Shown here: positions 1 to 64,000 of the stretch, piece after piece | Layout of the letters: each line of letters opens with the position of its first letter | How positions within the stretch are numbered: position 1 is the stretch's first letter | Assembly: GCA_041690595.1 (NCBI GenBank) | Contig: JAWLHB010000004.1 | Location: 62,001 to 126,000, forward strand | Length of the DNA stretch: 64,000 nt | Direction: 5' to 3' | DNA from: Lentisphaeria bacterium | Lineage (GTDB): Bacteria > Verrucomicrobiota > Lentisphaeria > JABSQK01 > JAWLHB01 | Notes under the pieces: model-generated | The model's database searches: none | Seen by the model: only the letters and a program-made list of their open reading frames with translations | Told to the model about the DNA's origin: nothing | Position numbers and translations under genes: made by a program

Positions 1-647
1 ATTTCGTCAGGATCCCCGGCAACTGGCAGGAGACTGTGCTCAGCACCCGCCAGTTCGCCGGCTACGTACAGATCATCGCCAACTACATCAACATGGTCCG
101 CCAGCATCGCATTCCCGCCTTGTACAATGCCACCACCGGGGGCGCACGGCTCCCGGAGATCCCCGCAATCAGGCCGGACGAAGCCGCCGAGCTGGTTCTC
201 GCGGCGCAACCGGTCGACGCCCCCTGTCGCCTCCAGCAGATCAGCCTGGACGCGCCCCGCCCCGTGCCGGCTGTCGTGATTCAGGCCATGCAGGACGTTC
301 TGCATGAGTTGGGCCAGTTGCACGCTCTCGGCACCCGCGCCATGCGCATGTGTACCCGGCTTGGACGCCTTCCGCGCGAGCAGGCCCGAATCTTGCGAAA
401 GCTGGAGAGAATCGACCGCCAGCTCAAGGAAAATGCTGCCGGCCTGTTGCTGGTGGATGGCGCCATCACGGGAGCTTGCATGCACCTGCAACGGAAGCTG
501 AACGAGGAGGAAGAAATGGATCACAGTTTCGAGCACAGCCGGGCGCTGTACCAGCAGATCGCCGGCGCCGCCGACTGGCTTCGGGGCCTGATGAGCGCCG
601 CACTCACCGATTACGAGACGCTACATGCAGGAGACAGGGATGCTTAA
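1..647 (+). CDS. Motility-associated factor (Maf/DUF115-type flagellin glycosyltransferase), C-terminal part, 5'-truncated by the window edge
   Basis: Frame open from base 3 (FVRIPGNWQETVLS...); YNATTGGARL resembles the Maf NATEGGA motif; overlaps fliS. Confidence 0.6.
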   Translation, partial: FVRIPGNWQETVLSTRQFAGYVQIIANYINMVRQHRIPALYNATTGGARLPEIPAIRPDEAAELVLAAQPVDAPCRLQQISLDAPRPVPAVVIQAMQDVLHELGQLHALGTRAMRMCTRLGRLPREQARILRKLERIDRQLKENAAGLLLVDGAITGACMHLQRKLNEEEEMDHSFEHSRALYQQIAGAADWLRGLMSAALTDYETLHAGDRDA

Positions 648-1026
648 CGGACGCCGCAATGGGTATACCGAGGTCAAGATTCGGACTGCCGGCCCGGGGG
701 AGCGCGTGGTCTTGTTATATTCCGCGATCGTCAAGCACCTCAACCTGGCCATGCGAGCCTTCGAACTGCCCAGAGCGGATGGCTGCGAAGCGATCCACGC
801 CAACCTGGCCCTGGCTGGCCAGATCGTGGTGGAGTTGCGCCTGGCATTGGATCATCAGCAGAACGCCGAGCTGGCCCAGACCCTCGAGAACCTTTACGTC
901 TACTGGGAACGCGAGATCTCCGATGCCAACGTCAACAAGGATCCCACGGGACTTCCACAGATCCTCCAGATGGTCGACTCCCTGCGCGATACCTGGCAGC
1001 GCGCTGTCAACGGTGTCCCCGCATGA
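640..1026 (+). CDS. fliS: Flagellin chaperone FliS
   Basis: VVLLY, IVVELRLALD, ELAQTLENLYVY, ANVNKD, LRDTW motifs; about 128 aa. Confidence 0.9.
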   Translation: MLNGRRNGYTEVKIRTAGPGERVVLLYSAIVKHLNLAMRAFELPRADGCEAIHANLALAGQIVVELRLALDHQQNAELAQTLENLYVYWEREISDANVNKDPTGLPQILQMVDSLRDTWQRAVNGVPA

Positions 1027-1376
1027 AGACGACCACCCCGCCCTTTATTCTGCGTTATCGATCTCTCATCGATGAGCTGAATGATGCCATCGGCGCACGC
1101 GACTTCCAACGCTTTCGCCACCTCTGGATCGAGAGCCGCCAACTCTGGCCCCTCGTCCGGCGGGAAATCAACACCGGCGTCAGCGACGAAGAGACCCTTC
1201 GCGAAGCCCATGCCCAGATCGAGTCGCTGGCGCGGAAGTTGCGATCATGGCAGGAAGCAACCCGCGAACGTCTCCAGGAGCTTCGCCAGCAGCGCCAGCG
1301 GCGTCGCCAAGTCGCAAAGTCTTACGGAACACTATCTTCCGGCAGCGGAAATCACATCACCATCAACATAAGGTAG
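1023..1376 (+). CDS. Helical hypothetical protein, possibly FliT-like chaperone
   Basis: ATGA overlap with fliS; coiled-coil character, KSYG near C-terminus; FliT position. Confidence 0.45.
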   Translation: MKTTTPPFILRYRSLIDELNDAIGARDFQRFRHLWIESRQLWPLVRREINTGVSDEETLREAHAQIESLARKLRSWQEATRERLQELRQQRQRRRQVAKSYGTLSSGSGNHITINIR

Positions 1377-1382
1377 CGCCAG

Positions 1383-1670
1383 GTGAGTCCACAGGAATTC
1401 TACTCTCGCCGCATCGAAACGCGCCACATCATCAGTGGCCAGCGCCGCCTCACCGGAAGAAAGCCGCACCTGGAACGGTACTCGCGCATCATCCGTCGGG
1501 AAGATGTGCGCCTTCAGGCCGGGCGCGTCCGCCTGGTGGGCGGCGAGCCTGACGACCTCACGGTAGTCGAATCTCCGGCTGTCGTCCTCGAACAGGACCA
1601 TGGCCGACTGGTGCGCATTATCGTCACCTGCCCCTGTGGGCGTCATGCGGAGCTTGCATGTGAAGAATAA
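1383..1670 (+). CDS. Small hypothetical protein with C-terminal CPCG...C motif
   Basis: 95 aa ORF packed in the operon; IIVTCPCGRHAELAC. Confidence 0.55.
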   Translation: MSPQEFYSRRIETRHIISGQRRLTGRKPHLERYSRIIRREDVRLQAGRVRLVGGEPDDLTVVESPAVVLEQDHGRLVRIIVTCPCGRHAELACEE

Positions 1671-2508
1671 TCCAGACATCGGTGCCACCACTACCACTGC
1701 TTACTCACGCTTCAGCGACAAATCCGACCTTAGCGTCCTGGTGATCAGCGCGCAGGCCCCCGTGCGGCTCACCATCGGCAGATACCTGCAGGGCAGAGGC
1801 AACCAGATGCATCTCGCCAAGACGGGGCGCGAGGCCACCGACATCGATGCCGCCTACATGGTCGACCTGATCATCGTCGATGCACCTCTCCCCGACATGC
1901 CTCTCACCGAAATGCTGACAACCATTCGCGAAAGACGACGCCTGATGCGGGACATCGTAGACAGCAATATCGTCCCCAGCATCGTCGTCAGCCAGCAGCG
2001 CCTGAACTCGACCAGCGGCCTCTCCCAGCTGGGCGTGGTGGCCGCGCTTCGCAAACCGGTCAATCTGCAGGCGCTCGCCATGCTCGTGCAGAAGGTGCTC
2101 ACGGGTGAACTCACCGTCGAGAGCGACAAGCTGGTTCAACTCGGCGTGCTCGACCCTGAAAGCAGAGCCCTCGAGTTCTTTTCGAAGCTCTTCAAGGCGG
2201 ATGATGTCTCCGTTCGGCTGCTCAAGGATCGCTTTGATCTGGCCAACCACCAGGAAGAGCGCGACCTCGGCATCCTGCTCGTGGAAATCATGGGACTGGG
2301 CGATGATCCGGTGCAGGATCTGCGCACCTTCATTACCCGCTCGCCCAAGACCAAGGTAATCGTCTGCACCGCCCTTCACGACGCCGATATGCTCACCGAG
2401 CTGACCATGATGGGCGTCAAGGAAGTCCTGACCAAGCCGATCAACCCATTCAACATCCGAACCCTGGTACGCGAATATGTGGCCAAATGCCAGAATGAAC
2501 ATGAGTGA
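1660..2508 (+). CDS. Tandem receiver-domain protein without output domain
   Basis: Two REC-like units (LIIVD...LRKPV; ILLVE...LTKPI); GTG start at 1660 inferred. Confidence 0.75.
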   Translation: MKNNPDIGATTTTAYSRFSDKSDLSVLVISAQAPVRLTIGRYLQGRGNQMHLAKTGREATDIDAAYMVDLIIVDAPLPDMPLTEMLTTIRERRRLMRDIVDSNIVPSIVVSQQRLNSTSGLSQLGVVAALRKPVNLQALAMLVQKVLTGELTVESDKLVQLGVLDPESRALEFFSKLFKADDVSVRLLKDRFDLANHQEERDLGILLVEIMGLGDDPVQDLRTFITRSPKTKVIVCTALHDADMLTELTMMGVKEVLTKPINPFNIRTLVREYVAKCQNEHE

Positions 2509-3235
2509 TCGGCGGCCGCGGTTCGCGCTGGCTTTGACCCTGCTGGCCATTCTCGCCGGCGGCTGTGCCACCAATCCGTTCGACGCGGGCAGCAACCTCC
2601 CGGTCGTCTGCCGGCCGGATGCCGTTCGCCCCCTTCTGGTCCTGCCTGCGATTAGCCCTGCGACGGTGGCCCCCGCGGCCGCCCTCGAGATGGGAGAGCA
2701 GTTCTTTCTGGCACTCAACGCCATCAGCAGCCGGCCGGTGATTCATGCACCGGCCGTGGCCGAGCTGCAGCCGTTCGTCCTGGCCTCTCTGCTCCGTCGC
2801 GATGGCAAACCCGATGTTGATGAACTGGTTGCCCTCGCCACCGGCATGAACTGCGAGAGTGTCGTCTTTATCGACATCCTGGCGATACAGCCCTTTCCCC
2901 CCTTTCGCGTCGCCCTGGACCTTCGCCTCTACGATGGGCAGAACGGCGCCCTGGGCACCCGTTGCCGCATCGACCTGTGGCTGCGGGACGCTGTCGTCGC
3001 CAGCGACTACCGTCGCTTCGTGAGCAGCTTCCAGGAAGATGCCGACGAAGCGGCCATGCACGTGGCCCTCCTCTCGCCCGCCACCTTCCTGCACTATGTC
3101 GCCGCCCGTTCCGCCCGCATGCTCCTCGCCGATATGGAAAATCTCAACCGCGCGACTAAACTTTCTCACCGCGCAGCCGATAGTGATACATCAGGCCCCA
3201 TGGCCAGCACTTCATCGCCCCAGGGAGGCCACTAA
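2501..3235 (+). CDS. Lipoprotein of unknown function
   Basis: Signal peptide with lipobox LAGGC; overlaps upstream gene. Confidence 0.7.
   Translation: MSDRRPRFALALTLLAILAGGCATNPFDAGSNLPVVCRPDAVRPLLVLPAISPATVAPAAALEMGEQFFLALNAISSRPVIHAPAVAELQPFVLASLLRRDGKPDVDELVALATGMNCESVVFIDILAIQPFPPFRVALDLRLYDGQNGALGTRCRIDLWLRDAVVASDYRRFVSSFQEDADEAAMHVALLSPATFLHYVAARSARMLLADMENLNRATKLSHRAADSDTSGPMASTSSPQGGH
3157..3183 (+). promoter_or_regulatory. Sigma28 (FliA) promoter
   Basis: TAAA-N15-GCCGATAG versus consensus TAAA-N15-GCCGATAA, about 50 nt upstream of the flgM-like ORF. Confidence 0.8.
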
Positions 3236-3540
3236 TGCGTATCTCCTCCAATCACGATCACATGCCCTATCTCTCCTCCACCACCGCGCACGGCGTGCGG
3301 CGCAGCCAGAATGGCCTCTCCGCCGCACCTTCGCCGGAGAGCACTCCGGGTGAGCGCGATCAGGTGCGCCTCTCCCCTGTTGCCAGACAACTCCAGCGCG
3401 CCGAGCAACTGCTCGCCCGAGAGCTGGCTCCCCGCCCGGAGGTCGTCCAGCGCGGCAGGGAATTGCTCGCCAACTGGCGTGATCTGGATGACGGCGCCGT
3501 AGATGAACTCATGGCCCGTTTCCTGAACGAGGAAGGCTGA
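3235..3540 (+). CDS. flgM: Anti-sigma28 factor FlgM-like protein
   Basis: 101 aa, disordered N-terminus, DQVRLSPVARQL and RPEVVQRGRELLAN segments; sigma28 promoter upstream. Confidence 0.65.
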   Translation: MRISSNHDHMPYLSSTTAHGVRRSQNGLSAAPSPESTPGERDQVRLSPVARQLQRAEQLLARELAPRPEVVQRGRELLANWRDLDDGAVDELMARFLNEEG

Positions 3541-5092
3541 GGCCGAGCCCCGCTTCTTCCCGGCGCAGCAGGTAGACATTCAGCCCCGGGTAATGGGCCA
3601 CCTCGTCGTACGCGATGTACCGGCGCCCATCCATGTTGGAGAGATTTAGCACCATGTAGGTGGAACCGGGAAGCTCTGCCGCGGCTGGATCGGCAAGGAC
3701 GATCCACTCCATCCCACCGAAATCGCGGTAGTAGCGAAAGCACTCTCCCAGGTACCACGGGTGGCCGATCGAGACGGGCCGCCCCTCGCGGCTGCTGTCG
3801 ATGCGCGCCAGGATCTCCGGCACCAGACCATTGTCGGGTGCTTCGAAATAGTGGCGGAGCGAAAAGCGCGCCAGGTTGTTGACCAGCAGCAGCGCCACCA
3901 GGATCAGGCAGAGCAACTCGCCGTACTGATACACCCATGACGGTCGTCCCCGATGAGCCGTCAGCAGCCCCACCCCCACTGCCGCCGCGACCATGCCCCA
4001 GTAAAGGAACTGAATCGCCAGGCGCAGGAAGGGAAGCGGCAGGTCGAAGGCCAGATGCTCGACGGCCGCATGCACCCCCAACAGCCCAGGCAGGCAGAGA
4101 ACCGGCATCAGCCGCGCTCCCCGCCTCCACGCCAGCCACGGCGCCGCCAGGAGGCCGCAGATGGCGAGCACCAGGATCAGCCAGCCCGGCCACCCCATCT
4201 GCCACTCCGAAAGCCACGCCAGTCGCGGCCCGGATATCGGCTGCAGCGGCGCCCACAAGGCGGGGTAGCCGTCCGCCGTCACCAGCCCCTGATCGACGTA
4301 GTACAGCATGCCCTGAACCGTCTTGAATGCGGTTGCCAGATTCTGCGCTCCGAGGAAGAAGCCCCCGCGTCCGATCGGCATCAACGGCAAGTAGACGCTG
4401 CCGGCGATCACCGCCTGCGGCAGCCCCAGATACACCAGCGACAATAGACCTTTGGCACCTTCTCTCCGCAACAGGTAGACGGCGGCGATCGCCGAAAGGC
4501 AGACAGCCTCACGAAGCGCGATGGGCAGGGTGATCATGGCCAGCCCGAGGAAGCTCCCCGACAGCAGCAGCAGGAGCCGTGGCGGTGAGCCTTGGCGGCC
4601 ATTCAAAGCCCGCCCCAGGCACCAGACCGCCCACGTCGTGAACGCCAGCATCAGGATATAGCCGCGCGCCAGCGCCGCATAGTCAAGCAGATAGGGATGC
4701 AGTGCGATGCACGCGAAGAACAGCCAGCGACTCTTCTTTCCCGGAATGACATCCCGCAGGATCTGGTAGAGCCCGATGACCAGGCAGCCCCAGCTGATCA
4801 GCGAGGGCAGACGCATGGTGAAGGGCGTCACCCCCCCCACACTCGTGCTCAGCCACATGAAGAAGGTCTGCAGAATGTGGTTGGTCGACCAATACTCCCC
4901 GAAGACCTGCGCCAGGTGGCCGACGTAGATGCGCGCGACAATCGCCTCGTCATTGACAATGCCCGCCGTACACGCCTTCACCGTCGCCAGTGTCAGTGAA
5001 AGGATGCCGATCCCCCATGGCACGAGCGCATCGCGGCGCAGCGCGCGGAGCCATATTGGGCGGATGGAGTCGGAGGGGGCGGATTCTGGCAT
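3509..5092 (-). CDS. Polytopic membrane glycosyltransferase (GT-C fold, ArnT/GT39-like)
   Basis: Many TM segments, NDE after first TM, RLPSL and ARGY motifs; start inferred at MPESAP. Confidence 0.7.
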   Translation of the reverse strand: MPESAPSDSIRPIWLRALRRDALVPWGIGILSLTLATVKACTAGIVNDEAIVARIYVGHLAQVFGEYWSTNHILQTFFMWLSTSVGGVTPFTMRLPSLISWGCLVIGLYQILRDVIPGKKSRWLFFACIALHPYLLDYAALARGYILMLAFTTWAVWCLGRALNGRQGSPPRLLLLLSGSFLGLAMITLPIALREAVCLSAIAAVYLLRREGAKGLLSLVYLGLPQAVIAGSVYLPLMPIGRGGFFLGAQNLATAFKTVQGMLYYVDQGLVTADGYPALWAPLQPISGPRLAWLSEWQMGWPGWLILVLAICGLLAAPWLAWRRGARLMPVLCLPGLLGVHAAVEHLAFDLPLPFLRLAIQFLYWGMVAAAVGVGLLTAHRGRPSWVYQYGELLCLILVALLLVNNLARFSLRHYFEAPDNGLVPEILARIDSSREGRPVSIGHPWYLGECFRYYRDFGGMEWIVLADPAAAELPGSTYMVLNLSNMDGRRYIAYDEVAHYPGLNVYLLRREEAGLGLSLPRSGNGP

Positions 5093-5168
5093 CTTCTCTC
5101 TGGTGGATGGCGGGATGAACGTCGTGCCGTTGTGACAAAGTGAGCGGTAGCGCGCGGAAATCAACCGT

Positions 5169-5197
5169 TGCCGGGAAGATAAGCCCGGCACTTTTTT
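5169..5197 (+). promoter_or_regulatory. Inverted repeat with T-tract (terminator-like, or enhancer site for the flgF sigma54 promoter)
   Basis: TGCCGGG-AAGATAAG-CCCGGCA then CTTTTTT. Confidence 0.4.
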
Positions 5198-5231
5198 CCA
5201 GGCGGACCGGAGCGGTGAGGCGGGCGGCCGC

Positions 5232-5247
5232 TGGCATGCTTCATGCG
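5232..5247 (+). promoter_or_regulatory. Sigma54 (-24/-12) promoter of the flg operon
   Basis: TGGCAT-GCTTC-ATGC, GG-N10-GC spacing, about 37 nt upstream of flgF ATG. Confidence 0.6.
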
Positions 5248-5283
5248 CGAAAAGAGCCAACGCTATCAGCGAGGGATTGAACG

Positions 5284-5973
5284 ATGTTTTCCGGAATGTA
5301 CAAAGTGGCTGGCGGAGCACGATCCGAACAGGATCGACAGGTCCACATTGCCCGTAACCTGGCGTCCGCACAGTTGCCCGGCTACCGGCGCGAGTTCCAG
5401 GCCGCGCTCGCCGCCGAAAACGGCGGCAAGACGCGCACCGATCACCGTTCGGGCCAGGTGCAGCCGACTGGCCGCCCCCTCGATTTTGCCATCAACGGCG
5501 ACTCCTTCTTCACCGTCGAGGATAAGGAAGGAAACCAGCTGCTCACCCGCAACGGTCGCTTCTTCATGTCTCCCGACCGGCGCCTCGTCACCTCCGAGAA
5601 CCTGCCGGTGCTTGGCGTCGGAGGTCCCATCCAGGTGCCGGCCGATATCGATGTGGAGCAACTCGTGCTCGACCAGAATGGCGCTCTCGTCGCCATGACC
5701 CCCCAGGGCATTCTGCCCATCGCCACCCTCCAGGTGATGACGCCCGAAAAAGTGGACGCTCTCCAGCGAATCTCCGCCAATTACTACCGCGAAGGCGAGG
5801 CCGACCTGCAAGCCGGCGACCCGCGCGAGATCGTCCAGCGCTCCATCGAACAGAGCAACGTCTCGCCCCTCCTCGAAATGTCCTCCATGATCGAGAGCAT
5901 GCGCGAGTTCGAGACCGCCTACAAGATGGTCAACATGACCAATGATATTCTACGTAAACAGACGGAAATCTAG
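5284..5973 (+). CDS. flgF: Flagellar rod protein FlgF
   Basis: IARNLAS, TGRPLDFAI, TRNGRF, IEQSNV motifs; precedes flgG. Confidence 0.85.
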   Translation: MFSGMYKVAGGARSEQDRQVHIARNLASAQLPGYRREFQAALAAENGGKTRTDHRSGQVQPTGRPLDFAINGDSFFTVEDKEGNQLLTRNGRFFMSPDRRLVTSENLPVLGVGGPIQVPADIDVEQLVLDQNGALVAMTPQGILPIATLQVMTPEKVDALQRISANYYREGEADLQAGDPREIVQRSIEQSNVSPLLEMSSMIESMREFETAYKMVNMTNDILRKQTEI

Positions 5974-5988
5974 CTCCGGGAGCCCATC

Positions 5989-6765
5989 ATGAACGAAGCC
6001 TTGCGCATCGCCGCCAGCGGCATGGAGAGCCAGCAGCTCCTCTCCAATGTCATCGCCAACAACATGGCCAACGTCAACACCAATGGCTACAAGCGCAGCG
6101 TCGTGCACTTCCAGGACATGCTCTATCGCACCCTCGGCACCCCCGGCGCACCCACCAACACCAGCCAGTCCCCTGTCGGTATCCAGCTCGGCACCGGCGT
6201 ACGCACTGTCGCCGTCAGCAAGGACTTCAGCCAGGGTGACCTGCAGAGTTCCACCGCCGATCTGGACGTTGCCATTGAAGGGTCTGGATTCTTCGAAGTC
6301 GCCCTGCCCGATGGTACCAGCGCCTTCACCCGCACCGGCAACTTTCACCTCACCGCGACCGGCGAAGTCGTCACCGCCGACGGCTATGCGGTCATCGGCT
6401 TTCCCGCCATCAGCATCCAGGCCACCGCCACCGATATTGCCGCTGATGGCACCGTTGCCGCGACCATCAATGGGGTGAGCACCCAGCAAGGCCGCATCAG
6501 CCTCGTCCGCTTCCCCAATCCGGAGGGACTCGAGAGCATTGGCCGCAATCTCTACACCCAGACAGAGGCCAGCGGCGCCGCCGCCCGCGCCATGCCCGGC
6601 CAGAACGGACTGGGCCAGATCTCCCACCACTATCTCGAAGCCTCCAACGTTCAGATCGTGAACGAAATGGTCGACCTTATCGCGGCCCAGAGGGCCTACG
6701 AACTCATCTCCAAGAGCATCCGTACCGCCGATGAAATGCTTAAGATCGCCAATAACATGCATTAA
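5989..6765 (+). CDS. flgG: Flagellar distal rod protein FlgG
   Basis: IANNMANVNTNGYK, FQDMLY, LEASNV, AQRAYE. Confidence 0.95.
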   Translation: MNEALRIAASGMESQQLLSNVIANNMANVNTNGYKRSVVHFQDMLYRTLGTPGAPTNTSQSPVGIQLGTGVRTVAVSKDFSQGDLQSSTADLDVAIEGSGFFEVALPDGTSAFTRTGNFHLTATGEVVTADGYAVIGFPAISIQATATDIAADGTVAATINGVSTQQGRISLVRFPNPEGLESIGRNLYTQTEASGAAARAMPGQNGLGQISHHYLEASNVQIVNEMVDLIAAQRAYELISKSIRTADEMLKIANNMH

Positions 6766-7711
6766 GCTGCTGCTGGCCCTCCTGCTCTCCGGGCCGCTCA
6801 CCTCCGTGGCCACGACGCGTGTCGTCGACATCCGGCCACGTATCGTCTGCTCGAGTGCTGCCGTGCGGCTGGCCGACCTCGCCGTCTATCCGGAGCAGTT
6901 GAGCACGGAAGAGCGCGAGCTGGTCGTCACCGAGGGCGGCAACTGGGAACAGGGGCAGCGGGTCTCCCTGCGCAGCATCGCCTATCTTCTTCAGCGTTTC
7001 GACGGCCTGCGCGACCTGCACCTGCGCGGCCCAGACTACCTGACGGTCGTCCGCCTGGCTGGTCCAGAACAGGTCGATCGGATCCGTACCGCGCTCGTCA
7101 GTGCCTTGAGCAGCGAGCTGCCATGGCGCGATTGGGAACTGGACGTTCAGCTCACCAATGCCGACAACCTGCAGATTGCCCATGCGGGAGGCGTGGCCCT
7201 CGTCGAGGTAGTCTCATTGGATCGTCGGGCGGTGCTGGGCCACCTCGATGTGGAGATCGCCGTCAGCGACGCGGATGGCAGCCGGCGGCGGCTGTTGCGC
7301 CTGGCGCCACTCGTGCGGCGCAGGTCTACCGCCATTGTCGTTGTCGAAAGGTGTCCAGCCGGAACGCTGCTGGCGGAAGAGCACCTGGCGGAGCAGGAGG
7401 TCTGGATCGATCATCGGCGCGATTCGTCCGTCGAAACCATGAGCGCCTGCATCGGGCGCGAGGTGCGACGCCACCTGGCGGCTGGAGAGATCGTCAGCGC
7501 CGGCGACCTGATGGCGCCCCGCTGTGCCGCGCGCGGCGACCAGGTATGGGTGACCAGCTTGAACGGCGCGCTCACCGTGCGCCTCGTCGCCATTGCCCAG
7601 CAGCCCGGACGCGAGGGCGACCAGATTCAGCTGCGCAATCAGAGTTCTGACAAGCTTTTCCGTGCGACACTAACCGGACCCCGACTGGCACGTCTGCAGA
7701 TCGGTCCCTGA
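6731..7711 (+). CDS. flgA: P-ring assembly protein FlgA (start uncertain)
   Basis: C-terminal SAF-like region RGDQV...GREGDQIQLRNQSS; between flgG and flgH. Confidence 0.8.
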   Translation: MKCLRSPITCIKLLLALLLSGPLTSVATTRVVDIRPRIVCSSAAVRLADLAVYPEQLSTEERELVVTEGGNWEQGQRVSLRSIAYLLQRFDGLRDLHLRGPDYLTVVRLAGPEQVDRIRTALVSALSSELPWRDWELDVQLTNADNLQIAHAGGVALVEVVSLDRRAVLGHLDVEIAVSDADGSRRRLLRLAPLVRRRSTAIVVVERCPAGTLLAEEHLAEQEVWIDHRRDSSVETMSACIGREVRRHLAAGEIVSAGDLMAPRCAARGDQVWVTSLNGALTVRLVAIAQQPGREGDQIQLRNQSSDKLFRATLTGPRLARLQIGP

Positions 7712-7726
7712 TCCTGGAGTCTGACC

Positions 7727-8326
7727 ATGCGATACCTGCTCATCCTGCTGGCCTGCCTGCCGTTCCTTACCGCTCACGCTGAAGAAGAAGGTTCCTTTGT
7801 CCTTGCCATGCGCATGTATGGCGATCAGCGCGCCTACCAGGTTGGTGACTTGCTTACCATCGTGGTCGATGAGGCGATCAGCACCAGCTCCAAGGACAGC
7901 CTCGCCACCAGCAAATCCGCCACGGCCAAGGCCGATGCTCCCATTCTCGGCGATCCCAACAGCCAGAAGCTCCAGGAGTTTCTCCAGTCCTTGCGCTACC
8001 AGTTGGCAGGCAGTAGCGAGTTCTCCGGCACCGGCAGCCAGAACATGTCAGAGGAACTGGCCGCCCGCTTCACCGTCCGCGTCGTCGACACCATGGGCAG
8101 CGGCGTCCTCCTGCTTCAGGGCGAGCGCCTCCTCAAGCTCAAGGACGAGAGCGTCAAGATTACCCTCAGCGGTCTCGTTCGCAGCCGTGATGTGAATGCC
8201 GACAACACCATCGCTTCCAGCCGCATCTCCGACGCGCGTATCGTCTATGAACGCAGCGGCGAAGTCAGTCGCGGCGCCCGGCCCGGCTGGCTCTGGAGCC
8301 TCTTTCAGCGCATTTCTCCCTGGTAA
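7727..8326 (+). CDS. flgH: Flagellar L-ring protein FlgH
   Basis: RAYQVGDLLTIVV, GLVRSRDV, NTIASSRISDARI, PGWL. Confidence 0.92.
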   Translation: MRYLLILLACLPFLTAHAEEEGSFVLAMRMYGDQRAYQVGDLLTIVVDEAISTSSKDSLATSKSATAKADAPILGDPNSQKLQEFLQSLRYQLAGSSEFSGTGSQNMSEELAARFTVRVVDTMGSGVLLLQGERLLKLKDESVKITLSGLVRSRDVNADNTIASSRISDARIVYERSGEVSRGARPGWLWSLFQRISPW

Positions 8327-8344
8327 CCCAACTTGGAAACCGCC

Positions 8345-9460
8345 ATGCACAAGTCAGCTCTCATCTTCTTCACCCTCGTTGCGCTTTCCATCTCGTCGAT
8401 GGGCGGCCCCATGGCGGTGCGCATCAAGGATGCCGCCCGTTTCGCCGGCAGCGATCGCTATACCCTGGTTGGCTACGGCCTGGTTGTCGGCCTCAACGGC
8501 ACCGGCGACAGTGATCAGGAGCTGACCCAGCAGAGCATTGTCAATCTCCTCCACAATTTCAACATCAAGCTCGATCCAGCCGATGTGAAAGCGCAGAATT
8601 GCGCGGTGGTCATGCTCACTCTTACCTTGAACGATGGCGTTCACAAAGGCGACCTTCTTACCGCCACCATCTCCTCCATCGGCGATGCTACCTCACTCCA
8701 GGGGGGCGAGCTGCTGCTGACGCCGCTGCTCGGCGAGGATGGAACGCCATGGGCACTGGCCCAGGGCTCCGTGGTCGTCGGCGGCTTTCAGTTCGGCAGC
8801 GGCGGCGCCGGCGGCGAAAGCCAGACCAAAAATCACCCCACCGTCGGCAAGCTGCCCGGCGGCGTCAAGATGATGCGCGACATCGATACCGTTGCGGAAG
8901 CCACCGGCAGCGTCCGCATCTTTCTCAAGCGTCCGGACTACACCACCGCCGTCAACCTGGCAGCCGCCATCAACCGCGAGCATGTCGGCCTGGCCCGCGC
9001 CATCAACCACTCCACCGTCCTCGTCACGGTTCCGGACAGCTACTTGGTAGAAGGGACGGTTCCCGTCTTTCTCAGTGAGCTGGAGCAGATACGCTTCTCC
9101 CCGGATCAGCGGGCAAAGATCGTCTTCAGCGAACGCACCGGCACCATCGTGATCGGCCGGGAAGTTCGCATCGATTCCGTGGCCATCAGCCATGGCAGCA
9201 TCTCGGTGAGCATCAAGAACACGGTGGGCGTCAGCCAGCCTGCTCCCTTCCGCGGTGGCGGCGACACCGTGGTTGCCAACGATCAGCAGACCGCCGTCGC
9301 CGAAAGCCGGGCCCAGCTGCAGGTGCTGCCGGAAACCACCAGCGTGGGCGATCTTGTCGACATGCTCAACGCTCTGGGTGTCACCCCCCGCGACATCATG
9401 TCGATCTTCGTCGCGCTTCAGCAGAGCGGGGCTCTTCATGCCGAACTGGAACCCATGTAG
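8345..9460 (+). CDS. flgI: Flagellar P-ring protein FlgI
   Basis: RIKD, LVGYGLVVGLNGTGD, ERTGTIV, GALHAEL. Confidence 0.95.
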   Translation: MHKSALIFFTLVALSISSMGGPMAVRIKDAARFAGSDRYTLVGYGLVVGLNGTGDSDQELTQQSIVNLLHNFNIKLDPADVKAQNCAVVMLTLTLNDGVHKGDLLTATISSIGDATSLQGGELLLTPLLGEDGTPWALAQGSVVVGGFQFGSGGAGGESQTKNHPTVGKLPGGVKMMRDIDTVAEATGSVRIFLKRPDYTTAVNLAAAINREHVGLARAINHSTVLVTVPDSYLVEGTVPVFLSELEQIRFSPDQRAKIVFSERTGTIVIGREVRIDSVAISHGSISVSIKNTVGVSQPAPFRGGGDTVVANDQQTAVAESRAQLQVLPETTSVGDLVDMLNALGVTPRDIMSIFVALQQSGALHAELEPM

Positions 9461-9472
9461 ACGAGCCACATC

Positions 9473-9802
9473 ATGATCCCCCCCATCATGCCTTCCAGCA
9501 TCCCCATCGAGCCCACCGCTGGCACGAACTCTGCGGCTGCTCAGGACAAGGAAGATGTCGCTCTTCGCCAAGCCTGCCTGCAGTTTGAAGAAGTCTTCAC
9601 CGCCACTCTTCTCAAGAAGGGGTTGACGCAGGCAGCCGAAGCATGGGGCGACGAGGAGGAAGGCGCCAATACCGCCTACAAGGAAATGGCTTTCGAGCAG
9701 ATGGCCCAACACCTGGGCGGCATGCACCTCCTCGGCCTCGCCGACACACTCTATTCGCAGATCAAACAGTCCGGATCGAACCTCGGGGGAGATGATCGAT
9801 GA
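9473..9802 (+). CDS. flgJ: Short rod-binding FlgJ (no muramidase domain)
   Basis: LRQACLQFEEVF, LGLADTLYSQ; follows flgI. Confidence 0.75.
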   Translation: MIPPIMPSSIPIEPTAGTNSAAAQDKEDVALRQACLQFEEVFTATLLKKGLTQAAEAWGDEEEGANTAYKEMAFEQMAQHLGGMHLLGLADTLYSQIKQSGSNLGGDDR

Positions 9803-10248
9803 GCAACCTCGCAACGCCTATCGGAGGCCCACTCGGCCTCTGCCGCACCATGCGCGATGTCATTACGGCACTGGTCGACAGCTCTCGCGAGCTTACCGCT
9901 GCCCTCATGCACCGACAGGTCGACGCCTGCTGGGCGCTCATGGCCCAACAGGAAAAACTTTCCGCCGAGTTCCACCAGCACATGCAGATGTGGCAGAGTC
10001 TTTTTGCCAATCATCCCGCCGCCGAACAGGGCGAGGTGGTGCGGGAGCGTTCCCACCTCCGCGAGAGCATCCACGAGCTGCAGCATCTTGCCCGCACCAA
10101 TGCCGCCCTCTCACGCGGCTTCTCCGGCGCCATCCGACGGGCGCTCGAGGGCCTTGGCGCCGCGCCGGCGCGACGCGGCAGTGTCTACAATCGCCTTGGC
10201 CGAGTTCCCTCCGGCAAGACTTCTGTTCTGGTCAGGCAGGTGGGTTGA
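9799..10248 (+). CDS. flgN: FlgN-like export chaperone
   Basis: Helical, RTNAAL and VYNRLG; between flgJ and flgK. Confidence 0.65.
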   Translation: MSNLATPIGGPLGLCRTMRDVITALVDSSRELTAALMHRQVDACWALMAQQEKLSAEFHQHMQMWQSLFANHPAAEQGEVVRERSHLRESIHELQHLARTNAALSRGFSGAIRRALEGLGAAPARRGSVYNRLGRVPSGKTSVLVRQVG

Positions 10249-10251
10249 GCC

Positions 10252-11628
10252 ATGGCCGGCCTCCTCAGCGCACTCGAGATCGGACGCCGAGCCCTGCTCA
10301 CCACCCAGCAGCAGCTCGCCGTCAACGGCCAGAACATTGCCAACGCCGATCGCGTCGGCTATCGGCGGCGCGAGGCGGTCACCCAGTCGACCTTGCCCAT
10401 CGACACCCCGACCATGGAGCTTGGCACGGGTGTTCAGGTTGTCAACGTCATCCGGGCCATCGATCAGTCCCTCGAATCCAGCTTGAGGCAATCTACCCAG
10501 TCCACCCAATACCACCAGACGATGACCGACGTCCTCAGCCAACTCGAGAACCGCCTCGCCCCTGGTGGCAATGCGGCCCTCGACGAGGCCATGGTCCAGT
10601 TCGAAAACGACCTCCAGCGCCTCACCGCGTCCCCGGAAACCCGGGAACTGCGCCTCGCCTTTCTCAACTCCGCCCGTTCCCTGGCTTCCCAGATTCACCA
10701 GGATGCCGCCGGCACCCGCGACCTCCGCGACTCCATCGTCGATGCCAATGGCCGCGGCACGCTGCCCGACACCATCTCGCAGATCAACACCCTCTCCGGT
10801 CAGATTGCCGCCCTCAACGGTCGCATCGTCGCCACCGAACAGAGCCGCTTTCGCCCGCAACAGGCCAACGAGTTGCGCGATCAGCGCGATGAGCTGCTCG
10901 GCAATCTCGCCACCCTCACCAACTTCACGGTTTCTGAGCAGCCCGATGGCTCCCTCACCCTCCGCATCGGCACCGAGTCCCTCGTCAATGCCGATGCCTC
11001 ACGCAAGCTCGCGCTGGATCTTTCCGGTACTGCCCCCGTTGTCGCCTTTTCCGACAATGGGGCACCCGCCGCCATCGATGCCGGCCAGACAGGCGCCATG
11101 CTCGGAGCGTGGCAGTACCTCGCCGACCATGAAGTCGAACTCGATGTCTTTGCGCAGACCCTTGCCACTGAAACCAACGCCCTCCTCGCCGCCGGTTTCG
11201 ATCTCGACGGCAATGCCGGGGCGGAACTTTTTTCCGGGTCGGGAGCGGCAGATATTGCTGTCGCTCTCAACGACACACGCAGGCTGGGCCTCAGCGACGC
11301 CGCCGGGAGTTCCGGAAACGGCAAACAGGCCGCCGCCCTGCTCGACCATCTTGCTTCGCCGCTTGCCACGCTCGGGAACCACTCGCTCAGCGAGTACCCC
11401 AATGCGTGGATCGGGCAGCTCGCCGGTGATGTTGCCACCAGCAACCGCGCCGCCACACTGGCCGCCGCGACCGAAGCAATGTACACCGAAGCTGTCGCCT
11501 CGAAGAGCGGTGTCTCGCTCGACGAGGAGATGGTTCACATGCTGCAGCTGCAGCGCACGTACCAGGCATCCGCCAAGTTCGTCGCTGCCGTCGATGAAAT
11601 GCTGCAGCAGGCACTCGCCATGCTCTAA
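10252..11628 (+). CDS. flgK: Hook-associated protein FlgK
   Basis: GQNIANA..GYRR, LRDQRD, SGVSLDEEM..QRTYQASAK. Confidence 0.93.
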   Translation: MAGLLSALEIGRRALLTTQQQLAVNGQNIANADRVGYRRREAVTQSTLPIDTPTMELGTGVQVVNVIRAIDQSLESSLRQSTQSTQYHQTMTDVLSQLENRLAPGGNAALDEAMVQFENDLQRLTASPETRELRLAFLNSARSLASQIHQDAAGTRDLRDSIVDANGRGTLPDTISQINTLSGQIAALNGRIVATEQSRFRPQQANELRDQRDELLGNLATLTNFTVSEQPDGSLTLRIGTESLVNADASRKLALDLSGTAPVVAFSDNGAPAAIDAGQTGAMLGAWQYLADHEVELDVFAQTLATETNALLAAGFDLDGNAGAELFSGSGAADIAVALNDTRRLGLSDAAGSSGNGKQAAALLDHLASPLATLGNHSLSEYPNAWIGQLAGDVATSNRAATLAAATEAMYTEAVASKSGVSLDEEMVHMLQLQRTYQASAKFVAAVDEMLQQALAML

Positions 11629-11649
11629 TCGTCAAGGAGGAAGATTAGT

Positions 11650-11823
11650 ATGGGCACCAAGGACAAACGCAGCAAGAGCGCCCTGCCAGGTAATGGCTGG
11701 GTGCGACAGGCAGCCATCGAGCTGACTGTGCTTGGACGACGCTATCTCGTCGCCATGCGCACCAATGAGGAAGCTCTCGCTTCCACCGGCGACGAAAAGC
11801 GCCGGCAGACCCAGACCTCATAG
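11650..11823 (+). CDS. 57-aa small protein not in the ORF track
   Basis: AAGGAGG RBS 9 nt upstream; MGTKDKRSKSALPGNGWVRQAAIELTVLGRRYLVAMRTNEEALASTGDEKRRQTQTS; fills the gap after flgK. Confidence 0.55.
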   Translation: MGTKDKRSKSALPGNGWVRQAAIELTVLGRRYLVAMRTNEEALASTGDEKRRQTQTS

Positions 11824-11844
11824 CCTAAGCAGGAGCTACCGACG

Positions 11845-12972
11845 ATGACCAGCTTCCCACAATCCATTCATGGCCAGAGAGTGGCCGGCAGTATGGTGCC
11901 GCTATGCGCCACCATCGAGGCCACCCTCGCCCACATGGATCGCGAGGCTGCACTGGTTGTCGACGACGATGGACGGCTCCGCGGCCTCGTGACCGACGGT
12001 GATTTGCGCCGGGCCTTTCTGCGCGGCGCGGAGCTGTCCGCCCCAGTTTGCGACATCATGACCTCACACCCCTTCTCCCTGCCGATGGGGACTCCACCGG
12101 AGCAGATCCGCCGGGAGATGGTCGCCCGCGGCATCCGCCACCTGCCGATCCTGGACAAGGATGACCGACCGGTCGCTCTCCACCTGCTCAAGGACTACCT
12201 CGGCGAACTCGACGCTGCCGGCGCTGTCGTCATGGCCGGCGGTCAGGGGACACGCCTGCGGCCACTCACCCTCGACACCCCCAAGCCTCTCCTGCGCATC
12301 GGCGATCGCCCCATCCTCGATACCATTCTCGAAGGTCTCCGCAACCATGGCGTTCAGGACGTCATGCTCACCGTCAACTATCTGGGCGAGCAGATCAAGC
12401 AGCACGTCGGGGACGGCCAGAGCTATGGAATGCGCATCGGCTACGTGGAAGAAGAGCAGCAGATGGGCACCGCCGGCGCGCTGGCACTCCTCGAACCACG
12501 CCCTGTTGCCGCCTTCATCATCATGAACGGCGACCTCTTCACCGAGCTTGACTATCGCTCCTTCGTCCGCTTTCACCGCACCGATGGTAACGATCTCACC
12601 ATGTGCGTTCGCCGCCACATCTCGCAGATACCCTATGGGGTGGTCACCCTGAGCGCGGAGAACGACCAGGTTTGCAGCCTGGTCGAGAAACCCGAACAAC
12701 AGCACCTGGTCAACGCCGGCATCTACATGGTCGAACCTCACGTTGTCGACCTCGTCCCCAAAGGCGAACCCTTCGATATGGTGCGACTGGTCCATGCCTG
12801 CCTGGCCAACGGGCTGCGCGTGGGCGCCTTCCCCATCCTCGAATATTGGTGCGACATCGGGCAGCACCAGGACATGCAGGCCGCCCGCGCTCACTGGCGC
12901 GAACAGGCCACCCGCGCCGTTAACCTGGCCGCGGCCGACTCCGCCGCCCATACCGTTCTACAAGAGGCTTGA
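11845..12972 (+). CDS. CBS-pair sugar-phosphate nucleotidyltransferase (LegX/PtmE-like)
   Basis: GLVTDGDLRR CBS motif; MAGGQGTRLRPLT..PKPL, NAGIY, YWCDIG. Confidence 0.88.
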   Translation: MTSFPQSIHGQRVAGSMVPLCATIEATLAHMDREAALVVDDDGRLRGLVTDGDLRRAFLRGAELSAPVCDIMTSHPFSLPMGTPPEQIRREMVARGIRHLPILDKDDRPVALHLLKDYLGELDAAGAVVMAGGQGTRLRPLTLDTPKPLLRIGDRPILDTILEGLRNHGVQDVMLTVNYLGEQIKQHVGDGQSYGMRIGYVEEEQQMGTAGALALLEPRPVAAFIIMNGDLFTELDYRSFVRFHRTDGNDLTMCVRRHISQIPYGVVTLSAENDQVCSLVEKPEQQHLVNAGIYMVEPHVVDLVPKGEPFDMVRLVHACLANGLRVGAFPILEYWCDIGQHQDMQAARAHWREQATRAVNLAAADSAAHTVLQEA

Positions 12973-12977
12973 TCGCC

Positions 12978-13889
12978 ATGCGCGTCACCGAACTCTCCAG
13001 CAGCCAGCTCCTCAACAGCCAGCTCCTCGCCAACCGCGAACAGCTCAGCGCCCAGCAACTCCGCATCGCCAGCGGCAACAAGTACACCCGCCGCTCCGAA
13101 GCGCCCGTCGAGACCTCCATTGCCGCCGATCTCAACAGGCGCGACCTCCGCAATGACCAATGGTTGGCAAATGTCGAGGACCTTTCCCTCTGGGAAGTCA
13201 ACACCCAGTTCGGTATCGAGCGTGGCATGAGCAACCTGCATCGCCTGCGTGAACTGACCGTGACGGCAAACAACGGCACCGCCTCCGCCGAACAGCGCTC
13301 CACCATGGCCGCCGAGATCGACGAGATTCTCAAGGATATGGCCGACGTCGCCAATACTCGGGTCGGCGACTCCTACCTCTTCGGCGGCGACCAACTCGGC
13401 CAGCCCCCGATGGCCGTCACCCTCGTCGATGACAGGATCACCGCCATGACCTACCAGGGGGGCGACAGCCAGCGCGAAGCCCGCATCGGCGAAGGGATGA
13501 CCATCGGCTACGGCGCTACCGCCGGCGGCCCAGCTGGCATTTTCGCCGCCAGTGTCGCCGGCGTCGACATCATGCAGACCGCCATCGATCTGCGCGACGC
13601 TCTCCTCGCCGGTGACCAACCTCCCGACACCGTCTTCGACGACCTCGATGACGGCATCTCCACGATGGCCGCCCACCTCGCCCAGAGCGGCCTGCGCCAG
13701 CAGCGTTACGATAGCCTCACCCAGCGCCTTTCCGCCCAGCAGCTCACCGACAGCAACCGCCGCGATGCCCTCGTCAGTACCGACATGTCGGAAGCCGCCG
13801 TCGAGCTGAGCCGCCTTCAGGTCACCTTTCAGGCCAGCCTTCAGATGGCGGCCAGCCTCCAGAAGCTCTCCATCGTCAACTTCATCTGA
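12978..13889 (+). CDS. flgL: Hook-associated protein FlgL
   Basis: MRVT, IASG, ANT...YLFGG, FQASLQ..KLSIVNFI. Confidence 0.88.
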   Translation: MRVTELSSSQLLNSQLLANREQLSAQQLRIASGNKYTRRSEAPVETSIAADLNRRDLRNDQWLANVEDLSLWEVNTQFGIERGMSNLHRLRELTVTANNGTASAEQRSTMAAEIDEILKDMADVANTRVGDSYLFGGDQLGQPPMAVTLVDDRITAMTYQGGDSQREARIGEGMTIGYGATAGGPAGIFAASVAGVDIMQTAIDLRDALLAGDQPPDTVFDDLDDGISTMAAHLAQSGLRQQRYDSLTQRLSAQQLTDSNRRDALVSTDMSEAAVELSRLQVTFQASLQMAASLQKLSIVNFI

Positions 13890-13893
13890 TCGG

Positions 13894-14967
13894 CTACTGC
13901 AGGATGGTGAAGGTGGGCAGGTACTCCTGGAACTCCTTCTTGTCGCTGGCCTTCATGTAGGCTTCCAGAGGCGTGATGGTGTTGCTGGCGAGCAGCTTGC
14001 GCAGACCCGCGTCCATGCTGACCATGCCGGCGGAGGAGCTGTTCTCGATAATGTTGCGGATACTGCTGATGTTGCCTTCGCGAATGGTGTTGGGAAGCGA
14101 CTCGGTGCGCAGCAGAATCTCGTGAACGGCGACCCGACCCTTTTCGTCGGCGGTGCGGCAGAGAAGCTGCGAGATGACGCCCGAGAGACACTCCGCCAGC
14201 ATCGTGCGGATCTGGCTCTGCTCGTCGGCCGGAAAAACATCGATGATGCGGTCGATCGTCTTGGGCGCGTTGTTGGTGTGGAGGGTCCCGAAGACGAGCA
14301 TGCCCATGGAGGCGCAGCCAAGCGCCAGCCGGATCGTCTCCAGCTCGCGCATTTCACCCACGAGGACGATGTCGGGATCGGCACGCATCGCGCCCCGCAG
14401 CGCGTCGCCAAAGGAATCGCTGTGGTCGCCTACCTCGCGGTGAACAATCACGGACTTCTGGTTGCGGTGGACGAACTCGACGGGATCTTCGATGGTGATG
14501 ATGTGCTTGGCGAAATTGGCGTTGATGTAGTCGACCATGGCGGCAAGGGTCGTCGATTTGCCGCTGCCCGTTGGACCGGTGACCAGGATGAGGCCATGAG
14601 TGAGCTGGCAGATGCGCCGGAAAACTTCGGGCATCTTGAGATCTTCCATGGTGAGGATCTTGCTCGGAATCTGGCGGAGGACCGCGGCCATGCCGTGATG
14701 GTTGATCAGGTAGTTCGCGCGGAAACGAGCCAGCCCCGGGATCTCGTACGCAAAGTCAAGGTCGTGACGGACGAGGTAGTGATCCCAGCGCTCCCGAGGG
14801 CAGATCTCGCTGAGCAATCGGCTCATCTCCCGAGGCGTGACCGGCTCGGCTTCCATCTCGCGCAATTCGCCATGGACGCGGATCTTGGGGGGGAGCCCAA
14901 CCATGAGGTGGAGGTCGGAACCCTTGTTCTGAAGCATCGTGCGCAGGTAGTTGTCAATGGCGGCCAT
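13894..14967 (-). CDS. pilT: Type IV pilus retraction ATPase PilT
   Basis: SDLHL, GPTGSGKSTT, TIEDPVE, DPDIVLVGEMR, GTLHT. Confidence 0.92.
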   Translation of the reverse strand: MAAIDNYLRTMLQNKGSDLHLMVGLPPKIRVHGELREMEAEPVTPREMSRLLSEICPRERWDHYLVRHDLDFAYEIPGLARFRANYLINHHGMAAVLRQIPSKILTMEDLKMPEVFRRICQLTHGLILVTGPTGSGKSTTLAAMVDYINANFAKHIITIEDPVEFVHRNQKSVIVHREVGDHSDSFGDALRGAMRADPDIVLVGEMRELETIRLALGCASMGMLVFGTLHTNNAPKTIDRIIDVFPADEQSQIRTMLAECLSGVISQLLCRTADEKGRVAVHEILLRTESLPNTIREGNISSIRNIIENSSSAGMVSMDAGLRKLLASNTITPLEAYMKASDKKEFQEYLPTFTILQ

Positions 14968-16481
14968 CAGCGGAACCATCCTCGTTTGCGTTTGCTGGAT
15001 TCGGACTCGTCAGCATCTTCCGCGACCGGGCTGGCGGCGGCCTTGGCGGCGCCCAGCTTGCCGGAGATGGCGGTATCCTGAATATTGGCTTGGGCGGTGG
15101 CTTCGCTGATCCGGCCCTCCTTGAAGAGGCGGAAAATGGCATCATCCATGGTGCACATGCCCTGCGCCACGCCCGTCTGCATGATCGACCGCAACTGGTG
15201 CATCTTGTTCTCGCGGATGACGTTCGCGACAGCAATCGTGTTGATCAACAACTCCTCGGCCAGGACGACCGTGCCGTCGATGGCGGGAAGCATGCGCTGA
15301 CAGATGACGCCGCGAAGGCTCTCGGCAGTCATCGAACGGATCTGCTGCTGCTGCTCCGGCGGAAAAACGTCCAGAAGGCGGCCGAGCGTGGTGGCGGCAT
15401 CGCGCGTGTGCAGGGTGCCGATGACGAGGTGACCCGTTTCGGCGGCGGTGATGGCCATCTCGATGGTCTCCAGATCGCGCAGCTCGCCGATGATGATGAT
15501 GTCCGGGTCTTCGCGCAGCGCGGCCTTGAGCGCCGAGGCAAAGCTGTCGGTATGCCCGCCAACCTCACGTTGCGTCACGTTGCACTTCTTGGAATACTGG
15601 ATGATCTCCAGCGGATCTTCCACCGTGATGATGTGCTGGCTGCGCTCGACGTTGATGAAGTCGACCAGGGCGGCGAGGGTGGTCGTCTTGCCGCAGCCGA
15701 GGGGGCCGGTGACCAGGATGAGGCCGTTGTGGTGCGCAAGGAGCTTGCGGATGATCTTCGCGTTGCTGAAGCCGAGCTCCTCGAGCGGGCGCACGTGGTC
15801 GGGGATGATGCGGTAGGTGCCCGCGGCCCCCTCCTTATGCATCAGCAGGTTGATCCGGTACCGCTCGTCGGGACCGAGGGCACAGGCAAAATCGAAGTCC
15901 TGCTTGCGGGTAAAGGTGGCCCGCTGTTCGTCGTCGAGGAGAGCGGTGTTGAGCAACACGGCATGCTCGGGATCGAGGGGAGAGTCTGACAGGTAGACCA
16001 CGCGCATGTTCTGCCGAAGAAAAGGACGGGCACCGGCGGAGAGGTGCAGGTCGCTGGCCCCGGCGGCGCGTGCGGCACGCAGCATCCGGGTGATGGCTTC
16101 GGCGGCCTCCGCCAAATCCCGTAGATCGAGTTGGTCGAAGTCAGGCATGTCAGCCGTGGGTGCGGCCTGACGGCGAACCATCACCTGGTGGACGGTGACG
16201 GAGCCGACATCGTCGTCGTCGTCATCATCGACGGGCTTTGTATCCATGGCGAGGATATCGAGCGGGGGCACTTCGCCGCTTTCGCCCTTGCGATAGGCGA
16301 GGTTGACAAGATCCTGGACCACTTGCGCATCGTCGACGAGGTCGTGGTCGATGAGAGCCTGGGCAAAGCTCAGCAGGTCGGCATCCGGGCCGAGGACCCG
16401 GGCGATCTGTCGGCAGGTGGGCCCATCGACAACACCGAGGCGAACGGCTTCATAGCAGAACCATTGCAGATGTGGGGTCAC
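14967..16481 (-). CDS. pilT: PilT/PilU-family ATPase with about 130-aa N-terminal extension
   Basis: GPLGCGKTT, LREDPD, AETGHLVIGTLHT; GTG start overlapping the kinase stop; poly-Asp linker. Confidence 0.88.
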   Translation of the reverse strand: MTPHLQWFCYEAVRLGVVDGPTCRQIARVLGPDADLLSFAQALIDHDLVDDAQVVQDLVNLAYRKGESGEVPPLDILAMDTKPVDDDDDDDVGSVTVHQVMVRRQAAPTADMPDFDQLDLRDLAEAAEAITRMLRAARAAGASDLHLSAGARPFLRQNMRVVYLSDSPLDPEHAVLLNTALLDDEQRATFTRKQDFDFACALGPDERYRINLLMHKEGAAGTYRIIPDHVRPLEELGFSNAKIIRKLLAHHNGLILVTGPLGCGKTTTLAALVDFINVERSQHIITVEDPLEIIQYSKKCNVTQREVGGHTDSFASALKAALREDPDIIIIGELRDLETIEMAITAAETGHLVIGTLHTRDAATTLGRLLDVFPPEQQQQIRSMTAESLRGVICQRMLPAIDGTVVLAEELLINTIAVANVIRENKMHQLRSIMQTGVAQGMCTMDDAIFRLFKEGRISEATAQANIQDTAISGKLGAAKAAASPVAEDADESESSKRKRGWFR

Positions 16482-17509
16482 TCGGGCAACTCCGTAAAGA
16501 GGGTCATGGCGATCGGAGCAGCCTTCTTGGGCAACTCCGGCAGGGAGAGGGTCATGATGCGTTTCGGCCGATAGAGGAAGGCGAACTCCTCGCGCATGTA
16601 GCTTTCGAGGCTCTGGCTGGTGGGGCCATAGCCATCTTTGTAGATGGCATACTCGAGGTCCCGGGCCAGCTCGGCCGTCTTGAGGTAGCGCTGATTGGCA
16701 TCGAGAGCAAGGCACCGCTGGAGGATGGCCTTCAGATCCTCGGCAAGGTCCCCGGGAAGGAGGCTCCAGTCGACCCGCCCTTCGGCAGCTTGCTCGATCA
16801 TGGTCTCGCTCGTCTCGTCGGCGCGCATCTGCTTGCCGGCCAGAAGCTCGAAGAGGAGAGCGCCAAGAGAGTAGAGGTCGCTGCGATGGTCGGCAGGTTC
16901 CCGGCGAGCCTGTTCGGGAGACATGTAGGGAGCCTTGCCAGCAAGGAGGCGGCGCTTGCTGCTGAGAATGTTGCCGGCGACCAGAGCAATGCCGAAGTCG
17001 GTGAGCTTGGGCAGCCCCTCGGTGGTGATGAGGACGTTGCCCGGGCAGACGTCGCGGTGCACGATGTGCATGGGCTTGCCGGCGGGATCGTTGCGGGTGT
17101 GGGCGTAGTTGAGGGCGCGCGCGATCTTGCTGGCAATGAAGATGGCGAGCTGCCGGGGCAGTGGCTTGCGCAGCACCTTGTGGGTGCGCACAAACTCGTG
17201 CAGTGAGAGGCCGTTGACGTACTCCATCACCATGTAATAGCCATCGGGGGTACGCCCCAACTGGTAGATCTGCACGATGTTCTCATGCACCAGATTGGCT
17301 ACCAGTTTGGCCTCCTGGACAAAAAGATCGACAAAGGTGCCGCTGTCCGCCAGGTCGGGAAGGATCGTCTTCAGGGCGACGGTCTTCTGGAAGCCGCTGG
17401 CCCCCTCCTGAATCGCTTCATAGACGGAGCCCATGCCGCCATCCGCTATCTTGCGCAGAATGCGGAAGCGAAACTCGTCGATAACTGCCTGAATTTGCCC
17501 ACTGCTCAT
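16478..17509 (-). CDS. Cytoplasmic Hanks-type Ser/Thr protein kinase
   Basis: GGMGSVY, VALK, HRDVCPGN, TDFG, YMSPEQ, SDLYSLG; no TM segment. Confidence 0.92.
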   Translation of the reverse strand: MSSGQIQAVIDEFRFRILRKIADGGMGSVYEAIQEGASGFQKTVALKTILPDLADSGTFVDLFVQEAKLVANLVHENIVQIYQLGRTPDGYYMVMEYVNGLSLHEFVRTHKVLRKPLPRQLAIFIASKIARALNYAHTRNDPAGKPMHIVHRDVCPGNVLITTEGLPKLTDFGIALVAGNILSSKRRLLAGKAPYMSPEQARREPADHRSDLYSLGALLFELLAGKQMRADETSETMIEQAAEGRVDWSLLPGDLAEDLKAILQRCLALDANQRYLKTAELARDLEYAIYKDGYGPTSQSLESYMREEFAFLYRPKRIMTLSLPELPKKAAPIAMTLFTELPE

Positions 17510-17766
17510 CGTTTCACCCTGGCCTCGGGAATATGGGCTAAAGATAGCGCTTCATCGGGGCGTCGCAAGCGCAAGCCAGGGCTTTTCTTTCTTGCGAGCG
17601 AGGTGTGTGGACGGGGGATTTCGATCCGGAGGCGCGTAGTCAGCACGCAAACGAGTTGTGGACCGTCCCCGACATCGACACGGGAGATACGCATCTCGAT
17701 CATAGGGCGACCGTCCCAAGTACGGGGTGAAACACTATGCAGATGCCCGTCACGACGGCTTTCCAC
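17506..17766 (-). CDS. Possible small hypothetical protein
   Basis: Stop overlaps the kinase start (ATGA); no recognisable motif. Confidence 0.3.
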   Translation of the reverse strand: MESRRDGHLHSVSPRTWDGRPMIEMRISRVDVGDGPQLVCVLTTRLRIEIPRPHTSLARKKSPGLRLRRPDEALSLAHIPEARVKR

Positions 17767-17872
17767 TGAACGATTCGTCTATTCCGCGGCAGGATGGACT
17801 TCTCGGCTCATTGCGGTATACTGCCAGTATTCATCATGCCGGATATGACACATGAACAGGTAAGGAGCGCAG

Positions 17873-18343
17873 ATGAAGCGAATCTTTGTCGGAAGTATTG
17901 CGGTGGGGCTGGTGGTGATGCTGGCCGGTTGTGGCGGGCCGCAGGTACCGTTGGACACGAAGGTCAAAGGCTTGTACCTTGGTATGCCGATCGATGATGC
18001 GCATACCGTCTGCACCCAGCTATTGGAGGGGAATGACTGGGGCATCACGGTCAGCGAGATCGGGGAGGGTGATTCGTCGCTACTGGAAATCGGCGTACCC
18101 GATGCTAAGAACTTTGGCTTCAATGTCCTCGGCGCGCGGACCGGCAGCGGGGGAGTGACCGCTGATGCCAACGGAAAGGGGAACGGCTTCTCATTCTCGG
18201 GCGCCGCGGTCAACCACATATGGCAAGGTGAGTCCATGGATGAAGCCGCATATTGTCACCGGCAACGAGCCCCCTGTCCGCGAGCTTGTACTTCCGTGCC
18301 AACCATGGAACAGTGCGGGGTATCCGCGGAGGAGGATGAGTGA
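17873..18343 (+). CDS. Lipoprotein of unknown function, C-terminus possibly truncated
   Basis: AAGGAG RBS, lipobox LAGC; last about 30 aa look non-native. Confidence 0.6.
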   Translation: MKRIFVGSIAVGLVVMLAGCGGPQVPLDTKVKGLYLGMPIDDAHTVCTQLLEGNDWGITVSEIGEGDSSLLEIGVPDAKNFGFNVLGARTGSGGVTADANGKGNGFSFSGAAVNHIWQGESMDEAAYCHRQRAPCPRACTSVPTMEQCGVSAEEDE

Positions 18344-21300
18344 AAGCATACTGGTATCGTTTGATCGTCATCTTTCTGCTCGCATGCTTCCTTCGTGAGG
18401 CGAATGCGGAGCACGCTGTCCTGATGGTCTACCATCGTGGCAGCGACTGGGGGCCTGTACGCCGCCTCCAGCGGGAACTGGGCATGCAGGTTGCTGCAGC
18501 TAGTCACAAAGAACTCACGTGGGAACTGATCCGCCAGTTCAACGTCGTGCTGCTCTTCGACATGGGACGGGTAGATGAAGACGCTGTCGCCACCATCGGA
18601 CAGCGCTTTACAACGGAAGATCATGCGGCAATCGGTGACCTGCTCGAGCGTTTTGTGAAAGCGGGCGGGGGGGTGTACGTCTACAGCGTCTCGTTCGAGC
18701 ACATGGGAAACGGCACCGCCGCCGAATCGCTTAACCGCTTTCTGCGTCGCTTCGATGCGCAGGCTCCCTTCGAGCGCCTGCAGGATCCGGCTAACGAAGT
18801 GCGTCAGCCGGGTGGCCGCCAAGTGCTCTACGCCCGGGCCAGTCGTATCGTCGATCACCCGGTTACCGATGGCGTTGATGCCCTATGGTACGCCATCGGC
18901 CCCTTCACGTACGGCCCTTGGCTGCGCCCGCTGGTGCTTGGCGCCCCGTGGACGCCGCTTATCTTCACGTCCTCTGGATATGCATCGCAGCCGCTGGAAA
19001 ATTCCAGTGGGCGCCCTGCTCCTGTCGATGCGCCATCGGTGATCAGCGGCGAGCGCGCCTGTGTCTTTGCCGTGCGTGAGTACGGCAAGGGGCGGATCGT
19101 GCTCTATGGTGGAGAATCGACCACCTCCTTCTTTGGCTACGGCTACTCGGATTATGCTGATGAAGAGTGGCAGCGTATTCACATGGAGCGAGGTCTGAAC
19201 AACATCCCCAGCGACGGCTGGCGTCTTTTCGTCAACTCCCTGAACTGGTTAGGAGAGCCGAGTCAGAAGAGCGGCGAGCTTGGCGGCTTCCACGCTCCGC
19301 CAGCCGAGCCCCAAGATGCCCGTGTCGCAGCCCCTATGCTCTGGCGCGAGCCCTCCGCCAACCAAGGCCGGATTAGCTGGCAGCCCGGTTTTATCGCGGT
19401 CATAGACCCGGCTCGCGTAGGCGAGTTTGTCCAGAGCGCGCGGGCTCGCGGTATGTCATATTTTGTCGCCGGCTGCGATTTCGAGCAGGTGGAGGAGGGA
19501 AGCTGGCATCGGCTGCGGGACCAGGCCAGAGCACTTAGCGATGAGCACTTCGTCGTCATTCCCGCGGTCATGACACGTGATGAACTCGGCAACTCGTTCA
19601 TCACCGCGGGGCCGAAGGCGTGGCCGCAGCCCGAACGTCTGTCGGAGAACCATCCGCGCCGTCTCCGCGACCAGCTTGGCTATTGGATGCTGGATGCGGG
19701 TTTCCCCATGCGAATCGTCTTCAATTTGAGTGCCGGCGGCTATCCCGCTTGGTTGCACAGCGCGTACAACACCTTTGCCGTGCGCACTTGGCGGGATGGC
19801 GAGATCGTTGACGACGCGACAGCCCACTTCCGCCAGGTGCAGGAGCAAGGCGACAATGCACGGCCGGTGGCCGTTCACATCCTTTCCTCACCCGTAGCCT
19901 TGACCGCGGCCCGCGAGGTGACCTGGCTGCGGGCCAATAAACCAAACGATCTGCTGCACCAGCTCACTGTGCAAAACTATGACAATGGGCTTGCTTACGT
20001 GAGCACCGGACCGCGTATCGTGCAGTGGACGCTGGAGCATGGCCATCGGCAGACTTGGACTGAGGACTACGTGCCGGGGCGGGAACGCTGGCGCCTGCGG
20101 CTGGCCGTCGAGTCGGAGACGCCGCTCATGCAGGTCACAATCTTCGATAGCGTCCGTCCCATCCGTCGCTTCGCCATCAAGGGCACCAGCGCCAACCTGG
20201 TCGTCGACGGGCTGCACGATACCCGGCGCGTACTCTCGGCCGTGATCGAGGATGTCGATGGCAACCGGGCAGTAACCGACGCCCTGAGCAGCAGCGACGG
20301 ACGCTTCCGCCAGAGCTTCTGCAGCGACCGCTGCAATCTGATGGGCGGCTCGAGCTACATCCGGAAACGCGACGGTACCCTCGAACGCGTACACGCCTCC
20401 ACGACGCTCTGCAAAGCGGGCCGTCTCGGGGTGAGCACCGTCGGAGAAGGCGAAGAATTGCCTGGCATCGACGGCTCAGGCGGCGGCACGCTGTTCTCGC
20501 TGGCGGCCGTCCTCAACCTCTCTGCCGGGGAGCCGGAACTGACGGAAGTCCGCAGCATCCTCCACCGCATCGAGCGCCCTTGGGAGAGCGCCGACGGGCT
20601 CATATACCACACCCCCATCCTCAAGCGATCGTCCACCCGCCAGCACGACATCTTCGGGCATCGACCGTACGTACCACTGGCCGAGCCACGCCACCAGGCG
20701 ACCCTCACGCAGCACCATTATTATCGTTCGCCAATGTACCCTTCACCTGCGTTGGCGCGCTTTGCCATAACCGCTTCGGAGGACGTAACCACGACGGCGG
20801 GATGGAACAATTTTCACGTGCAGTTTGCATCCTCCTGGGGCGCCATTGCCGACTGGGTGCTCATGCGTCGCGACGGTAGCGTCCAGCGTGCCCCTGAAGG
20901 CGCCGACAAGAGCTGGAGGGGGCGCCTCGAGCCCGGCGACTCCATCTATTTTCCAGAACTCGGAGAGGGCCTCTTCGTGCGTGACGGCTATGCGGACGTG
21001 GTCATGCCCTGCGTTCCGGAGAAGAAGTGGTTTCGCCTCTATCTGGGCGTTCGCGAGCAGGTCAGCCTGAAAGCAGGTGAGACGCTGTCGCTGGAGACAA
21101 TCCTTGTGCGTGTGCGCCACGACGGCGAGCAAGGCATGGAAGAGTGGCGACGGTTCGGCACCCTCTATGGCCTGATGGGCGAGCCGGGCTACCAGGCGGA
21201 GGTCCAACTCGGCGAGACGCTCGACACCCGCTATCTATACACCGCCCGCGCCGAGAACAAGCGCTTTGCTGCCACCTTCCGAGGTGACCTCCCCCAGCGC

Positions 21301-21681
21301 CTGCCGGTCGTCGTTCACGGGCTGGACCCCGCCAGCACCGCGGGTCTGATCGACAATAAGCGCCGCCTGTGGATTCCCTTGGCGGTTGTCGATGGGGTTG
21401 CCCGTACCACGCTCGCGGTCGATGGTGAAGCGCGGGAGATCCTCATCGCCAATCTCTTGGAGTCCGACAACCCAAACTTGACGCTGACCCTGCTTCCCGG
21501 CAACGCGGCCGGCAGCCTCCGCGCCGCGGTCCATAATTCAACCCGCACTGCCATACGGGCTACCCTTCGCGTACCGGTCACCACCTGGCTGGCCCCTGCC
21601 CAGTCCCAGACCATGCTGGTGCCGCCAATGTCGACTCTGGGAATACTCCTTCAACCCCACCAATCGGAGATCGTACCATGA
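18340..21681 (+). CDS. Large secreted multidomain protein (possible GATase-like N-terminal and PHP-like central domains)
   Basis: 1113 aa, signal peptide, REYGKGRIVL and YVSTGPRI segments. Confidence 0.7.
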   Translation: MKAYWYRLIVIFLLACFLREANAEHAVLMVYHRGSDWGPVRRLQRELGMQVAAASHKELTWELIRQFNVVLLFDMGRVDEDAVATIGQRFTTEDHAAIGDLLERFVKAGGGVYVYSVSFEHMGNGTAAESLNRFLRRFDAQAPFERLQDPANEVRQPGGRQVLYARASRIVDHPVTDGVDALWYAIGPFTYGPWLRPLVLGAPWTPLIFTSSGYASQPLENSSGRPAPVDAPSVISGERACVFAVREYGKGRIVLYGGESTTSFFGYGYSDYADEEWQRIHMERGLNNIPSDGWRLFVNSLNWLGEPSQKSGELGGFHAPPAEPQDARVAAPMLWREPSANQGRISWQPGFIAVIDPARVGEFVQSARARGMSYFVAGCDFEQVEEGSWHRLRDQARALSDEHFVVIPAVMTRDELGNSFITAGPKAWPQPERLSENHPRRLRDQLGYWMLDAGFPMRIVFNLSAGGYPAWLHSAYNTFAVRTWRDGEIVDDATAHFRQVQEQGDNARPVAVHILSSPVALTAAREVTWLRANKPNDLLHQLTVQNYDNGLAYVSTGPRIVQWTLEHGHRQTWTEDYVPGRERWRLRLAVESETPLMQVTIFDSVRPIRRFAIKGTSANLVVDGLHDTRRVLSAVIEDVDGNRAVTDALSSSDGRFRQSFCSDRCNLMGGSSYIRKRDGTLERVHASTTLCKAGRLGVSTVGEGEELPGIDGSGGGTLFSLAAVLNLSAGEPELTEVRSILHRIERPWESADGLIYHTPILKRSSTRQHDIFGHRPYVPLAEPRHQATLTQHHYYRSPMYPSPALARFAITASEDVTTTAGWNNFHVQFASSWGAIADWVLMRRDGSVQRAPEGADKSWRGRLEPGDSIYFPELGEGLFVRDGYADVVMPCVPEKKWFRLYLGVREQVSLKAGETLSLETILVRVRHDGEQGMEEWRRFGTLYGLMGEPGYQAEVQLGETLDTRYLYTARAENKRFAATFRGDLPQRLPVVVHGLDPASTAGLIDNKRRLWIPLAVVDGVARTTLAVDGEAREILIANLLESDNPNLTLTLLPGNAAGSLRAAVHNSTRTAIRATLRVPVTTWLAPAQSQTMLVPPMSTLGILLQPHQSEIVP

Positions 21682-21758
21682 ACGCGACCACCGGGAAAAT
21701 ACACCGCTTCACCTTGATTGAGCTTCTGGTGGTCGTCGCTATTATTTCAAGTGGATGA
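21678..21758 (+). pseudogene. Truncated prepilin-type N-terminal methylation protein
   Basis: MNATTGKIHRFTLIELLVVVAIISSG*; stops right after the FTLIELLVV motif; ATGA overlap with upstream gene. Confidence 0.75.
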
Positions 21759-22026
21759 CTGGTCTGACTGCAGGCTGGGTGCCCATCTCCTCCTTTAACC
21801 TGCATTGAACCGCAAAGGAGTATCGATGCCCGACCAACTTTGGAGCGCTCCGGCCGGAAAAAAGCCCGAATCGTAAATCAGCGATTCCGAGGCGGAAGCT
21901 CTTACTGTTGTCACCTTAGATGGGCAGGTCTGCTCGCGGGAGACTTTGCGGCAGTGAACATCGCCCTATTGGCCGATGCAGTCATGGCATGAGCCAGCTG
22001 CTCGATTCACTGTCTTCATGAGGAAT

Positions 22027-22066
22027 GCCCTGGCTGGCTCCCAACCCGCGGGGAGCCAGTCAGGGC
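22027..22066 (-). terminator. Hairpin downstream of phoU
   Basis: GCCCTGGCTGGCTCCC / GGGAGCCAGTCAGGGC, 16-bp stem with one mismatch; weak U-tract. Confidence 0.6.
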
Positions 22067-22078
22067 GGGGGGATAGGG

Positions 22079-22738
22079 CTATTTGGGGCCGAGTATGGCG
22101 CGGCGGCGGTGGCGGGCGATCTCGCCGGTTACCAGATAGATGACGTCCTTGGCGATGCTGGCGGCATGATCCGCCATACGCTCGGTATGGCGGACGTGCT
22201 CGATGGCCTGGAGCAGGTTTTCGGTCGCCGGCCGATCCAGCATACGTTGGCGGAGCATGCCCAGTAAGCCGCAGGCCACCTTGTCCAGTTCCTGGTCATT
22301 GTGCCAGGTTTGCTTGGCCAGGTTGTCGTCCTGCTCCTGGAAGCTGCGGATAGCATCGTCCACGGCGCGTTCGGCGAGCGCGGCAAGGTGAGTCATGGCT
22401 TCGCCGGCGCCCGTGCAGTCAGCCGCCAGGGCTTCCGGCGTGAGCTTTAGTTTGGCGATGCTCTCAGCCAGATCGGCGATCCGTTCCAACTCGTGATTGA
22501 CCTTGACGATCGCCATCACCTTGCGCAGATCGTCGGCGACAGGCTGGTGCAGGGCAATGGTCTTCAGGCATTCTTCCTCGATTCGCACTTCCTGCCGGTC
22601 GATGACGCGGTCGTCGATGACCGCGTCCGCACCTTCCGGCGGAATCAGGGCGAGCCGGACATGTTGCCGGACTTGCTCCATTTCCGCCGAAAGCAGGTCG
22701 TAGACGAGTTGGAGGTCACGTTCGTAGTGTGCTTTCAC
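22079..22738 (-). CDS. phoU: Phosphate signalling protein PhoU
   Basis: ALHQPVADDLR, ELERIADLA, ERMADHA..IAKDVIYLVTG. Confidence 0.95.
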   Translation of the reverse strand: MKAHYERDLQLVYDLLSAEMEQVRQHVRLALIPPEGADAVIDDRVIDRQEVRIEEECLKTIALHQPVADDLRKVMAIVKVNHELERIADLAESIAKLKLTPEALAADCTGAGEAMTHLAALAERAVDDAIRSFQEQDDNLAKQTWHNDQELDKVACGLLGMLRQRMLDRPATENLLQAIEHVRHTERMADHAASIAKDVIYLVTGEIARHRRRAILGPK

Positions 22739-22770
22739 TGGTCAGACTCCTGCACGGATGAGTGCGTCCA

Positions 22771-23383
22771 TTAGTTGCCGGCACGCAGATAAGCGTCAAT
22801 GGTCTCGGCGTCGGGCGCTTTCACCGTGATGCGGCCGGGGCCGGCGCCGGGGCGGACGACGTGNNNNNNNNNNNNNNNNNNNNNNNNNNNNNNNNNNNNN
22901 NNNNNNNNNNNNNNNNNNNNNNNNNNNNNNNNNNNNNNNNNNNNNNNNNNNNNNNNNNNNNNNCTTGGCAAGCTCGCCGTGCGCTTCGTAGTCGGCCAGT
23001 TCCTTGGCCCCTTCCAGGAAGACCCAGAGGCGACCGTCTTCCATCTTGACGACGAAGCCGGGCTTGCTGAGCATGTAGAGATCAATGGTCTCGGCGTCGG
23101 GCGCTTTCACCGTGATGCGGCCGGGGCCGGCGCCGGGGCGGACGACGTGCTTGGCAAGCTCGCCGTGCGCTTCGTAGTCGGCCAGTTCCTTGGCCCCTTC
23201 CAGGAAGACCCAGAGGCGACCGTCTTCCATCTTGACGACGAAGCCGGGGCGTTCGTAAGGAGCGAGCGGTGATTTGGCGCTATCGCCAGTGGAGGATGGT
23301 TGTGCGGCGTGGGTCGAGGTTGTGGAGCATCCGGTGAAGACCATCAGCAAGAGGGCCATCAGGGCGAGTGAACGATTCAGCAT
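22771..23383 (-). CDS. Lipoprotein made of 62-aa tandem repeats (spans assembly gap)
   Basis: Lipobox FTGC; repeat PGFVVKMEDGRLWVFLEGAKELADYEAHGELAKHVVRPGAGPGRITVKAPDAETID. Confidence 0.8.
22796..23248. repeat. 186-bp tandem direct repeat, identical where comparable, at least 2 copies
   Basis: CCATCTTGACGACGAAGCCGGG at 23041 and 23227; 22796-22863 recurs at 23082-23149. Confidence 0.9.
22864..22963. other. Assembly gap (100 N)
   Basis: Run of N; its flanks are contiguous in the neighbouring repeat copy. Confidence 0.99.
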
Positions 23384-23447
23384 GGTACGGTTTTCCTTTT
23401 GTGGTGTGTTCATTTGAGTTACGTCTTTCGCGAGTGGAGGGTGGACA

Positions 23448-24320
23448 TCAACCGAAACGGCCGGTTACGTAATCGAGGGTTTCCGGGAGGTGGGGGTTCT
23501 GGAAGATCGTGGCGGTGGGACCGTGCTCGATCAAATGGCCGAGATACATAAACGCGGTGTAATCGCTGGCTCGGGATGCCTGCTGCATGTTGTGAGTGAC
23601 GATCAGGATGGTATATTGCCCCTTGAGTTGTTCGAGCAGGTTCTCGATGTGGATGGTGGCGATCGGGTCGAGGGCCGAGCAGGGTTCGTCCATCAGCAGC
23701 ACTTCGGGTTCCGCGGCGATGGCGCGTGCGATACAGAGGCGCTGTTGCTGGCCACCGGAGAGACTCAACGCGCTTTCGTTCAGCCGATCCTTGACCTCTT
23801 CCCAGAGGGCCGCGCCGCGCAGGCTGCGCTCGCAGACTTCGTTGAGCAGGCTCCGGTTGTTCTCGCCATCGATGCGCAGGGAGAAGATGACGTTTTCGAA
23901 TATGCTCATGGGGAAAGGATTGGGCTTCTGGAAGACCATGCCCATGCGCTTGCGCAGTTCAATCACGTCGATGCCGGGCCGGTAGATATCTTCGCCGTTG
24001 AGCAGCATGTCACCCCCCACTCTCACCGAGTCGATGAGGTCGTTGATGCGGTTGACGGAGCGCAGCAAGGTAGACTTACCGCAGCCAGATGGGCCAACAA
24101 GAGCGGTTACCTTGCCGACAGGCACCCCCAGGTTCACATCGTGCAGCGCTTGCACATCCCCGTACCACAGGCAGAAGTCTTTGGTCTCCATCGTCATTGT
24201 TTCCCCGGCCAGCTCGGCGTGCGTTTCGGTGGGGAATCTCTCCCCCCGGGCAATCGCCTTAAGACGCGTCTCCTTCTTCTCTACGCTGTTTGTCTGGATG
24301 TTGTTGGCTCTTGTGGTCAT
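23448..24320 (-). CDS. pstB: Phosphate ABC transporter ATPase
   Basis: [40 protein letters not shown]. Confidence 0.97.
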
Positions 24321-24358
24321 GCGTATATCGTCCTTCGTAAGAGATAGTCGTCAGCGAG

Positions 24359-26092
24359 TTAGACGGCGGAGCCGGCAAATCTGCGGCGGAGGCGACCGCG
24401 GATATAGATGCCGATTGCATTGAGAATCAGGATCACCCCAATCAACAGCAAGGTGGTGGTGAAGACCATTGGCTTGGCGGCCTCGCTGTTCTGGCTCTGG
24501 AAACCGAGATCGTAGATGTGAAAGCCCAGATGCATGAAGCTGCGCTCGAGGTGGAAATACGGAAAGATGCCGTCCAACGGCAGTTCAGGAGCCAGCTTGA
24601 CGGCGCCGACCAACATGAGCGGGGCCACTTCGCCCGCGCCGCGGGCCATGGCGAGGATCATGCCGGTCATCACACCAGGCATCGCGCGCGGCAGGACGAT
24701 TCGGCGAATCGTCTGCCATTTGCTCGCGCCGCAGGCATAGGCGCCTTCGCGCATCGAGCCGGGAACGGCCGCCAGTGCTTCTTCGGTGGCGACGATGACG
24801 ACCGGCAAGGTCAGCAGGGCGAGGGTCAGCGAGGCCCAGAGGATGCCGCCGGTCCCATAGGTCGGGCTGGGCAGCTTCTCGGCGAAGAAGATCCAGTCAA
24901 TTCGCCCACCGATAATATAGGAAAAAAAGCCGAGACCGAAGACGCCGAAAACAATGCTGGGTACGCCGGCAAGGTTGTTGATGGCGATGCGCACACCGCT
25001 GACCACTGCGCCGGCTTTGGCGTATTCGCGCAGGTAGAGCGCGGCGAGCACCCCGAAGGGCGCCACAACCAACGCCATGATCAGGGTCATCATCACGGTA
25101 CCGAAGATAGCCGGCCAGACGCCCCCTTCGCTGTTGGCTTCTCGTGGCTCTTCCGAAAGGAATTCCCACCAGCGTGACAGATAGATGCCCACCTTATTTA
25201 CGAAGGAGAGATGATTGGCCGGATAAGCGCGAACGATATCAGCCATGCCCAGATCGACCTTCTGCTCGCCACTGGTAAGCAGCCGCATCTTGAAGCGGTC
25301 GTTCTCCGTGTTGATGCTGAGGATTTCCGCGGTAATGGACTCAAACTTCTCCTGGCTGATTCGCTCGATCTCTTTGTACTCGGCCAGCTGCTGTTCGTAG
25401 ACCTCCGACTCTTTGCCGTGGTCGAGTTCTGTTTTGCGCAGCGCCAACCGGTTCTTTTCCAGCCGGTGATTGATCTTGCCGATGTCTTCCTTCTCCAGCA
25501 CGCGCCGTCGGTCCCAGCGCTTGCGCACCTCCGGATGATGCTCCTCGTACAACCGCCAGATGTCAACGGGGTCGGTGGCGACCGCCTCGCCATCGATCAG
25601 GAAGGCGGCAGGTATGCCGTAGAAGCGGCCCCAGGATTGGCGCTCGATCACGAGAGCCCACTCGGGCAGGGACTCGCCATCCTCGGCGATCTCATAGTCG
25701 CTGACCCAGTTAAAATGCTCGCTTGTCAACTCGAAGTTGCCGGTGCGCAGGAGGCGGCGATGGGCGACTCCGCCACGTGCATCGATGTCCGCTTGCGCCG
25801 TGGCGCGCACCTCTTCAGGGAGCCGCTCCAAGGCGGTGGGCGCCGGCTCGTAGGTGTTGTGGCGGGTCACTTCGCCAAGGTGCGTCGTCCCGGAGACGGT
25901 CTCGATTTCGACCAGCGCCGTCGGCCAGAAGGTGGTAAAACCCTTGTAGGCGACGAAAACCAGCAACGTGGCAATCATAGTCACGGAGAGGATGAGCGCG
26001 CCGCCAGTCAGCCAAAGGGAGGCTTCCCCGTGCGCCATGACATTGGAGGCCGGCGTGCCCCGCCGCGTGGGCTTTTTCTCTTGTTTGTTCAT
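24359..26092 (-). CDS. pstA: Phosphate ABC permease PstA with large periplasmic insert
   Basis: PREANSEGG, NNLAGVPSIVFG, ARGAGEVAPL. Confidence 0.95.
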   Translation of the reverse strand: MNKQEKKPTRRGTPASNVMAHGEASLWLTGGALILSVTMIATLLVFVAYKGFTTFWPTALVEIETVSGTTHLGEVTRHNTYEPAPTALERLPEEVRATAQADIDARGGVAHRRLLRTGNFELTSEHFNWVSDYEIAEDGESLPEWALVIERQSWGRFYGIPAAFLIDGEAVATDPVDIWRLYEEHHPEVRKRWDRRRVLEKEDIGKINHRLEKNRLALRKTELDHGKESEVYEQQLAEYKEIERISQEKFESITAEILSINTENDRFKMRLLTSGEQKVDLGMADIVRAYPANHLSFVNKVGIYLSRWWEFLSEEPREANSEGGVWPAIFGTVMMTLIMALVVAPFGVLAALYLREYAKAGAVVSGVRIAINNLAGVPSIVFGVFGLGFFSYIIGGRIDWIFFAEKLPSPTYGTGGILWASLTLALLTLPVVIVATEEALAAVPGSMREGAYACGASKWQTIRRIVLPRAMPGVMTGMILAMARGAGEVAPLMLVGAVKLAPELPLDGIFPYFHLERSFMHLGFHIYDLGFQSQNSEAAKPMVFTTTLLLIGVILILNAIGIYIRGRLRRRFAGSAV

Positions 26093-26118
26093 GGTATATC
26101 CTTTGACTCTGCAAGGCG

Positions 26119-28731
26119 TCAGAGTTGGTAAGCACGTTTACGAACGCGTTGGCGAATCAACTCCGCGCCGGTATTGAGGAAGAAGGTCATCGCGAAGAGC
26201 GTCAAGGCCGCCAGGAAGAGCATGCGGTAATGAGTGGAGTCCTTGACGGCTTCGGGCAGCTCCACGGCGATATTGGCGGAGAGGGTGCGGAAACCGTTGA
26301 ACATGTTCCACTCCATCACCGGCGTGTTGCCGGCCGCCATCAGCACGATCATCGTTTCGCCGACCGCGCGTCCCAGGCCGATCATCACCGCCGAAAAGAT
26401 GCCGCTGGCGGCGGTTGGTACGATAATGCGCATGGCCGTCTGCCACGGCGTCGCCCCGGCGCCCAAGGCCGCCGCCCGCAAGGCCTCCGGCACCGAACTC
26501 AGGGCGTCTTCCGAGAGCGTGTATATAATCGGAATGACCGCAAAGCCCATGACAAAACCCACAATGAGCGCATTGCGCTGGACATACGTGCCCATGATGC
26601 TTCCGCGGGGATCCCAGCCGAGGACGGCGGCCATCACCCAGCCGATCAGCGCTGCGACGGCAATCACCACCGCGGCGCTGGCCAGGTACCGGAACAACTC
26701 CACCAACGTGAACTTCTGCCGCGACCAAGTGCTGGTGATCCGCCGCCAGGGTGCCTGCAACCAGCGATTGTAGGCAAGCGCGAAGATCAGCGCGGTGGCG
26801 GGCAGCACGATGATCAGCCAACCGCCGGCACCGGAACCGGGCTGATTGGCCAGCCAGAGCTTGATGTCACCAGCAAAGAGCAGGGACTCGACCAGCGGCC
26901 CGGTCCACAGAGCCAGCACGGCCCCGATCGCCATCACAATGCCAATGGCCACCAGCCGGTACCGGCGCAACGGCGTCAACAGCTCATGCGGCATCAACTG
27001 CCACAGGAACGCCCCCAGCAGCAATATCATCGGGATCATGATAAAGGAACTGAGGATCGCGGGAACCACCTCTTCCGCGACAGGTGCTATGACCAGGGCC
27101 GCCAGAAAGCCGAGCACGACGCTGGGCAGGCTCGCCATCATCTCGATGGTCGGCTTGATCCTGGCGCGCAGCTTCGGCTGCATGATCTCGCTTGTGTAGA
27201 CCGCGGCCAGCAGCGCCAGCGGTACCGCGAAAACCATGGCATAGATTGTCGCTTTGATCGTACCGAAGATCAGCGGCATCAGCCCATACTTGGGCTCGAA
27301 ATCGTCCGTGCCACTGGAGGACTGCCAGACGTGTTCGGGTTCGGTATAGCCCTCGTACCAGATCTTGCCGAAGATCGCGCCAACGCTGACCTCCGGGTGC
27401 GGAACGTTCATCTTCCATCCCCCCAGTCCAGACTTGTCGATGGCGTAAATGGCATCGTCCTTGGGCGCCATGGTCACGGCGCTGATACCGTGCCCGGTCT
27501 CACCCGGCAGCGTCGCGATCCGGTTGTTCGTGGGTGCATAATACAGGTGTACCTTTCCGTCGGCATCGCCAGCGACCAGCATCCGCGACCGCGCTGAGGC
27601 AATGATCGCCGTGATGGCTGCATCCGCGGGGGGCAGCTCATGCCCCTTCACCAGCAGAGCACCGTCAATCGTTTCCGCACCGTCCGGCTTGATGCGGAAC
27701 CAGACGCCCAGACGCCCTTTGGCGTCGCCGGTCACCAGCGACGTCTTGCCGATGAGAAATCCTGCCCTGGTAAGCTCCACGCCAGCTTCCGGCACTACGT
27801 CCAAAGTCTCGGCGAGGGACATATCGTCTGCCTGGCGGGTGTCGAAGCGCTGAAGCTCACCGTCCCTCCAGGCGAGCAGGATGTTGTCGCCCTGCCCGGC
27901 AAGCCCCAGCCAGAAGGGCTGGCTGTCATCCACCTGCTGCTTGACCGGGAGGCTGCCACCGAAGAGCTTGACCGTTACCTTACCCGTCATCAGGTTCCTC
28001 GACTGGCTGACCTCGGCCAGGTGCAGAGTACCGGATGCCGTATAGGCCGCAACGACAGGGCCGGAGTTCTTGAAGGACAAGTCGAGCAGCCGGATCGCGC
28101 TGCCGGGCTCCAGTTCCGTCACCGTCTCCAGAGAGAGGCTCAGGCTCTGCAGCCGGTACTGGCCTTCCAGCGTGAGTTCCAGAACCCCGTCGCGGAATAC
28201 AGCCGGCCCTTCTGCGACTGCTGCATTGATCTCAGCCGGCACATCTTCATCTTCGATAAATCGGGTGGCAAACGACAGGGACCCGATCTGTACCGAGCCA
28301 TCCTCAAAACCAGCTACGAAGTCCCCGTCGCGTCCAGAGAACACCCATGCCGATGGCTTCCTCTCCTCAAACGGTCGCATGGTCGACAAAACCTTGCCAG
28401 TCTCCAGGTCGACAATGGTGACCCTGCCTTCCTTGCTCGCCACCCAGGCCATGGTCTGGTACTCGTTCACCTCCAGATGGAGAGGATTTCCGTAGGGAGA
28501 GATCTCCCCGGCGGCGAAGTCGATCGGTGTGACGCTCGGCGGCAGGAACATCGGGATGACCACGGCCACGAGAAAGACGCAGACCAGAGTGACGGCGGCA
28601 ATCGTCGACAGGCCGCCCAGCGTGATGACGCCGCGGGCGATGACATTCGACGCTTTGACCGCAAAGGTCGTCTTGCGGCGCCGCTGGCGTCCTGAAAAGG
28701 TCGATTTCTCGGTTTGTTCCGGGGTTTCCAT
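26119..28731 (-). CDS. pstC: Phosphate ABC permease PstC with beta-propeller-like periplasmic domain
   Basis: WQSSSGTDDFEPK, IKPTIEMMASLPSVV, GRAVGETMIV, RTLSANIAVE. Confidence 0.95.
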   Translation of the reverse strand: METPEQTEKSTFSGRQRRRKTTFAVKASNVIARGVITLGGLSTIAAVTLVCVFLVAVVIPMFLPPSVTPIDFAAGEISPYGNPLHLEVNEYQTMAWVASKEGRVTIVDLETGKVLSTMRPFEERKPSAWVFSGRDGDFVAGFEDGSVQIGSLSFATRFIEDEDVPAEINAAVAEGPAVFRDGVLELTLEGQYRLQSLSLSLETVTELEPGSAIRLLDLSFKNSGPVVAAYTASGTLHLAEVSQSRNLMTGKVTVKLFGGSLPVKQQVDDSQPFWLGLAGQGDNILLAWRDGELQRFDTRQADDMSLAETLDVVPEAGVELTRAGFLIGKTSLVTGDAKGRLGVWFRIKPDGAETIDGALLVKGHELPPADAAITAIIASARSRMLVAGDADGKVHLYYAPTNNRIATLPGETGHGISAVTMAPKDDAIYAIDKSGLGGWKMNVPHPEVSVGAIFGKIWYEGYTEPEHVWQSSSGTDDFEPKYGLMPLIFGTIKATIYAMVFAVPLALLAAVYTSEIMQPKLRARIKPTIEMMASLPSVVLGFLAALVIAPVAEEVVPAILSSFIMIPMILLLGAFLWQLMPHELLTPLRRYRLVAIGIVMAIGAVLALWTGPLVESLLFAGDIKLWLANQPGSGAGGWLIIVLPATALIFALAYNRWLQAPWRRITSTWSRQKFTLVELFRYLASAAVVIAVAALIGWVMAAVLGWDPRGSIMGTYVQRNALIVGFVMGFAVIPIIYTLSEDALSSVPEALRAAALGAGATPWQTAMRIIVPTAASGIFSAVMIGLGRAVGETMIVLMAAGNTPVMEWNMFNGFRTLSANIAVELPEAVKDSTHYRMLFLAALTLFAMTFFLNTGAELIRQRVRKRAYQL

Positions 28732-28801
28732 ACTGCCTCAGTAGTCGTTCGGAAAGTATCGGTAGGTATTGATTTGCACGTAAGAAATTGGCAGGCAACA
28801 C

Positions 28802-28834
28802 TGGCGGGGTGATGGGATCGCCACCACCCCGCCA
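28802..28834 (-). terminator. Stem-loop between pstS and pstC (mRNA stabiliser or attenuator)
   Basis: TGGCGGGGTG...CACCCCGCCA 10-bp stem. Confidence 0.6.
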
Positions 28835-28850
28835 TCATCGAGCGGGTTCG

Positions 28851-29846
28851 TCAGAAGTTCGGCGTGATACCGACACTCTTCAGGGCGTCCCGGCAGATGG
28901 CCGCGGGCAGCGGGTAGTAGCCGTCTTTGACAACATCCAACTGACCCTGCTTGCTGAAGATGTAACGGATGAACTCGCGACGCAGCGGGTCGAGTTCGGA
29001 GCCGGGCTTGTGGTTGACATAGAGGAACAGGAAGCGCGCCAGGGGATATTCGCCCGTATAGGCGTTCTCCGGGATCGCTGCTACCATGTCACCACCTTCC
29101 CGGGAGCTCAGGGGCACTGCCCGCACGTCGGCCGTCTTGTAGCCGATGCCGCTGTAACCGATGGCATACTTGTCGCTCGCCACACCCTGGACAACAGACG
29201 AGCTGCCAGGCTGCTCTTTGACGGAGTCCTTGTAGTCGCCCTTGAAGAGCGAGTTGTCCTTGAAGAACCCATAGGTGCCGGAGGCCGAGTTACGGCCATA
29301 CAGGCTGATCGGGCGGTTCGCCCAGTCGCCCGTCAGGCCCAGCTGGCCCCAGCGCGTGATGTCTTCGTTGTAGCCGCCCTTGCGGTTCTTGGAGTAGACC
29401 GCGTCGACCTGCTGCAGGCTCATCCCCTTGACGGGGTTGTCCTTGTGCACGTAGACGGCGAGCATGTCGATGGAGGTCGGCAGGGCGGTCGGCTTGTAGC
29501 CGTACTTCTTCTCGAACTCGTCGATCTCCTTGCCCTTCATTTCCCGGCTCATCGGGCCGAAGTGCGAGGTGCCGGCGATCAGCGCCACGGGGGCCGTCGT
29601 GGATCCTTTGCCCTCGATTTCGATCTGCACGTTGGGGTACATGGCCAGGAAGCCTTCCGCCCAGAGCGTCATCTCGTTGTTCATCGTGTCCGAACCGATG
29701 CTCTTCAGGCTGCCGGAGATGCCTTGGACGGGCTTGTAGTCCGGCAGCGCGGGATCGACCTGCACCTGGGCTTTTGCACCGGCCGCAAAGAGGCCGAGGA
29801 AGGCACAGGCGGTGAGGAGTGAGAGCGTGTTGAGTTTGATGTTCAT
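28851..29846 (-). CDS. pstS: Phosphate-binding protein PstS
   Basis: GSDTM, GPMSR, GRNSASGTYG, YPLARFL. Confidence 0.95.
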   Translation of the reverse strand: MNIKLNTLSLLTACAFLGLFAAGAKAQVQVDPALPDYKPVQGISGSLKSIGSDTMNNEMTLWAEGFLAMYPNVQIEIEGKGSTTAPVALIAGTSHFGPMSREMKGKEIDEFEKKYGYKPTALPTSIDMLAVYVHKDNPVKGMSLQQVDAVYSKNRKGGYNEDITRWGQLGLTGDWANRPISLYGRNSASGTYGFFKDNSLFKGDYKDSVKEQPGSSSVVQGVASDKYAIGYSGIGYKTADVRAVPLSSREGGDMVAAIPENAYTGEYPLARFLFLYVNHKPGSELDPLRREFIRYIFSKQGQLDVVKDGYYPLPAAICRDALKSVGITPNF

Positions 29847-30046
29847 GCAGGATTTCCTTTCTTGGTGTGGGTGTGTACCGTCGCGATGGGAGCGTTTAGA
29901 GGTTTATTGTTCTGGTGAGGTTGGTTTTGGTGTGCGATCTTACTATCCCTCCAGTAATCCATGCCGCGCAGGCCACTCGGATAAAGAAGCGTTGCCATTA
30001 TGTGAGCAAACGGTTAGGGTGGCTCGGGCGCACCGTAAACCTGCTA

Positions 30047-30075
30047 TTGACACTGGCCGCGATAGGCGCTATCCT
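30047..30075 (+). promoter_or_regulatory. Sigma70 promoter of perR-katG
   Basis: TTGACA-N17-TATCCT. Confidence 0.75.
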
Positions 30076-30096
30076 AATTAGGAACTAATCCTATTT
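30072..30096. promoter_or_regulatory. Putative PerR/Fur operator overlapping the -10 element
   Basis: Overlapping palindromes TCCTAATTAGGA and TAGGA-ACTAA-TCCTA in an AT-rich patch. Confidence 0.6.
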
Positions 30097-30115
30097 ACAA
30101 CTTAAAACGAGAGAG

Positions 30116-30577
30116 ATGACGATGGCAGTTTCGAAGGATGAAGCACAACAGCGTCTCAAGTCGTTTCTGGACATATGTCGGCGCCTCGGCCTGAAAGCTA
30201 CGCCGCAGCGCCTGCACATCTTCCGGGTGGTGGCGGAGACCGACGAGCACCCCGAGGCCGACGTCATCATCGCGAAAGTACGAGAGGTGATGCCGACGGT
30301 CTCCGCGGACACCGTCTATCGGACGCTGGCCTTCCTTGAAGATAACGGCCTGATCCAGAAGCTGAGTCGCCTGCATGGCTGCGCTCGATATGATGCGAAC
30401 CTGCGGAAGCACCACCACTTCGTCTGTGTGAAGTGCGGCGCGGCGTGGGATTTCTACTGCGAAAAATTGGACACTTTTGCAGTCCCGGACGAGGTCACGA
30501 ACCTCGGGACGGTAGAGTCGCTGCACGCTGAGCTGCATGGTATCTGCAAGGCGTGTCAGGCCGCGCTGGGCGAGTGA
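30116..30577 (+). CDS. perR: Fur-family peroxide regulator (PerR-like)
   Basis: [29 protein letters not shown]; upstream of katG. Confidence 0.85.
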
Positions 30578-32845
<2,268 letters not shown>

Positions 32846-32873
32846 CGAAACGGGCCGCCCGCCGGAAGCAATC

Positions 32874-32908
32874 CAGTGGCCGGGAGAGTCCACCTCCCCC
32901 GGCCACTG
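32874..32908. terminator. Hairpin between convergent genes
   Basis: CAGTGGCCGGG...CCCGGCCACTG 11-bp stem, no U-tract. Confidence 0.55.
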
Positions 32909-32934
32909 TGTCCTGCTCCCAGCGGCAGTCACGA

Positions 32935-35850
32935 CTACGTGCGGGCCTCTCCGATGGCGGTGCGCCAGGCATCGGCGTGATAGCCGTGGTCGGCGGCGGT
33001 CAGGTTGAGGAGTTCCTGGTGGGCGCTGCGAGCCAGGAAGCCGCGGATGTCGTCCAGGTAACGCAAGAGGATGTTGTAGCCGTCTTTGGAACCGGAGCGC
33101 ACAAGGGCACGCCCGACGCATAGTTCCAGATAGGCGTACCGGTTGTCGCAGAGGCTCTGGTGGCCGTTACCCACCTGCCTGGGATCGCTGCCGCGGGGGA
33201 TGCTTCGGTTGGCGATGCCCGCTTTCCCCGCGAGAATGTGGAGCGCTTCACGGCAGTCGGGATGCGCGAGCTGCTCGGCGGTTCGGCAGATGCCGATGGC
33301 GTAGGCATACATGCGCTCGACGATGCCGTCATCCGGCTGCCATCGCTTGGCCAGGCGGGCCAGGCGATGAATGACGCGGGTGTCGCCCAGGCGGCCGAGA
33401 GCGTGCATGTAGTAAACCGCATCAGGGGCGAAGCCGTGGTCCGGCAGGTCGTGGGGGAGCTTCTGCAGCCGCGGCATGCCCGGAAGCTCATCGGCCGACA
33501 GCGCTTCGTCGATACCGGCGAGGAGCGTTTCGGCTCCGTGGGCGTCATGCAGCCAGGCCAAGGCGCGCGCCAGATCGAGCTTGGGCAGGCCGTTGGCATG
33601 GTCATGAGCTTCGATCAACAGCGGCAGGGCGGCGGCGGGGCGTGCGAGCAGGGCGCCCTGTTCGGCTAACGAGGCGTCGCCCGCGAGCCATCGGCCGATG
33701 CGAGTCTGCAACTCGCCGTCGCTCAGGGGCGGGAGTGAGCGATCCCGAGTATCCGCAATGGAGTCGAGGTCGTCCCGGGTAAGCAAGCCGCGCTCGGCCA
33801 GGGCGCGTTGCAGGGCCGACATGTCGGGCTGATCGAGGGGGATGCCGGAGAGTGCGGATTGTGCGGCCGCCAGACCGGCGGCGCCGCCCATGGCCATCAT
33901 GTCCGGTTGCATTCGGGCAAGGGAGAGGGCATCGTGCGAGACGCTGTAGGCTTTGCCCACCACGAGGACGTTGCCCAGCTCCGTCGGCAACAGGGCACGA
34001 TAGGGAATCTGGACGGTGTGATTCGTCAGTCGCTCCCATTCGACAAAGCCCAGGAAGGAAAGGTCGCTGTCGTCAATGCCCTTGATGTCGAAGTTCGCCT
34101 TGCAGACAAAGAAGAGATCTTCCCAACGGGTGCCGGCGAGAATATCGAGCACATCGATCCGGCAGGCGCCGCGGATGTGCCGGGTCTCGCGCGGCGTCAG
34201 GTAGACCTGGGGCATGTCCACCTCTGTGGAGACCTGAAAGCGGCGGCTGGCGACGATCGCTTGCGTCATATCGGCGGGATCGCGTATATCGACGCAGAAG
34301 GCGAAGTGGCGCGCCGCCTCGGGGTTGGTCCCCACATACTGGCCGAAGGAATACCAGAGGGTCATGGCGTCGCGTTGGGTGCCGAAATCCGTGGCTGTGC
34401 CAGCACGCGCGACAAGATCGGCGTCGCCAGTGGCATCGATGACGCGGGTGCCGCGAATGCCGGCCAGACCACGGTCGGTGACAACCAGCGCGCCGACGGC
34501 GGCTTGTCCCTCGACCAGCGTGCCAACGGCGGTGTGATGCAGCAGGGGGCGAGCACCGGCCTCGACCAGCCGCTTCAGCAGCCCGAGGGCCTTGGGTATT
34601 CCGGTGTCACGCACCAGCGCATTGGCGTAGCGGTTGAGCGCGAGCACGAAGTCGGTTTGGCGTCCAAACCAGAATTTGGAGACGCCGCCGATGGTGTGCG
34701 TGCCGCCCACATCGCCATACTTATCGGTGACGATGGTATCGGCGCCGGCTTCGGCCGCGCTGAGCGCGGCGGGCATGCCGCTGGTGCCCGCACCGACGAC
34801 CAGGACATCGCACGTGGCGATAACGGGGAGGTTGTCAATCCGCACGCGCAGTGGCGGGCCGGCAGTGGTGATCGGCGGGAGCTCGTGGCAGCACGCGACG
34901 ATGCCGTCCGGGACGGGCGCCTTGGCGAGGGGCTCGGGGACGGGACCGCGGGGCGGCAGGCTTAGACTATGGACCGCTTGTTCCGTCTCCGCCAACAGCG
35001 AGGCGCCCGTGAGGGGCGTGGCCAGCGCGCGCGAAATGGCGTTATCGACGTCGGCCGATGGACCACAGATGAGCAGATTGCCGGGGCATCGACCCCGCAC
35101 GCGCCAGCGCGGCTCGAGGAGCAGGCGGTCGCCGCCGCGGGCGATCCGCAGATCAGGGTGCTGCTGCTTCAGCTGTCCGATCCGCTCGATCGCCGCCAGC
35201 CGCACGTCGAGATCCGGCGACTCGGACGTGACCGGTGCCGTGATGGTCAGATACGGTCCATGGCTGGTGACATCGTCAACGTCGATTTGGCCAAAGCCTT
35301 CGCCGTAGAGGCAGTAGGTTGCGAGCCGCGGCTGATCTGGCGCAAGGCGCTCGGCAAGTTCGGCGCCGGCGAGGGCGGCGACGCGGGCAGAGGGTGTGCA
35401 GTCGACAACGACAGGCGCCCGAATGGCCACCAAGCCTCCCTTACACCCGAAAATCACGGCATGCACCCGATCGTTCTCCTGGATGACGTGGGCAGCCTCC
35501 AGATCGTACCAGATGCCGACTCCGGCGTCGAGCAGGCGGTCCTCCATCTCGATGGTGAGCCGCAGCGGATGGAGAAAATGAATGTCAGGGAGCGCGTAGC
35601 GCGTATCCGCGCAGGAGCGGGCCCACTCCGCGACATCGTCCGGCAGCTGTACCAGTGCCTTTTCCGTCGTCCAGGGGTGCAGCGTCATCGCGATGTCGAC
35701 GGGCAGCGATGTACCGTTGACTGCCAGAGCCACCTTGCGGCCTGCTTTAGCCAGCCGGATCGCCAGAAAGCAGCCATCGACGCTCCCGTCCACGATCAGG
35801 ACATCGGGATCGCAGACCAGCGAGACGGAAGTCTCAGGCATGCAAGGCAT
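32935..35850 (-). CDS. FAD-dependent oxidoreductase with duplicated FAD domain and helical C-terminus
   Basis: DVLIVDGSVDG...VVDCT and DVLVVGAGTSG...VIDATGDAD, RETRHI, IPYRALLP. Confidence 0.85.
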   Translation of the reverse strand: MPCMPETSVSLVCDPDVLIVDGSVDGCFLAIRLAKAGRKVALAVNGTSLPVDIAMTLHPWTTEKALVQLPDDVAEWARSCADTRYALPDIHFLHPLRLTIEMEDRLLDAGVGIWYDLEAAHVIQENDRVHAVIFGCKGGLVAIRAPVVVDCTPSARVAALAGAELAERLAPDQPRLATYCLYGEGFGQIDVDDVTSHGPYLTITAPVTSESPDLDVRLAAIERIGQLKQQHPDLRIARGGDRLLLEPRWRVRGRCPGNLLICGPSADVDNAISRALATPLTGASLLAETEQAVHSLSLPPRGPVPEPLAKAPVPDGIVACCHELPPITTAGPPLRVRIDNLPVIATCDVLVVGAGTSGMPAALSAAEAGADTIVTDKYGDVGGTHTIGGVSKFWFGRQTDFVLALNRYANALVRDTGIPKALGLLKRLVEAGARPLLHHTAVGTLVEGQAAVGALVVTDRGLAGIRGTRVIDATGDADLVARAGTATDFGTQRDAMTLWYSFGQYVGTNPEAARHFAFCVDIRDPADMTQAIVASRRFQVSTEVDMPQVYLTPRETRHIRGACRIDVLDILAGTRWEDLFFVCKANFDIKGIDDSDLSFLGFVEWERLTNHTVQIPYRALLPTELGNVLVVGKAYSVSHDALSLARMQPDMMAMGGAAGLAAAQSALSGIPLDQPDMSALQRALAERGLLTRDDLDSIADTRDRSLPPLSDGELQTRIGRWLAGDASLAEQGALLARPAAALPLLIEAHDHANGLPKLDLARALAWLHDAHGAETLLAGIDEALSADELPGMPRLQKLPHDLPDHGFAPDAVYYMHALGRLGDTRVIHRLARLAKRWQPDDGIVERMYAYAIGICRTAEQLAHPDCREALHILAGKAGIANRSIPRGSDPRQVGNGHQSLCDNRYAYLELCVGRALVRSGSKDGYNILLRYLDDIRGFLARSAHQELLNLTAADHGYHADAWRTAIGEART

Positions 35851-35908
35851 TGAGGGTCTCCATGGGTGCTGCCGATCGGCTTGTCGGCGCCAGCGATGGG
35901 CTGCCGTT

Positions 35909-37486
35909 TCAGCCTGCCATGGCCCCCAGCATCTGACCGGCGAGTAGCATGGCGAAGAGGATCATCACCCCCCAGATAAGGAGCTTGACAAGGATGTTGG
36001 CAATGAGCACCTGCGAGATCAGGCTGCCCGTGCCGGCGGAGCGGTCGGTGTACCAGAGGACGCCGAAGGTGACGCCGCTGGAGGCGAGGCCAACCATGAG
36101 GCTGCCCGGCCAGAGCGCCGTGAGCACCTGCGCCGAAGCGCCCGCCATCAGGCAATGGAGGAAGGAGGTCTCCGTGCCCACAAACGAACCGGCGAAGAAG
36201 AGAGCCAGAGTGGCCACGACCGCGGCAACCAGATAGATGGCCACCCGCATGGCGATCGCGAGGAGACCGAAGCCCGCCATCGTCTCCGCCAGCTCGGGAT
36301 CCTCGCCCATCTCGTCGAAGTCCGCCTCGAAACCGGTGTCGCCGAAGCCTTCACCGATGGGCCTGACCTTCTCGTCGGGTATTTCGGGTGGAGCTTCGGG
36401 CGTATTGATGAAGGGATCCTCGAAGGTGCCGGGCGCCGGAGGCGGCTCATCCTGCATGGGAGGCGGAACGGCAATGGCTGGTTCGGCGGGGAGCGGCGGC
36501 TGCTCCTCCGTGGCGGGGATATCGGGGGCGGCCTGTGGTTCGGTGGTCGCGGGTTCCGCCGCCTCGGCAGGGGGAACGTCGTCGGCCGGTGGCGCCGCCT
36601 CCGCCGGGGGTGGCTCGACGGCAGCCGGAGCGGGAGCCGTTTCGCCCAGAGCGGCACGCCGCCGCTCCTCGGCAACCTCGTCCAGCAGGCGCCATTCGCC
36701 GTCGATCTTGATGTAGCCGCTGTTGATGTAGACCTGGTTCTCGGCCCATTCCTGATGGTTGGCCTTGAGTTCAAGCCGCTTCCTGGCAAGGGCGGCATCG
36801 ATCAGGTCGACAATCGGGATCCAACGGTTGTCGTGCTTGCGATAGCCATGCTGCGCATAGATCCTGCCTTCCAGTTGGGCGCGCTTCTCGCGCCGCAGCC
36901 GTTCCGCCACATTCTCGTCCACCAGCATCTTGCGCTTGACGTAGACCTCCTGAGCGCGCTTGCTGTCGGCTTCGTCAAATCGAGCCCGCGATTCCGCGGC
37001 GAGATCGCCCTTGGAAATTCGCTGGCTGCTTACCTGAACGTAGTATTGATTGTTGGCGTAGAGCACCCCAGTGACGGTCTGGCCGCTGGCGAGGGTGACC
37101 GTCACCTCTTCACGCAGTTTGTATGGGGCGAAGAGCTTGGCGGCTTCGGCGCGGTAGGTGGCCTCCCGATTGGCCGGCAGCCGCTCCGCGATGGCCTTGT
37201 CGACCACCTCATCGATCTTCTGTTCGACATCGGCAATGCTCAATTCGGGAGCAGCCGGGGGATAAGCAATGCCGAGCTTCTGGCAGGCGGCGCGAACCAG
37301 CGGGGCCAGCTCCTCATCGACCTTCTCGGCGAGTTTGGCTTCCACCTGTGCAGTCAGGTCGGCCGCACTCTCCTGCCCCATGGCCGGCAGGATCAAACAG
37401 ACCAGCAAGAGAAGAATGGCGCGCCAGAGACCGGATCGGGTTGGCAAGGGAAATGGCATTTGCATCGGCTGAATACTCCGCGTCAT
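35909..37486 (-). CDS. Hypothetical exported/membrane protein with Pro/Ala/Glu linker and about 4 C-terminal TM helices
   Basis: Signal-like N-terminus, GYIKIDGEW motif, hydrophobic C-terminus; start uncertain. Confidence 0.7.
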   Translation of the reverse strand: MTRSIQPMQMPFPLPTRSGLWRAILLLLVCLILPAMGQESAADLTAQVEAKLAEKVDEELAPLVRAACQKLGIAYPPAAPELSIADVEQKIDEVVDKAIAERLPANREATYRAEAAKLFAPYKLREEVTVTLASGQTVTGVLYANNQYYVQVSSQRISKGDLAAESRARFDEADSKRAQEVYVKRKMLVDENVAERLRREKRAQLEGRIYAQHGYRKHDNRWIPIVDLIDAALARKRLELKANHQEWAENQVYINSGYIKIDGEWRLLDEVAEERRRAALGETAPAPAAVEPPPAEAAPPADDVPPAEAAEPATTEPQAAPDIPATEEQPPLPAEPAIAVPPPMQDEPPPAPGTFEDPFINTPEAPPEIPDEKVRPIGEGFGDTGFEADFDEMGEDPELAETMAGFGLLAIAMRVAIYLVAAVVATLALFFAGSFVGTETSFLHCLMAGASAQVLTALWPGSLMVGLASSGVTFGVLWYTDRSAGTGSLISQVLIANILVKLLIWGVMILFAMLLAGQMLGAMAG

Positions 37487-37637
37487 GGTATAAGATGGCT
37501 CGCCTTCACATGAGGTCAACCAGTGGCTCGCAGAATCGCTCAAACGTACTTGCTTCCGGAGCAAAATCTGCTACACTTGTGGCTTCACCGTTTCTTAACG
37601 TCGTTTTACACTATTCCCGCCATTGGAGGTCTTTACC

Positions 37638-38312
37638 ATGGGACTCCTGGACAAACTGATCGGCAAGACGCCGTTTGGCATCCTCGTCGCGCACACCCAA
37701 AAGGTCCATGCCTGCGTGGAGTTGATCCGCCCGTTGGCAGACGCTCTCCTGGCGGAAGACTATGCACGCATTGACGAGCTGCACCATGAAATGTCGCGTA
37801 CCGAGCATGAAGCGGATATCCTCAAGGACGAAATCCGGCAGCATCTCACGCAGCGGCACTTCTTTTCCGTGGGACAGGAAGACTTGCGCCGTTACCTGGC
37901 GCGGCAGGACGATGTCGCCGATGCGGCGGAAGATTTCGCGGTGGTGCTGCGCCTGCGCCAGACACGCCTGCATCCCGAGTTGAAGGAAGACTTTCTTGCC
38001 TTTGTGGACAAGGTCATCGAGTGCAGCGAACGGTTACTGGAGGCGGCGGAGGAGTTGAACCTGCTGGCAGAGACTGCCTTCACGGGGGCGGAGGCCAAGC
38101 GGGTGCTCGACATGCTGCAGGGGGTATCCGAACGCGAATTCGAGTCGGACAAGCTGCAGCGGCGTTTTGCGCGACACTATTACCAGATCGAGGATCAGCT
38201 CGATCCCGTCACGATCATGATGTACGAGAAATACTGCAACACGCTCGGAAAGGCCGCCAACAAGGCGGAGGGTACCGCCAAGTATCTGCGCAATATGATT
38301 GAAGCGCGCTGA
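37638..38312 (+). CDS. DUF47/TIGR00153 PhoU-like Pit accessory protein
   Basis: EHEADILK..IR, QDDVADAAED, EFESD; upstream of pit. Confidence 0.9.
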   Translation: MGLLDKLIGKTPFGILVAHTQKVHACVELIRPLADALLAEDYARIDELHHEMSRTEHEADILKDEIRQHLTQRHFFSVGQEDLRRYLARQDDVADAAEDFAVVLRLRQTRLHPELKEDFLAFVDKVIECSERLLEAAEELNLLAETAFTGAEAKRVLDMLQGVSEREFESDKLQRRFARHYYQIEDQLDPVTIMMYEKYCNTLGKAANKAEGTAKYLRNMIEAR

Positions 38313-38336
38313 GCATTTCATCTGGGGGAGAGTGAG

Positions 38337-39605
38337 ATGATTGGAGAGTTGTGGATCATCGGGGCCGCCGTCTGCCTGGGGCTGTACATGGCGTGGAACA
38401 TCGGTGCCAACGACGTTGCCAACAGCATGGCTGACGCGGTTGGTTCGGGGTCGATCTCCATTCGCAATGCGGTAATTCTCGCGGCTATCTGTGAATTCGC
38501 TGGAGCGGTTCTGGTTGGTGCCAGCGTAACCGAGACGGTGCGAAGTGGCATCGTGCCGCCAAACGCGACGCTGATGGAGAATCCCGAGTTAATGATTCTC
38601 GGCATGGCGAGCGCGCTGCTGGCGGCCGCGGTGTGGCTCAATATCTCCACCTACTTCGGCATGCCGGTATCGACGACGCATTCCATCGTCGGCGCGGTGG
38701 CCGGTTTCGGCATCGTTGCCTGCGGATGGGCAGCCGTCGACTGGGGCGTGATGGGCAAGATCGTGGCCAGCTGGTTCATTTCGCCAATCGCCGGTGCAGT
38801 CCTTGCCTTCATCTTCTTTCACATCATCCGCAAGCTGATCCTGAGTAAGGAAAAACCATCGGCGGCGGCGATCAAATGGTCGCCGGCCATCGTCTTCCTG
38901 ACCGTCGGCATGGTGGTCATCGCCACGATCTACAAAGGGCTGAACCACGTCCTGAAAGACAAGCTGCCCTTTCTTGGCGGCAGCACCGCCTGGATCCTGG
39001 CCGCCGCAATAGGCGCTCTCGCAGCGTGGTTCGCCTACTGGCTGCTCAAGCGGCGGCTCGGCAAACTGGCCGATGCACCGCTTCGCGAACAGATCATGGG
39101 TATCGAGCGGGTCTACGCGCCGCTGGTGGTGATCACCTCCTGCTCGGTCGCCTTCGCCCATGGCGCCAACGACGTCGCCAACAGTGTCGGCCCGCTGGCG
39201 GCAATCGTGGAGATTGCGCGCTCGGGCCATGTCGTGCAGAAGGTGGGCGTCCCATTCTGGATACTGGCGCTCGGCGGCGGCGGCATCGTGCTCGGGCTGG
39301 CCACCTACGGGTGGCAGGTGATGAAGACGGTCGGCACCAAGATCACCCAGATGACGCCAACGCGCGGAGTGGCCGCGGATCTGGCCGCAACGGCGACGGT
39401 GCTCGTCTGCAGCCGTCTCGGGCTGCCCGTCTCGACGACGCATACGCTCGTCGGCGCGATCATCGGCGTGGGGATGGCACGCGGTATCGGCGCGGTGGAC
39501 ATGCGGGTGACCCGCAACATCTTCGGTGCGTGGTTTATCACCGTTCCGGCGGCTGGCATCATGGCCATGATCATCTTCGTCATCGGACGCGCCATCCTCC
39601 TCTGA
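38337..39605 (+). CDS. pit: Inorganic phosphate transporter (PiT family)
   Basis: Twin GANDVAN and PVSTTH motifs. Confidence 0.95.
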   Translation: MIGELWIIGAAVCLGLYMAWNIGANDVANSMADAVGSGSISIRNAVILAAICEFAGAVLVGASVTETVRSGIVPPNATLMENPELMILGMASALLAAAVWLNISTYFGMPVSTTHSIVGAVAGFGIVACGWAAVDWGVMGKIVASWFISPIAGAVLAFIFFHIIRKLILSKEKPSAAAIKWSPAIVFLTVGMVVIATIYKGLNHVLKDKLPFLGGSTAWILAAAIGALAAWFAYWLLKRRLGKLADAPLREQIMGIERVYAPLVVITSCSVAFAHGANDVANSVGPLAAIVEIARSGHVVQKVGVPFWILALGGGGIVLGLATYGWQVMKTVGTKITQMTPTRGVAADLAATATVLVCSRLGLPVSTTHTLVGAIIGVGMARGIGAVDMRVTRNIFGAWFITVPAAGIMAMIIFVIGRAILL

Positions 39606-39615
39606 GAACCGGCGG

Positions 39616-40425
39616 TCATGCGGATTTGCGGCGCTTGGGCTTGTCTGCCTTGCTCTTCTCCAGGCTCTCCCTGAGGGCCTGCATGAGATTGATGACCGGC
39701 GGACCTTCTTCCTGATGCACCGTGGCGACGGCGGAGACGTCTTCACCTTCGGCCTTCGCTTCGATCAGCTCCTCGACTTTCTTGCGGTATGTGTCTTCGT
39801 ACTGCTCGGGGGCAAATGCTTCCGTGAGGGATTCGATGAGCTGTTTGGCCATCTTGATCTCCTTGTCCGTGAGCTTCACATCCCCCGGCAGATCCCCAAG
39901 ATCCTCGGCCTCCTGAACTTCGTCGGCATAGTTCATGATGTGCAGAACCATGACGCCATCCTTCGGGCGCAGGGTGACGAGGTGCTGGCGCTCTCGCATG
40001 ACAAACTGGCCGATGGCGACGCGGCCGCTCTCTCGCATGGCGCGCTCGAGCAGGGCATACGCCTTGGCCCCGCCCTTGCCGGGAACGATGTAATAGCAAC
40101 GATCCCAGTAGATGGGATCCACCTCCTGAATGTCGATGAAGGCCTCCAGATCGATGGTATCCCCTTTCTCCGGCTTGATCTGATCGAGTTCGTCCTGCTG
40201 GACGATGACGTACTGATCGGGGGCGATCTCGACGCCGCGGGCCGTCTCCCCGAAATCGTACTCCTTGCCGTTCTCCGGGCAATACAGCTTGCGGCGGAGC
40301 CGACAGTTACCCTCCGGGCTGAGCATGTGAAAGTTCACGCGTTGTTGCCGTACGGCCGTCATCAGCTTGACGGGAAAGGTGACCAGGCCAAAGCTGATGC
40401 TACCTGTCCAGATGGAATGTGCCAT
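39616..40425 (-). CDS. ku: NHEJ DNA end-binding protein Ku
   Basis: SIWTGSISFGLV..PVKL, VINLMQALRESL. Confidence 0.95.
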   Translation of the reverse strand: MAHSIWTGSISFGLVTFPVKLMTAVRQQRVNFHMLSPEGNCRLRRKLYCPENGKEYDFGETARGVEIAPDQYVIVQQDELDQIKPEKGDTIDLEAFIDIQEVDPIYWDRCYYIVPGKGGAKAYALLERAMRESGRVAIGQFVMRERQHLVTLRPKDGVMVLHIMNYADEVQEAEDLGDLPGDVKLTDKEIKMAKQLIESLTEAFAPEQYEDTYRKKVEELIEAKAEGEDVSAVATVHQEEGPPVINLMQALRESLEKSKADKPKRRKSA

Positions 40426-40449
40426 GATAGGATCTCCTGATGGTGAGAG

Positions 40450-43023
40450 TCAAGCGATGCCCGTCGCCTGTTTCATCTTCCTGGTGATGGATTGGCGCAG
40501 GGAAAAGAAGCCTTCCCACGGGTCTGTCTTGATTGCACTGAGGCGCCGGCGGACATCGGGAACGCTGAAACTGTTGGGTAGCAGGTCGGCGTCAAGCTCG
40601 TCCCAGGTGACTGGAATCGCGACCGGCGCACCTTCCCGAGCCCGGGTCGAGTAGGAGCTGACGGCAGTGGCGCTGTGGCTGTTGCGCTGAAAATCGATGT
40701 AGATCCGCCCCTCTCGCTGCTTCTTGCTCATGTTGGCGGTGAAGCGGTCGCGATGATCGCGGGCCATCTGCGTGGCGATCGCTCCGGTGAAGGCCTTCGC
40801 CTCGTCCCAGCTCTGGCGGCGAGTAAGCGGGATGACCACGTGGATGCCCTTGCCACCCGAAAGGCGGGCGAAGCTGACAAGCCCCATCCCCGCCAGGCGA
40901 TCCCGCAGCTCGCGGGCGGCGGAGACGATCTCCTCCCACTCGATCTGCTCTCCCGGATCGAAATCGAAGATGAGGCGGTCGGGTTTGTCGGGTTGATCGG
41001 CGGTGCATCCCCACGGATGCAGTTCAAGAGCGCCGAACTGGATCAGGGTGATCAGACCGGCCAAGTCGTCGATGACGATGTACTCCTTGGGATCGCTCTT
41101 GCCGGCGATGTGGACGCCGCGAACCGGCGGCGGAAGCGTCTCCCCCACATGCCGCTGATAGAAGCAGTTTTTGCCACGACCAGATGGGCAGCGAACGAGG
41201 CTGACCGGTCGACCGACGAGGTGGGGCAGGATCCAGTCTGAGATCTCCGCGTAGTATTCGGCCAGATCCTGCTTGGTGAGTCCCATTTCAGGAAAGAGCA
41301 CACGATCCGGGCTGGAGAGGTTGACGCCGGCGATCTGGACGCCCTTCTTCTTGCGCTGGTTCATGGTAACCTGCTTTGGCGGCGTAGTACCGGCCGATGC
41401 CTTGTCGTCCGCCGGCTCGACGGTTTTGTCGGTGAGAGCGGGTTTTTCGCGGATGATGCTTTCGGGAGGTTTGTCCGCGCGCAGCCCTTTGAAGGAGGGA
41501 TGACGGAGCCGTCCATCGCCAGTCCATTCGGTGAATTCGACTTCGCAGACGAGCTTCGGCGTCACCCAGCGACCGGAGCGCTGCACCGCTTTCGGCAGAT
41601 CGATGAAGGGCGGCGACTTGCGCTCGATACCGTGCAGCTTGTTCGCCAGCTCTTCGAGAAGACGATCACTGAAGCCGGTACCGACGCCGCCACAGAAGCG
41701 CAGCTCCTCACCATCGTAGACGCCGACCAGCAGCGCGCCGAAGCCAAGGCGGGATCCTTCCGGCTCCGTGAAGCCCCCGATCACGAACTCCTGCCGGTGC
41801 ACGCACTTGACCTTGAGCCAGTTGCGGCTGCGTCGCCCGATGTAGGGTGCATCCGCCTTCTTGCAGATGATCCCTTCCAGATGATGCTCGCACGCTTGCT
41901 CATGAAACTCCGCTCCCTGGCCGACGATATGATCGAGATAACGGATATGCCCCGTTGCCTGGACGCCGAGAATGCTCCGCAGAAGCTGCTTGCGCTGGAG
42001 CTGCGGGCTCTTCCGGAGATCGTGGCCGGCGTAGTACAGGATGTCGAAGACGTAATAGACGACGGAGGAGGTGCCGCCGTCGCGGAGGAGATTCTGCAGC
42101 GCCTGGAAGTCGGTGGTGCCGTCCGGGCGCAAGACCACGGCCTCGCCATCAAAGATGGCATCTTCCAGGTCCAGCCCCTCCAGAGCGCGCCGCGGGTCGG
42201 TGAAGCGGGCTGTCCAGTCCTTCGCGTTGCGGGTCAGCAGGCGCACCTTGCCGTCTCGGATGTGAGCGACGAGGCGATAGCCGTCGAGCTTCATCTCGTG
42301 AATCCACTGGTCGCCGTCGGGGACGAGATCCACCAGGGTGGCAAGCTGCGGGCTGACCTCCTTCGGCATGGCGGCGCGGCGGGCGTTGGGCAGCGCGGAA
42401 GGTTCGGGTGCAGCCATCGGTGGCTCGTCCCCCCGCGCCTCGCCTTCCTGCCAGACGGAATCGGCATGACGGGTGATCTGCTTCATGCCGCGCCCGGTGA
42501 GAACGCTGCGGTCGTTAGCGTCGAGAAAGCCCTCCGCATCGGGATCCGCGATATCGTCGTGTTCCTTGATGAGGAGCCAGTTCTTGTCGTCTTCGCTCTG
42601 TTTCATCTGCACCAGAGCCCAGTTGCCCCGCATCTTTTCGCCCTCCAGGCGAAAGGAGAGTTTGCCCTTTCGCAAGCCCTTGTGCGGGTCGTCGTTCGGA
42701 GCCCAGGTGCCGCGATCCCAGAGCATGACGGTGCCGCCGCCGTACTCTCCGGCGGGGATGATGCCCTCGAAATCGCCATAGTCCAGCGGATGATCTTCCA
42801 CGGCGACGGCGAGGCGCTTTTCGCCGGGGTCCAGGCTGGGCCCCTTCGGCACCGCCCAGCTCTTCAAGACGCCATCCAGTTCCAGGCGAAAGTCGTAATG
42901 CAGATTTCGCGCCGCATGCTTCTGAACGACAAAGAGATTGCCGCCGGAGTCTGGGCGTTCGTTGCCGGCAGGCTCCGGGGTCTTGGCAAAATCGCGTTTT
43001 CGATGATAGTCTTCCAGTGGCAT
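40450..43023 (-). CDS. ligD: NHEJ DNA ligase D (phosphoesterase-ligase-polymerase)
   Basis: KRDFAKTPEP, HYDFRLE, EMKLDGYR, RLRHPSFKGLR, SGGKGIHV. Confidence 0.96.
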   Translation of the reverse strand: MPLEDYHRKRDFAKTPEPAGNERPDSGGNLFVVQKHAARNLHYDFRLELDGVLKSWAVPKGPSLDPGEKRLAVAVEDHPLDYGDFEGIIPAGEYGGGTVMLWDRGTWAPNDDPHKGLRKGKLSFRLEGEKMRGNWALVQMKQSEDDKNWLLIKEHDDIADPDAEGFLDANDRSVLTGRGMKQITRHADSVWQEGEARGDEPPMAAPEPSALPNARRAAMPKEVSPQLATLVDLVPDGDQWIHEMKLDGYRLVAHIRDGKVRLLTRNAKDWTARFTDPRRALEGLDLEDAIFDGEAVVLRPDGTTDFQALQNLLRDGGTSSVVYYVFDILYYAGHDLRKSPQLQRKQLLRSILGVQATGHIRYLDHIVGQGAEFHEQACEHHLEGIICKKADAPYIGRRSRNWLKVKCVHRQEFVIGGFTEPEGSRLGFGALLVGVYDGEELRFCGGVGTGFSDRLLEELANKLHGIERKSPPFIDLPKAVQRSGRWVTPKLVCEVEFTEWTGDGRLRHPSFKGLRADKPPESIIREKPALTDKTVEPADDKASAGTTPPKQVTMNQRKKKGVQIAGVNLSSPDRVLFPEMGLTKQDLAEYYAEISDWILPHLVGRPVSLVRCPSGRGKNCFYQRHVGETLPPPVRGVHIAGKSDPKEYIVIDDLAGLITLIQFGALELHPWGCTADQPDKPDRLIFDFDPGEQIEWEEIVSAARELRDRLAGMGLVSFARLSGGKGIHVVIPLTRRQSWDEAKAFTGAIATQMARDHRDRFTANMSKKQREGRIYIDFQRNSHSATAVSSYSTRAREGAPVAIPVTWDELDADLLPNSFSVPDVRRRLSAIKTDPWEGFFSLRQSITRKMKQATGIA

Positions 43024-43154
43024 AAGGCGTTGGCTCCATGGTTAAGGTAGCAGTCATCGCCCTGGCGGAGCAAAAGGCTGGGCGTCGCGGCGGTGGTCAA
43101 GTGGCCCGGGTGGGGATATAGTAGCGGTTCACCTGAGCAAGCAATGGAGAGGCA

Positions 43155-43880
43155 ATGGGAAAAGCGCGACAAGGCGAGCCCGACTGGGACAACAGCGACA
43201 ACTGGAATGAGTTCGACTGGGAGCAGGCGCTGAAGCACAGCGACCATGTGGCGGCCCGTTATTTCCGCATGCTGGAACGCTTTGGCGATCTTCCCGATGC
43301 CGATTCCTTCATCGCCAGCAGACTCGGCGAGCAGAACTTCTTCGATTTCCAGGACGAGACCTTCTACACCTATGACGAGTCGGAAGAGGAGTGGGATCAC
43401 CACGGCGAAGGAGAGGAAGGAGGCTCCGGCGAGGAAGGTGACGATGAGGACGACGATGAAGAGGAAGACGAGCAGATCGGACCTGGCGATACGCTTTACT
43501 TCGAGACCTGCCCCGTCTATCAGCGGGCGCGTCAGATCGCGCTTGGCTGGTGCAACATACTCTCGAGCGTATTGAAGCCGGACGATCGGCTCTGGGGGAT
43601 CGCCGTCCTCTTTCACCTCGGACGCATACTCTCGTACCTTTCCCTGAGCATCGGCGACGGTACCTTCGACCGGCTGCCCGCTTCCATTGCCTTCGCCAAG
43701 CGTTCGCTGCAGGAGGTCAACCTCATCCTGGGGGAGATCGAACGCAAGAATAAGGCGACGGTGAGCTACCGGACCATCCTCAAGCTGATCCGTGAGCACC
43801 TCCTGGAAACCCACGACATGCTGGTCACGCTGTTGATGGATCTGCGCAAGCGCAATGGCTCCCAGGAGACGGGCATCTGA
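43155..43880 (+). CDS. Acidic hypothetical protein
   Basis: WNEFDWE motif, D/E-rich linker, helical C-terminus. Confidence 0.7.
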   Translation: MGKARQGEPDWDNSDNWNEFDWEQALKHSDHVAARYFRMLERFGDLPDADSFIASRLGEQNFFDFQDETFYTYDESEEEWDHHGEGEEGGSGEEGDDEDDDEEEDEQIGPGDTLYFETCPVYQRARQIALGWCNILSSVLKPDDRLWGIAVLFHLGRILSYLSLSIGDGTFDRLPASIAFAKRSLQEVNLILGEIERKNKATVSYRTILKLIREHLLETHDMLVTLLMDLRKRNGSQETGI

Positions 43881-43885
43881 GATCG

Positions 43886-45235
43886 TCACGCCTGCGCCTC
43901 GATCTCATGGTCGATGCGGCTCTGTTGCTCGTGCGACAGGGCGGGTAGTATACGGCGAACGACGGCTTTCTCGACCGCCTGGCGGAAGGCGTGGCTCTGC
44001 ACGAGATCGCGGGCGGTTACCATATTGGCCAGATCTTCCGCGAGATTCTCCACGTTGAACTGTCGGGGACGTTGCAGCCGCACCTGCTCAAAGAGCGATT
44101 CCTGCTTCTGCCACGCGAGCCAGAGGCGCAGGCAGGCGCTCTCGCTCTCGTCCAGAGCCGCTGCCTTGGTGGCGAGGCGGGCATTGAGCTGGCGAAACAT
44201 GATCTGGAGGGCACGTCCGCTCGGCACGACGGTGCTGTCGAAGAGGGCTTCGCCCCGCGTATTGGTCATGCGATAGATCTCGCCCACCTTGAGGGCGATG
44301 AAACGCAGGATCGCGTCGATGGGCTCAAGCACCTCGGCGCGCAGCCAGTCGGGCTTGCTGTGAGGAAGCGTCGGGTCGAACTGCATGACGGCGCGCGGGC
44401 CGACCGCCGGATTGACGCTTTCCTCTCCGAGCGACGGGCGGGGCATCATCAGCATGGGAAAGGCGGCCAGATCGATGACCTCGTCCGCCTGCGAGATGTT
44501 GCGCATGATGGAGACATCGATGCGGGCGATATCCTGAATATCGGAGGTGCCGATAAAGGGGTCGGCGCTCCGGGCATTGAAATGCCAGACAAAGGGGACA
44601 ATCCCCAGAGGGTTGGCGCCGAGGGCGACACAGCGATAGCGTCCTTGCTCATCGCGCTCCCACAGTTCCCACCGCTCCCGCGTCCAGCACCGGATCGTGC
44701 CATCGGCCTCCCGCAGCTTCACATACTCGAGGCGAGGCCGATGATGCTGGTCGCGGCCGTGACGCCAGTCGAGTATGTTGGTCGGCAGGTAGATCGCCAG
44801 GTAGGGATGAATGCCGGCGCGCAGCTCATCCTCGCGGCTTCGCGCTTCGCCTGGCGCCTTGGTGACGAGGATGCCGACATGGCCCAGGACGCTCGCATAT
44901 TGCTGCGCTTCGTGCCAGAAGAGGTCGTAGTCGGTGCCGAGCAGGTCGATGTCCTTCATGAAGGCATGGAAGAGCGCATCGTCCGCGAGGCGGCCGAGTT
45001 CGCGGGTTGGCGGCTTCTCGAAGAGGTAATGGAGAAAGATCTCGACGATGGAGCGGGAATAGTTGAAGGAGATCGCCTGGCGCTGACGCTGGGCATGATT
45101 CTCGGGTGACTCGCGGATATGCCGCGGCAGGGCGCCGGCGTCGATGAGCGCCTGCGTCCCCTGCCAGGCGGCGAGCAGGAATTTCCAGTCGGAGAGGTGC
45201 CGACGGTAGAGGGGATGGGTGGTTTCGATGTCCAT
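43886..45235 (-). CDS. Phage portal protein (SPP1 gp6/DUF4055-like)
   Basis: 449 aa; THPLY...W, ES.E....R...A..FNY, ILDW, NPLGIVPFV, SGRALQ. Confidence 0.8.
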   Translation of the reverse strand: MDIETTHPLYRRHLSDWKFLLAAWQGTQALIDAGALPRHIRESPENHAQRQRQAISFNYSRSIVEIFLHYLFEKPPTRELGRLADDALFHAFMKDIDLLGTDYDLFWHEAQQYASVLGHVGILVTKAPGEARSREDELRAGIHPYLAIYLPTNILDWRHGRDQHHRPRLEYVKLREADGTIRCWTRERWELWERDEQGRYRCVALGANPLGIVPFVWHFNARSADPFIGTSDIQDIARIDVSIMRNISQADEVIDLAAFPMLMMPRPSLGEESVNPAVGPRAVMQFDPTLPHSKPDWLRAEVLEPIDAILRFIALKVGEIYRMTNTRGEALFDSTVVPSGRALQIMFRQLNARLATKAAALDESESACLRLWLAWQKQESLFEQVRLQRPRQFNVENLAEDLANMVTARDLVQSHAFRQAVEKAVVRRILPALSHEQQSRIDHEIEAQA

Positions 45236-45255
45236 GAGATGAGATTCCTTTGGGT

Positions 45256-46104
45256 TCAGGCGCGGAGCCAGCGCATGGCGCCGCCATGTTTTTCCGGTGC
45301 CCAGCGCAGGGGCTGGCCGTTGGTATCGGCGATGGGCGGCACACGAAGGAGGATCCGGGTGATCTCCCAGAAGTCGCGGCCGGTTGCATCGCGCACAGTC
45401 TCGATGCTCTGATCGATCCCCCGCCAGACGCCCGCGGCCGTGGCATCCGGGAGATGGAAGCGGGTGGGAATGCAGGCGGGGCTGCCATCGGTGACTCCGC
45501 CAAAATCGAGATAGCGGCTGAGGAAGTTGGCGCGGGCGTGAAAGACGATGGTTGACACTTCGCAGCGGGCACTCTGTTGATGCATCTGCCACGCTGGGGT
45601 GTGGGTAAAGGGAGAGGCCGCCGGAGGCTGCTGCGCCGCGGCCGGCCAGTCGAGGAGCCATGTCGGGTCCGCGGGATCGCGCTGAATGGGGGCATGCCCC
45701 GGAACGCCGCTGCCGAGATTGACATGCTCGGCGCTCCACGGCGAGCCATCCGTCGGGCGCGGCGGGAGAGGTTGCACCCCCAGTACCGCCGACGAGAAGA
45801 GAAAATCGCGGCGGCTGAAACTGATGTGGTAGAGGGAGCGAAGGTTCTCGCGGTCGAAGGAGATGCCGACGGCGATACTGGGTCGGGCGGTGACGCTGAC
45901 GTAATCGACGTGCGGCGCAAAGGCGGTCACGGCGACCTTGTCGACGATCCATCCCGGTACCAGCAGGTCGGCGGCATCGCCGCGATGGGGGCGGAACTCG
46001 CGGTCGGCGGCGGCCATCCGGAAGCGCGCCTGGGCATAGGTGCCCTGAGCATCTTCGTGAAGGTCGACATTATCGATAAGCTGCAGGCAGGTCCAGTCGG
46101 CCAT
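45256..46104 (-). CDS. Hypothetical protein, possibly tail/baseplate component
   Basis: 282 aa beta-rich ORF in the cassette, GGAG RBS. Confidence 0.6.
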   Translation of the reverse strand: MADWTCLQLIDNVDLHEDAQGTYAQARFRMAAADREFRPHRGDAADLLVPGWIVDKVAVTAFAPHVDYVSVTARPSIAVGISFDRENLRSLYHISFSRRDFLFSSAVLGVQPLPPRPTDGSPWSAEHVNLGSGVPGHAPIQRDPADPTWLLDWPAAAQQPPAASPFTHTPAWQMHQQSARCEVSTIVFHARANFLSRYLDFGGVTDGSPACIPTRFHLPDATAAGVWRGIDQSIETVRDATGRDFWEITRILLRVPPIADTNGQPLRWAPEKHGGAMRWLRA

Positions 46105-46127
46105 GGGGCGAGGCTCCAGTGGAAGGT

Positions 46128-46418
46128 TTATTCATCGAGGAGGAAATGGGCGAGGGGCCGAAAGAGTTCGGCAAGCTCGCGCAGGTGCTGATTGGCGAGC
46201 CTGGTTTCGGCCTTGAGCTGGCGCAGCTCGTCGAGGATGGCATCCGATGGGGTGGCGGCCCCTTCGGTGATGGTTGGATCATGGGTTGCTCCTTCTTGTT
46301 TCGGTTTGCCGCCGGCGGCCTGCGCCGTGCCGCTGAAGGAGGCTTCCAGCTCGGCAAGCTGTTGACGGGCCTGATCGGCCGCCAGTTGAATGTCGATGGT
46401 AAGTGTTTGTTCACTCAT
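46128..46418 (-). CDS. 96-aa protein resembling a collapsed tape-measure protein
   Basis: N-terminal LTIDIQLAADQARQQL and C-terminal LDELRQL..ANQHLREL helices joined by a short linker. Confidence 0.45.
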   Translation of the reverse strand: MSEQTLTIDIQLAADQARQQLAELEASFSGTAQAAGGKPKQEGATHDPTITEGAATPSDAILDELRQLKAETRLANQHLRELAELFRPLAHFLLDE

Positions 46419-46761
46419 GGCGTTTGTTCAGGTTGGCGGTGGTGCGAAGCTGGGTACTGATCTCGTTGGGAATGCAGGGGCAGCGATGGATGGCGGTGCA
46501 GGCGTCGTGAAGGGCATCGGCGATGCGCTGAAAGGCCTGGCTGTTGGTGTCGAGGGCGGTGGCGGCGTGGTTGAGCGCGGAGCGCAGGTCGCCGCGATAA
46601 TCGCCCTCCAGGCTCTCGATGCGGGCAATCAGCGACTGCTCGCGACGGTAGCCGCGAGTGATGGCCTCCTTGCTCAGCCAGAAGATGTGCCAGAGCAGGA
46701 CGGCACAAAGCGCGATCCACGGGCCGAAGCTGTCGGCAAGGCGGGTGAGGTGGTCAAGCAT
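46411..46761 (-). CDS. Holin-like single-TM coiled-coil protein
   Basis: FGPWIALCAVLLWHIFW TM then REQSLIARIESLE; overlaps both neighbours. Confidence 0.55.
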   Translation of the reverse strand: MLDHLTRLADSFGPWIALCAVLLWHIFWLSKEAITRGYRREQSLIARIESLEGDYRGDLRSALNHAATALDTNSQAFQRIADALHDACTAIHRCPCIPNEISTQLRTTANLNKRHE

Positions 46762-47521
46762 GGGCGGCTCCCTCCATGGTGTCGATGTAGGCGTCGATGC
46801 CGTGGTAGCGTTTGAAGAGACTCCGGCGCTTCATCCAGGTGAGGGCTCCAAGGGTTCGCCAGGCGAGCCGCAGTTGGCGGAGCCGGCCAACATGCCGATA
46901 ACCGAGTGTGCAGGGGGCCACCCACGGGACGGGATCCGGCCCGTTGACGATACGCATGGATGGGATCACCGCGTCAAAGGCGCGCCGATAGCGCCGCTGG
47001 GCGACGCGTGGAGCCCCGAAGGTCACCATCCGGACAGGCACCAGGCCGTCGAAGTGCAGGTAGAGATCGTAAGCGGCGGGAACGGCCTCCCCACCCCCTT
47101 TGCTGTGACCGGTGACGGTGATGGAAGCCGGCTGCCCCATATCCTCGAGCAGACGCTGACGCAGCGCCTGATAGCCGTGCAGGAAGCCGGCGTGGAGCGG
47201 CATGCCATAGTGATGGCATGGCCGACAGTCCAGGTTGGCCAGCCAGTCGATGGGGCTGTCGCTGCCACGGAAGACCAGGACGAGGTGCTCCCCGGGGCGA
47301 CGGTAGAGCTGCGCCTGCGCGTCGAGATGAACGCGGCGCTGGCAGGTAGGGCAGGCATAGTCGCCATAGTAGTCATACGCATCGACAAGGCCGGGCGCCT
47401 GGGCACGGATGATCCACGGATTGCTGTACGAGAGGCGGGCGAGCCGCGCGAGATCCAGGTTGGACAGCTCGGGCAGCGCGAGCAGCTGCGCAAGTGCCGG
47501 GGTTTGAGCGGATTGATGCAT
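46754..47521 (-). CDS. Class 3 lipase (alpha/beta hydrolase)
   Basis: VFRGSD, LHAGF, TGHSKGG, TFGAPRV, DPVP, YRHVG, HGIDAY: complete Ser-Asp-His set. Confidence 0.9.
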   Translation of the reverse strand: MHQSAQTPALAQLLALPELSNLDLARLARLSYSNPWIIRAQAPGLVDAYDYYGDYACPTCQRRVHLDAQAQLYRRPGEHLVLVFRGSDSPIDWLANLDCRPCHHYGMPLHAGFLHGYQALRQRLLEDMGQPASITVTGHSKGGGEAVPAAYDLYLHFDGLVPVRMVTFGAPRVAQRRYRRAFDAVIPSMRIVNGPDPVPWVAPCTLGYRHVGRLRQLRLAWRTLGALTWMKRRSLFKRYHGIDAYIDTMEGAAHA

Positions 47522-47557
47522 GGAAGGTCCCTCTGTGGTTGTGACGAATGGTGTGTA

Positions 47558-47905
47558 TCAGGAAACGATGGGGTCGCCGGCGAAGTCGAGAATGGTGGTG
47601 CGGGTGCGGTCACTCCATGAGGCGGAGACCAACCCGGTGAAGGTGGCAATGACGGTGCTGCCCCGCCGGAGGGTGATGGTGTCGGTCGTGGCCGGCAGTG
47701 TATCCAGGTGGGTGTGATCGCCACGAAGCTCGAGGCGCGCGCGGATATCCACGGCCTGCCGGTCGTGATGAATGCGGCCGTCGGCGGTGGTGGTGGCGAT
47801 GTCTCGCCCGCGCTCCTGGTAGGTGCCGCTGCCCGGCAGGACCAGTTCCGCGGGGAGATGGTGGTCGCCAATGAGGGCGTTGTCGAAGGGAAGCAGTGAT
47901 GGCAT
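47558..47905 (-). CDS. Small beta-rich hypothetical virion protein
   Basis: 115 aa from MPSLLPFD, GGAGG RBS. Confidence 0.6.
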   Translation of the reverse strand: MPSLLPFDNALIGDHHLPAELVLPGSGTYQERGRDIATTTADGRIHHDRQAVDIRARLELRGDHTHLDTLPATTDTITLRRGSTVIATFTGLVSASWSDRTRTTILDFAGDPIVS

Positions 47906-47925
47906 GAGACGATTCCTCCCGTAGT

Positions 47926-48261
47926 TCAGGGCCGGGAGCCCTTCCAGGTGATGGTGGCAATCTGAAGAGCATCGCCTTGAATGCTCAGGTCGACGAGGGC
48001 GCCGACGGCGGTTGGCGGATCGCCGGAGACGGTGACATCGCCGGGACCGACGGGAGAGCGCAGCATCCGCAGGCTGGCGAAGCTTTGGTCGCCCTCGTCG
48101 CGCACCAGGCACTGAAGGGAACCCTGGCGCAGAAGGCCGGCCCGGACGTTGGGTACCTGTCGTCCCCCACGGTCGTCGTGGCCACCTCCATGTCGAAGGG
48201 TTCCGGGAATCGGGTTTATCATGAGTGTTTGCTCACCATCGCGTGCAAAGATGACTGTCAT
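47926..48261 (-). CDS. Small beta-rich hypothetical virion protein (possibly tail-tube-like)
   Basis: 111 aa, GGAG RBS, directly after the terminator-like gene. Confidence 0.55.
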   Translation of the reverse strand: MTVIFARDGEQTLMINPIPGTLRHGGGHDDRGGRQVPNVRAGLLRQGSLQCLVRDEGDQSFASLRMLRSPVGPGDVTVSGDPPTAVGALVDLSIQGDALQIATITWKGSRP

Positions 48262-48288
48262 GGCGAAAGGTCTCCGTTTGATCGATGT

Positions 48289-48699
48289 TCAGGGAAGGAG
48301 GACGTCGAAGCTGACGAGGTAGAGGGTGTTGGTGGCGCCGAGATCAAGGGGCATGTCGCCCTGATACTGCCAGATGGCGTCGCGGTAGGAGAAGTCATCG
48401 AGTCTGGCGATGGATTCATCCAGGAGGGCGCGCGCATTGGCGGCCCCAGTCTCGGCCTGGGCATGGGAGGTGGCGATGAGCAGTTGCAGGCTGAGGCGGC
48501 GTCGCGGGTGCTGCTGACGGCGGCCGCCCTGGTAGATGACGATGACGGCGGGCAGTTGCGTCGCGTTCAGGCGCTGATAGAGGGCCTGGAGGGAGCTGCC
48601 GGAGAAGGTGAGCACCTGCCAATCCGGGTACGCGCGCAGCCGCTCGGCGGTCTGTTGCAGGATGGTCTCGGTCGATTCGAGGTAGTCGGTCAGCGGCAT
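48289..48699 (-). CDS. Tail terminator-like protein
   Basis: 136 aa from MPLTDY; LPAVIVIYQG, ALLDESIARLDDF, YLVSF; position after neck gene. Confidence 0.6.
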   Translation of the reverse strand: MPLTDYLESTETILQQTAERLRAYPDWQVLTFSGSSLQALYQRLNATQLPAVIVIYQGGRRQQHPRRRLSLQLLIATSHAQAETGAANARALLDESIARLDDFSYRDAIWQYQGDMPLDLGATNTLYLVSFDVLLP

Positions 48700-48719
48700 G
48701 GTGGGCTCCGGGCGAATGG

Positions 48720-49139
48720 CTAGGAGGTAAGAAGCTCGCGAAGATCGTCGAGGGTGGCGGGTGAATCGTCCGGGGCGAAGCCGAAGAAGGGACGAGTGGG
48801 CTGGTTGGCGGCGGCTTTGAAGGCGGAGTGGGAGTCGAGGAAGGTGAGGGAGACCCCGTCGCCGGTGAGGCGCGGGGCCATGGCGGCAAGCATGGCGCCG
48901 GTATGGAAGAGGTTGACGGCGGGAGAGGCGCCGGAGCGTTCCCGCTGCCGGCGCCAGGCCGGGGTATAGGGCCGAAACCGCTCTCCCGCGAGGCTGATGC
49001 CGGCGGCAGTGCGCCGCAGGATGCGCAGGCGCTGACGATCGGCAAGCTCGAGGAGGAGATCGGGGGCGGCAAGGCGATCCAGCAGCTGCTGGAGAGACTG
49101 ACCGGCGGCCTGACCGTCGATATGGAGGGGCGGCAGCAT
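48720..49139 (-). CDS. Virion morphogenesis / tail-completion (neck) protein
   Basis: G..F.PY...W, VNLFHTGAMLAAM, RPFFGF motifs. Confidence 0.72.
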   Translation of the reverse strand: MLPPLHIDGQAAGQSLQQLLDRLAAPDLLLELADRQRLRILRRTAAGISLAGERFRPYTPAWRRQRERSGASPAVNLFHTGAMLAAMAPRLTGDGVSLTFLDSHSAFKAAANQPTRPFFGFAPDDSPATLDDLRELLTS

Positions 49140-49141
49140 GA

Positions 49142-49588
49142 TCAGAGACGCTCCAGTATACGCGTTTCGAGCGGGCGGGCGGTCTCGGCCGGCGCGATGT
49201 TGGCGGAGCCGTCCCAGTCATAATCGAGACCGGCGGCAAGGACATCGGCTAGTTCAGCGGCGTAGCGAGCCTCCCAAGTGGCGGCGAGATGGTGAAAGGG
49301 CTCGTCGGGGTGTCCTTTGGCGAGATAGAGATAGACCAGGTGGAGCGCCTTGCAGGCAGCCAGCATAGTGAGCTGTTCGTCGGCATGCAGGAGGTTGGCT
49401 CTGGAGAAGGGGAGGTGATCGGGGTCGAGCCCGCGCTGGCGGGCGGCGGCACGGTACCAGCCAATGGTAAGCGCCCGGTCGACAATCCGGGTGGCTTCGG
49501 CGAGCTGATGGGGCCACGCGGTGGGGCCGAGCTGAAGGATCTCCGGGCGCAGCTTTTCGAGGTCCGAATCGGTGCAGTAGGTGCTCAT
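49142..49588 (-). CDS. Head-tail adaptor protein
   Basis: YCTDSDL N-terminus, EATRIVDRAL, Y..EL...LDYD; follows capsid gene. Confidence 0.7.
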   Translation of the reverse strand: MSTYCTDSDLEKLRPEILQLGPTAWPHQLAEATRIVDRALTIGWYRAAARQRGLDPDHLPFSRANLLHADEQLTMLAACKALHLVYLYLAKGHPDEPFHHLAATWEARYAAELADVLAAGLDYDWDGSANIAPAETARPLETRILERL

Positions 49589-49614
49589 GACGATGGGTGC
49601 CTGCGTGAGGTGGT

Positions 49615-49662
49615 GGGGAAAATGCCGCCGGGAGCGCGGCGCGGCCGTGGGCTCCCGGCGGC
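49615..49662 (-). terminator. Intrinsic terminator/attenuator after the major capsid gene
   Basis: GCCGCCGGGAGC/GCTCCCGGCGGC 12-bp stem (49624-49662) followed by ATTTT on the minus strand. Confidence 0.7.
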
Positions 49663-49681
49663 GGTGGGTTCAGGGGCGGAG

Positions 49682-50659
49682 TCAGGAGGTGTGGATCTCG
49701 ATCCCGCCGGCGTTCTTGACGTTGCTGGTCACGAGGGTCCAGTTGGCCGTGTCGCCCAGCTCGGCGTCACTGGGGTTGGGAGCGGCGGTGGAGAACTGGA
49801 AGCCCTTGACGCGCGCATTGAAGGCGTACTCTCCCTGGATGCGGAAGAGGAGCTGAGCCTTGCCGGTGATCATCTCCGCGGCGATGGTCTCTTCTTCGGA
49901 TTCGGTGACGACGAGTCCGTCGCGGGCGAAGCCGAGGGTATGGTAGGAGACTGGGTCGACACCATTGTCATGGCGCAGCGCATCGGCATCGGTGACGATG
50001 ACGGGGAGACCGAGCGTCTCGACGGTTCCGGCGCGGACGGTGAGGTTGGCAATGCCGGTGATGTTGTCCGCGAGCGACTGCTGCATGAGGTCGAAGTAGA
50101 CCTTGGAATGCATCACCCAGCAGACGATCCGCTGGGCGGCATCGCCGAGCCTGGCGAGGCCGCCGAGGAGGTGGCCGTGGGTCATGGTCGGCGTCTGCAG
50201 GGCGGTGGCGTCAAAGCGGAGCCGCGGATCCGTCTGAAACGCGGCGCGGGCGGCGAGGAGACCCGAATCCAGGAAGTTGAGGGTCTTTGCCTGTGCGACC
50301 ATGCGGCCGACGATGAGGGACATCTGCGCGGCGTCCATGCCGATCTTCTTGAAGGAATTGAGGGTCTGAGTGACGGGGCCGATGCGGCGGTCGAGCTTGA
50401 CGCCCACTTCCTCCCCCTGGGTGAGGGGCAGGTCATCGGCGTCGAGGAGGCTGCTCAGGTCGCGTCGGGAGACGAGGCCGACGATGGTATCGAAGAAGGC
50501 TTCCTTCTCGTACTGGCCGAGGAGTTCTTGCTGCACGAAGCGGATGCCGAAGTTGCTGGCCTCGTTGAAGGCGCGGATGGTACGGGCGAGCGCCTCGTAT
50601 TTGCCGAGCTGGTACTGGGCGTCCTGAAGGACGAAGTCGGATTGTTTGCCGATAGGCAT
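49682..50659 (-). CDS. Major capsid protein (HK97 fold expected)
   Basis: 325 aa; AFNEASNFGI, CWVMHSKVYFDL, LGLPVIVTD, IQGEYAFNARVKGF, NPSDAELGDTANW; AAGGAG RBS. Confidence 0.88.
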   Translation of the reverse strand: MPIGKQSDFVLQDAQYQLGKYEALARTIRAFNEASNFGIRFVQQELLGQYEKEAFFDTIVGLVSRRDLSSLLDADDLPLTQGEEVGVKLDRRIGPVTQTLNSFKKIGMDAAQMSLIVGRMVAQAKTLNFLDSGLLAARAAFQTDPRLRFDATALQTPTMTHGHLLGGLARLGDAAQRIVCWVMHSKVYFDLMQQSLADNITGIANLTVRAGTVETLGLPVIVTDADALRHDNGVDPVSYHTLGFARDGLVVTESEEETIAAEMITGKAQLLFRIQGEYAFNARVKGFQFSTAAPNPSDAELGDTANWTLVTSNVKNAGGIEIHTS

Positions 50660-50742
50660 GATGGTTGCTCCTTGTTGATGAGCGATTTGTTACAGCCGCA
50701 CCATGCGGCCATGACTCATGAGTGATTAGTTAAAGTTATGAC

Positions 50743-51507
50743 TCAGCCGCGGGTATCGGCATCGATGAGCTGCCGCGCGGCCTGCATGCCGTGCTGGTCG
50801 ATGAAGCGCGCCTGTTCCTCGACATCCATCTGGCTCCATGGGCGGGAGTCCTCGGGATGGAGAGAGGCAGCGCCGCCGCCGGCGCCGCCGCCGCCGGGAT
50901 GGCCTGCCTTGAGCATGCGATCCCGATGAGGGTGGCGCTGGATGATCTGCTGGAGCGCCTCTTCGGGGTTGGCGTAGTCGCCGGGACGGGATGGAGACAT
51001 GATCGGTTGGCCGTCGACGCGAGCGATCGGCACGGGGCGGCCGTTGCGCTCTTCCACGTGGAAGTTCTGGCCGAAGTAGACGTAGGCCATCTCCGGCAAG
51101 AGAAGGGTCTGTTCACGCAGAAAGTCCGAGGTATCGAAGGCGGACTTGATGAGCAGATCGTGAATCTGGCTGTCGCGCTGGGCGATGGTCTCGTCGCGCT
51201 GTTGCAGGCGGCTGGTGTACTGCTCTTCGATGTGGCGGCGCACCTGTTCGGCCTCGCCGGCATCGATGAGGGACTTGTTGGCGAGGTCCTCGAGCTTGCG
51301 CAGCGCGTCATGGGCGGCGGCGGGTTCGATCTCCCCATAAGCGCTGAGGGCGGCGTTGAGTTCGCCAACGCGGGCAGAGAGCTGACTGATGGTGGCTTGC
51401 ATGGCGACGGGGTCGACGGCCAACTCGGAGCCGTCATCCTGAAGGTAGAGCGGAAGATCGTCGGCAGTGAGGACCGGGTGGCCAAGGTCATTACGTTTGA
51501 GTTTCAC
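50743..51507 (-). CDS. Capsid scaffolding protein (DUF6651-like)
   Basis: GTG start 6 nt after AAGGAG; MKLK..., LPLYLQDDGSE, LIDAGEAEQV, SRPGDYANPEEAL, Gly-rich tail. Confidence 0.8.
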   Translation of the reverse strand: MKLKRNDLGHPVLTADDLPLYLQDDGSELAVDPVAMQATISQLSARVGELNAALSAYGEIEPAAAHDALRKLEDLANKSLIDAGEAEQVRRHIEEQYTSRLQQRDETIAQRDSQIHDLLIKSAFDTSDFLREQTLLLPEMAYVYFGQNFHVEERNGRPVPIARVDGQPIMSPSRPGDYANPEEALQQIIQRHPHRDRMLKAGHPGGGGAGGGAASLHPEDSRPWSQMDVEEQARFIDQHGMQAARQLIDADTRG

Positions 51508-51539
51508 AGACATCTCCTTTTTCTTGTTAAGGTGCCAAT

Positions 51540-51567
51540 ACCATAGCACCAAAACTCGAAAAGTCAA
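51540..51567 (-). promoter_or_regulatory. Putative sigma70 promoter of the virion cassette
   Basis: TTGACT-N16-TATGGT with extended -10 TGn; palindrome ATAAC-N6-GTTAT just upstream (51575-51590). Confidence 0.5.
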
Positions 51568-51724
51568 GCCGGATATAACCAAAAAGTTATCACAGGTAAG
51601 GAAATTATGTCGGCACGGTGTGGGAGGGGTCTGGGGAGACGGGGAGTTGAAATCGCGGAGGCGACCGCTACTCTAATAGAGGAGTTCAGGCACGGCGTCC
51701 GCGGCCTGGCGCAAGGATGCAAGG

Positions 51725-54631
51725 GTGGAGCAGCAGTACGTGGAAAAACCTCTGGACAAGCAACTCACGATCCTGGTGATCGACGATGACGATCTGGCGT
51801 TGGAGAGCCTGTCGCTGATCCTTCGGGAGAACGGCTATCGGGTGCTAGTGGCGGCATCGGGAAGCGAAGGTCTGGAGCTTTACCGGGAGTGCACGCCGGA
51901 CATCGTGCTGGTCGATCTGCAGATGCCGGGCGCGGGGGGCATGTGGGTGGTTGACCAGATTCATCGGGAGTCTCCGCAAACGCCGTTGCTGCTGGTGAGC
52001 GGCACGCGCGACATCCAGGATGCCATCGAGGGGCAACGCTACGGTGCATGGGACATGGTGCTCAAGCCGATCGAGCCGCTCTCCCTGACGCATGCGCTGG
52101 ATCGAGCGATCGAACGACAGGGGCGCCTGCTGCACGGCGCGGAACAGCAGCGCCAGTTGGAGCAGGAGGTGGATGATCGCTCCAACGAGGCCCGGGAAAA
52201 CAATGGCGAGCTGCGGGCGCTCAATGCGCGTCTCCAGCAGCTCCTCCACCTCATCGGCACCTTCTCGCCGAACACGGATTATCATCAACTGACGGCCCAG
52301 TTGCTGACTCACTTTGCGCTGGACATGACGGCGTCGGGGGGGCGCTTCTACGAAGTGGAGGAAGGGGGGCTGCGCCTGGTTCACGAGATCAAGTCGGCGG
52401 CGCCGGATTTTCTGCCCTTTCCCCTGCCGCGTGGCTCGCTTCTGGACCGGGTGATGACGGTGAAGAAGCCGCTGCTCCTCTCGACGCGCCGGGAGGCGGA
52501 TGAGTCGCTGGATACCTGGGGGGAATCGCAGGATGGTACGGTGATGGCTTTCCCGTTTGCCGGTGAACGTGGCGATGTCCTGGCGATCATTGTGCTGTTG
52601 CGGCTGGGCGAGGTTCCCTTTCGGGGGCAGGATCTGAAGCTGGGCGGCATCCTGGCCTCCTTCTGCAGTGGCTCCCTGCGGGCGGCGAGGACCACCGAGG
52701 AGCTGCGACGCAGCGAGCAGCGTTACCGGGACCTGGTACATCATGCGCGAAGCATACTGCTGCGCCTCGATCCGCAGGGACGCATCCGCTTTTTCAACGA
52801 ATTCGGACAACGCTTTTTTGGCTTTCAGGAGCAGCAGGTGGTGGGCAAAGGGTTGATCGGTACGCTGGTGCCGCCCACTCCCGAGAACGAGGCGCAGTTG
52901 CAGGAGCTGCTTCGCGAGATCCAGCAGCAGCCGGAGAAGCATGCGGGGACGGAGCAGCTGTGCCGCTGCCGGAACGGTCGTCGCGTCTGGATAGCCTGGA
53001 CGCACCGCGCCCTTCTGGATGAGAATAAGAAGCTGGCCGGTATCCTCTGCGTGGGAACCGACATTACTGACCGCAAGCGCATCGAGGAAGCCCTGGCGGA
53101 GGAGCGCGATCGGCTGCAGTCGTTCATGGATACGAGCCCGATCGCCATTATGGTCGTCAATCGGACCGGCAAGATGATCCAGGCCAACACCCAGGCCAAA
53201 CTGCTGCTCGATAATCTGCAGGATCCGGTGGAGACGCTCAACTGGCAGACGCCGGGTGCAAGCTGGACGGATTGGGACGGGTCGCCGCTGAAGGCAGACC
53301 AGATGCCGCTGCGCCGCATCATGCAGATCCGCAAGCCGATCAGCGACATCCGGCTGGCTCTGGCACGTCCGCAGGGGCGCCGCACTCTCCTTTCCGCCAA
53401 CTGCGCCCCCATCTTCGATGACAACAACCAGATCATCGGCATGATCGCGGCGCTGCAGGATGTGTCGCAGCGTCTGGCCTTGGAGGACCGGCTGCGTCAG
53501 GCTCAGAAGATGGAGACGGTCGGGCAGCTTGCCGGCGGCGTCGCCCACGATTTCAACAATCTTCTTCTCCCGATCATCGGTTTTTCCGAGATGCTGCTGA
53601 ATCAGATCGCGGAGGATCATCCGCTGCGGGAGCAGATCTCGCTGATCTACAGAGCGGGCGAGCGTGCCAAGCATCTGACGCGGCAGCTCCTGGCCTTCAG
53701 CCGCAAGCAGGTCTTCGAGATCGAGTGGCTCGACCTCAATGCGCTTATCGGCGGCTTCCAGAAGATGCTCGGTCGGACCATCCGGGAGAACATCGACATG
53801 CAGTTCGTGCCGTCGAACCGACTCGGCCAATGCCGTGGCGATGCGTCGCAGATCGAGCAGGTGCTGATGAACCTGGTGATCAATGCGCAGCATGCCATGC
53901 CGGAGGGTGGCAAGCTCATTATCGAGACCGCCGATGTCGACCTGGACGAGGCGTATGCGGATTCGCATCCGGAGGTGGTGCCCGGTGGCTACGTGATGCT
54001 GGCCGTCTCCGACACGGGCTGCGGCATGGACAAGGAGACGCAGCGGCACATCTTCGAGCCCTTCTTCACCACTAAGAAGGAGGGAGAGGGAACCGGCCTG
54101 GGGCTGGCCACCGTCTACGGTATCGTGCGCCAGCACAATGGCAGCATCTGGGTCTACAGCGAAGTGGAGAAGGGGACGACCTTCAAGATCTACCTGCCAC
54201 GCCAGAAGGGAGAAGAGGCGCGCGAGATGGCCCGTCGCGCCCGCAAACCGCCACGGGGGACGGAGACGATCCTCCTCGCCGAGGACGACGATCTGGTCCG
54301 CACCGCCGCCGCCAGCATTTTGAGCCAGCACGGCTATACGGTCATCGACAGCGATGATCCGGTGCGCGCGCTGCAGCTCTCCGAGGAGCATGACGGCCCC
54401 ATTCAGTTGCTCCTCAGCGACGTGATCATGCCCATGTGGAACGGCCGCGACCTGTACCAGCGTGTGCAGAAGCTGAGACCGGAGCTGCGGGTGGTCTTCA
54501 TGTCAGGCTACACGGAGCGCGCCATCTCGCATTATGGCGTACTGGACGAAGGGGTGCACTTCATCCAGAAGCCGTTTACCAGCCTTTCGCTGCTCACCGC
54601 GGTGCGCGACGCGCTGGACGAGGGCCTATAG
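51725..54631 (+). CDS. Hybrid sensor histidine kinase (REC-GAF-like-PAS-PAS-HisKA-HATPase-REC)
   Basis: DLQMP, AHDFNN, NLVINA, FEPFFTTK..GTGLGL, DVIMP, FIQKPF. Confidence 0.95.
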   Translation: MEQQYVEKPLDKQLTILVIDDDDLALESLSLILRENGYRVLVAASGSEGLELYRECTPDIVLVDLQMPGAGGMWVVDQIHRESPQTPLLLVSGTRDIQDAIEGQRYGAWDMVLKPIEPLSLTHALDRAIERQGRLLHGAEQQRQLEQEVDDRSNEARENNGELRALNARLQQLLHLIGTFSPNTDYHQLTAQLLTHFALDMTASGGRFYEVEEGGLRLVHEIKSAAPDFLPFPLPRGSLLDRVMTVKKPLLLSTRREADESLDTWGESQDGTVMAFPFAGERGDVLAIIVLLRLGEVPFRGQDLKLGGILASFCSGSLRAARTTEELRRSEQRYRDLVHHARSILLRLDPQGRIRFFNEFGQRFFGFQEQQVVGKGLIGTLVPPTPENEAQLQELLREIQQQPEKHAGTEQLCRCRNGRRVWIAWTHRALLDENKKLAGILCVGTDITDRKRIEEALAEERDRLQSFMDTSPIAIMVVNRTGKMIQANTQAKLLLDNLQDPVETLNWQTPGASWTDWDGSPLKADQMPLRRIMQIRKPISDIRLALARPQGRRTLLSANCAPIFDDNNQIIGMIAALQDVSQRLALEDRLRQAQKMETVGQLAGGVAHDFNNLLLPIIGFSEMLLNQIAEDHPLREQISLIYRAGERAKHLTRQLLAFSRKQVFEIEWLDLNALIGGFQKMLGRTIRENIDMQFVPSNRLGQCRGDASQIEQVLMNLVINAQHAMPEGGKLIIETADVDLDEAYADSHPEVVPGGYVMLAVSDTGCGMDKETQRHIFEPFFTTKKEGEGTGLGLATVYGIVRQHNGSIWVYSEVEKGTTFKIYLPRQKGEEAREMARRARKPPRGTETILLAEDDDLVRTAAASILSQHGYTVIDSDDPVRALQLSEEHDGPIQLLLSDVIMPMWNGRDLYQRVQKLRPELRVVFMSGYTERAISHYGVLDEGVHFIQKPFTSLSLLTAVRDALDEGL

Positions 54632-55339
54632 AGCCGGCACCCGGCCTTGCGGACGGTAATAGCGGGCATAGTCGTTGTAGAGCAGATAGAGAGGGGGCTC
54701 GTCTTCCTCGATGTCGGGGAAGCGGCCAACCGGTTCGAAGAAGTTATTGTCGGTCCGGTCATCGTTGACGCGGCTGACTTCGCCGACGAGGACGGTGCCG
54801 GTGCCGGGCTCTCCCCAGAAGCGGTGGTAGTTGCGCTGCGGCAGGCAGACGGAATCGCCGGGGCGGAGGGTGATGGTGCCGCCGGCGGGAACCGTGACGT
54901 GCACGCCATCCTGGCTGAGGGTGACGGGAGAGTCGTCGAGCTGATTGTCGGCGGTGGCATTCCAGGTGCGGATGACGAGGTTGCCGCCGCCGCGGTTGAT
55001 GATGTCTTCCATCTTCTGGTGATGGAAGTGGGTCGGCGTGACCTGATTTTCCTGAACGATGAGGATCTTCTCGCCGTACCACTTGCCGAGGGGATTGGCG
55101 AGGTCGGCTGGGGTGCCATTGCGGATGGTGAAGAGGAAGAGGCCGACGGCGTCGAAATCGCCGCTGCCGAAGTCGGTGATATCCCAGCCGAGTTGCTGGT
55201 CGATGATGTCGGAGCACTCTGGTCCTCTGGTGGCCCATTCGTCCGGGCTCCAGGTGGCAAAGGGTGGGAGGAGGAAGTTCATGCGCTGAAGGAAGGCGAG
55301 GCTGTCGCGCATAATCCTGTTGATGTCGGAACGTTTCAT
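54626..55339 (-). CDS. D-lyxose/D-mannose-family sugar isomerase (cupin)
   Basis: MKRSDIN, LGWDITDFG, PTHFHHQKMEDIINRGGG, GEVS.VNDD.TDN. Confidence 0.9.
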   Translation of the reverse strand: MKRSDINRIMRDSLAFLQRMNFLLPPFATWSPDEWATRGPECSDIIDQQLGWDITDFGSGDFDAVGLFLFTIRNGTPADLANPLGKWYGEKILIVQENQVTPTHFHHQKMEDIINRGGGNLVIRTWNATADNQLDDSPVTLSQDGVHVTVPAGGTITLRPGDSVCLPQRNYHRFWGEPGTGTVLVGEVSRVNDDRTDNNFFEPVGRFPDIEEDEPPLYLLYNDYARYYRPQGRVPAL

Positions 55340-55364
55340 GGGAGGCTCCCTTTATCAGTCATGA

Positions 55365-57275
55365 TCATTCTTCGAGTTCCTCGGCGAGCGAGGCGTATTC
55401 TTCCCAGAGCTGCTCGAGCTGGCTGGTGACGGCTTGGAACTTGGCGTTGAGTTTGATGAGTTCATCCAGATCCTGCTGTTCTCCAGCCTTGCCGATGGCG
55501 TGCTCGATCATCCGTTTCTCGTCCTCGAGTTCGTGCAGCTGCGTCTCCACCTGCTCGTAGCGTTTCTGGGCGCGCTTGCGCTCGTTTTCGCGTCGGCGCT
55601 TGGCCTCGTAGGCACCGCGTCCGTCAAGGGCTTCGGGAGCCGCTGCGCGCGCGGTGGCGGGGGCCTCTTCGTCGGGAATGGGGAGGCGGCCGGCGGCATA
55701 CTCTTCCCAGGTGGCATCGACCAGGGTGGCCTTGCCATGCTCGATGACGATCAGCTTGCGGGCGACGGCCTGTATGAGGTAGCGGTCATGGCTGACCATG
55801 AGAATCGTCCCCTCGTAGTCCTGCAGCGCCTTCTGGAGGGCTTCCATGGTGGGAATGTCGAGGTGGTTGGTGGGCTCGTCAAGGAGGAGCAGATTTGGAT
55901 TGCGATAGGCGAGGCGGACGATGTTGAGGCGGGCGCGCTGGCCGCCGGAGAGGTCGGCGACGCGCTTGAAGGCGTCGTCGCCGCTGAAGAGGAGCGCGCC
56001 AAGGATTTCCCGCGCCTCGGCTTCGGAGCGAATGTCCTGGACCTGCCGGATGGCATCGACCAGCGTCAACTCGGGATCGAGGTCCTCATGGTGCTGGCGG
56101 AGAAAGGCGGGCTCCACGTTGGCGCCGTAGCGGAAGGTCCCGCCGAGGGGGGGCAGATCCCCGGCGATGGTGCGCAGGAGGGTGGTCTTGCCGGTGCCGT
56201 TGGGGCCGACAATGGCGACGCGGTCGCCGCGCTCGATGCGCAGGTTGGGCAGGTGGACGAGGGGGGTATCGTAGCCGGCGCGCAGATCGTTGACATCGAG
56301 CACCATGTCGCCGGTGCGGCGTCCAGCGGTGAAGCGCAGGCGCACGTTGCGGGCATATTCGGGCTTGTCGACGGCTTCGCGTTCGAGGTAGCGTTCGAGC
56401 TTGGTGCGTCGTCCCTGAGCTTCCTTGCTGCGCTGGCCGGCGATGTGGCGGCGGATGAAGTCCTGCTCCTTTTCGATGAGGAGCTGCTGGGCTTCCCATT
56501 CCTTGAGGCGGCGGTCGTAGCGTTCCTGGCGCTGCTTGCGATAGGCGGTGTAATTGCCCTTGTAGGTTTCGACGCGGGCGAAGCCGACTTCCCAGATGCG
56601 GTTGCAGAGCTTGTCGAGAAAGAAGCGGTCATGGGAGACGATCATGAGGTCGGCTGGATAGCTCTGGAGGAACTGCTCCAGCCAGATGGTCGCTTCGAGA
56701 TCGAGGCTGTTGGTCGGTTCGTCGAGGAGGAGCAGATCGGGCTTTTCGAGGAGGAGTCGGGCGAGGAGAGCGCGGGTGCGCCAGCCGCCGCTCAGTTCCT
56801 CCAGCGGACGCTGCTGCTGGGCCTGGCTGAAGCCGAGTCCGGTGAGGATGGCGTCGATCTGGTGCTGATAGTCATAGGCGCCCTGGTGTTCGAACTCGGC
56901 ATGCAGGCGGCTGTAGCGGGCGATGATCTCGGGGGGACAATTGGGTTCTGCCATCTGGTGGGCGAGGTCGGCGAGCTGTGTTTCGAGGGAGCGCACCGAG
57001 GCAAAGACGTCGAGCATGGCCTGTCGGAGGCTGGTGCCGAGCATCTGGGGGACGTGCTGGGGCAGGTAGCCGAGGCGAACGGACTTGGCGCGATCGATGG
57101 TGCCGGTGGTCGGTTCGTCGAGACCGACGAGCATGCGCATGATCGTCGTCTTGCCGGTGCCGTTGGCGCCGGTCAGACCAATGCGCTCACCTTCGTTGAC
57201 GACGAGGGTGACATTGCGCAGGACATCCTGCGTCGGGTAGATCTTGGTGACATTCTGAGCGCTGACCAGAGGCAT
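55365..57275 (-). CDS. ABC-F family ATPase
   Basis: Two ABC cassettes (GANGTGKT/LSGG/LLDEPTN twice), no TM, C-terminal coiled coil. Confidence 0.95.
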   Translation of the reverse strand: MPLVSAQNVTKIYPTQDVLRNVTLVVNEGERIGLTGANGTGKTTIMRMLVGLDEPTTGTIDRAKSVRLGYLPQHVPQMLGTSLRQAMLDVFASVRSLETQLADLAHQMAEPNCPPEIIARYSRLHAEFEHQGAYDYQHQIDAILTGLGFSQAQQQRPLEELSGGWRTRALLARLLLEKPDLLLLDEPTNSLDLEATIWLEQFLQSYPADLMIVSHDRFFLDKLCNRIWEVGFARVETYKGNYTAYRKQRQERYDRRLKEWEAQQLLIEKEQDFIRRHIAGQRSKEAQGRRTKLERYLEREAVDKPEYARNVRLRFTAGRRTGDMVLDVNDLRAGYDTPLVHLPNLRIERGDRVAIVGPNGTGKTTLLRTIAGDLPPLGGTFRYGANVEPAFLRQHHEDLDPELTLVDAIRQVQDIRSEAEAREILGALLFSGDDAFKRVADLSGGQRARLNIVRLAYRNPNLLLLDEPTNHLDIPTMEALQKALQDYEGTILMVSHDRYLIQAVARKLIVIEHGKATLVDATWEEYAAGRLPIPDEEAPATARAAAPEALDGRGAYEAKRRRENERKRAQKRYEQVETQLHELEDEKRMIEHAIGKAGEQQDLDELIKLNAKFQAVTSQLEQLWEEYASLAEELEE

Positions 57276-57287
57276 ACGAACCTGTGA

Positions 57288-58547
57288 CTATGACTGCAGG
57301 GTGGAATAGAGAGAAAGAGCGCGGAGGTTGACGGGGCCGTCCGCCTTGTCGATGCGCAGGCGCAGGGTGCCGAGAGGGACGGCCGGGAAGCGCACGATGG
57401 CCTTGTGCCCCACATTGGCCCCCTGAGCCAGAAGGATGCGCCCACCCGCCTCGCATTCGATGGTGAACTGGCGGATATGTTCCCCGGCGGTCAGCTCCTC
57501 CTCGATGACGAGGTGATCCACCAGGAGGCGTTGCGAGGCGGCGAAGGACCAGGTGGTGTCGGTGCGTTCGAAGTCATCGAGGGTGGCAACGGGATGGCTG
57601 AAGCGGCGACGGATCTCGGCGCCGAACTCCAGTAGGCGCGTGGCATCCGGTTCCGGCAGGAGCCCGTGCCGGTCGGGACCGATGTTGAGCAGCAGGTTGC
57701 AGCCGCGCCCGACGGAGAGGTAGTAGAGGCCCATCAGCTCGTCGACGCTCTTGACGGTATGGGTGTCGGCCTCTTCGAAGAACCAGTTCTGGAGGCGCAT
57801 GCGGCAGTCGCACTCGGCGGGGAGCCAGCGCGGCTCCACATCGACCGTCTCGAGGTTGTCGGTCTGGACGGAAAAGGGAACGGCGACGACGGTGTTCCAG
57901 CAGGGCTGGGGGGCGATGCCGGCCTCATTGCCGACCCACCGGAAGTCGGGGTCGCCCATGTTGAAGATGAGGATGTTGGGCTGCAGCCGGCGAATGGTGG
58001 CGATGATGCGGTTCCAGTCGTAGACGTGACCTTCGGAGCCGCAGCCATCGAACCAGAGGATGTCGATGTCGCCGTAGTTCTGGAGCAACTCGCTGATCTG
58101 GTTGATGAAGTGGTCATCGTACTGGTGGGGATGCTCGAAGATGGGGTTTCCCCATTCGGCGGGGGAGTAATAGATGCCGACGGCGAGTCGATGGGCGCGG
58201 CAGGCGTCGACGAAGTCGCGGACGACATCGCCTTTGCCGTCGCGCCAGGGCGTCTGGGAAACGGAATAGGAGGAGTAAGCGGATGGCCAGTTGGCAAAGC
58301 CGTCGTGATGCTTGGCAACGAAGACCATGTAGGCGGCGCCGGCCTCGGCAGCGGTCCTCGCCCACTGGTCGGCATCGAAGGCGGAGGGATTGAAGCCGTC
58401 GAGGGGCATGGGCTTGCCGTCCCAGTCGCGGTGTCCTTCAAAGAAGGTGCGAATGCCGAAGTGCAGGAAGATGCCGAACTCCCAATCCTGGTACTGCAGT
58501 TGCCTGGGGGTGGGGATGGCAGTAGAATGATAGTCCTTGGCGGGCAT
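57288..58547 (-). CDS. Alpha-L-fucosidase (GH29)
   Basis: FGIFLHFG, AKHHDGF, LWFDG, RWVGNE, SVGRGCNLLLN. Confidence 0.93.
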   Translation of the reverse strand: MPAKDYHSTAIPTPRQLQYQDWEFGIFLHFGIRTFFEGHRDWDGKPMPLDGFNPSAFDADQWARTAAEAGAAYMVFVAKHHDGFANWPSAYSSYSVSQTPWRDGKGDVVRDFVDACRAHRLAVGIYYSPAEWGNPIFEHPHQYDDHFINQISELLQNYGDIDILWFDGCGSEGHVYDWNRIIATIRRLQPNILIFNMGDPDFRWVGNEAGIAPQPCWNTVVAVPFSVQTDNLETVDVEPRWLPAECDCRMRLQNWFFEEADTHTVKSVDELMGLYYLSVGRGCNLLLNIGPDRHGLLPEPDATRLLEFGAEIRRRFSHPVATLDDFERTDTTWSFAASQRLLVDHLVIEEELTAGEHIRQFTIECEAGGRILLAQGANVGHKAIVRFPAVPLGTLRLRIDKADGPVNLRALSLYSTLQS

Positions 58548-58667
58548 GAGGGGAAATCCTGTAACGCAAAGTGGGATGGCAGTAGCGAAGGGCGTGGCGG
58601 GGGATACGTTATCATTCACCTGCCATCCGCACCAGCCCTGCCCCATGAATCCCCATGGAGAATCGTC

Positions 58668-60647
58668 ATGAATCTGGATATCGCCCGCGAGCTGCTTGCC
58701 TTCATCGATCCCGCATCTGCGCTTCGGCCTGCCGGTGAGAGTGATCCATGCGAGGCTGCCTCGCGCTTCATCGGGGCGTTGCGCCATCGACAGTCTCCGG
58801 TCACGGGCTTTACGCCGGCCATCGTGCAGCGGGTGCGCGAGCAGGCCGACGCGGCGCAACTGCAGGCGGCGAAGGCGGCCGTGGAAGCGGTGTTCGAGGA
58901 GCCGCTGGTGGCAACCGCCCACACCAATGCCATTGCGCAGCGAGGATCGCTGAAGCTGATGCTGGCGCTGGATGCCGAGTTGAGCGAACGGATCGGCCGG
59001 CATGTGCTGGAGAGCCGGGAGCTGTGGGAGGTGGGTCCCTGGGGGGCGACGCGGAGCATCGGTGACGTGTTGCGGGTGATGATGGCCGTGCCGGAGGTAG
59101 AGAATGGGGATCTGGCGCCGCTCTTCTGCTGGCTGAACCACCAGTTATGGAAGGAGTGGGAGTGGGCACGCACCTGGGGCGAGACGATGCTGGGTTCGTC
59201 GGGTCACAACTGGTGGCTGCACACCTTCATCGGCTTCTGGCAGGCGGGGCTCCTCTTCCCGGAGTTCAAGGGCTTTGGCCGCTTCGCGAGCCTGGCGCCG
59301 ACTTACTTCGAACACGAGATGCGGCTGCTGATGGAGCGGGACGGCTTCACGAAGGAACGGTCGGGTTATCACTGGGGGACGGTGCGTCACTGGCTGCATG
59401 CGTGGGAGCTGGCCCGGGCCAATGGGATTGACTTCTCGCCGGAGTTCACTGGGCTGCTTCGCCAGTGTGGTGAGACGATCTGGCAGAGCATGACGCCGAA
59501 CGCTTTCATCCCCTGCTTCGGGGATTGCGCCGCCCGGCACAGCGCCGGGAGCACGACGGAGCTGCGCCAGACAGCGGCGCTGCTGGGCATCCCCCAGGCG
59601 AAGGCGGTCGCTGAAGCACTGGAGCCGACATGGCAGCCGCCGATGGGGATGCTGCTCTTCGAAGGGCGCGACCTGCTCCCGGCGTACCGACGACTGGAGA
59701 GCATTCTGCCGCCTCTGGATGCGGCGCTGCACCAGTCGGGCTTCTTCTTCATGCGCAGCGACTGGTCGCCCAAAGCGGACTATCTGGCGGTGCAGGCGGG
59801 GACGATCGGAAGCGTTGTTTCCAGCCATGCGCATACGGACATGTTCACCTTCGAGCTGTACAGCGGCGGTCGACCGGTGGTCATCGACAACTGCAGCGGC
59901 CCGTACGGGAAGGAGGCGGCGCGTCACTGGCGGGTGGCCAGCGCCTCGCACAATGTGGCTACCGTCGATGCTGCCGATCATCTGGCGATACAGGACGAGT
60001 GGCGGTGGAAGGGGATGCTCACCCCACACGTCAACGCGTGGATCTCGGCGGATCGGTACGCCTATCTGAGCACTGTGCACGAGGGTTACCGGTCGCTGCC
60101 GGAGCCGGTCACCGCGGTGCGTCGGAAGATCTTCTATCTGCGCGGCGAGTATGCGATCGTCATCGACCGCTTCACGCCGGAGAGCGGGGCGGAGCATCTG
60201 TATACGCTGCACTTCCACATCAACGGCGATTGCGATCTCGGCGACAATGGCCGGCTGATTACGAAGGATACGGGCGGAAATGTGACGATTGTGCCGGTGC
60301 CGGGGCTGGACGGCGCGGCCGCCATCGAAGCATGCCCCCATCCGCTCGAAGGGTATGACAATCCACGCCACCTGACCTACTCGCGCCGGGCGGCCGGCAA
60401 GCAGCTTTTTGTGACCATTCTGGTACCCTTCGAAGGGGCAGCGGCGCCGGCGGTCACCGTGGCGTCGGCGGCCATCGCCTGCGACGGGCGGGAACTGGCG
60501 CTTCATGAGGCGACGGGGCTGCGCATCGAGATCGACGGTCGCACGGACTGGTATCTGGATCAGCACATGCAGTGGAACCTGCCATGGTCGATGGGCCCGC
60601 ATTCGGGCGACGGCCGCCTCTTTCATTCACAAACCCAGCTGAGGTGA
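58668..60647 (+). CDS. Heparinase II/III-family polysaccharide lyase
   Basis: HNW, DGF..ERSGYH, FMRSDW, HAHTD...FEL, SHN; start MNLDIAR after GGAG. Confidence 0.85.
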   Translation: MNLDIARELLAFIDPASALRPAGESDPCEAASRFIGALRHRQSPVTGFTPAIVQRVREQADAAQLQAAKAAVEAVFEEPLVATAHTNAIAQRGSLKLMLALDAELSERIGRHVLESRELWEVGPWGATRSIGDVLRVMMAVPEVENGDLAPLFCWLNHQLWKEWEWARTWGETMLGSSGHNWWLHTFIGFWQAGLLFPEFKGFGRFASLAPTYFEHEMRLLMERDGFTKERSGYHWGTVRHWLHAWELARANGIDFSPEFTGLLRQCGETIWQSMTPNAFIPCFGDCAARHSAGSTTELRQTAALLGIPQAKAVAEALEPTWQPPMGMLLFEGRDLLPAYRRLESILPPLDAALHQSGFFFMRSDWSPKADYLAVQAGTIGSVVSSHAHTDMFTFELYSGGRPVVIDNCSGPYGKEAARHWRVASASHNVATVDAADHLAIQDEWRWKGMLTPHVNAWISADRYAYLSTVHEGYRSLPEPVTAVRRKIFYLRGEYAIVIDRFTPESGAEHLYTLHFHINGDCDLGDNGRLITKDTGGNVTIVPVPGLDGAAAIEACPHPLEGYDNPRHLTYSRRAAGKQLFVTILVPFEGAAAPAVTVASAAIACDGRELALHEATGLRIEIDGRTDWYLDQHMQWNLPWSMGPHSGDGRLFHSQTQLR

Positions 60648-60660
60648 GGAACAACGCAGC

Positions 60661-61296
60661 ATGAGCACCTTGCAGGCTTACATCTTCGATCTCGACGGCA
60701 CGCTTGCCGATACGCTTCCCCTCTGGCGCGCCGCGGAAGACGCGCTCTTCGCGGCCTGCGGCACTTCCTGGGAGGAGGCCGTGCAGCGGCAGTGCCTGGG
60801 GATGAACGCCAACGATCTGGCCACGCGCGTGCATGAGCTGCTGAAGCCTCCGGTGGAAGTCGAACGCTGCCGCACCATCATGCGGCAGACGCTGATCGAC
60901 AGCTATCGGGCCGCGAGCGACATCGCGGAGATACCCGGTGCGGTAGCGATGGTGCGGCGGCTGCACGGGACGCTGCCCCTGGCGGTGGCCTCGGGGAGTC
61001 CGCGGGAAGGTATCGAGGCCGCCATCGCCTTTCTCGCCATCAGCGATTGCTTCGATCTGGTCATCAGCAGCGAGACGGTTTCCCGCGGCAAGCCGTATCC
61101 CGATGTCTTTCTGGCGGCAGCGAGTCAGCTCGGGGTGGAGCCGGAATGCTGCTGCGTACTGGAAGACAGCCTGGTCGGGACGCGGGCGGCGATAGCGGCG
61201 GGCATGCGGTGCATCACCCGTCCACGGATCGATCACGAGGAGATCGCCGCGCTCGGGGCGCGGGTCGTGCACAGCTGGGATGAGGTCATGCCCTGA
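60661..61296 (+). CDS. HAD-superfamily phosphatase
   Basis: FDLDGTL, GKPYPDVFL, EDS..G..AA..AGM. Confidence 0.92.
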   Translation: MSTLQAYIFDLDGTLADTLPLWRAAEDALFAACGTSWEEAVQRQCLGMNANDLATRVHELLKPPVEVERCRTIMRQTLIDSYRAASDIAEIPGAVAMVRRLHGTLPLAVASGSPREGIEAAIAFLAISDCFDLVISSETVSRGKPYPDVFLAAASQLGVEPECCCVLEDSLVGTRAAIAAGMRCITRPRIDHEEIAALGARVVHSWDEVMP

Positions 61297-61298
61297 GG

Positions 61299-62633
61299 CT
61301 ACACAGTTACCTCGCCGGCGAGGGCCGCGATAAGCTCGCGGTGTGGCTCGATGGTCTTGGCGATGGTGCCAGCGTCGACCTCGCCGTCCTGAAACTGATT
61401 GCGCAGGGTTGAGAAGCTTCCGAAGGCTTCGCGATAGGCGGGGGCCCCCAGCTTGGCGACTTGGTCGGGAGTTCCGTCGATGAAGATATCGTACCAGAGG
61501 TCGATGGCGTTGCCGAGCAGTTCAACAACCTTTGCTTCTTCCTGAGGATCGGGATCCCCGGGGAAATGTCGCGGCAGGCGCTGCTCTACGGGCTGCAGAT
61601 CGATGGCTGCTGGAGTTTCCTGGTACCAGAAGGCGGTACTGGCAATGTCGTTGGCCTGGCAGTTATCGTGGCCGGTCTCGAAGGTGAAGCGCAGTCGCTC
61701 GCGGAAGTAGACCGGGTCGTTGACGTGATAGCGGTAGCAGGTGCCGCGCTGTCGCAGTTCCTTGTCGAGGCTGACATGCAGGGAGGTGCCGGCATAGAGA
61801 TTGGGGCTGCCTGTCATGCCCCAGGCGTCGAGGAAGTAGTCTTCGGTGCCAGTACCATGCAGGGAGGGAGGCCAGGTATCGTCATCGATAAAGATCATTT
61901 CGTCGCCTTCACCGAATGCGCTGATGTTGTGCCCCAGCATGCGGCCGACGATATTGTCGACGCTGTAGTTCATGCCGATGAAACGTCCTTGACCGTGGAT
62001 GTCCGCGACGAGATAGTTGTCCTCTCCCGTCGTGTTGAGACCGCAGCGGCCGAGGCTGATCTGATGGTTGAAACGTGAAGGATCGGTGGCGATGGTGGGG
62101 TTCTCGCGGCGCCACAAGGCGTGAAAATAGCCGGCGCCGTCGGTGGCGGCGGGTTGTGTCTGGAGCCAGTCGACCATGTAGTAGCAGGCCTGGCATGGAA
62201 TGCTGCTCTCGTTGTGCACTTCGATGCGCGCATTCCTGGTGAAGGGCATGGTGAACCAGGCATTGACGCCGGTATTCCCGCCCCGCTTGCCGGTGCCGCG
62301 GACCATGTGAGTGAGAGAGGATTGGTACGCGTTGGAGACGGCGTGGCCGACGCCGAAGAAGTCGCCAAGGGGAACATTGATGCTGGGGGCTTCCGCGTCG
62401 TCCCACCAGGCTTTGATGACCAGGCGTCGCAGGTAGTTGTAGTCGAAGTGTCCGAGGGCGAACCACAGGTGGGTGACGATGCCGGGCCCCTCGGCCTGGA
62501 AGATGGTGATGTGGCCATTGGCGGGGATGCGCCGAAAGTCGACGTTGCCCCCGGCACGATCGTAGCTGGAGGAGCGACAGGTACGACGGATGAGGGCCGG
62601 CGATATGAGGTGGAGCGGTTCCCGATTGTACAT
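61299..62633 (-). CDS. DUF2961 / GH172-family glycoside hydrolase
   Basis: SSYDRAGGN.D, GPGIVTHLW, PLGDFFG, GEGDEMIFID, GTGTEDYF. Confidence 0.88.
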   Translation of the reverse strand: MYNREPLHLISPALIRRTCRSSSYDRAGGNVDFRRIPANGHITIFQAEGPGIVTHLWFALGHFDYNYLRRLVIKAWWDDAEAPSINVPLGDFFGVGHAVSNAYQSSLTHMVRGTGKRGGNTGVNAWFTMPFTRNARIEVHNESSIPCQACYYMVDWLQTQPAATDGAGYFHALWRRENPTIATDPSRFNHQISLGRCGLNTTGEDNYLVADIHGQGRFIGMNYSVDNIVGRMLGHNISAFGEGDEMIFIDDDTWPPSLHGTGTEDYFLDAWGMTGSPNLYAGTSLHVSLDKELRQRGTCYRYHVNDPVYFRERLRFTFETGHDNCQANDIASTAFWYQETPAAIDLQPVEQRLPRHFPGDPDPQEEAKVVELLGNAIDLWYDIFIDGTPDQVAKLGAPAYREAFGSFSTLRNQFQDGEVDAGTIAKTIEPHRELIAALAGEVTV

Positions 62634-62673
62634 GGAGCAGGCTTTGGTAGCAGGTTGTTGACGGGCGGCTGAT

Positions 62674-64000
62674 CTACAGGTCCCGGGACGTGGTGATGGA
62701 TGGAAGGTGAATGGCTGCCGCGGCGGCGGCGAGTTGCCGCAGTGGCTCAGTGGGGTTGCTGGTGCAGGACCAGCCTTCCGCCTCCTTGATGTGGGCAAAG
62801 AGTTCGGCGCTGCCGAGGGCCTGCTGCTGGATCTCCGCCACGCAGGCCTGGAGGGCGTTCTGGAAGTCGGTTCCCCACGCTCCCTTGTGCATGTCGCGCG
62901 ACTTTTCTCGGCAATTGACGTAGAAAGCCTGGGTGACGGCCCGGCTGCAGCGAATGACGCGCAGCAGGTACTGACACCTCACGATGAAGAGGGGGTCGCA
63001 AGTGGGCTCCGCCATGGAAAGAGCCTGGTCGACGTCTGCCGCGGCCTTGGCCAGGGTGGGGAGTTCATTGGTTTCCAGAGCATCGGTGATCTGCATGACC
63101 AGCTCATCGACCTCGGCATTGGTGGCGATGCGGTCGATCATGCAGGCAAGCCGCGAGAAGGTGCCGAACGGCTGCCCCACGCTGAGTCGGTCGCAGGAAG
63201 CCTGAGCGGCGCTGGCACGGTCGTAGAGGTGGTAAGCCTTGGCTTGACTACGCGGGTCAGGCGCGCCAGCTTCGGAAGCGAGGACGCGGAGCGAATCGGG
63301 GAGGGTTCGCCCCTTCCTGTTCCAGCTTGTCTCGGCGGCGATGAAGAGGGCGGCACGATCACCTGGAAATGCATAGGACATGCCTCCCACGCCTTTGAGC
63401 CCGGCATCGATGGCGTGGCCGATGTTGCGCTGGATGGTCTCGAGGTGCGCAGGCCGTCCTGGAACGCCCCGCAGAGAGTTGCAGAAGGAAATCCAGCGGC
63501 CTTCGGCGGCGCCAGCAGCGATATCGCGATGGATGGGGTTGCGGAGACGGATGTTGTAGGTGCCGTAGCGCTCGCCGGAGTAGTAGATCCACTGCACATC
63601 CTGAGGCAAGGCGCGCATGAGCGCGAGGTTTTCAGGAAAGGATCCCTGACTCATGAGGATGCGGCAGCGCAGGCCGGGATGGTCGTGGCGAAGCTGTTCG
63701 GCAATGCTGTGAAAGACGGTTGCCTCGCGCATGAATTCACTGCAAGGTCGATCGGCGGCTGAAGGGAGGGCGCGATGACTGTTCTCGGCGAGCCAGAAAC
63801 ATAGGGTGCGAGGGTTGAGTATGGCCATGACTTCGGACGCGATGTCGGCGAGGATCTCACGGGTTCCGGGCTGGAAGAAATCGATGCCGGTACTGATCTG
63901 GTGTCCATGGTGAGGGATGGCCTCCCTGGCACGCAGTTCGGGGTACTTTTTGCCGATGAAGCCGAAGAGTTCCGGATGGGTAAAGATGGGGACCATGCGC
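62674..64000 (-). CDS. Hypothetical (glycoside hydrolase-like) protein, 5'-truncated by the window edge
   Basis: Open frame of at least 440 aa running to the edge; among CAZymes; AAETSWN motif. Confidence 0.6.
   Translation of the reverse strand, partial: RMVPIFTHPELFGFIGKKYPELRAREAIPHHGHQISTGIDFFQPGTREILADIASEVMAILNPRTLCFWLAENSHRALPSAADRPCSEFMREATVFHSIAEQLRHDHPGLRCRILMSQGSFPENLALMRALPQDVQWIYYSGERYGTYNIRLRNPIHRDIAAGAAEGRWISFCNSLRGVPGRPAHLETIQRNIGHAIDAGLKGVGGMSYAFPGDRAALFIAAETSWNRKGRTLPDSLRVLASEAGAPDPRSQAKAYHLYDRASAAQASCDRLSVGQPFGTFSRLACMIDRIATNAEVDELVMQITDALETNELPTLAKAAADVDQALSMAEPTCDPLFIVRCQYLLRVIRCSRAVTQAFYVNCREKSRDMHKGAWGTDFQNALQACVAEIQQQALGSAELFAHIKEAEGWSCTSNPTEPLRQLAAAAAAIHLPSITTSRDL

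Follow-up and report, generated by a model that had tools for sequence, protein, structure and literature searches.

A candidate gene transfer agent split across five contigs of a Lentisphaeria bacterium

Only a few lineages are known to have gene transfer agents (GTAs), and searches depend on finding capsid and terminase genes in one cluster. A viriform GTA builds its particle from proteins of tailed-phage ancestors, has endogenised genes that often sit at several loci and together exceed one head, packages mostly random host DNA, and co-diversifies vertically (PMC9662315). The Bartonella agent BaGTA (the bgt cluster plus ror), as far as the accessible portions of the sources describe it, has separate, coordinated structural, packaging and phage-derived replication modules, and an in-place origin that amplifies nearby host genes (PMC9662315; bioRxiv 10.1101/2024.11.20.624540). 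The same portions place its genes within ~79 kb, linked by an antiterminator, and mention no dispersed terS cassettes. RcGTA and its relatives combine a compact head-tail cluster with accessory genes at other loci; their TerS lacks an N-terminal HTH, and no pac-like sites are known for RcGTA (PMC6854486). In lateral transduction, headful packaging starts in place at a pac site of the chromosome and runs on for several hundred kb; in SaPI/PICI, the island TerS pairs with a phage TerL, and together they recognise pac sites of the island and pseudo-pac sites (PMC6687093).

Here we analyse a 64,000-nucleotide stretch of DNA (the window) that carries what appears to be the head-and-short-tail operon of a larger system, whose remaining genes would lie at no fewer than four other chromosomal sites, joined by one control sequence. 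Cassette and scattered modules together point to a previously undescribed, host-run GTA. On sequence comparison, we consider it probable, at about 70%, that they form a domesticated, split, phage-derived GTA, Bartonella-like in design and independent in origin; domestication and gene transfer by the system are what we infer. As in the viriform definition, the particle proteins descend from tailed-phage ancestors and the genes are endogenised at several loci. Like BaGTA, the system separates its structural, packaging and replication genes. Unlike BaGTA, it spans five contigs, is linked by a promoter palindrome and is accompanied by dispersed terS cassettes; the likeness we propose is one of design. 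It differs from RcGTA in that TerS and TerL lie outside the structural cluster and that it includes a scaffold, a CI-like repressor and a replication module. The portal-last order and the Gp13-like capsid would also set the cassette apart from RcGTA. A literature search covering a minority of subscription journals returned no paper on such a system.

An intact head-and-tail cassette between host genes

The cassette occupies 43886-51513 on the minus strand and consists of 12 ORFs that all read from start to stop without internal stops, spaced -8 to 93 bp apart with a coding share of 96%. The portal stop codon lies 5 bp from a convergent 241-aa host gene (ending at 43880), and the first cassette gene is divergent from a hybrid histidine kinase (51725+). 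The flanking genes are host genes, with no integrase or primase adjoining; no tRNA was found within the 64-kb window, and the 20 largest direct-repeat families, out of at least 60, included no att-like repeat at the flanks. These results bear out the sequence-only reading, which had described 12 intact, co-oriented, packed ORFs edged by host genes and free of tRNA and att repeats. Its description of the locus as terminase-less holds for the cassette and fails for the genome, where a matching TerS/TerL pair lies on another contig.

The gene order, all on the minus strand, begins with a 256-aa head scaffold protein (g1, 50743..51513; phrog_206 E 2e-20, phrog_784; 33% identity to the phage contig L054) and a 325-aa Gp13-like major capsid protein (g2, 49682..50659; PF20036 E 2e-72). 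A probable head-tail adaptor follows (g3, 148 aa, 49142..49588), inferred by position, with orthologues right after the capsid block in L054 and two further relatives, L090 and L181. Next come a tail-completion or neck protein (g4, 139 aa, 48720..49139; weak PF05069, with an L054 orthologue matching phrog_26 at E 9e-11) and a probable tail terminator (g5, 136 aa, 48289..48699; orthologues in L054 and L090, weak phrog_209). Two small proteins sit in the tail-tube position, g6 (111 aa, 47926..48261; 37% to its L054 orthologue) and g7 (115 aa, 47558..47905; 36% to L054). For g7, DUF6711 and Phage_min_tail at 0.79 in Atlas serve as leads only, and a single-sequence fold gave no usable model (pLDDT 36). 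The roles given to g3, g5, g6 and g7 are drawn from position and orthologues rather than from fold.

Within the tail block lies a class 3 lipase with an intact GHSKGG motif (g8, 46754..47521; PF01764 E 2e-20, phrog_21992), a candidate envelope-breaching enzyme, followed by a holin-like protein of 116 aa with one N-terminal hydrophobic helix (g9, 46411..46761; weak PF10960 E 0.06, hydropathy peak 1.65). The 96-aa g10 (46128..46418) occupies the tape-measure position. Its C-terminal part matches the 746-aa tape measure of L054 with a shuffle p of 0.0002, against p 0.4 for the N-terminal part and a BLAST E of 0.088 for the whole protein, and by this match it is probably a tape-measure remnant. 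The tail-tip protein g11 (282 aa, 45256..46104) has a modelled N-terminal hub/Dit-like barrel (pLDDT 85), with phage matches in BFVD and a middling best VIA Z of 5.7 to phage baseplate hubs; Foldseek against PDB gave no match, and the orthologue comes after the tape measure in L054. The portal protein closes the operon (g12, 449 aa, 43886..45235; phrog_145 E 1e-56), a gene that directly follows TerL in L054, L179 and L181.

An inducible prophage has a contiguous genome, integrase, att sites and replication genes, and a PICI or capsid-forming PICI has an integrase with a primase or replication genes in the same island; the cassette has neither combination. Tailocins have no capsid, portal or terminase, whereas the cassette has capsid, scaffold and portal.

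Scattered modules under one promoter palindrome

Upstream of g1, we read from the sequence a sigma70-type promoter (TTGACT, 16 nt, TATGGT; 51540..51567, minus strand) and a palindromic, operator-like site, GATAAC-N6-GTTATA in minus-strand reading (51574..51591), which is common to the promoters of modules on contigs C2, C3, C20 and C54. With C4, these make five separate contigs (53-313 kb) on which parts of the system sit between host genes.

At C2:166944-170221, a CI-like repressor (two HTHs and an S24 peptidase) is divergent from an acidic 131-aa ORF, TerS and an intact, PBSX-type TerL. This TerS covers only PF03592 positions 52-129 and residues 62-156 of the L054 TerS, and thus lacks the N-terminal HTH, as in RcGTA. 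C20:82996-84581 encodes a phage replication initiator with internal iteron-like repeats and a DnaC-like loader (phrog_2514 and phrog_50); in sequence, these are the genes and repeats expected of a BaGTA-type chromosomal origin with phage-derived initiator and loader. A truncated copy of the initiator (83%) lies at C3:12629, adjoining island debris. C54:11219-14091 holds three genes, the last a tail-fibre homologue whose relative carries a Phage Tail Collar domain (E 4e-23); the C54 proteins had no match in Pfam, NCBIfam, PDB or INPHARED and just one weak match in PHROG. TerL is 55-61% identical to closer database relatives and 40% to L054, so a single ancestor for all modules is unproven. The suggestion of the sequence-only reading that the locus might be GTA-like with packaging genes elsewhere is thus supported by the orphan terminase pair with its repressor and by the replication and fibre modules behind the same palindrome.

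The motif xxAAC-N6-GTTAT, initially built from two of its sites and overlapping -10 or -35 boxes, heads the cassette and the C2, C3, C20 and C54 modules. In 8.1 Mb, TATAAC-N6-GTTATA with at most one mismatch occurs at just two sites, which head the cassette and the C2 terminase module; such a common palindrome was found in 914 of 74,990 control pairs (1.2%). Held-out sites ranked 1, 5, 4 and 5 genome-wide in leave-one-out searches (the C3 and C20 sites are duplicates of one another), and the next-best palindrome site located the C54 module. The 51 low-GC motif sites comprise 41 upstream of repeat tracts, 7 heading modules or a terS copy, and 3 unrelated. A weak, degenerate second palindrome (50710..50727; PWM score 13.7) lies between the scaffold and capsid genes. 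If the split reading is correct, tracing by a common promoter palindrome offers a route to systems that cluster-based searches overlook, and the five-contig arrangement would add one more independent domestication that has converged on the design seen in Bartonella.

Relatives, selection and competing explanations

The siphophage-like contig L054 (IMGVR_UViG_3300035208_000662) carries a single operon with orthologues of TerS, TerL and 9 of the 12 genes of the cassette (28-45% identity for g1-g7, g11, portal, TerS and TerL). L054 and related Gp13-like phages differ from the present system in having one contiguous operon, a full TerS and a minor head (MuF) protein; L054 also has tail chaperones and a full-length tape measure, and lacks the palindrome. 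L086, a 1.8-kb metagenomic contig, carries a capsid orthologue at 73% identity (capsid clade 73-75%, support 100/99). In L086 the scaffold leads the gene order, preceded by repeats and a promoter rich in AT; neither a portal nor a minor head gene lies upstream, and a perfect ATAAC-N6-GTTAT stands before the capsid start. The present system is known from a single assembly, which has no 16S gene, and L086 at its length could be phage.

By maximum likelihood, omega is 0.024 for the capsid against L086 and 0.21 for the scaffold, far below 1, the sequence-only reading having named a value near 1 as refuting it; low omega equally fits an ordinary phage lineage. Uncorrected Nei-Gojobori counts (0.47 and 0.91) were set aside because third positions, 63-80% C, are saturated. 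Two other signatures gave no support for domestication: carbon cost per residue is no lower than in phage orthologues, and by codon adaptation the cassette cannot be told from the C5 prophage. No near-identical complete prophage, which the same reading had held would count against it, was found, the best viral capsid identity being 45%. Viral scans returned no locus for the portal alone and one distant locus for TerL alone.

It is unlikely that the modules are remains of one or more prophages, split by rearrangement and decaying, with the motif an inherited promoter and the terS cassettes an unrelated selfish repeat. Such decay would suit the restricted distribution (of 350 other genomes of the class, none of them same-family, not one had the capsid family above cut-off), the truncated C3 initiator beside island debris, the many partial TerS copies described below, and the lack of an endolysin of PF00959 or PF01510. 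Yet the cassette, C2, C20 and C54 modules contain no broken gene, the portal has been relocated, the tape measure was shortened in frame, and L086 keeps the same layout at ~2 substitutions per codon. The scaffold gene is internal and the motif absent in L054, so each module had to acquire the motif, which also argues against decay.

That the particle is domesticated for something other than gene transfer, such as an empty decoy, a lipase-carrying weapon or a device releasing DNA into biofilms, appears improbable. The very short tape-measure remnant, the lipase inside the tail block and the missing MuF gene would fit such a particle, but only DNA packaging would call for an intact TerL together with a portal, many TerS copies and replication genes under one motif. 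We consider very improbable a helper-dependent or interfering element that borrows lysis from the complete, ~48-kb lambda-like C5 prophage (GpA-type TerL, portal, protease-capsid fusion, tape measure) or diverts its assembly. The absence of a recognised endolysin from the cassette system would favour such an element. However, head, portal, terminase, tail tip, fibre and replication genes are all supplied by the split system itself, from families unrelated to those of C5; the palindrome is absent from that prophage, and no integrase or primase sits beside the cassette.

Proposed mechanism and dispersed terS cassettes

Under the split GTA reading, loss of repression would turn on all modules together. 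The initiator would fire in place and amplify the adjacent chromosome, like the Bartonella run-off origin, and TerL would pack host DNA into heads by headful. The tape-measure remnant would set a very short non-contractile tail, and release would be aided by holin and lipase. The cassette is unable to excise and has no repeat cluster, so no preferential self-packaging is expected. Packaging could start at random, with the HTH-less TerS, or at dispersed cassettes.

The type and geometry of the cassette promoter match those of ~44 (43-44) dispersed terS/repeat cassettes, one per ~184 kb, each headed by a palindrome variant and consisting of a promoter and strand-polar, 12-bp-phased ACCGAGG repeats. 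The genome holds 15 further TerS matches, 8 of which cover the HTH part only; full-length dispersed copies are under purifying selection (omega ~0.05). The dispersed TerS had three database matches, on contigs with the same lengths as contigs of this genome. The repeat pair occurs in no viral contig and in 0 of 14 other order genomes; the exact promoter pattern, with 14 occurrences in the present genome, is absent from all 350 other genomes of the class. By a noisy proxy, orientation to replichore is positive for 30 of 43 cassettes. A predicted complex of C2 TerS with dispersed TerS scored 0.10 against a mark of 0.34, uninformative for either side.

We tentatively propose that the GTA has seeded the chromosome with ~44 co-induced packaging starts (promoter, TerS gene or HTH fragment, repeats), from which headful series tile the genome, with two in-place origins added. 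This would resemble a multi-site lateral transduction. It differs from SaPI/PICI, which depend on an infecting phage, in having ~44 cassettes that lack integrase and replication genes in the copies examined and that have their promoter in common with host-held structural genes. If the dispersed cassettes are packaging starts, they would represent a second solution to DNA choice, many fixed starts as opposed to lost specificity, and coverage of particle DNA would be non-random and saw-toothed, jumping at each cassette and declining in one direction.

Small shares of the window occur in four sediment runs of one study, with no RNA run among the matches listed; their contigs, none bridging a junction among those listed, are short, near-identical pieces at depth 2-5 in both the cassette and its flanks.

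A proposed split gene-transfer system and its virion cassette

The split system is probably a gene transfer agent on the Bartonella (BaGTA) plan, which it resembles in overall design and in its putative in-place replication origin. Against this reading, the system comes from a single genome (an 8.1-Mb assembly of 99 contigs, 97% complete and 3% contaminated), whose gene content gives the impression of a PVC-type bacterium. No description of such a split agent combined with dispersed terS cassettes was found in the open literature.

The window covers C4:62001-126000, and the virion cassette in it (window 43886-51513, minus strand) comprises twelve co-oriented ORFs, all intact as the sequence-only reading had described, with a coding density of 96%. 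It encodes, in order, a scaffold protein (phrog_206), a Gp13-like capsid (PF20036), three connector-sized and two small proteins, a class 3 lipase, a holin-like protein, a 96-aa protein, a 282-aa protein (g11) and the portal (phrog_145). A search for tRNAs found none in the window, and no att-like repeat is among the direct-repeat families listed for it, which bears out the earlier observation. Downstream, the cassette adjoins a host gene that is present in 15/15 genomes of the order; the loci of the 14 relatives, searched about 1.5 kb to each side, contain no match to cassette proteins. Two points against the gene-transfer-agent reading are that codon adaptation was uninformative for the cassette and that no shift towards cheap amino acids was seen in its proteins. 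Ku and LigD end-joining genes (window 39616-43023, minus strand) lie one gene away from the portal; their products might mend or integrate the ends of linear DNA, or the proximity may be coincidental. Over window 45000-64000, GC skew on the plus strand is strongly positive, reaching 0.24, and the third positions of minus-strand genes are C-rich.

Among 80 viral loci picked by capsid similarity, the 16.1-kb siphophage-like contig L054 (IMGVR_UViG_3300035208_000662) carries orthologues of 9 of the 12 cassette genes. Its order is neck, TerS, TerL, portal, minor head, scaffold, capsid, the counterparts of g3, g5, g6 and g7 (putative connector and tail-tube genes), and then tail genes: chaperones, a 746-aa tape measure and g11. 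Compared with L054, the cassette has lost the terminase, minor head and chaperones, has its portal moved to the operon end, and has gained the lipase and holin-like genes. The C-terminal part of the 96-aa protein, encoded directly before g11, resembles the corresponding end of the L054 tape measure (p 0.0002 by shuffling, against p 0.4 for the N-terminus; E 0.088 for the whole protein). The g11 model (pLDDT 85, built from 14 sequences) has an N-terminal barrel that best matches phage baseplate hub and Dit proteins in structure, although the Z of 5.7 is middling. We infer that the particle has a short non-contractile tail. In two viral contigs (L184, L185), the late operon is split in an unusual way: the scaffold and capsid genes point in the opposite direction from those for terminase and portal.

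Modules elsewhere and a shared palindrome

The description of the cassette as terminase-less holds for the cassette itself but not for the genome, where an orphan TerS/TerL pair lies between sugar-metabolism genes on contig C2, the one match above cut-off in a Terminase_6N search. The operon encodes TerS (109 aa), before TerL (439 aa), and an acidic 131-aa protein, also before TerL, which could, speculatively, be an antirepressor. TerL is 40% identical to that of L054; its closer database relatives, which come without genomic context, are a further point against the gene-transfer-agent reading. TerS aligns to L054 TerS over residues 62-156 only and lacks an HTH, as reported for RcGTA TerS (PMC6854486). 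Divergent from the operon is a CI-like repressor gene (phrog_4, S24 peptidase, two HTH regions); about ten 9-bp tandem repeats lie directly 3' of it (L085:13240-13360).

On C20, an initiator (300 aa, phrog_2514, internal direct repeats) and a DnaC-like loader (228 aa, phrog_50) stand alone among host genes. An initiator copy on C3, 83% identical, breaks off past the repeats; just upstream (10311-12400) lie what we take to be an Abi-like gene and broken restriction-specificity and DUF1016-like fragments. Two informative family searches of the genome found no endolysin, which also speaks against the gene-transfer-agent reading. The apparently complete lambda-like prophage on C5 has terminase, portal and capsid families unrelated to those of the split system. 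This element (about 49.6-98 kb) encodes a serine recombinase, a GpA-type terminase and a protease-capsid fusion. The island-like contig C69 (24 kb) holds, as labelled by eye, integrases, a type I restriction cluster, a primase-like gene and a short TerS-like fragment.

The palindrome TATAAC-N6-GTTATA, at one mismatch or fewer, occurs at 2 sites genome-wide, one heading the cassette and the other the terminase operon; with the half-sites spaced differently, 0-2 sites are found. Because the motif was derived from these same sites, it was tested against control pairs of low-GC upstream regions, of which 914/74,990 (1.2%) have such a palindrome in common. With the C3 site taken from the two-mismatch list and the C20 site from a family search, leave-one-out scans ranked the held-out sites 1, 5, 4 and 5 genome-wide, C3 and C20 being duplicates. 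The next-best site (C54:14129) lies upstream of three orphan genes (121, 288 and 534 aa). A sample of 300 other genomes of the phylum yielded homologues of the 534-aa protein in 15; in one of these, which aligns over residues 12-307 (E 4e-15), a Phage Tail Collar domain is recognised at E 4e-23. The terminase, replication and fibre modules share the motif, in support of the earlier suggestion of a GTA-like system with packaging genes elsewhere. On C2, C3, C20 and C54 the palindrome, read by eye, spans the gap between the -35 and -10 boxes and overlaps them, as expected of a repressor site, and this position suggests that the C2 repressor binds it. The same overlap with promoter boxes is a caveat to the regulon reading. 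The palindrome was not found in L054 or the C5 prophage.

Dispersed terS cassettes and a proposed mechanism

A motif scan exposed 43 genomic copies of the promoter CTTGACTTTTGAGTTAT (up to 2 mismatches allowed) with TATRNT after it; in type and spacing they match the promoter that heads the virion cassette. TT[GT]AC-N6-GTTAT has 47 sites, against 2-10 at other spacings, and lies upstream of 32/58 clusters of paired ACCGAG motifs. Such pairs number 228, compared with 4 when the motif is reversed as a control. Where clusters hold at least two pairs (n=42), the promoter is upstream on the same strand in 33 and on the other side in 0. Promoter and repeats coincide at 44 loci on 34 contigs, one per 184 kb. 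The 51 low-GC motif sites divide into 41 before repeats, 7 at the start of the modules or of a terS copy and 3 unrelated; the repeat was not found in any of the five modules (cassette, C2, C20, C3, C54).

PF03592 matches 16 places: the C2 TerS, 7 full-profile copies and 8 with the HTH part only. Six full copies of one TerS family (71-96% identical) have an omega of about 0.05 and are therefore under selection as proteins; their genes continue into the repeats. On the other hand, the terS cassettes may be selfish elements that exploit the regulon. The repeat tracts also contain REP-like hairpins, which may explain their spread. A divergent 344-aa TerS with an HTH (C12:1908-2942, plus strand), 32-37% identical to the main dispersed family, has CTTTAC-N6-GTTATA at its promoter and is accompanied by a tandem 12-bp repeat of its own.

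The gene-transfer-agent reading builds on modules with intact frames, a shared motif, and selection on the capsid and TerS copies. Derepression would switch on all modules together; the initiator would amplify the chromosome in place, by analogy with the run-off origin described for BaGTA (PMC9662315; 10.1101/2024.11.20.624540); TerL would load heads with host DNA; and the holin and lipase would aid lysis. Packaging might start at random through the HTH-less TerS. Alternatively, starts might be fixed, with HTH-bearing TerS copies binding the phased repeats and recruiting TerL, much as SaPI TerS works with phage TerL. In lateral transduction, up to seven or more headfuls are packaged in succession and together reach across several hundred kb (PMC6687093 for both), enough to span the 184-kb cassette spacing. 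That packaging starts at the dispersed cassettes and tiles the whole genome is a tentative proposal, to which we give slightly less than even odds.

Selection and relatives

Between the cassette and the short contig L086, the codon model gives omegas well below 1 (capsid 0.024, scaffold 0.21) at about 2 substitutions per codon, in answer to the dN/dS check proposed earlier; simple counting gives 0.47 and 0.91, higher values that we attribute to saturation. Among 351 class genomes, which include 14 others of the order and none from the same family, the capsid family exceeds the cut-off only in the source genome. TerL has matches in 35 other class genomes, at no more than 42% identity, and in 0/14 of the order. 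Close capsids (73-75% identical; clade support 100/99) are carried by short contigs. On L086, a 1.8-kb metagenomic contig, REP-like repeats and an AT-rich promoter stretch precede scaffold and capsid, with neither portal nor minor head gene upstream; a perfect ATAAC-N6-GTTAT lies ahead of the capsid start, and the promoter matches one half-site only.

In family f11 of the same class, two genomes (G030, G169; L257-L260) carry an orphan TerL that lies near the same host genes in both, while their tail-fibre genes, also orphans, are found on different contigs from TerL. PF03592 had no match in the 4 f11 genomes searched. TerL matched weakly in 21/60 f11 genomes and the fibre N-terminus in 10/21, possibly representing a second split system.

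Follow-up and report, generated by a model that had tools for sequence, protein, structure and literature searches.

A portal gene placed last in a phage-like operon of a Lentisphaeria genome, and the dispersed, GTA-like system to which it may belong

How did a phage portal gene come to stand last in an operon that opens with the scaffold and capsid genes, and to what kind of phage system does such an operon belong? The operon lies on contig C4 of a host genome of 8.1 Mb (99 contigs, 97% complete), within the 64,000-nucleotide stretch analysed here (the window), and a preliminary description held that its portal had been relocated and retained in an operon without terminase. Our analysis suggests that the operon supplies the structural genes of a domesticated phage system that is GTA-like and spread over several loci; we consider this reading reasonably probable for this one genome.

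The structural operon and its portal gene

The operon consists of 12 contiguous, co-oriented open genes on the minus strand (window positions 51513-43886), with host genes at both ends. Upstream of it lie a sigma-70-type promoter (51540..51567, minus strand; -35 and -10 boxes, a 16-nt spacer and TG), which belongs to the family of the 39 array promoters described below, and, directly 5' of the -35 box, a 16-bp imperfect dyad that is a candidate repressor operator (51575..51590, minus strand). The first gene encodes a head scaffolding protein of 256 aa (50743..51513; PF20356, phrog_206/784), and the second, behind a gap in which the dyad matrix finds a second dyad (50711..50726), encodes a Gp13-like major capsid protein of 325 aa (49682..50659; PF20036, E 2e-72; phrog_247). 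A post-capsid RNA hairpin followed by four U (49624..49662, minus strand) precedes a probable head-tail adaptor of 148 aa (49142..49588), which has no family match and is assigned by position and by homologs 3' of the capsid gene in phage loci. The next genes encode a neck/tail-completion-like protein of 139 aa (48720..49139; weak PF05069) with homologs in the IMG/VR phage locus L081 and other phage loci, and a probable tail terminator of 136 aa (48289..48699), also assigned by position and 31% identical to the L081 gene at the same position. The 111-aa protein that follows (47926..48261) has a tail-tube/Hcp/Dit fold according to structure searches with its model (pLDDT 93); its Foldseek and VIA matches are mainly tail tube, Hcp and baseplate chains (best structural match: Z 8.5, rmsd 3.8, 106 aligned).

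Further downstream, a probable distal tail protein of 115 aa (47558..47905; 36% to its L081 neighbour, with an Atlas lead below 0.9 to minor-tail families) is followed by a class-3 lipase of 255 aa (46754..47521; PF01764, E 2e-20; phrog_21992), which is possibly a lysis or entry factor, and by a holin-like protein of 116 aa (46411..46761; weak PF10960, E 0.06, under the cut-off). A 96-aa gene (46128..46418) then stands directly 5' of the gene for a 282-aa phage protein in the tail-tip position (45256..46104; Atlas 0.93 to unnamed viral clusters), residues 1-111 of which are 31% identical to an L081 gene located 3' of the long tail gene. The counterpart position of the 96-aa gene in L081 is occupied by a 746-aa tape-measure-like gene; we rejected the 96-aa gene as a tape-measure remnant, because the alignment showed no significant similarity (E 0.088) and the match is positional only. 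The 12th and final gene encodes the portal protein of 449 aa (43886..45235). Genes for an endolysin, a long tape measure, a sheath or a toxin were not seen among the 12, no att-like repeats flank the operon, and no match to the minor-head family PF04233 was found. One gene away from the portal end, the window also carries Ku and LigD genes for non-homologous end joining (39616-43023, minus strand).

The gene had been described as a full-length portal-like gene, and both profile and fold bear this out. The SPP1-type portal profile phrog_145 covers residues 1-448 of 449 (E 1.2e-56), and the AlphaFold model (mean pLDDT 79.3) had phage portal 8xb5 as its top Foldseek match (E 6e-16), the remaining listed rows being portals or portal-tail complexes. 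The clip (residues 258-303) shows no deletion in the alignment and keeps invariant positions among 10 relatives, in a segment where the pLDDT is below 50.

We surveyed gene order in IMG/VR loci using a capsid-based set (n = 80) and a portal-based set (n = 74), which overlap and hold near-duplicates. A portal was present in 54 of the 80 capsid-based loci and lay upstream on the same strand in 53 of these; the sole exception, L104, has a divergent portal and is not portal-last. A head gene was present in 33 of the 74 portal-based loci, all 33 of which showed the canonical order. Moreover, terL was located 5' of the portal in 16/16 and 52/52 IMG/VR loci of two overlapping sets. The portal-last order was observed in none of these loci. 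The closest portal relative with context, L190 (by eye the same as protein P0003), has a portal 60% identical to that of the operon with terL directly before it, and the C-terminus of its TerL resembles the TerL encoded on contig C2 of the host genome. Since the portal of the closest relative stands directly behind terL, these results support the proposal that the portal left a terminase operon and was kept intact; the move would have taken it from its place after terL to the last position among the structural genes. The portal carries C at 136 of 209 third positions, where 156 would be expected for the present operon and 77 for the terminase operon. This codon bias fits an old move with incomplete adaptation, an argument of little weight. 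Third-position bias of C versus G ranges from -0.6 to +0.8 between adjacent operons genome-wide, an unusually local compositional pattern.

The preliminary description had further related the position of the portal downstream of the hairpin to a low portal stoichiometry. The hairpin is real (z -3.69), although it is followed by four U only and drew no terminator call, and it may lower the expression of all downstream genes, the portal included. However, every neck and tail gene, like the portal, sits 3' of it, and gene dispersal is general both in the host system and in the system of family f7 described below; the stoichiometry argument is therefore unneeded. The portal remains in the same regulon, and no particular adaptive reason has to be invoked for its place in the operon.

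Terminase locus and shared dyad

The statement that the operon lacks a terminase is correct locally, none being present within the 64-kb window, and fails as worded for the genome, because an intact cognate pair of TerL and TerS is encoded on C2. PF03237 has its single match in the genome there, and PF04466 and PF17289 have no matches in the genome. The C2 locus is a divergent pair, with a CI-like repressor (two HTH and an S24 domain; an obvious Ala-Gly cleavage site is absent by eye) on one side and, on the other, an operon in which an acidic gene of 131 aa precedes terS (109 aa) and terL (439 aa); the locus is flanked by host genes, which follow terL in mid-contig. The leading gene of this operon (G000:C2:168656-169051) encodes a very acidic protein without family match, for which a role as DNA mimic or regulator would be a guess. 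What we take to be the Walker A/B motifs and the acidic residues of the nuclease are kept in TerL. The C2 TerS aligns to residues 62-156 of the L081 TerS and lacks the N-terminal HTH, which is present in all eight phage TerS homologs aligned with it; no frameshifted HTH remnant was found upstream of C2 terS in any frame. A short TerS without N-terminal DNA-binding domain, encoded upstream of terL, is a GTA trait; loss of the HTH has been proposed as a hallmark of GTA small terminases, whose sizes are given as 92-125 aa in PMC6854486.

The locus L081 (IMGVR_UViG_3300035208_000662) contains homologs of nine operon genes together with TerS and TerL (31-45% identity), and these homologs (scaffold, capsid, neck genes, the 111-, 115- and 282-aa genes, portal, TerS and TerL) occur in canonical order. 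The comparison shows that one phage type, represented by L081, accounts for most of the operon and for the C2 TerS-TerL pair. The two differ in that L081 has the canonical order, a TerS with HTH, a minor head protein and the 746-aa tape-measure-like gene, whereas the operon in the window lacks the latter two.

The dyad at the scaffold promoter links this operon to other loci. The closest matches to the palindrome include the intergenic region between the terminase operon and the CI gene on C2. An initial shared-motif test was weak by itself, as an equally good match to the scaffold promoter region was given by 24 of 792 other intergenic regions. An earlier dyad matrix was seeded with the window and C2 sites and was thus circular; we therefore relied on a matrix for which the 39 arrays were the sole training set. 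With this promoter matrix, the scaffold promoter was the best non-array match in 8.1 Mb (26.7 bits versus 17.0 for the next), after seven higher rows flagged as not near arrays had been set aside, these being themselves array or terS promoters. The top non-array dyad sites obtained with array training were the scaffold promoter (ranked first), C19 (unexplained), C20, the scaffold-capsid gap and C2; the top sites on C19 and C31 are without a phage-like neighbour. The dyad is common to the operon, the C2 terminase/CI region, a replication operon on C20, an operon on C54 and the promoters of the 39 arrays. The exact 16-mer pattern occurred 23 times in the host genome and in none of 60 relatives, and a reversed control gave 0 matches; viral contigs contained no exact copy of the array promoter pattern. 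We rejected the dyad as a host SOS box, since among the 90 of 99 matches listed it is absent upstream of recA (C29) and of a probable lexA (C56).

On C20, the dyad precedes a lone two-gene replication operon of DnaD-like and DnaC-like phage families (G000:C20:82996-84640) that lies among host genes and has iteron-like repeats inside the initiator gene. A phage initiator and loader are thus present at a separate locus, with no contiguous phage genome for them to replicate. A truncated copy of the initiator, 83% identical to that of C20 and with its own dyad upstream, is located at C3:12571-13130. Behind the dyad on C54 (C54:11219-14147) is an operon encoding proteins of about 121, 288 and 534 aa without family match; the largest of them, of 534 aa, contains repeats of a motif resembling those of phage tail fibres. 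No integrase was found at the C4, C2, C20 or C54 loci, the eight integrase matches being on other contigs. The genome also contains a separate, apparently complete prophage (C5:52000-90000) with a GpA terminase, a lambda-type portal, a capsid and a tape measure; the genome's tape-measure gene is part of this unrelated prophage.

Small-terminase paralogs and repeat arrays

The family PF03592 has 14 matches in the host genome, compared with 0-1 in each of 60 relatives, and a custom profile adds two terS-like copies, giving 16. Seven copies contain the whole TerS domain and 9 of the 16 keep the HTH only, followed by repeats; many of the genes have long low-complexity C-termini, and several are at contig ends. 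For the six full paralogs, dN/dS was 0.09-0.49 and dS 0.13-0.48 (15 pairs), and the HTH of 14 copies had a mean dN of 0.14 and a mean dS of 0.41; judged by these ratios, the six full paralogs compared appear to be under purifying selection. The dispersed copies form their own clade (support 0.998), and the C2 TerS groups with L081 instead. The dispersed copies may therefore derive from another phage and may not engage the C2 TerL.

A directional promoter containing the dyad is present in 45 intergenic copies. Requiring this promoter together with a -10 element and two or more boxes 3' of it yielded 39 arrays, with 49 repeat clusters, on 40 of the 99 contigs (e.g. C6:181887-183598, C7:56659-58382, C49:48412-49601 and C12:1828-2942); about a dozen carry terS-like genes. 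The mean spacing is about 190 kb. The box, mostly a 12-bp direct-repeat pair, is found in fixed orientation 3' of 36 of 42 promoters, most boxes being downstream of the promoter and the first at a median of 165 nt from it, and 181 of its 258 genome copies are inside promoter-array elements. Neither the 64-kb window nor the C2 terminase locus nor the C5 prophage contains it. Its nucleotides are fixed in 197 of 210 in-array instances versus 44 of 411 in called genes, and it is in frame within terS genes and in mixed frames in most other arrays. The box therefore resembles a DNA site, although recent tandem copying could also have fixed its nucleotides. The arrays also hold a genome-wide REP-like palindrome. 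Among the promoters with a called downstream gene, 34 of 38 face it, and seven further promoters reach a contig end; the gene calls show no integrase or transposase beside the arrays. Oriented direct repeats at or within terS genes correspond to a pac site in form only. PMC4737164 describes the SPP1 pac site as direct repeats spanning promoters and the terS start, and reports that the HTH of SF6 TerS shows no preference for pac repeats. The arrays may be packaging start sites, a tentative proposal that we consider somewhat less probable than its opposite.

A GTA-like reading, its rivals and its relatives

These observations are consistent with a mechanism that we regard, taken jointly, as probable on balance, namely joint repression and induction through CI, assembly with the relocated portal and packaging of host DNA. 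The CI-like protein would repress the operon and the C2, C20, C54 and array loci through the dyad, and on induction, the cell would assemble short-tailed particles whose heads carry the relocated portal. Two further steps are more weakly founded. Packaging may start at the arrays, with the terS paralogs acting on their own or together with the C2 TerS in the style of lateral transduction, which we hold to be somewhat less probable than not, and run-off replication may proceed from C20, like that of the Bartonella GTA (BaGTA). In favour of the GTA-like reading, all 12 operon ORFs are open, as are TerS, TerL, CI and the C20 pair, and the phage structural and packaging genes are in dispersed chromosomal operons without integrase at the loci, which is a trait of GTAs. 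The dispersed terS paralogs keep their HTH, which is not how known GTAs are described. Against the reading stand its occurrence in one genome, the separate clade of these paralogs and the nine copies reduced to the HTH, the lack of preference of the SF6 HTH for pac repeats, the location of most boxes 3' of the promoter and amid a REP-like palindrome, the lack of a long tape-measure gene and of an endolysin gene in the operon, a CI without an obvious cleavage site, the top dyad sites on C19 and C31 and the C54 genes without family match. A bolder version, tentative and with the balance leaning against it, would be inducible, chromosome-wide lateral transduction, in which a split phage machine under one repressor has terS paralogs reading the arrays and a phage run-off origin. 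About 40-50 oriented start arrays, ~190 kb apart, would then direct packaging from fixed addresses into host operons, and the particle genes themselves would be without a start site.

Among the rival explanations, it is unlikely that the GTA-like machine is real and the terS-promoter-repeat arrays are selfish minimal satellites, preferentially packaged and copied upstream of host operons, and no adaptation of the host. Their recent expansion (dS 0.13-0.48), the separation of their terS clade from the C2 TerS and the many truncated or ORF-less copies would suit such satellites, and, speculatively, the adjacent Ku-LigD pair could fix incoming ends at new sites. However, the arrays share the dyad with the structural genes, no integrase or transposase was seen beside them, and 34 of 38 sites are oriented toward the downstream gene. 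We consider it quite unlikely that the loci represent leftover, rearranged pieces of one or two defective prophages that make no particle, the arrays being strong phage-derived promoters and repeats spread for unrelated reasons. All relatives searched lack the system, the minor-head and tape-measure genes have been lost, the truncated rep copy on C3 resembles debris, and the arrays face host genes and could, for example, drive host operons; but the structural, terminase, CI and C20 genes are all open despite the loss of the remaining phage, codon usage shows local adaptation, the dyad persists at four distinct phage-gene loci, and the terS paralogs show purifying selection. There is also little probability that particles filled with host DNA act, without gene transfer, as killers comparable to PBSX-like particles or as devices for lysis or DNA release. 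The lipase and holin-like gene of the operon and a tail that appears minimal, without a long tape measure, would agree with such a role, whereas a sheath or toxin gene was not observed there, and the oriented arrays and terS paralogs point to a choice of packaged DNA.

Capsid-forming PICIs are contiguous elements with integrase, primase and head/packaging genes and without tail genes. The separate C5 prophage could lend tails or lysis to such a satellite, but the locus has no integrase or primase, the genes are divided among contigs with the terminase on another contig, and the operon has its own tail-tube-fold gene, which makes a capsid-forming satellite highly improbable. Still harder to credit is an assembly chimera at the portal. 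The genome is a draft in 99 contigs with no independent contig across the junctions, and four public DNA runs from one study (possibly the source of the genome) gave no bridge over a portal junction among the longest near-identical pieces; they contain short near-identical pieces inside the operon and its flanks, one of which ends at 45236. On the other side, the 20-mers at both portal junctions are single-copy in the genome, and the codon bias of the portal fits its present operon on C4, not the C2 operon, which together make misassembly unlikely; moreover, the 20-nt gap before the portal holds a ribosome-binding-like site, and C2 terL runs into host genes in mid-contig.

The GTA-like reading can be set beside known systems. 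In RcGTA (Rhodobacter capsulatus), terminase, portal and capsid genes are in one cluster. As in the host system, the phage genes of RcGTA are at multiple loci, and RcGTA-type TerS proteins, of 92-125 aa without DNA-binding domain, are encoded directly 5' of terL, as is the 109-aa C2 TerS (PMC6854486). RcGTA packages nearly at random, whereas the HTH-bearing TerS paralogs and oriented repeats of the host suggest defined starts, and the regulator of the host system is CI-like, unlike that of RcGTA. BaGTA, as outlined in PMC2697382, shares with the host system a chromosomal structural/packaging cluster and a separate phage-derived replication locus; its lineage is unrelated, and the host system differs in having the terminase also apart from the portal and head genes, 14-16 terS paralogs and 39 arrays. 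BaGTA is conserved in its genus and experimentally shown (PMC2697382), whereas the host system is known from the genes of one genome alone, its new element being the multiplied terS genes and arrays in what appears to be a GTA-like system with BaGTA-like and lateral-transduction-like features. In lateral transduction, 80alpha and P22 prophages package in situ from a chromosomal pac over 7-12 headfuls or 315-516 kb (PMC8575950), a span comparable with the mean array spacing of ~190 kb. The site of 80alpha and P22 is inside an intact, propagating prophage, whereas the host has no contiguous phage genome and its candidate sites are multiplied chromosome-wide.

Known GTAs are thought to have gained genome-wide transfer through lost small-terminase specificity. 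The host genome suggests a second route, in which specificity was kept and the terS gene and its target were multiplied across the chromosome; if true, this route would bridge GTAs and lateral transduction, and DNA coverage in virions would step up one-sidedly at each array and decay over successive headfuls. The system would also illustrate an intermediate stage of phage domestication in which operons break up, the portal having already left terL, and would extend candidate GTAs to a further bacterial class, Lentisphaeria. In the literature covered, which included few subscription papers, we found no published description of multi-copy chromosomal terS genes or arrays and no report of a GTA in Lentisphaeria. 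The capsid was not found in 400 genomes of the phylum, and TerL (E<=1e-40) together with PF20036 (over the cut-off) occurred in 1 of 351 genomes of the class, a sample without another member of the host's family. Unplaced proteins are 57-75% identical to the capsid and 60-62% to the portal; relatives of the system therefore exist.

A family of the same class (f7) has a portal of the same PHROG family and a homologous CI-like regulator (25-41%), which was detected in 15 of 36 f7 genomes and in no other of 150 genomes, and in several of its genomes the portal, capsid and terminase are at separate loci. In contrast to the host system, its capsid is SU10-like and its TerL distant (about 24%), and PF03592 and the array motif had no match in the 13 f7 genomes searched; these differences suggest an independent capture. 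Most f7 genomes sampled carry a head/packaging module (L016-L029, L227-L241), which some of them have in compact form and others as separate portal, scaffold-capsid and terL loci. Inspection of 25 regions 5' of the f7 loci showed no dyad; many of these loci have an upstream GTTGAC element without a clear -10, perhaps pointing to a dedicated sigma factor or activator. Finally, contigs of Desulfovibrionaceae MAGs (L112-L114) contain terL-portal pairs of the same lineage among host genes (portal 45-46%, TerL 57%), and none of the three genomes with these pairs has a capsid of the host type. In L114, terS-like and lysis-like genes lie upstream of the pair, and L112-L114 possibly represent a further split packaging system.

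Follow-up and report, generated by a model that had tools for sequence, protein, structure and literature searches.

The analysed DNA (the window, 64,000 nucleotides of contig JAWLHB010000004.1 of a Lentisphaeria bacterium, genome G000 below) contains a 7.7-kb cassette of head and short-tail phage genes, running on the minus strand from position 51513 down to 43886. Its 12 ORFs, all on the minus strand and each single-copy in the genome, occur in the order scaffold, capsid, adaptor, neck, terminator, orfA, orfB, lipase, single-transmembrane (TM) protein, orfC, orfD, and portal. The head scaffolding protein (50743-51513, 256 aa; phrog_206, E 2.5e-20; DUF6651, E 1e-13) and the major capsid protein (49682-50659, 325 aa; PF20036, Gp13-like, E 2e-72; phrog_247) are followed by three probable connector genes. 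First, a probable head-tail adaptor (49142-49588, 148 aa), for which no Pfam or PHROG match was found, is named by position, ORFs in the same position of related phages being 32-44% identical. Second, a probable virion morphogenesis or neck protein (48720-49139, 139 aa) has a weak PF05069 match (E 0.02) and homologs in related phages. Third, a probable tail terminator (48289-48699, 136 aa) is also named by position and is 25-32% identical to the ORFs preceding orfA in loci L052, L181, L184, and L187.

The remaining structural genes surround the lipase. The product of orfA (47926-48261, 111 aa) is, from its position, a probable tail-tube-type protein, and its homologs (37-55% identity) are always paired with orfB. 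The orfB product (47558-47905, 115 aa; AF2 pLDDT 83) has a tail-tube/Dit fold: its model aligned by VIA-align with middling Z scores of 7-8 to the tail tubes of 80alpha, monocin, Mu, and RcGTA, and tail-tube folds dominate the list. In the Atlas, orfB had weak matches at best (top 0.86), and three genome matches were found, in Victivallales, Lentisphaeria, and Clostridiales. The possibility that orfB is a hidden endolysin was rejected because of this fold. The orfC product (46128-46418, 96 aa) sits before orfD as the tape measure protein (TMP) does in L052, and is a probable tape-measure remnant, or miniature tape measure. Over its C-terminal half it can be aligned with the L052 TMP (746 aa, residues 709-741; 3 of 2000 shuffles as good), the BLASTP match being weak (E 0.088) and the N-terminal match not significant; a match of the C-terminal type was absent from the three other TMPs compared. 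The product of orfD (45256-46104, 282 aa), a post-TMP tail protein and by position a distal tail or hub protein, is 31% identical over 119 aa to that of the gene following the L052 TMP (E 2e-8). The portal (43886-45235, 449 aa; phrog_145, E 1e-56), 40% identical to the L052 portal and closest to P0026 (63%), is located at the operon end and not before the scaffold.

Going by names read from the sequence, a histidine kinase borders the cassette at one end, and at the other end come an unannotated ORF, LigD, and Ku. The Ku and LigD-like genes of non-homologous end joining (39616-43023, minus strand) lie 0.9 kb past the portal and have its orientation, which may be chance. Neither a terminase nor an integrase was found in the cassette, and no att-like boundary repeats were seen. 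The sequence occurs in four DNA sequencing runs of one study (share 0.07-0.11), and no RNA run with it was listed; reads over the cassette and its flanks are pieces of 150-265 bp, mostly of 96-100% identity, none of them spanning the cassette.

The gene at 46754-47521 encodes a class-3 lipase of 255 aa, which matches Pfam Lipase_3 (PF01764; E 2e-20, 73.6 bits, curated cut-off 22) and the phrog_21992 esterase/lipase profile (E 8e-21). The preliminary description of this DNA had noted a complete catalytic set and no obvious signal peptide, and both observations hold. S140 in GHSKGG, D196 in DPVP, and the C-terminal H240 are invariant in an alignment of 14 rows, and the N-terminus is not hydrophobic, the best 19-residue Kyte-Doolittle (KD) mean being 0.88. 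The AF2 model (pLDDT 87.5) matched Rhizomucor lipase and Aspergillus feruloyl esterase in Foldseek (E 1e-11 to 8e-13), as well as class-3 lipases from giant viruses and uncultured phages, so that alignment, model, and structure search agree on a GxSxG nucleophile, a full triad, and an alpha/beta-hydrolase fold. Lipase_3 was the only Pfam family matched, and no cutinase occurs among the structural matches listed. Against its homolog in metagenome locus L083 dN/dS is about 0.3 (dN 0.43; dS 1.39, near saturation). In a quick tree, with all 59 rows kept and the careful search unfinished, the lipase falls into a clade of four rows (SH-aLRT 99); support is given for this clade and not for its deeper placement, so no donor is named. 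Lipase_3 proteins were found in 14 of the 350 class genomes, with no supported grouping with the window lipase. Across the four-member clade a CPxC hairpin (residues 57-60) and a third cysteine at 102 are invariant and form a possible metal site.

The lipase end is overlapped by 8 bp by the gene for a 116-aa protein (46411-46761) with one hydrophobic stretch (residues 11-29, KD 1.65) and a soluble C-terminal part. The preliminary description had called this ORF single-TM and holin-like; the overlap and the single TM segment stand, while the likeness to holins is weak. PF10960 (BhlA) scored below its cut-off of 22.6 bits both for this protein (E 0.06, 13.8 bits) and for its homolog P0179 (E 8e-4, 19.7 bits). 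BhlA/UviB holins (PF10960) likewise begin with a single TM helix and continue into a charged helical region, but the window protein has a longer C-terminal part, besides scoring below the Pfam cut-off. As a small protein with a TM helix encoded within a late operon, it may belong to the functional class of holins. Complex prediction for the lipase and the TM protein's soluble part gave a score of 0.00, which we count neither way.

As stated in the preliminary description, no amidase, muramidase, or peptidase is recognizable: none of the 12 cassette ORFs matched a wall-hydrolase profile of Pfam or PHROG. Searches of the genome (97% complete) for endolysin families PF00959, PF13539, and PF01510 and for homologs of five endolysin queries gave no match; a search for the GH19 family matched no control genome and is uninformative. 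The orfD product may hide a cryptic hydrolase. A host devoid of peptidoglycan was considered and rejected, as the genome encodes four Mur ligases and two PBP transpeptidases, along with one SLT protein. With these genes in the host, an attack on the membrane may not suffice to free particles; a host hydrolase, an unrecognized enzyme, or incomplete lysis like that of the ghost cells of the Caulobacter gene transfer agent (GTA) would be required for release. According to the available part of PMC13236601, this agent, CcGTA, has no canonical holin-endolysin pair and leaves ghost cells, and the accessible text of PMC11361711 reports Lentisphaerae strains that release phages without lysis.

Among phages, L052 comes nearest to the window genes, and its own genes run neck, terS, terL, portal, gp7, scaffold, capsid, adaptor, terminator, orfA, orfB, glycosyltransferase, chaperone, 746-aa tape measure, and orfD. 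Set against this order, the cassette has no terminase, gp7, or chaperone, its portal is shifted to the end, and a 96-aa ORF replaces the tape measure. Seven distinct phage loci bear orfB (L052, L181-L185, and L187); two of them stop soon after orfB and two have an unclear order, and in the three with a clear downstream order (L052, L181, and L184) the slot of the lipase holds the tail chaperone, preceded in L052 by a glycosyltransferase moron. The "endolysin position" assigned earlier to the lipase was therefore not borne out, the corresponding slot in related phages belonging to a tail chaperone or moron. The structural operon of L052 carries three glycan-related morons (5752-7224, 9154-10131, and 11773-12474), namely a methyltransferase-GT47 fusion, a capsule-synthesis-like gene, and a DXD glycosyltransferase. 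No lipase was found within the sequenced extents of the seven orfB loci, nor in any of the capsid-, portal-, or orfB-related phage loci (sets of 80, 47, and 7), many of which are partial, with L052 recurring; scans of viral contigs with the lipase, and with a single portal sequence, gave no match.

The lipase is nevertheless not sporadic; a sporadic lipase, with a conventional endolysin in its place in homologous cassettes, had been named beforehand as an outcome that would refute the proposal, and this was not what was seen. Locus L083 keeps the order orfA-orfB-lipase (identities 55, 54, and 49%), and the nearest homologs in protein searches were P0002 for the lipase (55%) and P0179 for the TM protein (52%). 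These two proteins each come from a 1487-bp Logan contig, taken from the equal size to be the same one, so the lipase/TM pair is probably conserved in relatives whose lipases are 49-55% identical. The contigs of L083, P0002, and P0026 are 1.5-3.7 kb long and may belong to active phages.

More distant members of the family also recur in lysis cassettes. With the lipase profile, 51 metagenome loci were found and their neighbourhoods read by script, and hand-picked neighbours were scanned with Pfam (44 from 14 loci) and PHROGs (37). In three loci the lipase adjoins a confirmed endolysin or lies at most four genes from it: L088, with a phrog_873 endolysin plus a DUF6127 TM gene, and L098 and L113, with GH108 endolysins. 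Possible endolysins with no named profile match occur in L103, L114, and L116/L117. In the cultured Burkholderia phage BgManors32 (L209) the lipase gp42 is encoded in the lysis region, four genes after a chitinase-annotated endolysin. No report of class-3 lipases in endolysin-containing lysis cassettes of the L088, L098, L113, or BgManors32 type was found in the mostly open-access literature searched. Loci L105, L089, L092, L094, and L095 have the lipase near a small TM gene and no recognized endolysin; three of these contigs are shorter than 2 kb, L105 ends shortly after the lipase, and the hosts are unassigned. The lipase of cyanophage Cr-LKS4 lies outside any lysis context. The remaining loci, read by eye, hold host lipases, RHS-type proteins, and giant-virus or eukaryotic genes.

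Across loci, lipases that accompany endolysins suggest that the family behaves like the mycobacteriophage enzyme LysB, a lipid-attacking companion of lysis. The window lipase would thus probably act, going by its sequence relatives, in a LysB-like membrane step of lysis and not as an endolysin substitute. Of the membrane-only release module proposed earlier, a lysis role of the lipase is more likely than not; a part as the sole lysis agent is not supported, the host having peptidoglycan genes and kin of the lipase accompanying endolysins.

The same neighbourhoods bear on a different role, in which the element is maintained and the lipase is a moron or cargo, that is, an effector packaged, tail-bound, or exported through the holin, with the TM protein as exporter, anchor, or inhibitor. 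The glycosyltransferase moron in the L052 slot and the absence of a signal peptide would suit such a role, as would RHS-type proteins in several loci (L108, L109, L111, L119-L122, L129, L130, and L132, read by eye), which end in a GHSKGG lipase-like domain and are followed by N-terminally membrane-anchored, immunity-like ORFs. Single-domain GHSKGG lipases, however, occur in the lysis cassettes of several unrelated phages, and in L224 an unrelated PLA2-like ORF accompanies a small TM gene and a lipoprotein, as it does a lipoprotein in the prophage on contig C5 of G000, which makes the cargo role, in our judgment of these gene contexts, improbable.

The C5 prophage (about 49000-95000; L190-L192) is apparently complete, lambdoid, and unrelated to the cassette; it encodes a serine recombinase, an amidoligase/GATase/GGACT trio, and a 1590-aa fibre with LamG repeats. 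Its PLA2-like ORF (57426-57878), unrelated to the lipase, has no Pfam match; in the Atlas it scores 0.91 against a cluster in which 13% of the members carry PF09056. No endolysin was recognized among the scanned tail-end genes of this prophage. In L224, a prophage of the class in genome G154, the PLA2-like ORF occurs twice with a TM gene and once with a lipoprotein; the tail-fibre, TM, and PLA2-like genes form an inverted duplication there (5577-6860 and 15586-17215, 98-99% identity).

Terminase and replication genes lie elsewhere in the genome. The L052 TerL query gave a 40% match at G000:C2:166944-168263, which is the only PF03237 match in the genome; that this TerL resembles the one of the phage closest to the window genes was counted in favour of a GTA-like element. 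It belongs to a module (G000:C2:166944-170221; L189:9945-13222) in which a CI-like repressor with two HTHs and an S24 domain diverges from an acidic 131-aa ORF, TerS, and an intact TerL, with host genes around. The TerS has no HTH: it covers positions 52-129 of the 141 in the Pfam model, against 1-139 for the L052 TerS, and no frameshifted HTH remnant is visible upstream. About nine tandem 9-bp repeats lie just past the repressor gene (L189:13263-13379). A third module (G000:C20:82996-84640; L193), also among host genes, encodes a phage replication initiator and a DnaC-like loader (phrog_2514, E 3e-14; phrog_50, E 4e-12). A lambda-type origin has repeats within the initiator gene followed by an AT-rich tract, and the C20 initiator gene likewise holds internal 11-bp iteron-like repeats and then an AT-rich tract.

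The three modules share a predicted operator/promoter box, an imperfect palindrome of the ATAAC-N6-GTTAT type, found upstream of the window scaffold (51573-51592, minus strand), at G000:C2:169214 before the terminase operon, and at G000:C20:84640 before the rep-DnaC genes. In the window it is directly followed by a sigma-70-like promoter match, TTGACT-16-TATGGT (51540-51567, minus strand), a consensus match only, the region having three such matches against 0.9 expected. For 20- and 22-mers around the window palindrome, the C2 site outranks every other non-self match in the 8.1 Mb, whereas 16- and 18-mers do not single it out; the box size was chosen after looking, and part of the match is a plain -10 element. 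A block-shuffle test confined to the upstream regions of the window and C2 gave no significance (49 of 500). The reciprocal search from the C2 site led to C20:84640, picked when the phage replication genes behind it were unknown, and in leave-one-out matrices each held-out box ranked first genome-wide after the two training sites. A fourth boxed locus was rejected (next matrix score 16.3, against 30.6-31.6 for the training sites), and so was the C5 prophage as the source of the box, no prophage site being among the top 25 matrix matches.

The element does not have the form of an intact temperate prophage, contiguous and with an integrase, att sites, and full sets of tail and lysis genes; its modules lie on three contigs. 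PF00589 integrases were absent from C2, C4, and C20, all eight genome matches being elsewhere; serine recombinases were checked with one query. Queries from related phages found no homologs of the tail chaperone, gp7, or tail fibres in the genome, and tailed particles may consequently be unable to adsorb. Such losses would be expected of a recently grounded prophage scattered in undecayed pieces, whose lipase and TM genes are an inherited accessory lysis cassette that outlived its endolysin and fibres and is no longer under selection. The reduction of the tape measure to 96 aa, the usual company of endolysins for lipases of this type, and the absence of the window capsid from all 350 other class genomes, G000 being the sole genome of its family compared, are compatible with that history. 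On the other hand, all 18 genes of the three modules are open with catalytic motifs and host-like GC (0.57-0.69), host genes flank each module on its own contig, and the portal has been moved, not lost. Moreover, the box stands upstream of the scaffold, a mid-operon gene in L052, which implies rewiring. We therefore consider a relic rather unlikely.

A precedent within the class comes from another family, f7. Orthologs of the C2 repressor (29-41% identity, E<=1e-15) were found in 37 of 144 f7 genomes, and in 9 of 11 loci they head a fixed cassette of terS, portal, scaffold, capsid, adaptor, one more ORF, and terL; small ORFs were not called everywhere, and an integrase lies nearby in one locus. 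The intergenic regions of these loci have a conserved palindrome between the -35 and a TATATT -10, exactly the position of the G000 box. The f7 capsid (385 aa) is present, mostly single-copy, in 124 of the 144 genomes and absent from G000, which, having the CI ortholog, appears to use a similar regulator for a different set of phage structural genes. A distant portal was found in 123 of 144 f7 and 5 of 5 f32 genomes. The genes of the f7 system lie together in one genus and apart in others (L259-L266 in G300, G295, G309, G317, G281, G282, G307, and G304; L225 in G033; L223/L267/L269 in G020; L226/L271 in G349; L228/L270 in G241). In G020 unlinked capsid, portal, and terL genes lie at 0.57, 1.86, and 2.24 Mb, and an orphan portal sits beside a fabH-like gene in G020 and G349. 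The f7 head and packaging system is a strong candidate, judged from its gene content, for a GTA-like element. Since f7 kin are not independent, these counts show inheritance, not function.

The f7 cassettes that were laid out carry no lipase and are mostly head and packaging genes, and they keep a TerS with HTH-type similarity. These traits, together with the lack of receptor-binding genes among those found in G000 and the complete unrelated lambdoid prophage on C5, would also suit a split system kept for a role other than transfer, for example interference with or parasitism of incoming phages by diversion of capsid or terminase, or altruistic lysis; the lipase and holin-like protein would then kill the induced cell. 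In G000, though, the HTH-less TerS and the retained replication origin fit packaging of host DNA, and we regard such a role as quite improbable.

The lipase and TM protein may well be the release module of a domesticated, GTA-like phage split over three unlinked loci, a reading of the gene content that we hold to be evenly poised. The CI-like repressor from C2 would hold all three promoters off through the shared box, until cleavage by its S24 autoprotease, probably after DNA damage, relieved repression. Local replication would then start at the C20 origin, short-tailed heads would assemble, and a relaxed terminase would fill them with host DNA. The TM protein would lesion the inner membrane, the cytoplasmic lipase would hydrolyse membrane lipids, and the wall would be opened by a host hydrolase or an enzyme unrecognized here. 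More broadly, and quite tentatively, the class (probably Lentisphaeria, PVC group) may harbour an undescribed family of CI-controlled GTAs, of which G000 would have a three-locus form with one operator, amplification from a phage origin, and release by a holin-like protein and a phospholipase with no endolysin, class phages reaching the same lysis logic through an unrelated PLA2-like enzyme.

To our knowledge, demonstrated GTAs come from few lineages, and split ones escape prophage-centred scans. The candidate described here, with its three loci, predicted operator, HTH-less terminase, and origin, is directly testable, and the f7 capsid counts hint that a system of this sort is widespread and has been overlooked. 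If class-3 lipases recur in lysis cassettes outside the mycolata, the LysB idea would reach Gram-negative hosts as well, and endolysin-free release in a host that encodes peptidoglycan, if true, would be a new lysis route. Searches of mostly open-access literature found nothing on class 3 lipases in connection with phage, lysis, and the outer membrane together, or on Victivallis and gene transfer agents.

Among known lysis enzymes, mycobacteriophage LysB is likewise an alpha/beta-hydrolase with GxSxG and a Ser-Asp-His triad, acting from a lysis module on a lipid barrier beside an endolysin, according to the part of PMC6116114 available. LysB, however, is cutinase-like and cleaves mycolyl-arabinogalactan, whereas the window enzyme is a Lipase_3 protein of fungal-lipase fold in a host with no known mycolates; its neighbour is holin-like, endolysin neighbours being found for family members elsewhere, and no LysA-type endolysin was found beside it or among the genome families searched. 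The phage lipases of phrog_21992, such as BgManors32 gp42, share its family and motif, and gp42 is encoded in a lysis region; gp42 differs in having an endolysin four genes upstream and is about 32% identical, and the CPxC hairpin is specific to the window clade.

Among GTAs, RcGTA and CcGTA are similar in having an integrase-free head-tail cluster, and in G000 too the head and packaging genes lie among host genes with no integrase. The small terminase of RcGTA has no N-terminal HTH (PMC6854486, in the portion available), as is the case for the C2 TerS. They differ in capsid family and phylum and in having the terminase inside the core cluster. Release is by holin-endolysin in RcGTA and by LypABC in CcGTA (PMC13236601), and no lipase is mentioned for either in the accessible parts of these two papers. 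GTAs usually have no replication genes of their own, whereas G000 has rep-DnaC genes with iteron-like repeats behind the shared box on C20; a known exception is BaGTA of Bartonella. As described in the available part of bioRxiv 2024.11.20.624540, BaGTA also comprises unlinked capsid/packaging and phage-derived replication modules (the bgt cluster and the run-off replication locus) that are coordinated. Coordination there is by the antiterminator BrrG, while the predicted means in G000 are a CI-like repressor and the box common to the modules, and the lysis genes differ. In outline, the G000 element would thus resemble BaGTA.
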